Shown here: piece after piece, positions 1 to 64,000 of the stretch
How the letters are laid out: every line of letters begins with the position of its first letter
Position numbering within the stretch: the stretch's first letter is position 1
NCBI GenBank assembly: GCA_051294905.1
Contig: CM119371.1
Span: forward strand, 38,566,001-38,630,000
Source: Botryllus schlosseri
Lineage: Eukaryota
Length of the DNA: 64,000 nt
Direction of reading: 5' to 3'
The notes under the pieces: model-generated
Database searches by the model: none
What the model saw: only the letters and a program-made list of their open reading frames with translations
Told to the model about the DNA's origin: nothing
Translations under genes and position numbers: made by a program

Positions 1-607
1 GTCACTTGAGTAAGTGCAGCGAGTAGGTGAAGCTCAATGCATACTCTGTAAGAGTATAACGTCTTTGATGACCACCTCTGATCTTCGTCATGCATATTAC
101 GTCAGCATCGATTTTATTTCATCTCTGTTTTTCATCTCGGTTTTCTTTGGTTTTTTATATGCCGAATTCATTATCTTTCGCTAATAACCCAAAATATCCG
201 AAATCATTAACCGTGCGCAAGTGTTCCAGTGTTACATACCTAAACGTATCAAAAACCTGCCCACCAGACCTCATATATTCTGTACGGCCAATATTAATCA
301 AACGAATATCCATTGGGTGAGATTAGCGTGCGCATTAATTGATGTTCTACAGTGCTACACCCACTCCAAAAGTGGTCATAAAATACATTCGGAACCAAAA
401 TAATAAGCGAACCATTAATATTTTCACCGATGATAACAAGTCAATATCGCACTTTAAAAAAGATATAATTTTCGGCCATTGAAGATTAAAAAAGATCGCA
501 CTATTTGTAAAGAGTCTCATTAGTATAATCTTGCTTGCTAGGCTGGGAATATTGCTCTGTTTCTTGCGTTGTATCGTTGTTGTTACTTGTATAGCCTACA
601 TGTAATG

Positions 608-1295
608 CAGTGGTTCCCAACCTTTTTTGTCTCGTGCCCCCCTTGGCCGATATTTGAGCTAAAATTCCCCCCCTATGAGAAAGTTACCTGTTACTAAAAA
701 TGTTCTTTTTAACGCTCAACCATTTGTTGACTGAGCCATTGATGGTCAAACATATTCAGATATGTTCGAACTATGGCGAATACGGACTGCACTAAACTTT
801 GATAAAGTACAGTCGAATTTGACCTGTGTTGGGGCGGTATGGGTGGCCGCTGTCGAAAAATAAATCACCAAGTCTGCTTGCTATGGACTTGAGTTGAATC
901 GATGAATTTGGTACGGTACGTTTTTCAGGTTAGCCCATATGTTGGCTTAAAAAGTTGAACAATTTCACTAGTGGCGTTGTGCTGAATTCGGCTTGACGTT
1001 TTCCTGCTCAGTAGCAATTTGATCGAGAGGCTGTCGCGGACCCAACGAAATCGTCTTGTTAGCCTCACTTTATCAGGGGGTAAAAAAGCTACTGAAGGCA
1101 TTTAAACGTACACCTAAATTGAAATCCGCCGACGAAACATACAATTGTAAAGAACGAATTTCTACTTAAGAGTTCTATACCATAAAAATCTAAAAACCTT
1201 GTGAACTCAGTGTATCTGCCTGATTTCCCCTTAAAAATTGAGCTAGATTCCACCCTAAAAATTTCAAAATTCCCCCCAAAGGTTGGGAACCACTG
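608..1295. mobile_element. hAT-type MITE (non-autonomous DNA transposon)
   Basis: TIR CAGTGGTTCCCAACCTTT ... AAAGGTTGGGAACCACTG; 8-bp flanks ATGTAATG / ATATAATG (1 mismatch), consistent with a hAT TSD. Confidence 0.75.
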
Positions 1296-2597
1296 ATATA
1301 ATGGAAATGGTTCTTTTGTGTTGTAGACTCCTAGCATCGAATTCAATTTTGCTTGCACGAAACAATCAGAATTTGCCATTATACTGTGCTCAGTTTTACC
1401 CTGGTCGAGGAAACGCTTGCTCGAAATAACTGTCAGCAGAAGAACTAACGTGTCACGCTAACATGAATCGCCGGAAATATAAATTCTTTCGGAGAGTATG
1501 TGGATTTTCGTGTCCCACAGCAGGCAGATGAATATACGTTTGACATTTGGTGAATCAGCTGTTTGAGTGCAAGTTTTCATCAATTACCACCTCGCTGGTA
1601 TATGACGGGGAGATAGCGTAGTGGTGACGAAAAGCGCCCCGGTTCAATTCCCGCCAGGGTCCATCTGGACTCTTATTCTCCAGACAGAGACCCGACGAAA
1701 GAAAGAACTCTCAAGGAATGAAAAGGGCCGTTGTTTCAAAAAGATCAACATCGATAAGAACTGTCACATCGGGCACTCTAGGCGGAGGTGGAAGTCAGTC
1801 TAACTAAAAGGATCACAACTAGCCTACGTGTCGTTCGATATCCTTCCATCCGCTCATGACATCGCATTGTACATTGTGTGTGACTTGTTTTGGTGAAAAA
1901 TGTAACCCAACGATTATTATTAGTATTATTAAGCGGTTCGCTGTCGTGGTGCGACAATCTTCGAGAGTTTGAAATGAGAGTTGAATGTTTGAGTTGAGTT
2001 TACTATAACTATAGAACTAAACTTTCTATATAGAAATAGTATAGAAGTAAACTTTGTATACTGTAACTGTATCCTTCAGATATCTACGCAAGATCGCGAT
2101 ACGGTGAAAAAAAAGGAAAGTAGGAACGACTTGAAGTGGTCTCTGAAGTCAGACACTCACCCGGGCATGAAATATGTAAGAAACATGTACATTAGGCCTG
2201 TTCAAAAATGACTTAATTATTTACGGATCCCGGAGATTCACTGATTCAATAGTTAGGTTGCCTAAAAAACGCTGCAAACAAAATTCGGCTCAATTATAAC
2301 CTGTAGGCCTATACGCTCTAGCCAAAAAATTTTTGATAAAAAATTAAAATAAATTCCTCCAAATCTTACTTTCAACGCCATGAAATTTTTAAGCTACCTA
2401 CAAAAACGATGATAAACACAAATTTGACGGAATTCCAACCAGTATAGAAGCTAATTTTTGGATTTGCAGCAATAGTATTGACGGTGGAAAATCCCAGAAT
2501 TATGAATGAAAAACTAATAACGTCCCTTCTACGGCTCGGAATTGCGTCATTGTGATTTCGCAGACCGCTATAAAAATAAAGTAAACAAAGGAAAAGA

Positions 2598-2670
2598 CGC
2601 ACGATAAGGGACTTGAACCCTTGACCGTTGGATTAAAAGTTCAACGTCCTACCGACTGAGCTAACTGGGC
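2598..2670 (-). tRNA. tRNA-Lys(TTT), probably a pseudogene
   Basis: Minus strand reads GCCCAGTTAGCTCAGTCGGTAGGACGTTGAACTTTTAATCCAACGGTCAAGGGTTCAAGTCCCTTATCGTGCG (73 nt), close to eukaryotic tRNA-Lys(TTT). A and B boxes are present and a T-run terminator follows. Mismatches occur in the acceptor, D and anticodon stems. Confidence 0.8.
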
Positions 2671-3670
2671 TCATGGTATCGTATGCATCAAGGCGTGTTC
2701 TCATTTTTCAAATAATAATATTATACACGCAAAAACATGTTACAATCACGTGAATGTCTTGCGCACCGGCAAACACCTAGCCTATAGCTGGTTCAGTGGA
2801 ATCCAGAGAGCCACATCATTCTTGTTAAAACAGCGTGATGGATCCTAACTGTCACTAGCCTACGAAATAACGACTCTAATATGCAGGTGTCGCGTAACCC
2901 CGAATCGTCACTAGGGCAAGTTTTTGCAACTCTTGCAACTTTTTTACAGCTTCCGGCAGCTTCCTAAATACTCAGAATTTTTGCGAGTTGCGAGTTTTGC
3001 TACAGTGCCTTGGATACAGATCGATTCATCGATGTCATGCCCTAATACTGCCAAGAACCTTGTCTAAAAATTGTCTAAACTTTTTAATGCAACTTTTGTG
3101 AAAATTAAATGCAATTTTCCACGGATTTGACTGCAACCAAAACTTTCCCAACTAATTACTTTAGGTTACTGGTGCATAATATAAGCTGTGCAACGTGCAT
3201 CAATAGAGTGTTAAAACACAATAATTAAGATGGAATTTCAGTGTGGTTTGACTTATGTTGTTATGCGAGGCTCCACCTTGGAATAAGTGTCTTCGTAATG
3301 TTCCGTTGAAAGTTACAAGCTTGATTGCTTAACTACAAACGAGCACATAAGGACGATGTTCCGATTTCGATTTTCAAACTCCCTGCGTATAGGCCACTGC
3401 ACAAGAGGCACCACCACAACAATCGCAATTCGACTATAATGATCGAGCCTGCAACTTACGATGGCCAAGCAGGCGTACCATCACAAATATGCAGCAATAA
3501 AGGGTATTATCTCTGGGTTTCTCTGTATTAGAAGAATAGTGAACCAGATATTTTGAGTTTTCGGCTATACTAAATACTTAACTCGACAGTCCTGTGGCTT
3601 GTCGTGTAAGTTCTTCGTCCGATATAGTCAATACAATACAATACAATACAGTTCATGCAAGTAGTTTCGG

Positions 3671-4248
3671 CATAGGGTCCTATATGGGGTGGACACAAGC
3701 AAATCTCACGCCTCAGTGAAAACTACGTCACACTTTGCCGAGCATTAAATTTGATAAAGCGGGGATCAATCGAAAGATACCGCGATATGGACCCCCCCCC
3801 CCCCAAAAAAAAAAAAAATCAGCCTGGAATGTTGCATTCTAACGGAGCTCGGTATTGTGTGCAACGTCTGGAAGCAGGTGAGGAGCAGAGCAAACTGCCA
3901 GCGTATTGACAATTGCTGCGCAGCCGATTGAACATTCGCACTCTCACTCCTATGCGCGCTTGCTCCTGAGCTGATAATACGGCATGGTTGCGTCAGAATA
4001 AGAAACTCCGTTACAATGCAACCTTCGAGGCTGATTTTGAGGGGTTCCAAGATCACGAGCAGAATATTTTCGCAATCGGTACCGTGGTAGCTTTCCATGA
4101 TTCACGTTTTATCAAATTTGCTGATCGGTTAGCCGGTCAGAATTATCGTTAAATTGCCTTTTACCAAATGGAAAGTGTGACGTAGACCAATCTCACCGAA
4201 CCGTGAGATTTGCTTGTGTCCAGTGTCTACACCACATAGGACACTATG
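3671..4248. mobile_element. MITE with CATAG termini
   Basis: Inverted ends CATAGGGTCCTATATGG..GGACACAAGCAAATCTCACG / CGTGAGATTTGCTTGTGTCC..CATAGGACACTATG; TTTCGG on both flanks. A further partial end starts near 4273. Confidence 0.6.
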
Positions 4249-4885
4249 ATTTCGGCGTATAGAGTCTCATCATATAGTGTTCTATATGGTGTCGACACAG
4301 GCAAATCTCACGGCTCAGTGAAATTGTATCACGTCACAATTTCGATTTGGCTACCGGCTATTTGACGGTCATTTTTGACCGGCTTCATCAAACCTTATCA
4401 CGCATTTCTTGAGATGTTATCCCAATCACACCTCCAATCTTGGCCAAATATAGTGGGGTCAGAAATTCTCGCACCCTGTTCAGCGAATGCAATCTAACAG
4501 ATTCCCAGCAAGTGAAATGTAAATGTGAACCAAAATGTTGTAATTCGTAGTTATGAAGAGGTTTTTTCCTTTTGCATTTATTGTAACTTTACACCTTATC
4601 GTTATCATCCTTATCGCTGACGCCTTACCAATTACATTTCATTATGCTCACTAAGCGCTGAGTAGCATAATCGTGTGATTACATGTCATTGACTGTCTTG
4701 TAGCCAATTCGCTGTTAGATGCTTAAACTTTTGGTTGGTAACAGTCGCTTGAAACTTTTTCTGTATTTGCAGTTTACAGTACTCATGATTAGGAATAGTT
4801 TGAATACGTTTGAGTTTTTTTTTAATTAAAGTGTATTCTACGTATCGAAAATGATACATGGCTACTAAATAGCTTGAGATTGTTG

Positions 4886-5822
4886 CAGTGTTGGGATGAC
4901 TCGAGTCATGACTTGACTCGAGTCAGACTCGAGTCACTTTTTCGTATGACTTGACTTGACTCGAGTCACTTTGCAAAAATGACTGGACTTGACTTGACTC
5001 GGCGCTTCAAAAATGCGGATTGACTCGTGACTCGGACCAAAATTTACGAGTCAATTTCAAGTCATCAAGTTAACGATATCAATCAGATCAGTGTATTTTG
5101 TGCATATGTTCGTATTGCTCGCGGTACGCCAGTGTCACTTGTGAGAGTAGCCAGGCATTCACTGAATGTACATATGAGCGATCCTCCATTATTGCATCAC
5201 AAATATATTGACCACAGACGAAATGATCACAGCTTACGTTGTCGTAGTAGTATAGTAGTCGTAGAAGAATAAGAATACAATAGCAATTAACGTATCGATG
5301 TTTCTTGGACGGCTCAGTGCTAATATTGCGCAGTGATCACTTTTACCAACCCTCTTGAATGATTCAAATTCATATCAATTTGTTACACCTTCTCGAGGCT
5401 TCATATTCGATCCTATTGGCTGATATTATAACAGACTGTAGCATGGCTGTACAGTTAGTCGCGTATTTTATTTGCGGTTCCACGTGTGCGTGATGGGCGC
5501 CTTCTTGCGTGCATATTAAGCTTTATATTATTTATTTGATGCAAGGTCAACTGCAAATTATTCTGTCTTTCACACAGCTAGCTAAATGTAATGACTTTGA
5601 ACCGTCACTGATACTTCTTCGAAAATTCAATTTGACTTGGATTGTGACTTGACTCGTTACTCGACTTGACTTGACTTGACTCGAGTCACAGCCAAAAAAA
5701 CCAGTGACTTGACTTGACTGAGTCACCTTTGAAAATCGATTGACTTGACTTGACTCGAGTCAAAATGTGCAATGACTCGAGATGACTCGTGACTCGAAGG
5801 TAGTGACTTGATCCCAACACTG
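4886..5822. mobile_element. hAT-type MITE with (GACTT/GACTC)n subterminal repeats
   Basis: TIR CAGTGTTGGGAT / ATCCCAACACTG; perfect 8-bp TSD GATTGTTG; arrays of GACTTGACTCGAGTC at both ends. A related fragment lies at about 53820-53960. Confidence 0.85.
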
Positions 5823-7231
5823 GATTGTTGCTAATTACGTCGCTACGGTTGTCGAAGAACACCTCTCTACCGAATCAATTACAATTCAGTGGTTCTTAAC
5901 ATTTTTTCCTCCAGTGCCCCTTTCAAAAATTATCGGGCACCAGCGCCCCCCAACCTCATATTGCAAGGAATGTTATAAAGACAATGAGTAAGAGGAATAG
6001 CCGTAACAGCACTTTGTCAACCCCCTTAAAAACGATTGCCGTGCGCACCAATAGCGTGATAAACCAAACTTCTGAAGGCTTCACCCCAAGAGCCCCGTAG
6101 CGTGATTTCGATGGTCAGCAAAGTTTGTGTGGCCTATGGTCGCCGTAGGGGCCAAAATTTTCTACAGTGCATGAATGCATAGATGGTAATTACATAAATA
6201 TGTCGCTATTAATTTTTTATCCTCTCAGCCCGCGTAATCAGATTTACCAGTAGCGCTCAGTGAGCTGTTGTATTGGAAAATAAAGGGCACGTAATTAAAC
6301 ATATTCGGGCGTGCCAGTAGCCGTATTGATGACTAATTTACGGATAGATGTGCAACAAGTGACTCACGATTGAACACGCAGATATGCGTAGCCTACTGCT
6401 TAGCCGGCAAAAACAGCGTAATTGGTAGTGCAAAAGCTTGCGACCCAAGCGTCCGAATAATTTGATATGACGGTGTTTATCGAAATACGAATGGAAATCT
6501 AGCCAGGGCAATAAAACTACTCCGAAATAGCCAGAAAAAGTTGATTGTTCTGAACAACTGGAGGGCGGCAACACAACGGCCAATGGCGTCAATCGGACTA
6601 TCGGAATTTTCATATTTTGATACTATATTCGGTTCCTATCATTGCGCTGGTATTCGTGCGGCCCCGATCGTGTTCAGAAATTCTAAATTTGGCCCTGCCA
6701 CCGTAATTGAAACCACGATATATTACACATTATTCGTGCTAGGTCGTTGCTGTTCATTTCTGTGAATAGATATTGTTCGTACAAGTTCATTGATACCTTG
6801 TTATTTGATATTTATTATATCGAAGATGTCAAAATCGTATATCAAACACCGTAGATAAATATGTTGCAAAATACACGGTGTCGGCAATTCGCGCGTCATT
6901 GACGACTCTCAGATAACGTTCTGTATGTTTCGTTCTAGCCGTCTTCGGGCATAGTTGTTTCATTATGTGAATAGCTAGTGTCCATGCAAGTCCACACGTA
7001 TCTTCATGTCTGATATCAGTTACATCTAAGCTGATCAAAAGCTATGTGATAGGCCGCGTGACAAAAATATCCGCCGAAGCATCATTTCGCAGACACGCGC
7101 GTTCCTCATACGCGCCATATACACTGTCGTTTAGTTGGTTTTATTCGTCATAACCAGCTGTAGTTTGTTGCTATGAATAGCGATTGTCAGTTTCTGTTTA
7201 TATTTTGCTAAAGCAACTATATTAGTTCGCT

Positions 7232-7592
7232 CAGTGATTCCCAACCTGTGGTACGCGTACCACTAGGGGTACGCGAAGGTCCTTCAGGTGGTACGCGAGT
7301 AGATTCTGTTTTTTTTTTCGACCGAAGGGATTTTTTAGTTCACTTGTGGTTGGTTTCGAGTTTTTCGAAGCCGTCGTCGTCGTGGCAAGGTGTGTCCGTG
7401 GTAAGGTATAACCTACGTCTAAGAAACGAAACCGACTTGTTGCGCCCACTTGTTGCGCCCAGAATTTGTTAACACCCCTAGCTTACGTCAAATACCTGAT
7501 TATGACGTCATAAATCGTGGATGTAGGTGGTGCGCGAGCACTGCATAAAACTTCAAAATGGTACGTGGGCGGCAAAAGGTTGGGAACCACTG
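7232..7592. mobile_element. hAT-type MITE
   Basis: TIR CAGTGATTCCCAACCT / AGGTTGGGAACCACTG with GGTACGCG subterminal motifs; TSD not clear. Confidence 0.65.
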
Positions 7593-8382
7593 ATAGCTCT
7601 ATACCGCTCAAGGTTTCATTTGAAAACCGGGAAGCGAATTCCGTCAGACTACCGTACCAGCGTCAAGCACATGGGTGAATACCCGTCACATACCGTGAAA
7701 TATATCGTGTTCTACTAGCCATAAACCTTCATAGATTGTGTCTGTGAATTGTTGTTGCATATATGATTCTAAATAACGGCTAATGGTAGAGTATAATTCG
7801 GAATACATACAATATTACTCAGCGATTATACATACGCTAAACCGTGCGTCTGGGTATGCAAAGAGCTGTCGTACATCGATATATATCTTACGTTGTAGTA
7901 ATGATAAGCATTTGCAGTAAATCATTATGGTAAGTACTGTAAATGTCCGTCTACGAATACTAAAATGACTAATATAGGGTCACAACAGTTGGAGTTATAA
8001 GCCTTAGAAGTTACCATACGCGCGCGCATCATTCGCCATGACTCACTCTCTCGGAGGCCTGCCGCGAGCTGACTAAAACGGTCGGTATTGTTTTGATTAG
8101 AAATTAGCGCCTGCTAGACGTAGACCGTCGACTCAGGGCTCTCTACAACGATGAATTCTGAGCCTATACAATACACCAAACTGTAACGTCGTCGAATACC
8201 TATACTAAGGTTCATAAAGTATGCGATTTATCATGTCCATTCCCAACCAACGTTTTCTCGGCTTGTTGTTCACATATATAATCAGATATTGCATCGGTAG
8301 CGCGATGATATGTAGAATCGAACGACACCTCGGTTACAGTGTTCGGGTCTCAGGAAGGTACTAAGTAGTACTAAGTAGTAAA

Positions 8383-8891
8383 TAGGGCTGGGCACAATGA
8401 TTCGAGTACTCGAATCTGAATCGAGTAATAATTTTAATGATTCGAGTCGAGTAGTAAAATACGATTTTTTCGAGTACTGAAATTATAAGCTTCTCACTAC
8501 TTGAAGTTAATTTATCAACGAGAATTATAGTTTTGCTACTAATTTTGACCGTTGAAGCCATGAAACCGTGATTGGTGGTATCGTAGCATACGAAACATAT
8601 ATTACAAAGGATACCGGGCGTAGCACATTTCTGAAGTCATGATTATCCCACAACATTGTCACCAAGTGGAATGAAATCTGTATGGTTGAAAAAATACCAA
8701 ATTATCGTTTATGAGATGGATAACAGCCATCATATTCTTTTTGGTGGCATAAACGGTACATATTTGAACTTTGACGTATTACATTCTGTTATGACGTCAT
8801 AATGAGTGATACTCGATTACTCGACTCGACTCGAAGCATATTGCGTGATTCAGAATCGAATCACTCCAGTACTCGATTTTGCCCAGCCCTA
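8383..8891. mobile_element. hAT-type MITE, family A (TAGGGCTGGGCA)
   Basis: TIR TAGGGCTGGGCA / TGCCCAGCCCTA; perfect 8-bp TSD GTAGTAAA; further copies at 28143-28647, 51322-51826 and a partial copy at about 10690-11500. Confidence 0.85.
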
Positions 8892-9986
8892 GTAGTAAAG
8901 AAGTAAAATTTTTCGAGAATGGCAGCGGGTGCCAATCGATTAATGCAAATAGCCTATATGCTATCATGCCATTGGTGAGTGGAAATTTACACACATCCAA
9001 TAAAATGACGTCAATGGGAATATGCAGTCAGTGCGATATCTACAATTCTAGCTCCTTTCCCGAACAAATATTAATTAAATATACTAAAGATAACTGCATC
9101 GTTATTTTATCTGTGTGAATTGAGAGTCTGGTTAATTTGATTACGAACGCTGATATCGCATAATGATAAGGCGTACATCTTTATTTAAATGTGGGTTTAT
9201 GTGCACAATATGCAGTGGTTCATAAACCATATTGCAGTAGTCAAGTACCAACCATTATGATACGAGTTGTTTTTATCCATGAATGAAATTCTGCACGAAA
9301 GCTGTGAGCATCGTCGAATTCACATGCATGAAATACTATTTACGTGTCTATGAGAAAGATTGTAACCCGTAACTTACGGCGAAATGGTCAAGAATCGGTC
9401 AGCTTTGATTCATTGTAAAATATAACTTTCCAATAACAACCATACCGATCATCCAACCATCTAGATCAGTGGTTCCAAATGTGGGCTATATCGCCTCATA
9501 ATTAGCGATTTCGAGAAAAAAAGCGGGCGAAAATACCGAATGGGCGATTGGGGGGGGGGCGATGGGGAGAAAATGTCACACTGATATGTGAGATACCGTG
9601 GTTTTCGATATATATTACGCTCCTTTGTATATTATGCTTTCTGAAAATTGCATATAGATGCTGCAAAAAGCCTGTAGTCCTACCCATGTAGCAAAAGTGT
9701 AACACTTATAGTCATAAAAAGTCACTTTTTCCATATAGCTTAGTACAAACTTCCTTATTGCGATTGTCACATTTACACGTGCAGTGCGTTTCCAAATCTC
9801 TAGTTCGTGAAACAAGACTCGCGATGGCCTGTCATCATCAGCCATAAATGATGAACCGGCGGGCATGTCAAAAAAGAAGGAAATGTGAGGGCCGACGACT
9901 GAAGTTCCAAGAAGATTCGAAGCACTAAATATTTGATTACTGGATTCGAGGGTGAGCCCGTTCTTTAGTATCAAGCATGTCGCCTA

Positions 9987-10599
9987 GGGCTGTTCAAAAA
10001 TAACTTTTTTTTCCAGATTCCAGCCATTCACTGATTAAATTGTCAGGTTGCCACAACAAAGGCTGCACACCAAATTTGGTTCAATTCGAACATGTCTAAG
10101 CGTCCGCAGAGCCAATTAAATTTTTTAATTTACTACGTAAAATTAAAAAAAAAAATTTCAAATTTTTCTCTCAACCCCATGAAAATGTTGAGATGTCTTC
10201 AAAGACCATGCAAATGAAATTTGAGTCAATTCCAACCAGTAGAAACCGAGTTATTTGAGTTTTTCGTTGATAATTCTCGGATTATCCACCAATCAAGGCT
10301 AATTGGAGAATTATCAACGAAAAACTCCAATAACTCCACTTCTACTAGTCCGAATTGAGTCAAATTTTATTTGCATCGTCTCTGAAGACAGCTCAACAAT
10401 TTCATGGGGTTGACAGAAAAATTTGAAAAATTTTTTTTTTCAATTTTCCTGTATAAATTAAAAATTTTAATTGGATCCGCGGAGCCCAATACTTGTTAGA
10501 ATTGAACCAAATTTGGTGTGCAGCGTTTTTTAAGGTAACCTGACGATTTAATCACTGAATGGCTGGAATCCGGAAAAAAAAGATATTTTTGAACAGCCC
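9987..10599. mobile_element. Foldback (palindromic) MITE
   Basis: Ends GGGCTGTTCAAAAAT / ATTTTTGAACAGCCC; the whole element is an imperfect hairpin centred near 10290. A related half copy lies at about 2195-2545. Confidence 0.7.
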
Positions 10600-10819
10600 A
10601 GACATTGTCGCCGCGGGGTATAATTCAGTCTGTATTAAAACACGACACTCGGCTAAGGGAGGACAAATTTCGGAACCACTGTTAGTTTCCACAAACAACA
10701 ATAAGACTATTTCACCAAGCTGCACATTATACTCGGTAGTGAGGAGCTCCTGGTAACTGAAAGGTAATTTACTAACGAACGTAACTGGAAATAACACACA
10801 TGTACGAAGCCATGATCAC

Positions 10820-11250
10820 TAGGGCAAGTTTTTTGAACTTTTGCCACTTTTTTTACAGCTTCGGGCAGCTTCTTGGATACTCGGAAGTTTTGTAGAATGC
10901 TGTTTTAGGCTGTTTCAAGGAATCATGAAAGATTTTTCGATTTTTCATGCAACCAACTATATCCTGGAAATATTTGGCAGTATATGTAAATAGATCGCTT
11001 GATTATGTCACTGCTTTCTGAGAATTTTGGTGAAATAGCCTACGCGGCCAAATTAGACTGTAAATCAGCACTGAAGCAACGCTTTTCGGGAGCTGAGCCG
11101 GAAAGTTGACTATATTTCGAGAGTGGAACTGGGAAGTTGACCTTTTTTAGTGCAACTTCTGTGAAAAAATAAATGCAACTTTTTACTGCAACTTTTGTGC
11201 ATAATAAATGCAACTTTCCACTGATTTAACTGCAACAAAAACTTGCCCTA
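10820..11250. mobile_element. hAT-type MITE, family B, nested in a family A copy
   Basis: TIR TAGGGCAAGTTTTT / AAAAACTTGCCCTA; TSD ATGATCAC / ATCATCAC; TGCAACTTTT repeats. Related copies at about 2912-3155 and 54741-54890. Confidence 0.75.
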
Positions 11251-12457
11251 ATCATCACCCCACACCATCGTCGAGTGCAATTAAATGGGTATGATCGAAG
11301 AAATATCAAAGTATCTTTAATGTGACCGATAACAGGCATTATGTTCTTCTTGGGGGCATGAAAGGTATTTATTTGAACTTTGACATAGTACATTCCGTTG
11401 TGACGTCATAATGAGTGATACTCGAATACTCGACTCGACGCGCAATACGTAGGCCTAATTCAGAATCGAATCACTCAGGTCCTCGATTTCATCCAGCCCT
11501 GTCAATGTTCTAATTTAGCTCCTGTACAAATAGAATACCAACTCAGCAGAAGATTGCGTGCTGCGCAGAATTCCACTAACTGGCATCACGCTTCTGGATA
11601 ATTGGAAGCACCCAACACTGCATATGACGCGAAAGGTGACTAATAAAAGGTCACCTCCATAGAAAGTAGACGCGGAAACCGGTTTTCTGAGCACCTACTC
11701 GGAAAAAAATGACCATATTTAGAGAACTCGGGAGCGATTAGGGTCAATTGAATAAATTTCCCGTATATATATGTCCTCTTTTTCGAATCCGTAAATATTG
11801 GGTTGCGTAAATTTGTGTCGAGCTTGATCAGCGGGAGAAAGTAGAATATGGTGGTCAGGAAACGACCAAAGAGTTAGTTTCAAATATTAGTTTGGTCGAT
11901 TGATAGCAATATTTAAGCAGTTAGTGTTGAGTGTCTACTTTTGAAATTGCAAAATGCGTAATGCGACCACGAATGGATGGCGTATTCGATAACATATTTG
12001 ACCATCGTCATATTGGTCTATCTTGTTCATTTATTATGACAATTTCAATCATAAAAGAAATGAAGATTGCCCACCTACCGGTCTTTTTACTTTACGAAAT
12101 CCACAGAACCAAATTGAGTATAGGTTTGCATAAAACCCTGTGATGCGATTATTGAAGTGTCGTCTGAAAGCATACCCAATCGCGCAAGTGATGCAAATAA
12201 CCTATATGCTGTCATGCCATTGCTGATGATAAATTTACAAACATCTTACAAATGAGGTCAACGAGAATATGCACTCGGCGCGCTATCTGCGATTCTAGCT
12301 CCTGTCCAGAACGAAAAAACAAATGTACGAAAGATAAATGTATCGTTATCTTGGCTGTGAGAATCGACAATCTGCTTATATGTTTGACACTATATGTCAG
12401 GGGTCGGGAACTCGGAACTCTTGATCCACATGTTGCTGTTTTCATGATATGATATTG

Positions 12458-12832
12458 TAGGGCTACCATATTTTAAAATCTGGAAATGGGGGACACTTTT
12501 ACCAGATCGGAAAAGTTGGTTGATAAAAACTGAAACCAGCTGATTTCGCTAATTCTGCTGAAAGATTTGGTAGATTGACCAAACAGAGGTCTTCACTTTC
12601 GTCCGAATCCAAATTTATACACTTTTTTTTTTAAATTGGTGCTGTTGACGGAAAAAAGGTCGTAATTTCCGGTCGAACCACGAATTTCCTATTTAGCGTC
12701 ATTTACGCCCCCTTTCACTCGAATCTATCCACTATCTTAACAGTAAAAGCTGTAACGGAGGACGACTTGATAAGAAGGATGTCATTTAGGCTTCCTCGGA
12801 GGACATTTCCAAAAGGACGTATGGTAATCCTA
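12458..12832. mobile_element. hAT-type MITE
   Basis: Inverted ends TAGGGCTACCATA / TATGGTAATCCTA with GGGGACA/GGAC subterminal motifs; TSD degenerate. Confidence 0.55.
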
Positions 12833-15800
12833 TGAGAAAGCAGTAGTATGAGTAATGTGCGATCGACGCCCATTCACAATTTATAATAAACAAACAAAGA
12901 TTATCAATATAATAAGTAATTAAAGAATTAGCTCATTCTCAATTTTGCAGCAATACTTTTATGGCCCTGTGTGCGGCAATCAAAAAGGGGGAATAATTAG
13001 CGATAGAGAGAAAACGATCAAAGAATCTGGATTGACCTTTGTACTCAGACATGAGACTTGAGTCATTCTACTTGTACTTTTCCACTCGCCTCCTGATTCT
13101 GCCTGCCTTTATCCTGGGGTTTGCGAATATGTTGAACGTAATCAGCTTCCAAAATATCGATTGACCTTTTGTACTATGGCCAGTCGTGAAACTTATTGAT
13201 TAGCAATTCCACTTGTACTTCTCCACTCATGATTTATTCTGCCTCGCTTGACCTCTGGACAAGGACACGAAACTACAGCTGACTTTGGTCGTACGCGACT
13301 GGGCTTGGTAATAGTTGCCTGCCGACAAATCGCCCTTACCTATCGTTTTGTGGTCCAATTTCGTGACGGGGCTTTGGGAATAATTGCCTGTCAAACCACC
13401 CTGGTTGACTTGTCGTTTCGCGATTGACTCGATTTCGTGTACGGTGGGGCATAGGAATAATTGCTGGTCGTGACGTCAATAAAGTTTTCTCCTGATCGGT
13501 GAGATCCTGGTGCGTGTTTTAGGTGTCTATACGTTCGGCTGTGCATAGTGATGCATGTAGTCTGTTCCATACTGTCGTACTTGCTCTTGCTTTGTTGTCG
13601 ACTTAAATAGTAAAGAGAAATGATCTGTTCTGGTTATAAGTATGTGTGTCATTTTGAGTCATATCGAGAACCAGAAAGAATGTCGTGTATTAGAAATAGG
13701 TATAGGCGCCCCCGACATAGATTAACTTAAATAAAGGAACATTTAGAATATAATAGGAACATTTAGAATATAATAAGTAATTAAAGAAATAGCTCATTCT
13801 CAATTTGACTCGCATCAACGTGTTAATTTTCGATATTACGTACAACGAATCGTGACCACCCCCGTCCACACAAAGCAGTTCTGCTGTAAGAGGAGTGTCG
13901 CTGTACATTAATTTGCGTACAGCAAGACTTTGTATCGACTCATTGGCGGACTTCTCTTTGTCTGTACAGGTGTTATTAGTGTAATTAGATTTGCCACCAC
14001 AAGGAGCATATTGGCAAAATCACACAACGATAACAACTTTACCCGTCAACAACTCTCATGACTTGTCGTTGATACGCTTCCAATTTTGATGTGGTGCGAT
14101 ATACGCGAATCAGCTGTGATCAATCGAGCGTGACACAGTCGATGTCAGTCATCAACCCGCCTGTTTGACAAAACTCGCGTCTTCGGGTTGACAGCAACAC
14201 AATGCGATCCATTTGATGTCCCTGTCGACCCTCCTATTTAATGGGGTTACCATACGGCTTCATTCAAGGGAGCATATGTCCTCCTTTTCCCAGATATGTC
14301 ACCCCTTCGCCCAAATGTACTCTCTTTCTGTCAGTTTGTCCTCCTTGTTAGCTTAACATATCCAAAAATACACCACGAGTAACGCAAAATGCGGGCCTAG
14401 ATTACAAAAGTCGGGTATGTTGCCAAATCGGAAAAATGACGCTATGATGGTATTGTGCAGGCTATTACGTGGATACGGGGGCCTGTGTACACATGTGAAT
14501 AGTAAAAGCGACCCAAACTACCGTTACATGAAAAATATCGAGCGCACTCGACTATGTCGGGGTATACCCACCTTAGTACAGCCAAATGATTCAATGTCGT
14601 AGCTAGAATAGCCGGGGTGGTGGTACATCATTCTCACAAGATGTACTTTGGAATGCGTGAGAAATCGACATCGTCCGCTACTCGACTAAAGCAGAATATA
14701 GCTTTGAAGTACTCAACTAGAAGTAGCTTTAAAAGAAATGTCGTGAAATCGCTTTCCATCCTAATTATAAAGAGTAGGTCCCCATAAAACTGTCGAGTCA
14801 AAATACAGTTTCGAAGCGACTCGGTAATTTGTAAATCTTATTTATGGGTTGCACAGTGTGTTAATTGATTAGAGAGAATCAGACACGGCGGTGCCTGTAT
14901 AACGAGGCTGTTCTCAAATCCACATTGTCTTCGTTATTATCGGGGAGATATGGCTTTGCAGTGACATTGAGGTCGTTAAAATATATTGGTTAAGTATGAT
15001 TTATTCGTCATATATGGGGATCAATGGGTGAATAATGTATCGATTCAGGAAATCGCACCGCCAAGTACCTAATTTTCTTATATCCGGCCCGCCGACCGAA
15101 GGAGTTGCCCGCCCCCTTGTATAACACATATGTAAATGATACAATAGCGACAGCTAACGGTTGTCAATCATCCATAAAAATACAGATAACCAGTAATTTA
15201 TACAGCTCTCAAGGATAAACTAGGAATATATGTGTGAGTCACCTCGATTGACCCATGAGGCAAGTTTAGACACGAACGCTTTTTGAGGTGTGATATAATC
15301 CCAGTAATTGTACAGTATTTTTCCACGGACACATAGCGCAATCGAAAACGGAGTTCGTCTGTCTCATTCCCTGCGGCTGCCTCGAGCAAAAGTATAGGGT
15401 ATAAGTGACCATGAGTCCACTCCAAGCCTGTCCACCGCTTTTGAGTAGGTATTTGGAAAGACCGGCACGTGATCACCTCCATACAAGGCCTAATAGTTCT
15501 GCGTACAGCGAAACTTTGTAGCGGCCTATTTGCGGGCTGTGCATGTGTTATTAGTGCAATCGTGTTTAGTCTCACAAGAACGTAATCATTTGAGGATGAA
15601 TAAAAATCTTACCCCACAACGATTCCAAATTTACCCCCTCAACGACTCCAACGTTATGTATTTATGTAGATTTCATATTTTTATGAAAAAGCTAATCGAC
15701 CACAAGATACTGTTACATACCATCTCTTTCGGTAGGGTTTGTTAGTATTGTATTATGATGAGGGGGAGCTATGGTCTTTTACACTAGGTCTAAAAGGGTA

Positions 15801-16017
15801 GGGGTATTCGTTAGTGATACACCCGTCTGACGGTGGGGTATTCGACAAAATCACTCTGTTTTTACTACGGAAACCATGATCACACTTACGAGCTGTCATC
15901 ACTTGTCGTACGAATGCTTGTAATATCGTTGTGATGTACTCAAAACAGCTGTGATCACTCAAGTGTGACGCGATCGAAGTCAGTCCTATCAGCTGTCCGA
16001 GGCAACCCGTATACTCA

Positions 16018-16019
<2 letters not shown>

Positions 16020-16052
<33 letters not shown>

Positions 16053-16215
16053 TTTATTTTCATCCAACCAAAATACATAACACACGGCAGTGATGGTGGT
16101 ACAGAAAATATGTTTGCACAGTATTCGGTATTAGATAGGATTGATCGATAAGACCGTGAAGGTCATCTAGTCTGATCACACCAGCATCAAACAGGTACAC
16201 TTGACTCTAAACAGT
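16020..16215 (-). mobile_element. 3' end fragment of a CR1/L2-like retroelement with (CT)n tail
   Basis: Minus strand contains GACTAGATGACCTTCACGGTC (resembles a CR1 3' UTR), then AATAAAGA and (CT)15. It interrupts a repeated segment. Confidence 0.4.
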
Positions 16216-18742
16216 CTAGCTGTAAAGGTTGACGGCAATGCGATATATTTGATGTCCCCATCGATCCTCATACTAATGGGGTTGGCGTACGTCCTCCTTC
16301 TCCAGGAAAATATCCTCGCATAAATGTACTCCTTTTTGTGAATTTATCTTCCGTTTTAGCTTAAAATACCCCAAAAGACCGTGAATAACGCGAAATAGGG
16401 ACCTACGAGAAGCGGGTAGGGTCTATCTTGCTGTTTTCGCATAATCCTGTTATTCAAATGTAGGATTTTGGTGTAGGTTGTTATTTATAACTTTGTAAAA
16501 GTGAGGTAAACTCATAACAAAATTACTTTCTGCTTTTAAAGTCAAACGTGCAAAGAGTAAGTAATTTCACCTGAAACGGTTGAGGAGTATGTTACAACGA
16601 CTTGGATATATAGCACTAGTACCGAGTACTCGAATCAGTAGCGTCTTTTTACACCATTACTCAACCCAAGTCCACAACATACCTAAAAACGTGGTATTGT
16701 TTTGTGTATTTCAGTGAAGCAAATTCAATTTAAATCTCAAACCACTTTATCCTGTGCCCGACCTCATTAAAAATCGATCAAAACCTGATCACCACCTGCG
16801 TAATCAATCGGCTGTGTGTAAAATGGTATACCATGTTCGTGTCGATCGTATATTAATTTTGCGTGCGATTTGCGTCGATCTGCTGTCGAACAGATATACT
16901 TTTGCCTACCCCTGAAGTATACAGTATTACCACGTTGTCTATATTACGGCTCTGTGGTTAGACAATACAGATTAGAAACGCCCCGGACTGATCAATATAG
17001 TCGGATACTCCCAATCTGCTTAGTCGTGGTTCTTGACCCTCCAAGACCTCTGTTAGCATCAGTCTATCTCACTGTTTGTAGTGCCAATTTCAAACTTCGT
17101 AATAGTGATCACTCGCTCATGTGTAGAATATAGTAATTGACGCCTGGACTATTTGCACGAGCTCATGGTTTATGGTAAACTTACTAAAGCGGAAAGTCAC
17201 TGCCAAGTTGAACATTGACTGTTCGTTTTCTTGTTAGCGTCGATATTCGTTTCCGTAGTAAAAAAACAGAGTGATTTTGTCGAATACCCCATCGTCAGAC
17301 GGGTGTATCACTAACGAATACCCCTACCCTTTTAGACCTAGTGTAAAAGACAATAGCTCCCGATCATCATGTTACAATACTAACAAACCCTACCGAAAGA
17401 GATGGTACGTAACAGTATCTTGTGGTCGATGAGCTTTTTCATAAAAATATGGAATCTACATAAATACATACCGTTGGAGTCGTTGAGGGTGTAAATTTGG
17501 TCGCTTTTACTATTCACATGTGTACACAGGCCCCCGTATCCACGTAATAGCCTGCACGATACCATCATAGTGTCATTTTTCCGATTTGGCTACATACCCG
17601 ACTTTTGTAATCTAGGCCCGCATTTTGCGTTATTCGTGGTGTTTTTTTGGATATGTTAAGCTAACAAGGAGGACAAATTGACAGAAAGAGAGTACATTTG
17701 GGCGAAGGGGTGACATATCTGGGAAAAGGCGACATATGCTCCCTTGAATGAGGCCGCATGGAAACCCCATTAAATAGGGGGGGTCAAAGGGGACATCAAA
17801 TAAATCGCATTGTGTTGCTGTCAACCCGAAGACGCGAGTTTTGTCAAACAGGGGGGCTGATGACTGACATCGATTGTGTCACGCTCGATTGATCACAGCT
17901 AATTCGCGTATATCGCACCAAATCGAAATTGGAAGCGTACCAACGACAAGTCATGAGAGTTGTTGACGGGTAAAGTTGTTATCGTTGTGTGATTTTGCCA
18001 ATATGCTCCTTGTGGTGGCAAATCTAATTACACTAATAACACCTGTACAGACAAAGAGAAGTCCGCCAATGAGTCGATACAAAGTCTCGCTGTACGCAAA
18101 TTAATGTACAACGACACTCCCCTTACAGCAGAACTGTTTTGTCTTGACGGGGGTGGTCACGATTCGTTTCCGGACCCGGCGCAGATTCCATCAGTTTTGG
18201 TTAAACTCGGACTGGATGCGGCCAAGTGTCTTTGAGAGTCGGATTTATGCTACATTTTATCAGCCTAATACATGGAAATACCAGGACTTTACGTACCAGT
18301 CGGATTTTTTGGACTTTGCTTTTGCAACCCTATAGTCGCAGTGGACTCCGATTTCGAAATCTCCCACTCATCTTTACACCTCACCGAAAGCAGGCTATAG
18401 ATCGCATCACGTATGATCTGTCACAATTCATTCCCATTATTGCACCACCGAAACCGAGCGCGTTTCAGCCAAATAAGGTCAGTCCACTGATCCCCGATGA
18501 AGCGAGCTACCCCGATTCGTCACTGTACAATTGAATCTGACATCGTACTCGCAGCTACCGAGTTCAAACGGGAAATACGAGGCTCGAAAGGGATGACACC
18601 GCGATTCTCTGACGGTAACACCCCGATGACGCAATATACTCTTAGCATGACATTGTAAACATGTTTGGAGGTGTTGACATAACAAGTGTCGAGGATATGT
18701 TACGGGCTTACGGCACACGCGAACACAACTGATTGTCTACAG

Positions 18743-20053
18743 CAGGGTTGGGCAATTATTTTCCTCCGCGGGCCAAATGAGAAAAATAAATACGTTGGCG
18801 GGCCTAGTGAAAAAATTTAGCTATATTCTCCAGTGTATTTTAATTTTATTTCTAAATTTCATTGTTAATAAATACTGCTCAGTAAATGTGTTGATATTAA
18901 GTAACGAGAAAGTGACGGTTGATTAAAAATATATATATTTGCTGTCATGCTTCGAAACAAGGTTAACATGATACAGTTTAGCATTCTTTAAACCCCTATC
19001 CACGTTCTTTTATTAAGACTCTAAAACAGTGGTTTTCAAACTATTTTAGGCACGGCTCCCTTTATGATAGAGAACAATTTCGCGCCCACTTATCATGATA
19101 CCACAGAATTTTAAAAAGTGCAACCAGAATGCTGCAGCAATCCCAACGGATAGTTTGATGGCATGGAAGATTATGGCTGTTGATGAGAGAATTGTGAAAT
19201 ATCGAAGTCGGACATTCCACAGAGCAACAACTATAGACCTGAGGCTTCGCGCCACCTTTCCGATGCTTTCACTACACTGAAATGTAGGCATATATGCAAC
19301 AGTACAAAGCTTATTTTCTTGGTCGCTGCCTTCCGAGCAGTATGCGGGTTAAATAGCCTTTATGTTGAGCGAAGCTGGCAGTTTGTCTAAACTTCGCCCT
19401 CCCTTGACCGAGTGTTTCGTGCTTTTGTCATAAGAGGGACTTTATTTAAAATCCCTAATCACGGCGACATGATCGGCAAAAACCGAAAGGATGGAATACC
19501 TCCTGCCTCCAGTAGGCTATGTGAATATTTAGTGCTCTAAATTCTAAACCTAAACCTTCTTTGAATTTCCGTTTTCGGCTTTCCTTTTTTTGCAGGCCCG
19601 TTAATCCTTTATGGGTGATAGATATGATGAGTCATATAGTAATCGCAAACACTGATTGACTTGTTTTACGAATTAGGGATTTGGAAACATATCACGTCAC
19701 ATATTGAAACACCTACCGTATAATGCTTAATGTGACAATGTCAACAAGGAAGGGGTGAACTTAACTATATGGAAAGAGTGTTTTCTTGTGACTTCAATTG
19801 CTACTCATTCTTTGCCACATTGTCTTTATTATGAATCTGGATTACGCATGCCAGGTACGTAGGCAGCGTAATCGTGACATATTAATGAACAGCCTTCGAA
19901 GTAAACGAATTTCCTGTTCATTCGTTACAGCCTATGGTTTTTGTCATTCAAAAGCAAGTTTTATGTTTTGAAGTCCAAGCAACCTTTCGCGGGCCGCACA
20001 GAATAGCTTCGCGGGCCGCATTTGGCTCGCGGGCCGCACTTTGCCCAGGTCTG
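18743..20053. mobile_element. hAT-type non-autonomous element
   Basis: Ends CAGGGTTGGGCAA / TTGCCCAGGTCTG with GCGGGCCGC motifs; perfect TSD GTCTACAG; the empty site is visible in the duplicate at about 21085-21102. Confidence 0.85.
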
Positions 20054-23000
20054 GTCTACAGCGAAATGAGTCGCCCTCGAATGACAAGTGCGCGGTGAAT
20101 TCGTGATCCATATCTATCGTACAGACGGGCAAAGCATCAGTACGACAACAGATCGATTCAAGTTGTACATCATGTACAGCATACAAAATTAATATCCCTC
20201 GGTAAATTACATATCATTTATAGGCACTGGTATGATTACGCTTGACCAGACGTGAAGCAGTAAAAGCACCCCATCATAAATACATTGTTCGGATGGGACT
20301 GTCTGTCCTTATGGAGACGCTAGAACGCGGTATAGGTATGGAACAGCCACATCTGTTGCTTGCACCGAATACTAGGTGCGTAATACCGGGGGTTAGCACG
20401 TTGATGTGAGCAAAATTGAGAATCATCTATTTGTTTAATGACTTATTATATTCATAATGTTACGTTATTTAGGCTAATCTATGTCGGGTCGCCTAATACA
20501 AATTTCTACTACGACATTCATTCTGATTCTCGGTATGACTCGAAATGACACACATATTTAAAATAATAACAGATACATTGTTTGGTTGGGACTGTCTGTC
20601 CTATATGAAGACGCTAGAACGCGGTAAAGTGTGGAACAGCAGTTGTTGCTTACACCAATCACTAGGTACGTACTACCGCAAGTTAACACGTTGATGCGAG
20701 CAAAATTGAAAATCAGCTATTTCTTTAATTACTTATTATATTCCTAATGTTACTTTATTTAAGTTAATCTATGTCGGGGGCGCCTAATACCTATTTCTAA
20801 TACACGACATTCTTTCTGGTTCTCGGTGACGGTAACACTTCACCGATTCAATCTATCCGTAGTATGATGCTGCAAATATGCTCGGCGGTGTTGGCATAAC
20901 ATGTGTTGAGGATATGTTACGGCACACGTGAGCACAACTGATTGTCTGCAGCGAAATTAGTCGAATTCGAACGACAGTGCGTGGCTGCCGAGGCAATATA
21001 TCCTTAGTATGATATTGTAAATATGCTTTGAGGTGTTGGTATAACAAGTGTTCAGGATATGTTACGGTACACGCGAACACAACTGATTGTCTATAGCGAA
21101 ATGAGTCGCTCTCGAACGATAAGTGCGTGGTGAGCTCGCGATCGATATATATCGTACATACGGGTAAAGCATTAGTTCGACAACTGATCGATTCCAGTTG
21201 TACATCATGTACAGCATACAAAAATAATATGCCGCGGTAAATTGTATACCATTTACAGACACCGGCATGATTACGCTTGACCAGGCGTGAAGCAGTAAAA
21301 GAACCCATCATAAATACATTGTTTGGTTGGGACTGGCTGTCCTAAGACGCTAGAAAGCGGTAAAGGTGTGGAACAGTAGTTGTTGCTTGCAGCAATTACT
21401 AGGTACGTTATATCGGAAATAAACACGTTGATGCGAGTAAAATTGAGAATGAGCTATTTCTTTAATTACTTATTATATTCTAAATGTTACTTTATTTAAG
21501 TTAATCTATGTCGGGGGCGCCTATACCTATTTCTAATACACGACATTCTTTCTGGTTCTCGATATGACTCAAAATAACACACATACTTATAACCAGAACA
21601 GATCATTTCTCCTTACTATTTAAGTCTACAACAAAGCAAGAGCAAGTACGACAGTATGCAACAGACTACAAGCGTCACTATGCACAGCCGAACGTATGGA
21701 CACCTAAAACACGCACCTGGATCCCACCGATCAGGAGAAAACTTTATTGACGTCACGACCGGCAATTATTCCTATGCCCCACCGTACACGAAATCGAGTC
21801 AATCGCGAAACGACAAGTCAACCAGGGTGGCTTGACAGGCAATTATTTCCAAAGCCCCGTCACAAAATTGGACCACAAAACCATAGGTAAGGGCGATTTG
21901 TCGGCAGGCAGCTATTACCAAGCCCAGTCGCGTACGACCGAAGTCAGCTGTAGTTTCGTGTCCTTGTCCAGAGGTCAAGCGGGGCAGAATAAATCATGAG
22001 TGGAAAAGTACAAGTGGAATTACTAATCAATAAGTTTCACGTCTGGCCAGAGTACAAAAGGTCAATCGATATTTTGGAAGCTGATTACGTTCAACATTTT
22101 CGCAAACCCCAGGATAAAGGCAGGCAGAATCAGGAGGCGAGTGGAAAAGTACAAGTAGAATGACTCAAGTCTCATGTCTGAGTACAAAGGTCAATCCAGA
22201 TTCTTTGTTCGTTTTCTCTCCATCATTAATTATTCCCCCTTTTTGATTGCCGCACACAGGGCCATAAAAGTATTGCTGCAAAATTGAGAATGAGCTAATT
22301 CTTTAATTACTTATTATATTGATAATCTTTGTTTGTTTAATATAAATTGCGAGTGGGCGTCGATCGCACATTACTTATACTACTGTTGATCTATTCGAAA
22401 TTTATAATTTGGCACTAATTCACATATTTTTATTTTTATTCAAATTTTCGTAACTGTCGGAATCAGAACTTTATCGTAGCTGAGACAAGTCGAAGTGAGA
22501 ACGGCACCGTGGCGTATCCATCGTTGTTTTGTGGACTGAGCGCCTCCTTCGAGTCCCTCTTCTCCGTTTACAGAAGTCATGAAATTGCTGATAACACTGG
22601 TAAACACAATTTTTGTTGACTTTGATTAGACAATCGATTTCGACTAACTTTAGGGCACTGAATTCAAAATTGACTTTCGTTTTTCTCTATAACGTTAAGT
22701 TTTTTCGGTAGACTTGGCACCCACCCCATTGTGTCACAACCCACATAAAATTACTACTTTTAATATTTTGTGTTTATTGTATAAAACGTTTCCAAAGCCA
22801 CAAGCATTCGAAAGTAAATCACTAGACTCTAAATATACCAGGCGTGGTTAAACTTTTCAGCTCGCGGGACATATTCAACATCTGAATCCAGTTGCAGGCT
22901 GCATTATAGTATAATCGGAATTATAAGGCATCAGCGCCGAATTTTTCTTTTTTCATGGGGTGGCGGCAGGCACGTAGTCAGGGGTGTCGAAACCCCCTCC

Positions 23001-24318
23001 TTTTGACACGCAAAACCCCGTCCTTTTGAAATGAGCATTCTGACGCTAATATTCGGATGCAATTCAACAAGCCGTATTCTTAATGTTACGCGGGGCCGCG
23101 ACCAATAAACGAGATTTATCTGTGCACGCATATCGCATCGCACAATGTAACACCACGCAATCTTCCGCTGAGATGATTGCGATATTAGGACATTGATTAT
23201 CGCGCGCTCGGCATTCGTCGCTGGACTGTGCAATGAGCATTAACACGGCGCGACAATTCTGGAACACGGAAGACAGACAAGCATTATGATTACAAACACG
23301 CCCGACTAATCACTAATTATCCCTCACTGCTAACACAATGTTTTTTATTTTATTTAGTATTTAGTATAGCTCGCATTGTGACAATCGGTTGCTGAATAAA
23401 GCATCGATTTTGACTGAATTGCTGCATTTTCCGATTTACGTTCCCAAAGCATAATTGGATTAATATTATGGGCACTGAAATAAATTCCAAATAGCAAGCA
23501 AACACAACGCTGTTCAACTTTGCAATCCGAGAATATTTATCACAAACATGGTTCACAAAATATTTTGAACGCTGCTTGAAGTGCTTGTTGCGATGCAGTT
23601 AATTCATTTTAATTTGAAAAGGGTGAACGTATATTTCTTCGCCAAATCGCGGTAGGAGATGGTGTATCTCATAGCACACGGTGAAATCTACGTTTCTAAC
23701 AATGAGGTCGAATTTGTATATCTAATAAAGATCGTTAGTTTGCTGAAATCAGCATCAGTACGCTGTGTGAAATACATAGTAGTGATCAATTTATCGGACT
23801 TTAAAGTGGGCCGGCAAGGTTGCGCTGATAATAGCGAAAAGTGAGTAAGTAGATGACAAAATATTATGAAGTAAAAGTAGAAGTAGTGAAATTAAGATAT
23901 TATTGAGTAAGTACCAGAAGTACTATATGAGTACTTCGAAAAAGTAGAAGTACTTCGTTACTGCAATTAAAGAAACCGTTGACGCTTCCAAGCAGTCATC
24001 AGCTTTAAAATCGATTGAGTAGACTAAAAACTGAGTTAAGCTTGAAATCTTCACTGAATACCTAACGCTTTCTCGAATTGAGCTAGACTCAGTCTATGTT
24101 CAGTTTAGCACGACTTGAGTTTGCGATGCAGACGTGTCTCTGAATATGGGATTAACGATAATCAGCAGCCACTTGTAACAAAAACAAGACAGTATAAATG
24201 GCCATACTCGTTTCAGCAGCATACTACCCTGCTCGCATGACTGGCATTGAACGAGGAGAATTACATACGTTTCTGAATATATTGTACAGAGAACGTAATA
24301 GAACACAACCAGTCGCGA

Positions 24319-25798
24319 TCAAATGGTCATGTGATATTGTATCCACTCACAATACGATTGGTCGTTCGTTACGTCGGCGTAAATTGCTGGAGATCCCGTA
24401 CTGCAATCATCAGGTATTCCTATGGCAATTCCGAGAAGTTTGTGGGTGCTGGCATATCCGTCGTAAAGTGGACCACCTTGATCACCCTGCATACCGGAAA
24501 CAAAGTTCGAATATGAGACATGTCGCCTACTCGCTTTGTGCAGGCTTCAAGCACAATACCGGACTTACCATGCAGACATTCACTTCTGCCATTTGACTTC
24601 TTGCACACAAGTTTGCTTCATCCGTCCCAATGCCACAGTCGTATGATTCCCTGAGCGGCACGCTCCCGTATCTCAGGGTAGCGGAGTACGCTGACTCTGA
24701 GCTCGTCGAATATCCCCAACCAGCGATAGTAGCGGTGTCTAGGTTAACCACATTCTCTCCGATGGTCGCAGATTGAACAGGCCGCTCGTCATGCTCTACT
24801 GCGATCTGTAGAAGAGGTTAATCAAGGACTATGTTGCTGATATAGGCTACGTGATATGGATAGAACTGGGAAGTAATAAAGTAATCAAGTTTATAAGATA
24901 GGCCGAAATGTTAATATGGGACGTTGCCTGCTAGGGACAATCCTGATGGGAGGTCAGCATGCAGCAAAGTGGCTAATAACAATTGGCTACCCGAAGATAC
25001 ATCATCATTCATAAATTACCCTAAATTTTCGAACACGATTCCTCCATCGACTCTACCGGGGACTATGATCACATGGGCTGAGAAGGTATACATATTTGAA
25101 AATAATATGTGAAACTATTAATATTATTGACCAAGTTCATTCGTGAGTCTGAAAGAAATTTTCACTTCACCCTACCTTAACCAGTCCCAGCAACTATTCA
25201 TAACATTACCACTCTCGACTTCAGTGCCTATAGAAAGCGGGTTATGAAAAAGCAGATTAATCAGGAGTTCCACGGTAATGGCCATGTACAGTTTTACATG
25301 GGTATTTATTTGGCATCCACTTAGCTCATTACGACCATGCCATGTAATGTAGCCGTAGGTTACATGAGTAATCGAAATGCGGTCGTCAATTGCAACAAAG
25401 GCAGTACCTGATCTAGCTCATATAACGAGAATATGAGATTTTAGTTAAAATAACTCGATAGGTTTAACCGCAGTCAATTATTTGGAAACAGACGATGGCA
25501 ATATTAGGAATCTGTGCTCGTCAGACCCCCCCAAAAAAACACTTCTACTTTGTCTGCCTGAAACGTGTGTTGATTAGCCAGTGTAATAATAATCATACTA
25601 GAGTTACCTTTTTATAAATATCTGTGGTTGAAATAACTGACCAAGGTACACTTGATTAGGTTACTCACTTCTAGCGTCAATATCGCAAGATCTCTGTTCA
25701 CAGCAGGAGGTCTCTCTACCATATATTCTGTTCCGCTAACTCCATCGCGAGCTACGGAACCCGCGAACACCTTCCACTGCGACCTTTCGATGGCGTTA
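24319..25798 (-). CDS. Serine protease homologue, exons 3-5 only (inverted paralogue of 45714-49951; possibly a truncated pseudogene)
   Basis: Exons 25798-25669, 24805-24569 and 24486-24319 with intact GT/AG sites and open frames: NAIERSQWKVFAGSV...RDLAILTLE / IAVEHDERPVQSATIG...AGWGY...CARSQMAEVNVCM / GDQGGPLY...YCEWIQYHMTI*. No closely matching exon 1-2 found upstream; homology to the + copy stops at about 25938. Confidence 0.7.
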
Positions 25799-28142
25799 CT
25801 GACAATTTGAAAGACACAGTCGGAAACATTTCAATATGGCTATGAAGTCATTGACCTATTGTGACTATGCGAGCTACTAAAATGTCAAAATAATGTCACC
25901 GTCAACAACCGAAAGAATGCGCTTCGCACCAGTCTGCAGCACAATACGATTCCAAATCTGACATCGCAACGATCGTTTGCTCATTATAACGACGTTTGAG
26001 CTGCATTTTTGCATTTCCCGATAAAAGTTGGCAAAGCCTTGTTAACGTAATGAATAGCGCACTTTGCGGAGGAATGACTTTCAATTCGCAGGCATACAGA
26101 AACACACGGTCATATTTCGCGCTCAGAATTATTTTGTAAACGATTATGGGCGCAAATACAATTTAATTAAGAGAAGGAGAACGTGAATTCGCTCGTCTGG
26201 TCGATAGAGAAATGTTGTTTCTCATCGCAAGCGTGTCGAAATCGACGTCGTAAACGAGGTTGCTTCGATTGTCTGATTACTAGTCACGGATTACAATTTA
26301 TTGGAGGCGTTTTAAGCACTACTACGTGGTCGCCGACGAAGATGCGTATTCAAATATTCGCGCGTGTATCGGTTAATGGTAATGGTTGGCATTTGCGCGC
26401 TATCACGGACTCGCTAATTGACAGCGCTGACGATTTAAAATCGCAGACGGCAAGCGTTTATTCTTATTGTATGGGCTGGCCGCTACCCCATAAATGTGTA
26501 ATGGGGTGTCTGTGCCACCACGTCACCCCGTAACTCAGCACCTATGAATTATAAGCCAACTTTAATTTGATTATATAGTGTCCAAGTAGACATGGAGATA
26601 ATAAATAGATATGGATTAAAATAATTTTAACACTGATTTGATGATAACGCACATGCGCCAGAAACATTAACAAGATTTTATAATGTAGCCATCTTCTGTC
26701 AATTCTTCAAAGTTAGGGATGGATTTAGGTTGTACCGATTCTGAGGACAGGATGGAAATTGGAATATGTGAGCAGCGATCGTCTCATTTATATGCTGATT
26801 TTGCATTTGGTTGAGCTTCATCAGAACGCACAAACCTGACACATCATAATAACCAGCATGTTACCTTTAAGTACGTGTTATCAAAAGGCTTACTGTGTTA
26901 AACTAGCCTTCTTCATGTTCTTTTGTGAAGACGGTTTCAACATAATTTACTGTTATACAAACATTTGAATAATTAGGTGTATATTTTCATAATTTGATAC
27001 ATTGCGCCGATAGTCAAGATGTTTGGATTCAAGCGATGTTTCAAATTGTAGCAACGAATTCATTACAATAATGTCATAATATTACAAGTAAAACATACTG
27101 CGCTACCCCCGACACCGATACAGAAGTACCAATCAGTTGAATCTTCATTGATGGCAAACATTCATATGACACTTTTCGCTTTTAGTATTGATTTGAACAA
27201 CTCGTTATGATTGTATTGAGGCCGTAGTTACAAACAATTAGCACCCAACTGCGCATATGAAACGAATCCACCTAACACACGTGCGAAATGTATTTTTCAA
27301 GTACAACACTGAACGTCGGCGTTCTAACTCAAAATCACAATTGAGATCGGAACTAATATATTCCCGTTTTGCGTTTCTAGTGTGTTTAACAACAGAAACG
27401 TTTTAAAATGCGTGGGTCCCGACCCCATATCTGGCTACCGCACCAATAATAAAATGAAAAAGTGGAATATTATGATTATAACTCAATCGATATCATGATG
27501 AAATATCTTAGGAAAAAGTTTAACCAAGTCTCTCTAGTCATTAGAGTTGTACTAAAGCATTTTATCAATATTTCTATTAAATCTCTCAATGACTTCGCGG
27601 GCCGCGCAAAATGTCTGCACGAGCCGCATGTGGACCGCAGGTCGTAGTTTGCCCAACCCTGAAATAAACATTTGCACTGCTTTATTTGGTTGATTTAAAT
27701 TGATATTGCTTCTGCAGGACAAATAATGTGTGAGTTTCAGCGTCAAAATTTATGCTAATAACTAGGGATGGTGTGAACCTCTTAAAGGTTCAGGCTCGTG
27801 TGAACGCGAACCTTTTTAAGAGGTTCTCTGTGATCACGAATGTGATCCTCATGGCGTCGCGTGACGTCCTATTGCCAATTCCAACCCTATCTTTCAATGA
27901 AGTGATAGCCTATATTAATGTACGCGATACCTGGCGACGCCTTGGGCCACATATTGCAACACGACTGAAGTACATATTGGCGTTTTAAACGTCGCTAAAT
28001 GTATCAAATGTGGCAATCAAAGAATATAATATACTGTAATATACGCTTATCCCTTTACGGTCCAGGCCAGACCGGGCAATGTATTCGGTGGCTGATACAT
28101 TGATATTGAGCAGAGTGTAAAATGGGTTTCTATACTGGCTAC

Positions 28143-28647
28143 TAGGGCTGGGCACAATGATTCGAGTACTCGAATCTGAATCGAGAATTAATTTTAATGA
28201 TTCGAGTCGAGTAGTAAAAGAAGATTTTTTTCGAGTACTGAAATTATACGCTCCCCGCAACTGAAAGTTATTTTACTAACAAGAATTCTCGTTTTGATAC
28301 TATTTTCGGGTGAAACCTTGATTGGTCGTGTCGCGGCATACGAGAAATAGTACAAAGCTACGAACGTTACTGGAAATAACACATTTCCGAAGTCATGATC
28401 CTTCCACAACATTGTCAGGAAGTGCAATGAAATCGGTTATGGTCGAAAAATACCGAAGTATCTCTAAAATGACGGATAACAGGCATTGTGTTCTTTGTGG
28501 TGGCAGAAAAGGTACATGTTTGAACTTTGATATAGTATATTCTGTTGTGACGTCATAACGAGCGATACTCGAATACTCGACTCGACTCGAACCGTAAAAC
28601 GTGATTCAGAATCGAATCACTCCGGGACTCGATTTTGGCCAGTCTTA
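28143..28647. mobile_element. hAT-type MITE, family A
   Basis: Homologous to 8383-8891; TSD CTGGCTAC / CTTGCTAC. Confidence 0.8.
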
Positions 28648-28709
28648 CTTGCTACCGATAGTAGTTATATAGATCGGTCGTGATGCGCCATTGTGTCTTA
28701 TGGGTGCAC

Positions 28710-28900
28710 CCGACCGGTGCCTCGAAACTCGTCTTGAACCGGTGACCCTTTTCGGTATAGGATCACTCAACCGGTGCAAGTATAGCCATCTCTCGACCGG
28801 TAACCCTTTTCGGTATAGGGATCTCTCGATCGGTGCCTGGAAACTCGTCTTGAACCGGTGACCCTTTTCGGTATATGCATCTCTCGATCGGTGCCGTGGT
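28710..28900. repeat. Subterminal tandem repeats rich in ACCGGT
   Basis: Repeated ACCGGTGCC..GAAACTCGTCTTGAACCGGTGACCCTTTTCGGTATA units; mirrored at about 38670-38950 with ~90 bp extra. Confidence 0.8.
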
Positions 28901-31900
28901 GGTAATTCGTACTTTCGAGTCTCTGGTGATTCGCTACATGTTCTTATGGGTGCGGTCATGAATCGCACTTTCGGGTATATACATCTCACGACCGGTGTTG
29001 AAGAAGTATCAGGTATGGTAAATAGTCACGTGATTGACTCTTAGTTAATGTGTATACCTCAAATTATTATATATGTCCGATTCGAGTTAATCCCAACGTT
29101 TGCGGTGAATGCGACTTCGATATATCGGTATTCTTATGGGCGCGGCGATGATTCGTACGTTCGTTGATAGAATGCTAGCGGCATGTCGTACTTTCACCAA
29201 AAAGGGTGTGAAATAGTTTGCTAAATCTAGGAATCAGTCGCTTGGTAATTAGTTTATCACGGAGCCGGCGTAGACGGTGACTCGAATACCAACAATAGCC
29301 GCGTTCACAAACTAACACCCCAAAAAGGTGTGAAATATTCTCTACAAGCGCTTGCAAGATAACACATCAGAATAGCCATCTCTCATTGTTTGATGTTACA
29401 AAGGTAGGAATTATGCACAAGTAATATTTTGATAATAAGTTTGCCACAGAGCCGGCGTAGACGGCGATTCGAATATCAACAATAGCCGCGTTCACAAACC
29501 AACACTTCAAAAACGTGTGAAATAGGTTACAAATCCCACGATCGCTCACAAGATAACACCAAAGACATAGCCATTTCTCGCGTCTTGTCATTACATACAT
29601 CCCAATCGCTACAGTGTAATATGTCGGTGGTTGTTACTATCAAGTAATAAGTAATGAATAACAGTACCAGCGCAGACCGTGATTCGAAAACCAACAATTT
29701 GACACTTGCACGCGATCGCTATATGTTTTGACACTTCGGAACAGTCGTTGACTTTGCGTGATACAAATCATGAAAATATTCAAGCAATGTGTCAATTTGT
29801 CAACTTGAAATGAAACTTACTACACTACTCAAGTTGATTCTTATCTGAATGTGTTAATTCGGTACAATTCTAATTATTTTGAGAAATCTTTTCGTGATCT
29901 TTTGGTTCGACCGTAACCTGAATATTACTGACGCCGACTTTCAGCCACAGCGAATTATTCGCACATTCCGCGCCGTCGTTTTCATACCTATAGAATCAAT
30001 ACCAACTATAACTCTACAAGAATCAAGAATCACAAGTATGTGCATTATACAGTTATTGTCTTTATTAACTTGAAATCAAACTCTTAACAAAAACACGCGT
30101 CTTATCACTCGTCAACTCTATCATGAAAATCCTCGAGTCCTTATTATCAAAAATGTTTTAGCGCGGTGTCGGAATCCATTCGCGGGATGTACTAAAGGTA
30201 AATCCAGATAATCCAAAATGAAATATTTGGACTTTGACATAGTCTGAATTGAAATATATTGACAAACATGACTACCAACTTTGATCCAGTCACATTTCAA
30301 GATCATACTTTGAAACAATCCTTGAAACTTACAACTCTATTCACGACTGAGTTTTCCGTTTATCAAATAGAGTTTCAGTGAATACCATCGCGATATTTTA
30401 ATGTGTTACCACACACAATAGAATCAATCAATGAAATAGCACCTGTTGTAAATATTTCTAACTTGACAACCACTTGTGCATACCGCGATCGACTTGTGAC
30501 GCGATGAGTCAAATCGGAATATTTCAATCTATTTGTCGAAACCTTGAACAAACTATCAGGTTATTTTTTGTTGCAATCGAGTGAACGGAAATAGTATTAC
30601 GTCTCGACATCTTACCATCTTACCATATTCAAAGAGTCAACCACAAAAACATTGTCAAGTAAATCCGTTTGTAACTTACCCGACCAACTCAAACAGTATC
30701 AGTATGAAAAACAGCCAAGCATACACGAGTCCATACCAACACTAAAACCTAAAATCCATAACAAGTTCGGTTGTATTCATATCCCTACACATCTTTTTTA
30801 TTCAACTTGAAAAGTCGTTACTATTCTGTAAGATAGAGGAATTACTACGCGGTATATTCTGCAAGACAAACTAATTACTACTCGGTATATTTTGTAAGGC
30901 AAACGTAATTACTCTTCGGTACAGGGGACTTGAGCTTAACATAATATGTTTGAGTATACGAGATTTGAAAGGTCGAGCAACGTAGTTAAGAATTCATTTC
31001 TTATACGATCAAACGCCGGTGTTACATTGAAAGTTATCATGCTGTAAACATAGGGATTGACACATTGATTTGACATATGTAATAGTTGATCATGACTTGA
31101 TTATTAAATTATTCGCGTTAATTAGACCCGGTGTTGTGGTAAAGGTTATTATGACAGCAACAAACTTTTCCCTACCGTGGTTATTAACATATTGATTTGT
31201 AAAACTATACTTGTCTGAAATGTTCTTGATTTGAAAGATATTCCGTGTTGGTACAAATCACTCTGCGTATTACGGATATCAGAAAATATTTTTACAAATG
31301 TAGTTGTTTCCAGTAACCAAGACTAAAGATGCAACAATTTCGTTATTCAAACATTGAACATCCGATGCAAAACGCTCTATTGGTCAAATTCGCAACGGGT
31401 AATTGAAACGACTAAGTGTAGAGTCAGTATATCACAATGGCACGTCGTTACTATCGAATCCAGCAATTGATACGATTTATTGTCGGGATTTGTGACAGCG
31501 CATTGAAACATACACAACTTACAGAGTGTGAAAATATCACTTTGGGTATCGAGTACCGTTCGAAGCGTGCGATCAATACATAATTCGTTCGCACTCTCTA
31601 AGGCGTTGTGAAGTCTACAGATTTACACTTCAAAACTTTGATCAACACAGAAGCAATTTGGAATATCTTTACTGGACGCATCCTATTCTACTAGACTTGA
31701 GTAATATACAAAACTCATAGCATTAACAAAATCGCAATAGGCGCTACACTGAAATCTACAAAATGTGTTTGTATTGTTACTCAAAGTAGTGATCATAAAT
31801 TATCATTTGAATAAGTAATTGTAATCATAAAACCAAACTTGCGAAAGTCATTACCATAACAAAAGAATATTGTAGGTTGCTTGTTAAATGTATGCCGGAA

Positions 31901-32871
31901 ATATTTGTAGAACGCTCACGACCAAAGAAATTGGAAATTTTCCCATTGTCATCCGTCAAAGTCAATGTCGTCACAATACTCAATCACTAAAAAAACGATA
32001 TACTTGTACGTGATTGAATCACCGGTAATTAACTAGCTAAATCAAACCCCTAAGAAATTTCACTCACTCATTAGATATTAAACAGTGTCACCTAATCGGT
32101 GTAGATCGTTTTTCTAAATGCAAATAATACCTAGCCAACAGAAAACAATTTTCACTCACCCGGTAATGAAACCAAGTGGTTGGTCTTCGTTCGATATTTT
32201 GTTTGTGTCAAATACTTTGCAATGAACACATTTGAGTGGTTGAGCTTTACATCATCAAGCTGTCATTTGTAAATCGAGATTACATCCGACTCGTAACTCT
32301 ATCGTTTAACTAGCCGAGTTGTATGCACAGTTTGATATTTTGGTCATTTAGTGATTGCTGAACATACCAAACGATGCACACCCACCTCCGAAATGCTGCG
32401 TTGATCTTAATTTCCATCATCGTGATATCGAAGTACATTTCTTTCGAATTCGTAACAACCGACTATGACATGATAAATTTTTGACAAGTTTACTTAGAAG
32501 GTTTGTTGCATATCGCGAAAAATAATATACCACTCATATTGATACTGTTACTCAATTGATCGATATTTTCAAACGAGTAAAATTTATTACTTGAGTTTCT
32601 CCGCTTACTATATGTAAATGTAAACTCATCCATCTTTCAAAACCACAACGAACAACGATAAAAAGCATGCAATCAAACACAACATGTTTTACTTTTGTAG
32701 GACACTAATTATTATCTCATTTCATACTAATTCATACTTTTGATGGGTTGCATCAGCACAATTGAATATGCGATTACACAAATGTATTGGAGTTGTTGTT
32801 GGTGTATATTTTGTCGCTATCCGTTGTAACAATATACAAAAATATCAAATTGTCAGGTGTGTTTGTGAGAT

Positions 32872-33243
32872 TTCAAAATGAAAATGGTATTGTTACCCAG
32901 GTAAAAGATAGATTTCCAAGTGAAAACTGTATTGGTACTCAGGTAAATGATAGTTTTCCAAACGAAAAGAGTTTGTTACCCAGGGAGAAAATATATTTCT
33001 AAAAGAAAATGATTAGTTACTCTAGGTAAAAGTATTTTTCCAAGTGAAAATGATATTTTTACTCAGGTAAACGACGGACTACCGAGTGAAAATGGTTTGT
33101 TGATCAGAGAAAAAATATATTTCCAAGCGAAAAAGGTTTGTTACTCTGGGTAAACGTCAGATCTCCAAAGGAAAGTGATATGTTTAGTCAGGTAAACGAT
33201 GGACTGTCAAGTGAAAGTGGTAATTTTACACAGGTAAACGTCG
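32872..33243 (+). repeat. Minisatellite, nine 41-42-bp units
   Basis: Approximate consensus TTCCAAGTGAAAATGGTATTGTTACTCAGGTAAACGATAGAT, located in the element spacer. Confidence 0.85.
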
Positions 33244-36200
33244 TGGGCTCAGTGTCGTTGGTCTTGTTAAACGTAGCTGTCGAGTTTACAATATACTTGT
33301 CGTGAGTATACAATTACGAAGGGAGAGAATGAAATTGCTATTATGAGTGCCAGAAGGTTGTTGTATGTAGATTTGACAGTAACCCTATTATTCACACATG
33401 ACAAACACAATCATTGCCATTAACTAACTTGCTCGGTCTCGATCAATGCAAAAGAGATGATTCGTTTTTTGAAACCGTAGCGAAGACCACATGTAAATCT
33501 ATGCGATAGACTTCTATCTCCTGACATTCAGTCGTGTCGTTTGCATTTTAATACGGACCTTAATGTATGACATGCACACACTAACGCCGTAAACAGAAGT
33601 CGATGATTTTGATTAATAAAAATATTTCTTGACTACATCGGAATGTCTATGTTGTAGGAAGGATATACTTTTATGGAGTCGTGTGTTTAATGAAATCGAT
33701 TGGTTACAAGTATGTGTAGGGGAAATAAAATTTATTTTTCTGTATGTGACAGTTTGTGACGGAATGAAAATAGATTCGTGGTTTTAATTGAATTGTGACT
33801 GTGTTGTTTTAATGTATGCTTCAACATGGAGTCTTGACGCTGAACAACAACTCGATACACTAAACAATTTGTCACTGGTGTGCAAAGGGTTAGGAAAATT
33901 TTAATACAGCTCCATCTACTGGTTGTTTTGTTGTGAGGACAATCATGCGATGACTCGGCACTTTTCGGTAGCAAGTAGATTGATCTCTGTGAAAGATGTA
34001 GGGACCGTGACTAGAAAACATATGTACTCTGTTGTTGGAGTATCTGGTTTATTGTTATGACATTGACAGAACCCTCGGGAAGTGGGTATGCTTTTCTTTC
34101 ACGAAAGTTTACACGACTCCGTTGTAATGAATTTGTGTTAACTAAACTTGGATGGATACCGCAATTGTGCTCGACTTACACATGATATTCGCATACTGCA
34201 CGCATACAAACTTTTGTGAAAACAACTCTGATGTTTCTGTTCGTACTAGTTCTGTGTTGAACTTTCTGATTATTAAGATACATGAACAACCATTCAGACA
34301 ATAAAGTTCTTGTGACATCGAAACAGTTTGAAAGCGCCACCAATCATTGTACAGGTTCGTAGCATGGGAATATCGAATATTTTCGTTTGTCATGAATATC
34401 TTTCTTATACACTTAGTATGAAATGAGATAATAATTAGTGTCCTACAAAAGTAAAACATGTTGTGTTTGATTGCATGCTTTTTATCGTTGTTCGTTGTGG
34501 TTTTGAAAGATGGATGAGTTTACATTTACATATAGTAAGCGGAGAAACTCAAGTAATAAATTTTACTCGTTTGAAAATATCGATCAATTGAGTAACAGTA
34601 TCAATATGAGTGGTATATTATTTTTCGCGATATGCAACAAACCTTCTAAGTAAACTTGTCAAAAATTTATCATGTCATAGTCGGTTGTTACGAATTCGAA
34701 AGAAATGTACTTCGATATCACGATGATGGAAATTAAGATCAACGCAGCATTTCGGAGGTGGGTGTGCATCGTTTGGTATGTTCAGCAATCACTAAATGAC
34801 CAAAATATCAAACTGTGCATACAACTCGGCTAGTTAAACGATAGAGTTACGAGTCGGATGTAATCTCGATTTACAAATGACAGCTTGATGATGTAAAGCT
34901 CAACCACTCAAATGTGTTCATTGCAAAGTATTTGACACAAACAAAATATCGAACGAAGACCAACCACTTGGTTTCATTACCGGGTGAGTGAAAATTGTTT
35001 TCTGTTGGCTAGGTATTATTTGCATTTAGAAAAACGATCTACACCGATTAGGTGACACTGTTTAATATCTAATGAGTGAGTGAAATTTCTTAGGGGTTTG
35101 ATTTAGCTAGTTAATTACCGGTGATTCAATCACGTACAAGTATATCGTTTTTTTAGTGATTGAGTATTGTGACGACATTGACTTTGACGGATGACAATGG
35201 GAAAATTTCCAATTTCTTTGGTCGTGAGCGTTCTACAAATATTTCCGGCATACATTTAACAAGCAACCTACAATATTCTTTTGTTATGGTAATGACTTTC
35301 GCAAGTTTGGTTTTATGATTACAATTACTTATTCAAATGATAATTTATGATCACTACTTTGAGTAACAATACAAACACATTTTGTAGATTTCAGTGTAGC
35401 GCCTATTGCGATTTTGTTAATGCTATGAGTTTTGTATATTACTCAAGTCTAGTAGAATAGGATGCGTCCAGTAAAGATATTCCAAATTGCTTCTGTGTTG
35501 ATCAAAGTTTTGAAGTGTAAATCTGTAGACTTCACAACGCCTTAGAGAGTGCGAACGAATTATGTATTGATCGCACGCTTCGAACGGTACTCGATACCCA
35601 AAGTGATATTTTCACACTCTGTAAGTTGTGTATGTTTCAATGCGCTGTCACAAATCCCGACAATAAATCGTATCAATTGCTGGATTCGATAGTAACGACG
35701 TGCCATTGTGATATACTGACTCTACACTTAGTCGTTTCAATTACCCGTTGCGAATTTGACCAATAGAGCGTTTTGCATCGGATGTTCAATGTTTGAATAA
35801 CGAAATTGTTGCATCTTTAGTCTTGGTTACTGGAAACAACTACATTTGTAAAAATATTTTCTGATATCCGTAATACGCAGAGTGATTTGTACCAACACGG
35901 AATATCTTTCAAATCAAGAACATTTCAGACAAGTATAGTTTTACAAATCAATATGTTAATAACCACGGTAGGGAAAAGTTTGTTGCTGTCATAATAACCT
36001 TTACCACAACACCGGGTCTAATTAACGCGAATAATTTAATAATCAAGTCATGATCAACTATTACATATGTCAAATCAATGTGTCAATCCCTATGTTTACA
36101 GCATGATAACTTTCAATGTAACACCGGCGTTTGATCGTATAAGAAATGAATTCTTAACTACGTTGCTCGACCTTTCAAATCTCGTATACTCAAACATATT

Positions 36201-37576
36201 ATGTTAAGCTCAAGTCCCCTGTACCGAAGAGTAATTACGTTTGCCTTACAAAATATACCGAGTAGTAATTAGTTTGTCTTGCAGAATATACCGCGTAGTA
36301 ATTCCTCTATCTTACAGAATAGTAACGACTTTTCAAGTTGAATAAAAAAGATGTGTAGGGATATGAATACAACCGAACTTGTTATGGATTTTAGGTTTTA
36401 GTGTTGGTATGGACTCGTGTATGCTTGGCTGTTTTTCATACTGATACTGTTTGAGTTGGTCGGGTAAGTTACAAACGGATTTACTTGACAATGTTTTTGT
36501 GGTTGACTCTTTGAATATGGTAAGATGGTAAGATGTCGAGACGTAATACTATTTCCGTTCACTCGATTGCAACAAAAAATAACCTGATAGTTTGTTCAAG
36601 GTTTCGACAAATAGATTGAAATATTCCGATTTGACTCATCGCGTCACAAGTCGATCGCGGTATGCACAAGTGGTTGTCAAGTTAGAAATATTTACAACAG
36701 GTGCTATTTCATTGATTGATTCTATTGTGTGTGGTAACACATTAAAATATCGCGATGGTATTCACTGAAACTCTATTTGATAAACGGAAAACTCAGTCGT
36801 GAATAGAGTTGTAAGTTTCAAGGATTGTTTCAAAGTATGATCTTGAAATGTGACTGGATCAAAGTTGGTAGTCATGTTTGTCAATATATTTCAATTCAGA
36901 CTATGTCAAAGTCCAAATATTTCATTTTGGATTATCTGGATTTACCTTTAGTACATCCCGCGAATGGATTCCGACACCGCGCTAAAACATTTTTGATAAT
37001 AAGGACTCGAGGATTTTCATGATAGAGTTGACGAGTGATAAGACGCGTGTTTTTGTTAAGAGTTTGATTTCAAGTTAATAAAGACAATAACTGTATAATG
37101 CACATACTTGTGATTCTTGATTCTTGTAGAGTTATAGTTGGTATTGATTCTATAGGTATGAAAACGACGGCGCGGAATGTGCGAATAATTCGCTGTGGCT
37201 GAAAGTCGGCGTCAGTAATATTCAGGTTACGGTCGAACCAAAAGATCACGAAAAGATTTCTCAAAATAATTAGAATTGTACCGAATTAACACATTCAGAT
37301 AAGAATCAACTTGAGTAGTGTAGTAAGTTTCATTTCAAGTTGACAAATTGACACATTGCTTGAATATTTTCATGATTTGTATCACGCAAAGTCAACGACT
37401 GTTCCGAAGTGTCAAAACATATAGCGATCGCGTGCAAGTGTCAAATTGTTGGTTTTCGAATCACGGTCTGCGCTGGTACTGTTATTCATTACTTATTACT
37501 TGATAGTAACAACCACCGACATATTACACTGTAGCGATTGGGATGTATGTAATGACAAGACGCGAGAAATGGCTAT

Positions 37577-37989
37577 TATTATTATTATTATTATTGGATA
37601 CGACAGTGGTGCTTTTAGCCAGGTTAAGGCCTTGTGCTCCACGACATTGCAATTACACGGACAGTACACAATGAATTTCATTTTTTCGGGTCTCTGACGT
37701 TCTTCCACTCTCGCTTTATCGTCGTATCTTTGCTTCACTTTTTCATTCTTCTTGCACTCTCACAGTCTCTTTCACGCACACTTCATCAGTTGATAATCGT
37801 CTCTGTTGCTACCGAATTATAGCTCGGCTCACTGTAGCTGGGCTTTTAATGTCACTGACTAGCAGTGAGGTCGGCGATGAGGAGCCCATAGAACCTCCGA
37901 CACATAGTAATTAGTCCGAACCGGGATTCGAACCACCACCATTGGTGTCGTGACGCAGGCGCTTAACCCACTGCGCCACTCGCTTCCCC
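37577..37989 (-). mobile_element. tRNA-derived SINE inserted in the right arm of the Polinton-type element
   Basis: Head GGGGAAGCGAGTGGCGCAGTGGGTTAAGCG..GGTTCGAATCCC (A and B boxes); (AAT)n tail; 14-bp TSD CGAGAAATGGCTAT; absent from the left arm (empty site near 29575). Confidence 0.9.
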
Positions 37990-40900
37990 CGAGAAATGGC
38001 TATGTCTTTGGTGTTATCTTGTGAGCGATCGTGGGATTTGTAACCTATTTCACACGTTTTTGAAGTGTTGGTTTGTGAACGCGGCTATTGTTGATATTCG
38101 AATCGCCGTCTACGCCGGCTCTGTGGCAAACTTATTATCAAAATATTACTTGTGCATAATTCCTACCTTTGTAACATCAAACAATGAGAGATGGCTATTC
38201 TGATGTGTTATCTTGCAAGCGCTTGTAGAGAATATTTCACACCTTTTTGGGGTGTTAGTTTGTGAACGCGGCTATTGTTGGTATTCGAGTCACCGTCTAC
38301 GCCGGCTCCGTGATAAACTAATTACCAAGCGACTGATTCCTAGATTTAGCAAACTATTTCACACCCTTTTTGGTGAAAGTACGACATGCCGCTAGCATTC
38401 TATCAACGAACGTACGAATCATCGCCGCGCCCATAAGAATACCGATATATCGAAGTCGCATTCACCGCAAACGTTGGGATTAACTCGAATCGGACATATA
38501 TAATAATTTGAGGTATACACATTAACTAAGAGTCAATCACGTGACTATTTACCATACCTGATACTTCTTCAACACCGGTCGTGAGATGTATATACCCGAA
38601 AGTGCGATTCATGACCGCACCCATAAGAACATGTAGCGAATCACCAGAGACTCGAAAGTACGAATTACCACCACGGCACCGATCGAGAGATGCATATACC
38701 GAAAAGGGTCACCGGTTCAAGACGAGTTTCCAGGCACCGATCGAGAGATCCCTATACCGAAAAGGGTTACCGGTCGAGAGATGGCTATACTTGCACCGGT
38801 TGAGTGATCCTATACCGAAAAGGGTCACCGGTTCAAGACGAGTTTCGAGGCACCGGTCGAGAGATCCCTATACTCATAAGGCACCGGTCATGTGGAAGGG
38901 GGGTCTGAAAGGGTCACCGGTTCAGGACGAGTTTTCGCGGCACCGGTCGGGTGCACCCATAAGACACAATGGCGCATCACGACCGATCTATATAACTACT
39001 ACCGATATTACCTCATTAAGAAGTCATACAACAGTATCCAACTCCCCACTCGTACGGATTTGGTTTTAATGATGCAGTAAAGATATGGAGTCAAGATTGA
39101 ACCCGTACGCCTTCTCGAATTCTTACATCAGAAAACGATGTCAATCTTATTGATTGGTTGAATAAGCATCCTTCGCTAACTCCGTATTTCGCTTGTGATG
39201 TTGTATGATTGCGGCTCAAGCTCGCAGCAGAGAGTCACTGAATATTCAGAAATGGAAAGCTGGAAATTTTGAGCAAACTTTTGTAACAAAGCAAGTAAAA
39301 CTTTTGAGAATGTCAAGGTGCATGCTCGTTTGGTGTTGATTTCTAATGCTGCCAGGCCATGCATAGAGTGGGCCGCAGTTGAAATGCAATAAATTTGAAC
39401 CAAAGATGTTATAATGAAGTGAAAATTGCAATATATGAAAAAGCTTCACAGTGCAAAACCTACAAAGCCTGTGAATGTTCTAAATTTCCGAGGTTCAAAT
39501 ACAGAACACGAACGTGAACGTAATAACTTCTGTGGGCTGTCTCGTTTGACACTCGAGCAATAGTCAGCTAACATATGTGAGCTCCAATGTACTCTAATAT
39601 CATACCCCCATAATCTTCAAATATTGAGGGGTGCTTTCTCCTGGCCCATCGATGACTATGCAAAGGGTTTCCGGAAAATTAGTAAGATATTTAGGCTTTT
39701 CTGAATGTCTGCAGTCCGACATGAACATATGGCAATGGCACATGCGTATGAGGGTTAGATTTGTATTGTCTGACCACTGAGGAAACACAAGATTTCAAAG
39801 CTGACATATATGATCCAATCGCAATCAGGTCTGTGATATTGCTAATATCAATGTTTCTGTATTATTCTCAATGTTTCTGTATTATTCACGAAGACTAGCT
39901 TAGTATGCAATTGTTACTGTACTTAAGACGCTGCCATTTCAGAGATGCCATACTTTCGGATCCTTGTAGATATACCAATAGACATTTGCCATTCACTTGA
40001 GTTGTATATCGGGATTTCTATCTACTCCAGCAACCCATGGTAGTAGTAATGCCAGTATCACGGCAATAAACAAATCTACCGAAAGTAGCCCTACGATGAA
40101 AACGCCGTTTCTCGTGATCGAAAGTGAGATATCTTAGCTCTTTTTCCAAGTATAATCTTTTCTCAATTCGCAAGAAAGCGATAATTTCCGAATATTTCTC
40201 TCTGTCAGATCATTTAACGTTGATTGATGGACTACTCTACTTTCTGAATCATCTTCGATTTCAAAAGTTAACAATTTATTCGCTCAAAATTGTTGCCCAG
40301 TGCAATTGCACATTTATAAGTCCAATGTATTTTTTCATATTGGGGAAAACACGGAGCCTCCAAGGCAATTAGGGGTCTACGTCGGAGATAGTATGCGATT
40401 TTATATCGAGTATCAGGCTTCGAATCTAGCATTCAAGTATCATTCATTATGACGTCACAACAGTATGAATGATGTGGAAAGTTAAATAGGCTATGTAACA
40501 TTTAGGCGACCACAAGACAAGCATATAAGGCTTAACCAAATTTACTTTTGAATGCCATTTACATGAGCACCTGTATATTTTCAATAAGTTACTATTCACT
40601 TGCGAGAGGATTTTGGGAGTGCTGAAAAGGAGATAACATGATATCATAATATTACAATGTATTCTGAAAATTACAGTCGCAGACCTCGTTTAGATTTCGT
40701 GAAATCTACATAGGACCGACGACCGACTATGAATATAGATATGGACCGGGGCCTACGAAATTCACGGCCTTATCTGGTACATTACGCTTGCAAAAGCTAA
40801 CAGGCCGATGCTCAAAAAACAGAAGTTGGCGATTATGCGCAATTTCGCGTCTCACTGCGAGACGCTTCACCTTAGATAAGCTGAATGTATTCGTAGAACA

Positions 40901-43030
40901 GGTCAAATTATTACCTTACCGTCACAAAGTGACAGGAGACAGCCCTGCAGATGCAGTTATCCACCGATTGCAGAATTAGGCCAAGTAGTGAGAAAACGCC
41001 GACTTGCTCATGCAAACCATTTTATTGCATGGTAAAATCAATTCAAGCACGTGAAGAAGAATTGGTGCACAACTGTGAAAAGTACTTTATTTGAAAATTA
41101 TCTCGCCATCCTTTTATAGTGGCCATTCAAAATAAGTGGAATAATTTCCATAAGCTAATTCTTGTCAAATCTTTTTTTCGTTAGCCGGTGATGTCTTCAT
41201 CCAAACTCCTCCACAGGCCCGTGTCAAGATGGAAAGGAGCGGAAAAGACATTCCCGTCTTTTTAGTCATACCTGGAATACGACTTTTCGTCATGTCAGGG
41301 TGACGTAATTTGCTACCGCAAATGCTATTATTCAAAAATTGTCAAAATATCAATTTGGCAGAGATCGGCATGTAATGGTTGGAATCGGGTGGAATTCAGT
41401 GTACATCTTTTTTATGCAACCTGACGATTTAGTGACGTAGCAAGCCAGACAGCTTTTGTTCACAATGATAGAACAAATTTCTTATGTTATATCTCATGCA
41501 ACTAAATAGATTCGTCATCTGTTGTGGTTGCAATTTCAAATTTTAGGGAAACCATTGAAGAAATCTGAGACACGGTGTCGATCGCACTATCGATTTTGAT
41601 GTTGTATTACCCGTTGCATTCTGAGCCGCACATTACAGGCGCGAGCAACAGAGAAAGATGATGCAGCCTATTAAGAAATACCTAGCTGTAATTTGCTTCT
41701 AATATCCTCCGACTATACCCACAATAACTGACAGGAGGTCAAGAAATGATAGCATGCAACAATATGATTGGCCCACCGGAAGATGCATCATCATCTATAA
41801 CTTAACTTTCGGAGAAACCCCCTCCGTCCAGTCTACCGGGAAATCTGATCCGATAGGGCATAAACTGAGAAATTAGAAATAATATTTGATGGTTATATGT
41901 GCAACTACTTAAATTGATGACGAAATTTATTAATGAAATGCAATAATCTAGTGCGGAAATATTAATTCACTACGGCTGGTGCGAGACAAAGTGGCGATCA
42001 GTGGGGCGTTGTAAGTCAAACAAGATTTTACAAATGCCGCACAACGAAAAAAGTTAGGGATACGCTTCCATTTTCCATTAAATTTATTTGAATTATTGCG
42101 CGTTGGAAAAAGTAATAAATATGAACGATTTTCATCCGCACTCCGTTTGTCATACGCACTTTGTTTTTTCATGGCACACGTGCCTACCATCCGGCAGATT
42201 GAAAAGCACTGGATTGTATCATATTCCATCCACCACTAATAAGGGCGTTGTATTGCACAGATAAGGCAAGAGTTAGTTTTATTGTGTAAGTTGTCAGTTA
42301 GAAGCTATTCTGCTAAGTAGACAGCTTGCGCTAATAAATCCTAACGAACGCGATAATCCACTTCCTTGCTGAACCAACCATATTATCTTCGCAATCGCCA
42401 TTATTAGACATCGCCTATTATACTTGTTACTTTTTGTTCCCGAGACGAAGTGATTGAAATCTGTCCGTGCGCGTGTTGGACAATATGGTGCATATTGACG
42501 GGATATCACGAACGCGCTAATAGGCTGCTGTTGGACTCGCCAGCAATGATATGGTAGCGTGTGATAGGAGGCCCACTGGCTACGCGCCTGCATAATCGTT
42601 TCGAAGTCCATCTACAAGCGATAGGTAATTGGTGATATTGGACAGTTGTGAGTCGGCTCATTTGTCACGTGATCGATCCTACATACCAATGCAAATTTAG
42701 AGATCTGAGCATATGGTTTCAAGTATATAATTATAATTCATCCGACTAAGAACACCATAAGATTGCGATAAAATGAGATGGTAGGAAGGCGAGAGAGCGA
42801 GCCACCTTGTGGCGAGATAGCGCAGTGGAATAATCCGCGGATGCAACACCATGGGTTGCGGTCGACTTCAAGATTCCTATACGTGAGTGTTGGAGGTTTA
42901 TATAGGATCCTCCTCGCCACCTCATCCGCGTAGGCGGTATCTTACAAAAAGCCCAGAAGTGTGCCGTGCTATAAGTCAGCAGCTACGGAATAAAAATGAA
43001 GAATATCGGCCTGGTGAAATGACCATAGTA

Positions 43031-45147
43031 CACTGAAAAAAAAATTTACCTCGATTTACCGCGAAATGTCTGGAAGCAGGGTGGCCAGCCACTTGGCAGT
43101 AATATAACATTACCGTCACTCAATGTAAATTCAACTTACAACCGTCCGGTAATCTAACTTTACATGCCAGACTGTAATGTTACAGGCACCTCTGGTATAT
43201 TCAATCTACATTTCCTTCTGTGTACATTTACCACCGAGACTGTAATTTTACCGCCTTACCTACCTACCTACCTACCTACGTACAACCCTACATGCTGTCC
43301 TTGTAAATCAGATTACATTCCAGCTTGTAAATTTACGTCTCAGCCTACATCCATACCTATCCCAAAGCAACGCGATGCTAAAATACCGCAAAAGTTTCTT
43401 CACGCTCTCAAGACGACATTAGGACAACTGTATATTCATTCATGATTCACGATGAAAAAGTATTGCTGCTGGAGGTATAATTCTTGTTTAGGAGGCATGC
43501 AAATATAGCACGAGTGGTCCCAAGAAAAGGTGAATTAATTCCAACGCCGGATAAACTTCCAATTGTTTCTTTTTCCCGTCTTCATTCCATGTGACTAGTA
43601 TCTTGCAGTTCCACTAAAAATAATTCATGCGTAAGTCGCTATACTAAGCCAAGTTGCTAACCTAGACATGACTTATAAAGACTAAGACAAATAGGCTAAC
43701 AAAAATATAACAAGTTTTGAAGTACCGGTCCTGGTACATTGTGAGTTGACGACTCCTCATTTAACATGATATAGCAGAGATTCATGACTTAAATGATCAA
43801 TGTATTGAAAGAAAAGGTGCCTCATTTGATGCGGCATGTGAGCCAAACATATCGAGCAGTGGATGAAAACATATCTAAGCTATGACCCGATAAATGTCAA
43901 TAACAAGCTAACAGCTTCAACTACTCCGCGGCAGAGTATGTGGTGTCGCAGGTCATTATACAAGTCGACTAATATCCCAAAATAGAACTGAGAATGGGGC
44001 GACTGAAATATTTAAATCATGAAACCAAAGTCATCCGGGTGGTGTGCACACTGCACAGTCGTAGATATTCACGGTAACTAATACTATACAGTAGGCTATT
44101 GTACCTTTTACGATGCGCATCCCATTCATCAGTCCTGAGAATCTTCAACGAAAGTCTCTACTTTCTTCAATCACAAGTCACAAGCTTCGCACTGTCAGCC
44201 TTTGCATGGCCAAAGCTCAATTTTAATGGCCGACCAGTCGGCTACTCGGCTCAACACGCAGACGACTTTGAAATAAGTGATATTCATCCGCTCACATATG
44301 CCACCAATAATATTTACTATCCACATTATAATGTTCAATTCAGGTTGGTTTTTCATACAGAAACATCTATCAACACCTATAGTCCCTTTCTTTTGCATCT
44401 AATTTCGTATATATTGATATTTATTGCTCTACGTGTGGTTCCCTACTTACTTACCTAACCGGACGCTATTTGTGATGTCACAGTTGACTGTTGGTTGTTT
44501 ACTACGAATCTCAGAATAACCTGCAACGCGCAACCTAAGGTAACCTATTATAGGTCGCCGTGTCCGCCATTAAGAAATGGTCAACTGAGCCTGCTGCTGT
44601 GCTGATATTTCTAGTTTCAGGAATAAGATTATATATCCTAAACTGATATTTGTAACTCATTAGCCCTATCTGTTACAATACAACAAATCTAACCGCCGAG
44701 ACCGACCGTGTAGCCATAGCCTTATAATATAATGTATATGGTGTAACTGCATTGTCCGCTGCTTCTTGCACCCAACTATGCACTATGCCGAAATTGGTAC
44801 TAGGGTCAACCAGTTCCGTGTGACCTAATCCTGTCTCGCGAACGAGGTTGAATCAGGTCAAATCGCAACGAGAATGATATCACAGTGACATGCACTTCCA
44901 CGTATCCACTGGTTGCTGGGGCTTGGAAGCTAATCAATTTTGCCAATAGCTTGGTAACATGCCGTAGCGAGTAACTGTCAGTAACCTTGCGAAGAAATTC
45001 TGGTAACTTGACTTAGCAGCTAAATTATTGTAATATTACATATCAAAATGTAAAATCACAAACTACACGCTGCTATTAGCTGCGACCGGTAATTCGTTGT
45101 AAAATTTACAGAAATTTCTTTGTAAATCTACCAGATTTTTTTGTGTG
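43031..45147. mobile_element. EnSpm/CACTA(CMC)-like non-autonomous DNA transposon
   Basis: CACTGAAAAAAA ... TTTTTTTGTGTG flanked by TA on both sides; TGTAAATT-type subterminal repeats; absent at the paralogous site (about 55550-55575). Confidence 0.65.
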
Positions 45148-45387
45148 TAGTAGAAAAGCACCTTGAATACCTCAAAACAAAAGAATAAATCAAACCCTCA
45201 CTAGAATATGGTAATATGAGGCACGCACTCTCAGTGATTAGTAGCAGCAAATAATCAAATAATCTGTAAGCCGCAAGCTATTCAAATGAAGCGACATGTG
45301 ACGGTTGGCAAAATGCATATGCCACACCGAGATGCCGCATGACATATGACCTACTTTGCGAGATAGTTCACAAAATGTACCTATTCG

Positions 45388-45635
45388 ATGATTGCGTTAC
45401 TCGCGTGTTTGATCGTGTTCGCATATGCGGTTGTGGTTGATGATAGAGTATCTATAGAACGATAACAAATTCTTGGAAAAGATCATTTAAAGATAACTTA
45501 TCTAGTGCATGATTGCGTTAGCTCGCGTGTTTGATCGTGTTCGGATATGCGAATGTGGTTGATGATAGAGTATCTATAGAACGATAACAAATTCTTGGAA
45601 AAGAGCATTTAAAGATAACTTATCTAGTGCATGAT
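45388..45635 (+). promoter_or_regulatory. 121-bp tandem duplication with GATA motifs upstream of the protease-homologue gene
   Basis: Two units starting at 45388 and 45509, each with TGATAG, CGATAA, AGATAA and TTATCT; TATAAG at 45646; ATG at 45714. The regulatory role is inferred. Confidence 0.5.
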
Positions 45636-45713
45636 AAAAACTTCTTATAAGTGAGCATTCTCGAAGCGCTCATCATATACCATTCTACAATCCTATCCGA
45701 AACCTTCGAAGAT

Positions 45714-48700
45714 ATGTTCGCGATAATCGTCTTAGTCTTTGCAGCCCTCTCAGGTAAGAATTCAGCGAAATTGTTAACTAAATTTCATCACGTCTCTTAA
45801 TCGTTGCAGTTGCCGAGGGTGCGAACACCAGAATCTATAACGGAGCGTATGCTAGCAAAGGGCAATTTCCATCGATGGCTTATGTGTCTTACAGAAATAA
45901 CTTCAAATGCGGATGCGTCATGATTCGAACAACAAGCAAATTCGCCTACGCAAAAGCGATTACGTCCAAATCCTGCGTCGATTCGTAGTAATTACACTTT
46001 TTCTTCATATTTATGCTTGGAAACTTAACTTGCGTCTTTACGACAGTGGAATGGTTTGCTGCTAGTCTTTCTCAATTTTCAGAGTTGTGGAAAGGGGGGA
46101 AGGAAAAATGACTATGTAACTCAGCTATAAATTTTAGCATTATGGATATTCATGATAACATGTGCAGTCAATTAGACTGATAAGATCCCTATTTGAGGTC
46201 TTCCTAAAATTGCTACGGAAGAACTGTATAATGTGAAATGAGCCAGGTTTGATGTAGGCCTTCAATGTGTACTGTAGGTTACATATATTGCCATTCTTCT
46301 GCTCATGAAAATGACTTCCAATTTGATTTTTGTTTTAGTCCATCCTAATTTGAAATTTATTATGATCATTATTTAATTCCTATGTTCAAATCTGAGTAGA
46401 AAAAGCTGACAAATTTATAACTGTTGAACTTGGAGTTGGAGACGGGGCGTGAGATGCCGGATGTCGAAGCAGGACTGTGGCCTATGTGGAGTTGAATTCA
46501 CCAAAATACGGTACCACTCTCTTCAGTATAGGTAAAGTGGTTCTCAACCTTTTTCACCTAGCGGATCGGTAAATTAAAAAAATTGTTGGACCGATGGACC
46601 ATCGAAAATTGAAATCAAACCAAAATGTCACGTATAAAACCATTTTTTGCATGTCAATAGAGTGAGTTGTTAGAGTTTTGTTCGTAATTAAATATTACAA
46701 TCTTTCGCTCCCGTCGATTAATAGACTACGGCACTGCGCCAACTCGAATAATATTCGTCTCTTCCACAAAATTTTACGAAGAAGCGTTTCGAAGTGGGAC
46801 CAGGCACCTTGACGTGCTACCTTGCTCATTTTTCACTACCATCAGTCGAACTATGTATGCAATACGCTACACGAAAACACCTGGAAACAGCGATACGGTT
46901 TATCAACAACAAAATGAATCATTCGACAACGAATGATCGTGTGCAAACTCCGCGGTTAAGCGAGTCAGCTCGCACTTGTCGCCCGCAGGTCGTCACCTGA
47001 AATGGCTTGAACTTCAAGTTGAATTGAGGCGGGGAATTAGTTTTTTAGGCATGCGAAATAAGAACCAAAATAAGTTGGCGGGTCAGGCCAAGAGATTGAA
47101 CTATATTCCGTAAACGATTTTATTTCTGAATAGGGACCAAAGAATTACATTGTTAGCTATAGTGGATGTGTTAAATTTTGGCTATGAGAAAGTGTGGGTT
47201 GATTTTTAAAAAATATAATGATCCATTCAGTGACAATATTCAAAGCAATGCCAAGCACGAAACACTTTTCACTTACTTAAATAACATTTTTCCATACCCT
47301 TTTGATACGGATTCGTCAAAAAGTACTTGGGATAATATAACGCTGGCCAGGGTCCCGCGTCTATTTGTATTTTTACCACGCCTTTTCATTGTTGCTGGGT
47401 GTCCGCTGCTCACGTGCACTGATTGACATGTTTCACGGATTATGGACTGGAAACGCATGACATAACAATTTAAATTACAGACCGGTGATTCGAAATGCAA
47501 AAATGGCAACAAAAACTATCTGGAAACCGTTGGTTTTAACTTTAATTGTCTTGGTATACTTCGATATATTTCCTGTATTTTGAATATAGATTATACGACC
47601 TTTACGTGGACTGCGTAATCACTGTACTGATGAACGAACAGACTTCAAAGAAAACGTGTTTCCCGTTCAGTTTATGCAGTCTTTGGTTTTAGTTCACATA
47701 ATACGATTCGAAAATAGGTTTTATGTTCTAAATTACAGTCTACTTTTAGCAGACCAGCCAGAATCACGTTGCGGGCGGAAGTTGGCCCGTGGGTCACACT
47801 TTGCCCAGGTCTGAGTTAAATCCAACATGCATTCAGGCCTAATGTTACATCATGAAGTTCTGAATATATTTGATTTTAATGTTTCATTGAAAAGCCATCA
47901 ATATTTTTCAACTTGAAATTAAAGTATATTTTTAAATACCCGGCGTACAGGCGGTTGTGAACCACTGTCATAGCCTACTGGCTGGTCCCGGTTGGAGTTT
48001 ATAATGCTCCGACTCCGTCCCCGTCTTTAACCACAATAAAGTTCGAAAGAAATGTTCTCATTAGAATAAAAAGTGTCGTTGCAAATACAGAAGTTACCAC
48101 GTTTTTTTTGTGGGTGGCACCTTCAAAAGCTTACATTTTGATTTGGACAACCATCTATTTCAAATTAGACAATTAGTTCAATTCATTCGGTAGTGATATT
48201 TGAAAATTTACGGAAAAAAGAAGCCAGAGTTCAATGAACAATCTACTGGGATTAGAACTAGTTGCAATTAAAGTCTCTGAATTCCATGTCCGAAAGATTT
48301 TGGTGCTTTGAAAATGTTTGAAGTCGGTGGCGTCAAAGTGAATCGACTCAGCAGACTGGTGCGAAGCGCATTCTTTCGGTTCTTGACAGTGACATTATTT
48401 TTACCTTTTAGTAGATCGCATAGTCACAATAGGCTCATGACGTCATAACCATATTGAAATGTTTCCAACTGTGCCTTTCAAATTTTCAGTAACTCAATCG
48501 AAAGATCGCAGTGGAAGGTGTTTGCAGGTTCCGTAGCTCGCGATGGAGTTAGCGGAACAGAATATATGGTGGAGAGACCTCCTGCAGTGAACAGAGATCT
48601 TGCAATATTGACGCTAGAAGTGAGTACCATAATCCAGTGTACCTTGGTGAGTTATTTAAATCACTGATATTTAAAAAAAAGGTAATCAACACATGTTTCA

Positions 48701-49951
48701 GGTAGACAAAGTAAGAGTGTTTTGGAGGGGGGTCTGACGGGCACTGATTCCTAATATTGCCCTCGTTCGTTTCCAAATAATTAACTGCGGTTAAACTTAT
48801 CGGGCTATTTTAACTAAAATTTCATATTCTCGTTATATGAGCTAGATCAGGGGACAGCCTTTGTTGCAATTGACGACCGCATTTCGATTACTAAGGTACC
48901 ATACGTCTACATTCCATGGCATAATCGTAATGAACTAAGTGGATGCCAAATACCCATGTTAATCTGTCCATGGCCATTTCCGTGGAACTCCTGATTAATC
49001 TGCTTTTTCATAATCCGCTTTCTATAGGCACCGAAGTCGAGAGTGGTAATGTTATGAATAGTTGCTGGGACTGGTTAAGGTAGGGTGAAGCGGAAATTTC
49101 CTTCAGACTAACGAATGAACTTCGTCAATAATATTAGTAGTTTCACGTATTAATTTCAAATATGTATCCCTTCTCAGCCCATGTGATCATAGTCACCGGT
49201 AGATTCGATGGAGGAATCGTGTTTGAAAATTTAGGGCAATTTATAAATGATAATGTATGTATCTTCGGGTAGCCAATTGTTCTTAGTCATTTTGCTGCAT
49301 GCTGCTACTTCTTGACCTCACAGCAGGATGGTCCCTAGAAGGCAACGTGCCCATATTAACATTTCGGCTTATCGTATAAGCTTGACTACTTGATTACTTC
49401 CCAGTTCTATCCATATCACGTAGTCTATAGCAGCAACATAGTCTTTAATCAACCCCTTCTACAGATCGCAGTAGAGCATGACGAGCGGCCTATTGAATCT
49501 GCGATCATCGGAGATAATGTGGTTAACCTAGACACCGCTACTATCGCTGGTTGGGGATATTCGACTAGCTCAGAGTCAGCGTACTCCGCTACCCTGAGAT
49601 ACGGGAGCGTGCCGCTAAGGGAATCATACGACTGTGGAATTGGGGCAGATGAAGCAAACTTGTGTGCAGGAAGTCAAATGGCAGAAGTGAATGTGTGCAT
49701 GGTAAGTCCGGTGTTGTGCTTGAAGCCTGCACAAAGCGAGTAGGCGACATTTCTCATATTCGAACTTTGTTTACGGTATGCAGGGTGATCAAGGTGGTCC
49801 ACTTTACGACGGATATGCCAGCACCCACAAACTTCTCGGAATTGCCATAGGAATACCTGATGATTGCAGTACGGGATCTCCAGCAATTTACGCCGACGTA
49901 ACGAACGACCAATCGTATTATGAGTGGATACAATATCACATAACCATTTGA
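45714..49951 (+). CDS. Secreted trypsin-fold (S1A) serine protease homologue, predicted catalytically inactive, 249 aa
   Basis: Exons 45714-45753, 45810-45984, 48490-48619, 49465-49701 and 49784-49951 (750 nt; phases 1,2,0,0; all GT-AG, with a weak exon 2 donor GTAGTA). Signal peptide MFAIIVLVFAALSVAEG, R|IYNG activation-like site, GQFPSMA, FKCGC, TSKSC (for TAAHC), DLAILTL, AGWG, LCAG, GDQGGPL (for GDSGGPL), PAIYADV..YYEWI. Confidence 0.88.
46535..47813. mobile_element. hAT-type element(s) in intron 2
   Basis: Left end AGTGGTTCTCAACCTTTT; right end GCGGGC..TTGCCCAGGTCTG similar to the right end of 18743-20053; may be composite. Confidence 0.45.
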
Positions 49952-50955
49952 TCGCGACTTGTGTTCTATTACGTTCTCTGTGCAATATATTCAGAAACGT
50001 ATGTAGTTGTCCTCGTTCAATAACTGTAAAGCGAACAGGGTAGTATGCTGCTGAAACGAGGAGGCCATTTATATTGTCTTGTTTTTGTGATAAGTGGCTG
50101 CTTTATTGTTAATCCTTTATTCAGAGACACGTCTTTATCGCAAACTCAAGTCGTGCTTAACGGAACATAAGCTGAGTCCAGCTCAATTCGCGAAAGCGTT
50201 TGGTATTCAATTAAGATTTCTAGCTTAACTCAGTTTTTAGTCTACTCTTTACCCTATAGATTTTAAAGCTGATAACTGCTCGGAAACGTCAGCGGTTTTG
50301 GTAATTGCAGAGGTGGTCAGTAACGAGGTATTGCTACTTTTTCGAAGTACTCAAGTAGTTTTCATCTACTTCCGGTACTTACTCAATTATATCTGAATTT
50401 CACGACTTCTACTTCATAACATTTTGTGATCTACTTACTAACTTTTTGCTATTTTCAGTTTGTCAAGTAGAAGTAGTTTAATCCTTCAATCAGTAAGAAG
50501 GCCTGAGAAATTTCGGGGCTGTTTTCACGGATTATCGACATTTAATTTTCATTAAAGTTGATTTAAGCCCAGTATTTTCGTCGCGCTTCACGCGCAGTGA
50601 CTGCGGAGTATCCAGTATGATTTCACGAAAATATCGGTGAATATAATTTAGGTAGCGGGTTGGCGTGGTTCCGTTCACACCGCATTGTCGCCGTTCGCCA
50701 TATCAAATACTTCATCACAGTATATATGGCTTATCATAACGTCTGAAACTGATGTTTCGCAATCTAGCAATTACTTATCATACCGTAATATAGCTGTCCA
50801 TGGCGTGTCCTAATCTGGGAAAGTGGATCTGACTTTTTTTCTTACTTTTACAGCTGTTTTAGCATACCAACCTTCGAAACTTTCTGGACTAAAGACACTA
50901 AATACATGTTCCGTTTTTTGATTAATATTTCACCTTCAATTCCCAGTACCATATT

Positions 50956-51231
50956 GGGGAAGCGGGTGGCGCAGTTGGTTAAGCGCCAGCGTCACGACAC
51001 CAATGGCAGTGGCTCGAATCCCGGTTCGGAGCAACTTTTACGTGTCGGGGGTTTATCTGGGATCCTCATCGTTAACCTCACTGCTATAGCAGTGTCTTTA
51101 AAAGGCCAGTATGATGGTGAGCAGCGCCAGTAACAAGTCGGCAGTAAAGTTGGAAGCGCGCGAGCGTGATGTACATGACCTTAATGGGCGATAAACACCA
51201 CTTTTGTATGTGTGTAATAAACCAAACCAAA
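50956..51231 (+). mobile_element. tRNA-derived SINE
   Basis: Same head as 37577-37989; (AAACC)n tail; TSD CCAGTACCATAT. Confidence 0.85.
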
Positions 51232-51321
51232 CCAGTACCATATATTTCGATTTCTAATTAATATCAGTTCTTTTGCATGCATACCGTACATCTTGAAGTA
51301 TAAAAACATGTGGTTAGTAAT

Positions 51322-51826
51322 TAAGGCTGGGCCAAATCGAGTACCTGGGTGATTCGATTCTGAATCACGTCTTACGCTTTGAGTCTAGTCGATTATTCGA
51401 GTATCACTCATTATGACGTCACATCGGAATTTACTATATCAAATATGTACCTTCTATGCCACAAATACCATAATGCCAGTTAGCCGTCACATTAAAGAAT
51501 TTTCGGTATTTTTTCGACCATAACGATTTCATAGTACTTTTTGACAATGATGTGGGATGATCATGACTTCGGAAATGTGTTATTTCCAGTAACGTTCGTA
51601 GCTTTGTACAATGAATCGTATGCTGCGACACGTCCAATCAATGTTTGAATGCTTTCTCAGTGGGAAATCGTATCAAAATTACAATTCTCGTTAGTAAATT
51701 ATCTTTCAGTGCTGAGGAGCGTATAATTTCAGTACTCGAAAAAATCATATTTTACTACTCGACTCCACTCACTAAAATTAATACTCGATTCAGATTCGAG
51801 TACTCGAATCATTGTGCCCAGCCCTA
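51322..51826. mobile_element. hAT-type MITE, family A (inverted)
   Basis: Homologous to 8383-8891; perfect TSD TTAGTAAT. Confidence 0.85.
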
Positions 51827-54800
51827 TTAGTAATGCCTTTAATTTCCAGAAATAAAGCTACACAATATAGCATTTTTACGGTACACCATATTTTTTATTG
51901 ATCTTTACTAATCACACAAAGTGTTTACTCCTCATCCAACACAACATCTTCGTATTGCTCTTCGACTAAACTACAGGCCTTACGATATGGGGGAGTGCGC
52001 AATATCATGATATTTTCTAAAACGTGCTGTTTGAGTAAACAGACGATTAGTATCGCATTTTCATATCAATAATATCATTTTCATTCCATGATGTGGACGA
52101 ATGCTTATGCTATCGAAAATTGGATACCTGCTGGTATGCATCAATATGAATCAAGGTCGTCACTTTTCGCCTAGCTCAATTTGCACCTTTTTATAATCCA
52201 TGTGAACGAATTAGGATCGTTTTCTCAACTACTTACTTGAGTACTTTTAAAGTCAGTCAATTCTACTTATACTTCGAGTAGTTTTAGGTTGCTCAAGGAA
52301 GAAGTACTTCTACTCGTACTTCAGTATATTTTTCCGTCGCTACTTCTACTTTTACTTTAGTAGCTTTCTTGACTACCTTGACCACCTCTGTAATTGCTGG
52401 CGATCTGGGAATCAGTGATTTCAGATGTGATGTTGGTTACCTGATATTACCTTCACGTCAACGCATTATATCAGGATAATACACTGGATGCATAGACGAA
52501 TTAACATCGTGCTATCTGTAATCACTACCCGTACTATCAGTATAGCTCAAACTAATCGAGCATAGCAAGGATTGCATTTGAACAAACGGTGTTTTGGACT
52601 TTTGAAAAGATGGTGTGTTTTTAAGTTTTAAAATTATGCCATAATTGCGTAAATACTTTCCAAAAACATATGCCTATAAGCACAATTACCACCCGATATA
52701 ACCGACGTATTTATCGATATGGGATGGTTAGAACCCTTGAAATAGTAGGTTCAACATTAATAGTAGAGATATTTCACCAATGGAGCTATATGTTTACCCG
52801 ATATTGGTCAATGACAACCAACTATGACGTCACAATTGAACATTTGTGACGTTATGACTTTACCAAAACGATAAAAATCATGTTTTAAATTAGAGTCATG
52901 TTTTAAACATTTTTATTTCTAATTGATTTGTGTCTTGAATGCAACCCTTAGTATAGCTCGCCGCATATACCATTCTCACCATATCGGTAAAAATCTATAA
53001 TACCTCCCAAGCTCAATACCAATTTAATGACTATTTGACATACTGCAGTAGCCAAAGCATATATTTTCAAATAATGAAACATCAGACTTCATACTGAAGT
53101 CTTCAGGCCTAAAAGCAGTTATTTCTTGGATTACTGATGATATGTAATGGTACCGCGTTGTCGATAATTTCGTCATAAACGGGAACAAGTGGTTTTATCT
53201 GGTATTGCGATGATTGAAAATTGCGTACACTCATAAAGCGTCAAGTGTATTCCATTTGTCTGCTGATGCGGCGTATTTTCTGACTGCATCACCGCCATTT
53301 ATTCGTATCTACGCATCTTGATGTAAGGATTTATATGCCAATGTTAAAACAGGACGTTGTGAGGAATTAACCGCTTTTGCGAATCCATTGGAAGCCTCTC
53401 TGAAGAAAAATGTACGCAGATTTTGCAATAGCGTGTGCAGCCAACGACGAAGCCATACGGCATTAGAACATGATTTCCTCATAACATTGCAGTATATTAC
53501 AATTGAAACTGTGAATTCGGGCAACAAACATCCTCACAATCCAATTCCCACTCTATATTCACGGCCAAACTGTAAAAACGTGAACGAGTATGGCCTTGAG
53601 TCTTCCCACGGCTGAACTCGGAAAACTCTTGCTCAAAAGCCGCGTTTTGAGTTCGAATCTAATCACAGATCGTGATTAATTCGACCCCAGTCGAACTCAA
53701 ACTCGTTCTCTCGCTTCGCTTCCTGAATACCGACGCAAAATGAGTTTGAACTCTGAGTAAGGTTAAATGCATTACTTGCGGTTTCGTTGCAGCGTACGCC
53801 TTATCAAACGGTATTGCACATTTTGACTCGAGTCAAGTCATGTCAATTGATTTTCCAAGGTGACTCGAGTCAAGTCAAGTTACTCGATTTTTGGAGATGA
53901 CTCGAGTCAAGTTGAGTCAAGTCAAGTCATGCCACGGGTCAAGTCGCAATTCAAGTGATTCTGCCTTTTCGATGTACGAGGTATGATATCGTCGTTGCAT
54001 TTTGTTAGCCGTGTGCAATAGAGATTGAGTGGTTATTTATTTTTAATCGAAGAGCGATCATAAAGTTTGGTATATAAGCAAAAAGGCGTTAAACAACATA
54101 AATAACTATATAGGTTCAGTCTATAATTATCAGGCAAAATACAAAATAGATACGAAACCTCCGAAAGTAGATACGAAATGATATGATGCGATACACTATT
54201 CACCTACACAGCCATGAGACACAAGTCAAGCCGCCTGCGCCAATGGATGACAAGCAATTTAATATAATCGAGTTATATTTAAATCAGACGAGTGGTTTGG
54301 TTAACGTGAGAACACAGCTCAATGACCAGTCTGTAGAATACAGATAGATATTTTGTAGGGCGATTTTTTTTTGTCATGTCAAAGTTGTTTACAAAGTAGA
54401 AAAAAATTTGACCCCTGCATTTCGTTCGTATTATAGATTTGGCACTGTCGGGGAACTTATAATTTGATATTTTACAGCTTGTAACCTACTTTATAGGCCT
54501 ATAACATTGTAGACTGTCCATTGTCTGCTCATTGTGACTCGTAAACGGTAAATGAAATAAATAGGTTTACATGGTCAACGTATACTTCAATATCCTAACT
54601 GTCAAAGCAAGACTGCATGGGCATTGCGTTGTTCTTATAACCAGAAGCGCACGAGGAAAAACTGTGATGTAGACAGAATGTTCAGAATGAAGTACCACGG
54701 TGTGTCACCAGCAGTGTAGGCACAACTTCCATGTTATCAGTAGGCAAGTTTTTGCAACTTTTTTTACAGCTTCCGACAGCTTCATAGATATTCCGAATCT

Positions 54801-55192
54801 CTGTACTGTGAAGTTTAAGCTATTTGGAGGGATTTTATAGTGCAACTTTTTGCAACTTTTCTTTATTTTTCACACCAATTTTTACTGCAACCTTTATCAA
54901 TATCGCGTCAAAACGTGAAAGGGTGATTTGAATTCATGCTATAAACTATTTGTAGTATGGTTCTATATTCTCTTTGATTTGCATAACAAAGAGCTATGTG
55001 ATGGGTTAGCTGCATATCACTGTGTTCTCTATGACGCATGGCGTGCAAGAAAGAAGTTCTTCTACCGACACATGTCACTTCATTTTAATGGCTTGCGGCT
55101 TACAGATTATTTGCTGCTACTAATCACTGAGAGTGCGTGCCTCATATTACCATGGTCTAGTCAGGGTTTGATTTTTTGTTTTGTTTTGAGGT

Positions 55193-55534
55193 TTTGGTTT
55201 ATTTGACACATACAGCAGTGGTGTTTATCGCCATGTTTATCGGTCATGTGCACCACGACAATGATATCAGTAATGTTCAGATTCCTTGCTTTTTGGTATT
55301 CTTTCCGGACGACTTCCACACTCGCTTGCTCTCAACTTCAGTCTCTCTCTCTTTCATGAGTCCGGACTTGTTCTTTACTGCCGACTTCCTACTGGCGCGG
55401 CTCACCATCACACTGGGGTTTTCGAGACACTGCTATTGCAGTGAGATTAGCGATGAGGAGCCCAGTTAAACCTCCGACACATAGAATATATTTCGAACCG
55501 GGATTCGAACCACAACTGCGCCACTCGCTTCCCC
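55193..55534 (-). mobile_element. tRNA-derived SINE with a deletion between the A and B boxes
   Basis: GGGGAAGCGAGTGGCGCAGTTG-TGGTTCGAATCCCGGTTCG head; body similar to the other two copies; absent at the paralogous site (about 45165). Confidence 0.8.
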
Positions 55535-58500
55535 AAGTTTTTGGGGTAGTCATGGTGTTTTTCAACCACTATGGTCATTTCACCAGGCCGATATTCTTCA
55601 TTTTTATTCCGTAACTGCTGACTTATAGCAGGGCACACTTCCAGGCTTTTTGTAAGATACTGCCTACGCGGATGTGGTGACTAGGATGATCCTAGATAAA
55701 CCTCCAACTCTTACGTATAGGAATCTTGAAGTCGACCGCAACCCATAGGTGTTGCATCCGCGGATTATACCACTGCGTTATCTCGCCACAAGGTGGCTCG
55801 CTCTCTCGCCTTCCTACCATCTCATTTTAATGCAATCTTATGGTCTTTTTGGTCGGATGAATTATAATTATATACTTGAAACCAAATGCTCTGATCTCTA
55901 AATTTGCATAGGTATGTAGGATCGGTCACGTGACAAATGAGGCGACTCACAAGTGTCCAATATCACCAATTACTTATCGCTTGTATATTGACTACAAAAT
56001 TACAATAGGGCCAACGATTATGCAGGTGCGTAGCTATAGTCGGCCCCCTGCTCAATTGGCATCACACGCTACCATACCATTGCTGGCGAGTCCAACAGTA
56101 GTCTATTAGCGGGTTCACGATGTCCCGTCAATATGCACCATATTGTCCAACACGCGCACGGACAGATTTCAACCACTTCGTCTCGGGAACAAAAAGTAAT
56201 AAGCATAATCGGCGATGGATAATAAACTAAGGGCGAAGATAACATAGTTGGATTAGCAATGAAGTGTATTATCGTTTCGTTAGGATTTATTAGCGCAAGT
56301 TGTCTACTAAGCAGAATAGATTCTAACTGAAAACTTACACAATAAAACCAACCCTTGCCTCATCCGTGCAATACAATGTCCATATTAGTGCTTGAAGGAA
56401 TATGATACAATCTCGCGCTTTTCAACCTGCCGGATGGTAGGCAATTGTGCCATGAAAAAACAAAGTGCGTATGACAAACGGAGTGCAGATGAAAATCGTG
56501 CATATGTATTACTTTTTCCAACGCGCAATAATTCAAATAAATTTAATGAAAAATGGAAGCGTATCCCTAACTTTTTTCGTTGTGTCGCATTTGTAAAAAC
56601 TTGTTTGACTTACAACGCCCCACTGATCGTTTACTTTGTCTCGCACCAGCCGTAGTGAATTATTATTTCGTCATTAATTTAAGTAGTTGCACATATTACC
56701 ATCAAATATTATTTCTACCTTCTCAGTATCGGATCAGATTTCCCGGTAGATTGGACGGAGGGGGTTTCTCCGAAAGTTTAGTTAAAGATGATGATGCATC
56801 TTCCGGTGGGCAAATCCCATTGTTGCATGCTATCATTTCTTGACCTCCTGTCAGGTATTGTGGGTATAGTCGGAGGATATTAGAAGCAAATTACAGCTGG
56901 GTATTTCTTAATGGGCTGCATCATCTTTCTCTGTTGCTCGCGCCCGTAATGTGCGGCTCAGAATGCAACGGGTAATACCACAACAAAATCGATAGTGCGA
57001 TCGACACCGTGTCTCAAATTTTTCCAGTAGTTTCCCTAAAATTTGGACTTGCAACCACAACAGATCGCGAATCTATATAGTTGCATGAGATACAACATGA
57101 GAAATTTGTTCAATCATTGGGCACAAAAGCTGTCTTGCTTGCTACGTGACTAAATCGTCAGGTTGCCTAAAAACAATGCACACCGAATTCCACCCGATTC
57201 CAACCACAACATGCCGAGCTCTGCCAAATTGATATTTTGGCAATTTTTGAATAATAGCATTTACGGTAGCAAATTTCGTCACTCTGACATCTCGAAAAGT
57301 CGTATTCCAGGTATGACTAAAGAGGCGGGAATATATTTTCCACTCGTTTCTATCTTGACACGGGCCTATGGCGGAGTTTGGATGAAGACATCACCGGTTA
57401 ACGAAAAAAAGATTTGACACGGATTAGCTGATGGAAATTAGTCCACTCATTTTGAATAGCCACTATAAAAAGATGGCGAGATAATTTTCAAATTAAGTGT
57501 TTTTCACAGTTGTGCACCAATTCTTCTTCACGTGCTTGAATTGATTTTACCGGTTGTACGAATACATTCTGCTTAGCTGAGGTGAAGCATCTGGTAGTGA
57601 GACGAGATATCGCACATAATCACGAATATCTGTTTTGTGAGCATCGGCCTGTTAGCTTTTGCAGGCGTAATGTACCAGATAAGGCCGTGAATATCGTAGG
57701 CCTCGGTCCATATCTATATTCATTGTCGGTCTTCGGTTCTATGTAGATTTCACGAAATCTATACGAGGTCTGCGACTGTATTTTTCAGAATACATTGTAA
57801 TATTACGATATCATATTATTTGCTTTTCAGCACTCCTATAATCCTCTCGCGAGTGAATTGTAACTTATGGAAAATATACAGATGGTCAGGTAAATGGCAT
57901 TCAAAAGTAAATTTGGTTAAGCCTCATATCCTCGTCTTGTGGGCGCTTAAACGTTACATAGCGTATTTAACTTTCCACATCATTCATACCGTTGTGACTT
58001 CACCTCGATATAAAATCGCGTACTATCTCCAACATAGAACCCTAATTAACTTGGAGGCTCCGTGTTTTCCCCAATATGAAAAAATATATTGGACTTATCA
58101 ATGTGCAATCGCACTGGGCAACAATTTTGAGCGAAAAATTTGTTGACTCAGATTTTGCACTTGATTTAGGCTAATTTTGGTATGCTGATTCCAAAAATAT
58201 CGCTGATTTTCTTTGATCACATCGAGTTTTTACTCTATGACATATGCCAAAATATGCAAATTTTCACGAATTTAGCCATATTACTTTTCCATACCATATA
58301 GAAATCCAGTATTTTATTGGATAATAAGTTATGTAGCCAAAGGATCGATTGAAATATTCGGAAAAAGCGGTACTGGTATCGACCAAGGCCGATGCTTTCA
58401 CCGATTTTTGGCAAGAGGATGCAGTCATCCGAGGATATTTCAGACTCCTGATGCAAACTGCAGGATATGGCAAAAAAATAAACATTGCTTTTGCTATCAG

Positions 58501-60103
58501 CTGTCGGTCCAATGCCCCATCTAGCTTATGCAGTGTAACTTGAAACTCCTATAAGCTTGATTTTTTGGATCAAGTTGAAATCTTAGGGATGGCAGGCCTA
58601 ATGATAAAGATTTTGAAATCGAAGATGATTCAGAAAGTAGAGAAGTCCGTCATTACACGGTTAATGATCTGACACAGGCTTCGAGACTTGAAAGAGAAAT
58701 ATTCGGAAATTATCGCTTTCTTGCGAATTTAGAAAAGATTATACTTAGCAAAAGAGCTAAGATATCTCACTTTCGATCACGAAAAACGGCATTTACATCG
58801 TAGGGCTACTTTCGGTAGATTTGTTTATTGCCGTGATACTGGCATTACTATACTATCATGGGTTGCTGGAGAAGATAGAAATCCCGACTCAAGTGAATGT
58901 CAAATGTCTATTGGTATATTTACAAGGATCCTAAAGTATGACATCTCTAAAATAGCAACGTCTTAAGTACTGTAACATTTGCATACTAAGCTAGTCTTCG
59001 TGAATAATACAGAAACATTGATTTTTGCAGTATCAGCTTATAAATTTTTTGTTTTCTTAGTGGTCAGACAATAGGAATACAAATGTAACGCTTATACGCA
59101 TGTGACATTGCCATATGTTCATGTCGGACTGCAGACATTCAAAAAATGCCTAAATATCCTACTAATTTCCCGGAAAACCTTCGATGGGCCAGGAGAAAGC
59201 ATCCCTCAATATTTAAAGATGATGGGGGCATGATTTCAGAGTAGATTGGAGCTCACATATGTTAGCTGACTATTGCCCGGGTGTCAAACGAGACAACGCA
59301 CAGAATTATGAGTTATTAGTAAGGATGGTATGAATGTGAGGTTCACATTCGCGTTCTGTACGTGAACCTCGGAAATTTTGAGGTTCGCGTTCACAACAAA
59401 ACCTTGGTAGGTTCTGTACTGTGAAGCTTTTTCACATATTGCAATTTTCACTTCATTATGACGTCTTTGGTCCAAATTTATTGCATTTCAACTGCGGGCC
59501 ACTCTATGCATGGCCTGGCAGCATTAGAAAACAACACTAAACGAGCATGCGCCTTGACAATCTCAAAAGTTTAACTTGCTTTTTTACAAAAGTTTGCTCA
59601 AAATATACAGCTTTCCGTTTGTTAATATTTAGTGATTTCTTGCTGCGAGCTTGACCCGCAATCACACATAATCACGAGAGGAATACGTAGTCCAAGTCGT
59701 CGCTAGATATCGTGTACATTAATATAGGCTATCACTTCATTGAAAGATTGGGTTGGAATTGGCAATATGACGTCACATGATGCCAAGAGGTTCGCTTTCA
59801 TGTTCACATGAAACCTTTTTAAAAAGGTTCGCGCTCACACGAACCTGAACGTTTCAGAGGTTCACGCGATCCCTAGTTATTAGCGTAAATTTGGCCGCTG
59901 AAACTCACACATTATTTCCTGCAGAAGCAATATCAGTTTAAATCAACCAATTAAAGCAGTGCAAATGTTTATTTCAGGGTTGAGCAAACTACGGCCTGCG
60001 GGCCGCATGCGGCAGGTGACGAAATTTTGCGCGGCCCGCGAAGTCATCGAGTGATTTAATTGAAATATTGATAAAATGCTTAGTGCAAATCTAATGACTA
60101 GAG

Positions 60104-61320
60104 CAGGGGTTCTCAGCCCTTTCTTGGCCGTGACCCATTTTCCGGTTTAAAATTGTGCCGTGGCCCACCTGATATCATAATGTCATAATCCTATCCAATG
60201 CGTGGTCATGGACAGCGCCGATATGCCTATTTCTCCAAAATATGCGCATTTTTCTCCAACTGATGATATTTAAATCCCGAGCTCCCGGAACATGAAATGG
60301 CGCGAAGCGCGAAATTTTTTTTTTCAAGTTGAATAGATTTCCTCCATCAAACAACCAACGACATAATCTCGGGCCCCTTCGAGTTCCTCAATTGGGGGTG
60401 TGGGTGCGGTAGTTACGGCCCTGGTAGATCAGAAGCTAAAACTCCTAAGTATATTATTTTCGTCCGCGGCTCCATTCGCGCCGCGAAACACAATGATCAG
60501 ATCCCCACACTGTGTGATTGGGACTTTAGTGATACTATTGTTGGGAATATTATATTCATTCTGAGCCAGCATCGAAAAATTCATTCGTGGATGGGGAAGA
60601 AAGTGAAGAAAGATTTTTCAATATGCATGATGTACTTTGTATGTCTTGTACCAGAGCAACTGAAGTTGCGATGTCAGAATATTCAATCTAGTGATACGAT
60701 CCAGTCCTGTGACTGTTTCATTATGTACAATGATTTCCAGGCCGGAAATTTTAACCCGACTTCAAAGATTATTGCACTCCGATAAATCCTTAATCCATTA
60801 GGATTCGTGTAGGTGGTGCAGTATACCTCCGCCAGAAGTTCCTAATAATTTGCAATTATGGCTATTTTTAGCTTACAATGATATGTCGTGCCGAAGTAGC
60901 CTACAGTAAATCTGTGCATCAATTTCACTTCATTGCGAGTTCATTGCATACCCCTTTTAACGGCATACGCCATATGACGCTGCCGGAATACTTGGTTACC
61001 TCAGCATTATCTTCCAGTTATTATACGCTTGAAATTATTTTAGTTGCTGTTAGCCGTAGGTTGTCATAGCCACAGTAGAAAAAGCCGCCGTTTCTTCCTA
61101 ACGTTTCCGATTTGTACATGCTGACTTCACACGTGCCACTACGTCTAATCAGGGTCGGATGAAAAGCTTTGTAGCTATGCAGCCTACGTAATTAGATAAT
61201 ACGAATATATTTTTAGCGAATAATATAAGAAATACTAAAGTTACAATAATTCTAAAATTTTCTAAATATCTCTGTGGCCCACCTCAAAATGCTCTGTGGC
61301 CTACCCTTTGAGAACCCCTG
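60104..61320. mobile_element. hAT-type non-autonomous element
   Basis: TIR CAGGGGTTCTCA / TGAGAACCCCTG; perfect TSD GACTAGAG; empty site in the paralogue near 27535. Confidence 0.85.
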
Positions 61321-61614
61321 GACTAGAGAGTCTTGGGTAAACTTTTTCCTAAGATATTTCATCATGATATCGATTAAGTTAAAATCATAATATTTGAAGA
61401 GAATCTTTGGGGTACAGAACTTTAATATACATTTTAATAAAATATATTCATAGTAAAATATATTAAAACCCGAAGCTTTTTGAGCTGACACTTCTCAAGG
61501 GCAATCGTCAGCAAATGGAGAATTTCAAAAACATGCATCTAGCTACATTGCAAACAACCAATTATGACGTCATAGAAACAAATAACATGAAATACAGGCA
61601 AACCGCGAGCGCAG

Positions 61615-61920
61615 CTAGTGGCCAATTTTTAGATTCACTAAAAATTCCTTCTGCTGACACAAGCGCGGTTGGTGGATTTTAATATAAGTCGATTCCAGTG
61701 CAGACAGATGGAAATAAGTGCGGCCTCTACCCAATATAGAAAATCTTTCATCGTGATGGTTTTTAGCGCAAGTTGCATTCTCAGCCAAATGCTTGCCGAA
61801 TGCAGAGTTCATAGCCATGTCCTGATTACGTTCTAGTAATCGCAGATCAGTTACGGCTGCGTCTTCACGAGAGTCCAATGTGCGTGATCTAATAACGCTC
61901 GGAACATGTTTTTGATGCGT
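61615..61920 (-). pseudogene. Penelope-like retroelement fragment (C-terminal GIY-YIG endonuclease region)
   Basis: KHVP...SAFGKHLAENATCAKNHHDERFSILGRGRTYFHLSALESTYIKIHQPRLCQQKEF fits the typical Penelope C-terminal pattern (SAIxxHL, FxIL, LExxxI, PxLCxQKE). It lies in an insertion absent from the paralogue. Confidence 0.8.
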
Positions 61921-62715
61921 TAATATTATTCCATTTTTTCTTTTCGCTGTTGATGAGGTAGCCAGATCTCGAGTCGGGACCCACGCATTTTGAAACGTTT
62001 CTGTTGTTAAACACCCTAGCAATGCAAAACCGAAATCTATTAGTTCCGATCACAATTGTGATTTTCAGTTAGAACGCCGACGTTCAGTGTTGTACTTGGA
62101 AAAGACATTTTGCACGCTTGTTAGGTGGACTCGTTTCCTATGCGCAGTTGGGTGCAAATTGTTCGTAACTATGGCCTCATTTCAATCGTAACAACTTGTT
62201 CAAATCAATACTGAAAGCGAAAAGTGCCAGATGAATGCTTTCCCATCAATGAAGATTTAACTGATTGGTATTATCGGTGTCGGGGATAGCGCAGTATGTT
62301 TTACTTGTAATATTATGACATTATTGTAATGAATTCGTCGCTACAATTTGAAACATCACTTGAATCCGAACATCATGCCTATCGGCGCAATGTATCAAAT
62401 ACTGAGGTGAAAAATATACACCGAATTAATCAAATGTTTGGGACAACAGTAAATTATGTTGATATCGTCCTCACAAAAGAACGTGAAGAAGGCTAGTTTA
62501 ACTCAGTAAGCCTTTTGTTATCAAAACGTATGTACTAACATACTGGTTATGATGATGTGTCAGGTTTGTGCGTTGTGATGAAGCTTAACCAAATGCAAAA
62601 TCAGCATATCAATGAGCCGATCGCTGCCCACATATTCAAACTTCCATCCTGTCCTAAGAATCGGCACAACCTATAACCATCCTTAATTTTGACGAATTGA
62701 TTGAAGATGGCTCGT

Positions 62716-62990
62716 CAGTGTTTCTCAACCTGGGGGCGCGAAGAAGCGGTAAACTGGAAAAAATTTTCGCGCTCGACGCGATTTGCCTCAAATTCACGCG
62801 TGTTTCTCCATATACAGACCTCATTTCATATTTTAGTTCTCTCATCAACACTCATAGCCTTCCATGCCATCAAACAATCTGTTGGGGTTGCTGGCATCCT
62901 GGTTGGATTTTGTGATATGAAGATAAGGGGGCGCAAAATTTTTCACTATCAAAAAGGGGGGCGTGTCTAAAAAAAGGTTGAGAACCACTG
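62716..62990. mobile_element. hAT-type MITE
   Basis: TIR CAGTGTTTCTCAACCT / AGGTTGAGAACCACTG; absent at the paralogous site near 26690; body similar to about 19027-19200. Confidence 0.75.
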
Positions 62991-64000
62991 GACTGGATTA
63001 TAAAATCTTGTTAATGTTCCTGACGTATGTGCATTATCATCAAATCAATGTTAAAATTTTATTAATCCATATCTATTATAATCTCCATGTCTCCTTGGAC
63101 ACTATATAAAAGTTGGCTTATAATTCATAGGCGCCGAGTTACGGGATGACGTGGTGGCGCAGCCACCCCATTCCACATTTATGGGGTGGCGGCCACCCCA
63201 TACAATAAAACTAAACGTCCGACGTCTGCGATTTTAAATCGTCAGCGCTGTCAATTAGCGAGTCCGTGATGGCGCGTAAATGCCAACTATTTACCATCAA
63301 CCGATACACACGCGAATATTTGAATACGCAGCTTCGTCAGCGACAACAAACTTATGCTTAAAACGCCTCCAATAAATTGTAATCCGTGACTAGTAATCAG
63401 ACAATCGAAGCAACCTCGTTTACGACGTCGATTCCGACACGCTTGCGATGAGAAACAACATTTCCTCTCTCGACCAGACGAGCGAATTCACGTTCTCCTT
63501 TTCTTAATTAAATTGTATTAGCGCCCATCATTTAATAAGTAATTCTGAGCGCGAAATATGACAGTGTGTTTCTGTATGCCTGAGAATAGAAAGTCATTCC
63601 TCCGCAAAGTGCGCTATTCATTACTCTAACAAGGCTTTGCCAACTTTTATCGGGAAATGCGAAAATGCAGCTCAAACGTCGTTATAATGAGCAAACAATC
63701 GTCGTGATGTCAGATTTGGAACCCCATTGTGCTGTACGCAAGTTGAGGAATTACTGATTAGATGCGCGCTTTCTAGTTTGCTATCATCTGTAGGATACCA
63801 ATTTTTGTACGCTTGAGACACTCGTATTCACTCGAAGTCACTTGTCAGTGTTTGATTTGTTATCAATACTGCGCGATTTGCAGTGCATGGCGTTGAATTA
63901 GGTTGTCAAATATTGATGCAACACGAGATTCTCGGTGGCGCAAATTCTGAAATTATTCGATTAGATTTAACGGCCACCTTCTATGTTCCAATAAACTTCA

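Follow-up and report, generated by a model that had tools for sequence, protein, structure and literature searches.

The window, that is, the whole 64,000-nucleotide stretch of Botryllus schlosseri DNA that was analysed, contains a palindromic element of 10,341 bp at positions 28660-39000, which begins with AGTAGT at its 5′ end and finishes with ACTACT at its 3′ end. It is made up of two inverted arms of unequal length on either side of a spacer, and is enclosed by a short direct duplication of the target site (Table 1). In a global alignment the two arms fall into three blocks of 51, 856 and 3,164 bp, with 0 mismatches in 4,071 columns. The alignment is interrupted by two indels, of 90 bp and 427 bp, and in each case it is the right arm that has the additional letters. 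The arms account for a paired share of 79% of the length of the element, or 83% when the two indels are left out, and the spacer has no inverted repeat inside it.

Table 1. Coordinates of the element, its target-site duplication and its internal features, numbered from the first letter of the window
Feature	Position	Strand	Remarks
Left target-site duplication ACCGAT	28654..28659	+	Direct sequence comparison
Left arm, 4,071 bp, AGTAGT start	28660..32730	+	0 mismatches against right arm
Three spaced TCTTATGGGYGC copies (28696, 28942, 29132)	28696..29143	+	Mirrored in right arm
58-bp tandem repeats, subterminal, 3.2 copies	28711..28895	+	ACCGGT cores
33-bp tandem repeat in arm	30822..30913	+	Mirror at 36222-36321
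Left arm/spacer junction, 8-nt direct repeat TTCATACT on both sides	32721..32738	+	Likely new fold or deletion point
Spacer, 1,682 bp	32731..34412	.	High-copy family sequence, not unique host DNA
42-bp tandem repeat in spacer, 8.9 copies	32868..33238	+	67% matches
Longest ATG open reading frame, 105 aa	34142..34459	-	Spans right junction; frame lost in diverged copy
Right arm, 4,588 bp, ACTACT at end	34413..39000	-	
427-bp insertion, right arm only	37577..38003	-	SINE body and one copy of its 14-bp target duplication
90-bp diverged subterminal unit, right arm only	38860..38949	-	Lies between 11-nt direct repeats
Right target-site duplication ACCGAT	39001..39006	+	Direct sequence comparison

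Termini and coding content

The termini and the target-site duplication are each unlikely to have arisen by chance: a direct match of 6 bp between the flanks has a chance of about 3 × 10⁻⁴, and so does the presence of AGTAGT at a given end of the element. The direct repeat of the flanks runs two bases further inward, to give CTACCGAT on both sides, and the chance of two such extra matches is 0.07. A duplication of 8 bp with asymmetric ends is formally possible, although less parsimonious than one of 6 bp with symmetric ends. No empty-site paralogue of the insertion was found within the window, where the 172 bp to the right of the element are without a copy.

The initial annotation had described the AGTAGT...ACTACT ends, the perfect ACCGAT duplication, the lengths of arms and spacer and the identity of the arms save for two indels, and all of this agrees exactly with the direct comparison and the global alignment. 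The span it gave, 28654..39006, is accurate in its coordinates and takes in the target-site duplication as well as the element itself. Its description of the element as almost entirely a hairpin stands as regards the hairpin, the extent of which is the 79% given above. The termini and duplication had also been called typical of Polintons, in agreement with the signature reported for vertebrate Mavericks (PMC8097293, in part). The element displays three features of Mavericks/Polintons, namely the (AGT)2//(ACT)2 end motif, the 6-bp target duplication and terminal inverted repeats (TIRs).

The coding content is poor. The longest open reading frame with an ATG in the element codes for 105 aa. In the left arm and spacer, stop-free frames reach 122 aa at most, as against a median of 97 and a 95th percentile of 138 in 100 shuffled sequences. 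Sixteen frames were selected from the element plus its left edge; all stayed below the Pfam cut-off, and none had a PHROG match better than E 0.02; Rfam and ARAGORN made no call within the element. By the open reading frame, Pfam and PHROG checks, no gene for pPolB, integrase, ATPase, protease or capsid was found in the element, as had been noted at the outset from the sequence, and no P-type transposase was found in it by the open reading frame and Pfam checks.

The 105-aa frame, which lies at the right junction, has a best Atlas score of 0.79, a low recognition, and three matches among protein representatives (P0001, P0002 and P0003). P0001 and P0002 are repetitive proteins that match over short stretches only, and were discarded as relatives. 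P0003 was likewise discarded as a protein homologue, being a frameshifted copy of the same DNA. Because the reading frame is not kept in this diverged copy, the 105-aa frame is probably not a gene, to judge from the sequences compared. A small spacer gene, for which the cysteine-rich look of the frame might speak, was rejected, as there is neither a Pfam match nor a conserved frame.

Long inverted arms that contain tandem repeats and surround a non-repeated centre, with recruitment of internal sequence, are also known from the Galileo foldback elements (PMC4168063). The present element could accordingly be a Galileo- or FB-like derivative of a cut-and-paste transposon, with arms grown from internal sequence, movement by a transposase and a merely coincidental AGTAGT. 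The long TIRs of Galileo extend by tandem-repeat expansion and by recruitment of internal segments (PMC4168063), the element has subterminal tandem repeats of its own, and the 8-bp reading of its duplication would be compatible with such an origin. However, Galileo has a transposase of the P superfamily and duplications of 7 bp, rarely 8, and the portions of that source drawn on here report no Maverick end motif (PMC4168063), whereas the element has a 6-bp duplication and the exact (AGT)2//(ACT)2 ends which together form the Maverick signature (PMC8097293, in part); the 8-bp reading, moreover, requires asymmetric ends. We therefore regard a foldback origin as improbable.

Differences between the arms and age of the insertion

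The larger of the two indels is a SINE that only the right arm has acquired. It has a tRNA-like head, recognised by eye and not called by ARAGORN or Rfam, and a tail of AAT repeats. Three diverged copies of the head are present elsewhere within the window, and pieces of the 3′ body, 199 bp and 286 bp long, occur with 0 differences in the sequencing runs X4 and X10. Both indels had been recorded in the initial annotation, which left the larger one unrecognised as a SINE insertion. The smaller indel is a 90-bp unit bounded by 11-nt direct repeats, and on account of these repeats the left arm has likely lost it through slippage. This difference sits only 51 bp from the end of the element, so that a strict re-copying of one arm from the other needs a later slippage event to account for it.

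The strongest argument against an artefact of assembly comes from the SINE insertion. Arms that are perfectly identical over 4 kb might be the product of a chimeric fold-back read, or of polishing that had equalised diverged arms, and no read or contig among those listed spans the element. A chimeric fold-back would, however, mirror the flank, whereas the flanks here are unlike and carry a direct 6-bp duplication. The SINE is confined to one arm and has its own 14-bp duplication, and the 90-bp indel lies at an 11-nt repeat. Polishing could mask substitutions but not build this anatomy, and only the perfect identity of the arms is exposed to it. The element is thus very likely real, and an artefact of assembly appears quite improbable.

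The history of the arms can be followed through letters in which this copy differs from its relatives in the sequencing runs. Among the 40 differences listed (308 further ones were recorded), 12 fall at arm positions. In run X1, the share of depth without the listed other letter is below 13% at 11 of these 12 positions, below 1.3% at nine and below 0.02% at three. The three rarest letters, at 34748, 35017 and 36985, have an X1 depth of 4.6-13.1, which is the level of low-copy pieces; at position 35703 the letter is not rare in X1 or X4. All 12 arm positions are mirrored in the left arm. Arms that decay separately from a family master would carry such letters in one arm only, and hence one arm has been copied from the other at a time when these letters were already present. 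The arms were thus equalised within the lineage of this copy, with near-private letters in both, most likely at its last replication.

Equalisation could have occurred either by replication or by conversion in place. For the latter, the same element and helper would be involved, and what keeps the arms identical would be gene conversion or hairpin-mediated repair within the chromosome, not a replication cycle. The near-private letters shared by both arms fit conversion equally well, and a perfect inverted repeat of 4 kb is a plausible substrate for it. Nevertheless, we favour replication, because the 427-bp SINE and the 90-bp indel still set the two arms apart, and because the arms of an older palindrome nearby have diverged. 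This palindrome, the second in the window with AGTAGT ends, shows a difference of 3.6-4.5% between its arms and separate insertions in each, which indicates that arms do decay after insertion here; the comparison is a loose one, as it concerns a single case of different sequence without a target duplication. No target duplication was detected for the second palindrome, and no convincing DNA similarity to the element, the one match being of 60 bp with an E value of 0.002. On balance, maintenance of the arms by conversion seems to us rather unlikely.

For the divergence of the arms, the 95% upper bound is 0.07%. On the reading that the arms were re-copied at replication, identity within this bound makes it likely that the insertion is recent.

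Family abundance and the two junctions

The element does not stand alone. Of the 24 public sequencing runs listed, 20 contain part of its left arm and spacer; they represent three coded organisms and 10 studies. Positions 32731-40000 served as the reference to which one RNA run and three contig sets were aligned under a 90% identity filter. Run X1, which may be the source sample of the assembly, yielded 131,316 contig pieces on this interval, a count that takes in the SINE and the repetitive right flank: 31,050 of them at 99% identity or above, 47,952 at 95-99% and 52,314 at 90-95%, so that 100,266 of the 131,316 are 90-99% alike. The summed X1 depth over spacer and arm is about 0.9-4 × 10⁵, as compared with 5.6-25.8 for eight X1 pieces listed, a summed contig depth being not a copy number. 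Such a depth, together with the tens of thousands of pieces at 90-99%, implies many diverged copies and a spacer that is itself family sequence: arm and spacer are high-copy sequence of a family with many diverged copies, which are 90-99% alike or more. The element had been proposed to be a recent copy-back derivative, mobilised in trans by an autonomous Polinton or virus; the identical arms accord with its being recent, but it belongs to a large and diverged family and is not a one-off.

None of the contig pieces listed spans the whole stretch, and no junction joint, flank joint or terminal loose end was seen among them (2,680 further rows were recorded). No autonomous partner with these ends came to light in two contig collections: terminal and subterminal patterns of the element had no match in viral_contigs and none in metagenome_contigs. 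A 17-mer with three matches in viral_contigs was put down to chance, the matches having at most 18 identical bases and lying in GC-rich contigs. As regards expression, no RNA run among those listed had a certain match; RNA run X24 covers arm and spacer to a depth of about 5 at most, and near 34172-34266 the rows listed show mostly the letters of other copies.

The two junctions between arm and spacer have different properties. A direct repeat as long as the 8 nt at the left junction was reached by 41 of 20,000 random arm/spacer pairs, while that at the right junction reaches 3 nt. P0003, an independent and diverged record, runs from arm into spacer across the right junction, from 34716 to 34318, in three frames, and the right junction is therefore common to the element and this copy. 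If most copies had two arms and one spacer, the depth of the arm should be about twice that of the spacer. The observed ratio is near 1: three runs gave 0.86, 0.70 and 0.89, and none of the bootstrap ranges extends to 2; the ratio is noisy, being derived from summed contig depths under the 90% filter, and is not a copy number. The right arm and the spacer probably represent one continuous end of 5.75 kb, to which the left junction is a newer addition. This left junction may mark a copy-back template switch, or else a longer palindrome may have lost its central part there, and for both of these the same picture is expected at the junctions and in depth.

These observations also bear on whether the element is a mobile unit at all. 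It might be a dead remnant, in which one end of a Maverick was duplicated in place by a local rearrangement. Only one junction is matched in an independent record (P0003), and no second palindromic copy of the family has been directly seen, both of which would suit a remnant. On the other hand, the clean target duplication around the whole palindrome points to insertion as a unit, arm and spacer are both high-copy, and 5.75 kb without an open reading frame exceeds the gene-free ends of the Mavericks in PMC8097293, as far as the portions of that survey used here describe them. We hold such a remnant to be quite improbable.

Relation to Mavericks and a possible replication cycle

Intact vertebrate Mavericks are 12.7-24.6 kb long, have (AGT)2//(ACT)2 ends and TIRs of 46-1,447 bp, and duplicate 6 bp of their target (PMC8097293, in part). 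The likeness of the element to Mavericks/Polintons (polintoviruses, adintoviruses) lies in the end motif, the 6-bp duplication and the terminal inverted repeats; it differs from those described in the same part of this source in being without core genes, in its size of 10.3 kb, in its 4.07-kb arms and in its 79% paired length. Lacking core genes, it does not qualify as an autonomous Maverick, whereas its ends, its duplication and its many copies fit a non-autonomous derivative.

Derivatives with Polinton ends and without a full gene set, some of them with long TIRs, have been described before. Butterfly polintons include polB-less, cargo-bearing forms and have gene-bearing TIRs of about 2 kb (bioRxiv 10.1101/2025.02.07.637071), and Polinton_CE_TIR of Caenorhabditis elegans consists of 744-bp TIR remnants (PMC11414722). 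In contrast to the element, the butterfly forms keep other core genes and those of C. elegans are TIR remnants, and the portions of the two sources considered here do not describe either as gene-less, near-whole palindromes at high copy. A survey of anoles, in the part considered, reports an apparent absence of non-autonomous Maverick copies. Our search of the literature, the scope of which lay outside Kapitonov and Jurka 2006 and Repbase, found no description of a gene-less palindromic Polinton. Those two are said to contain non-autonomous Polintons, some of them possibly with very long TIRs. The gene-less palindromic form may thus be partly on record already.

An analogy of working, and not of membership, is provided by the adenovirus recombinant SYREC, a palindrome reportedly built from one viral end (the reference is said to be Deuring et al. 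1981). SYREC is helper-dependent (PMC2396429), and its resemblance to the element would lie in this dependence and in descent from a linear DNA virus with protein-primed replication. It differs, going by the part of this source considered here, in being a laboratory recombinant that contains host DNA and has no target duplication, and in not being an integrated, germline-amplified family.

Taken together, the evidence leads us to favour, with fair though not high confidence, a reading in which the element is a recently inserted member of a gene-less, palindromic, high-copy family with Maverick/Polinton ends, for which a helper carries out copying and integration, and in which one arm is re-copied from the other. 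Protein-primed replication, as generally understood, underlies the steps proposed. The protein-primed polymerase of the putative helper would start at the (AGT)2 ends and displace one strand, which could then anneal with itself into a 4-kb panhandle around a loop of 1.7 kb and so yield a duplex origin. One arm would serve as template for the other, and private mutations of the donor arm would consequently come to stand in both. A retroviral-type integrase of the helper would then insert the duplex and generate the 6-bp duplication; Mavericks encode both pPolB and a retroviral-like integrase (PMC6431247, PMC4028283, each in part). After insertion the arms would decay independently, a process that would so far have brought the SINE and possibly the 90-bp loss. 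The shape of the element would be that of a 5.75-kb end, comprising right arm and spacer, joined to an inverted 4.07-kb copy of that same end, with the left junction as the new fold point, produced by template switch or by central deletion of a longer palindrome.

More tentatively, and with somewhat more doubt than conviction, we suggest that animal Mavericks may carry a class of integrating DNA copy-back satellites, that is, gene-less palindromes which replicate by way of a panhandle several kilobases long, have their arms reset in each cycle and give rise to shorter versions by re-folding.

The replication mode of Mavericks/Polintons is mostly inferred from gene content, and a palindromic dependant with private mutations shared between its arms offers a test of panhandle and strand-displacement replication at the level of sequence. 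If the proposal is true, such mutations would be a direct record of strand-displacement replication in Mavericks, the divergence of the arms would provide a clock for insertions in the manner of LTRs, and the family would represent, in DNA, the equivalent of copy-back defective genomes, and one that has colonised a germline at high copy. In assemblies and repeat libraries, inverted repeats of such length and perfection are probably often collapsed or overlooked. What the present copy contributes is a version wholly without genes, a SINE by which the independence of the arms after insertion can be recognised, and evidence for a spacer that continues one end.

Two sets of repeats near the ends of the element are candidates for recognition by proteins. 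The 58-bp subterminal repeats may be cis-sites for helper proteins, and the spaced copies of TCTTATGGGYGC are candidate protein-binding sites. The latter motif has six exact matches, all inside the element, and one further match with one mismatch outside it, against a mean of 0.27 expected by chance.

A second palindrome in the window

The window holds a second palindrome with AGTAGT…ACTACT ends, older than the focal element (the gene-less palindrome at 28660-39000 with Maverick/Polinton-type ends). Its paired arm blocks show 3.6-4.5% divergence around a centre of ~1.4 kb, and extra sequence is present in both arms (see table). No target duplication was found for this palindrome, and DNA comparison with the focal element revealed no convincing similarity.

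When translated, the focal arm weakly matches a 145-bp tandem repeat within the second palindrome, at 38% over 53 aa with E 1.3e-5; the best E of 20 shuffles was 1e-3, and 71/159 bases are identical at the DNA level. The match could possibly be a decayed coding relic common to both palindromes; possibly, it is a product of chance.

Features of the window
Feature	Position	Strand	Remark
Second palindrome	12842-22384		9.5 kb
Arm block	12842-13843		pairs with 22384-21403
Arm block	13844-14516		pairs with 18168-17496
Arm block	15625-15874		pairs with 17500-17249
Left-arm extra sequence	14517-15624		1.1 kb
Right-arm extra sequence	18169-21402		3.2 kb
Translated match, second palindrome	20994-21152	-	inside 145-bp tandem repeat
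Translated match, focal arm	31380-31622	-	
Dispersed repeat copies	28139-28642; 8383-8886; 11251-11500; 51315-51830		~500 bp
Larger inverted duplication	25937-43029; 55568-63734		
2.1-kb repeat	23825-25937; 48351-50458		inverted copies
Self-inverted element, MITE-like	9987-10599		613 bp
Self-inverted element, MITE-like	4131-4384		254 bp
tRNA-Lys(TTT)-like sequence	2598-2670	-	

Surroundings and composition of the focal element

The focal element lies in the left arm of a larger, older inverted duplication, whose blocks are 80-91% identical, which may continue beyond the window end and on which no AGTAGT ends were seen. The right arm of this duplication lacks 27956-39178 (11.2 kb), a segment that includes the focal element. 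The insertion point is just outside a copy of a dispersed repeat (copies ~80% identical to each other), which ends ~11 bp before the left target duplication. The arm 28660-32730 has a CpG observed/expected ratio of 1.38, compared with 1.01 for the spacer and 1.11 for the remainder of the window.

The SINE and other repeats

The 3′ body of the SINE inserted in the right arm (37577-38003) is matched with 0 differences by a 199-bp piece in public sequencing run X4 (depth 540) and a 286-bp piece in run X10, from another coded organism (depth 10), and its subfamily therefore looks young. In RNA run X24 both strands of the SINE head are covered ~800-fold, nearly all of this depth coming from reads that continue into unlike sequence.

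Elsewhere, the two copies of the 2.1-kb repeat are 88% identical, each with a stop-free frame of 132-142 aa; the one frame of the two that was tested had no Pfam match. Two small self-inverted elements are MITE-like. Apart from the tRNA-Lys(TTT)-like sequence, which may be a gene or a SINE head, ARAGORN and Rfam called nothing in the window.
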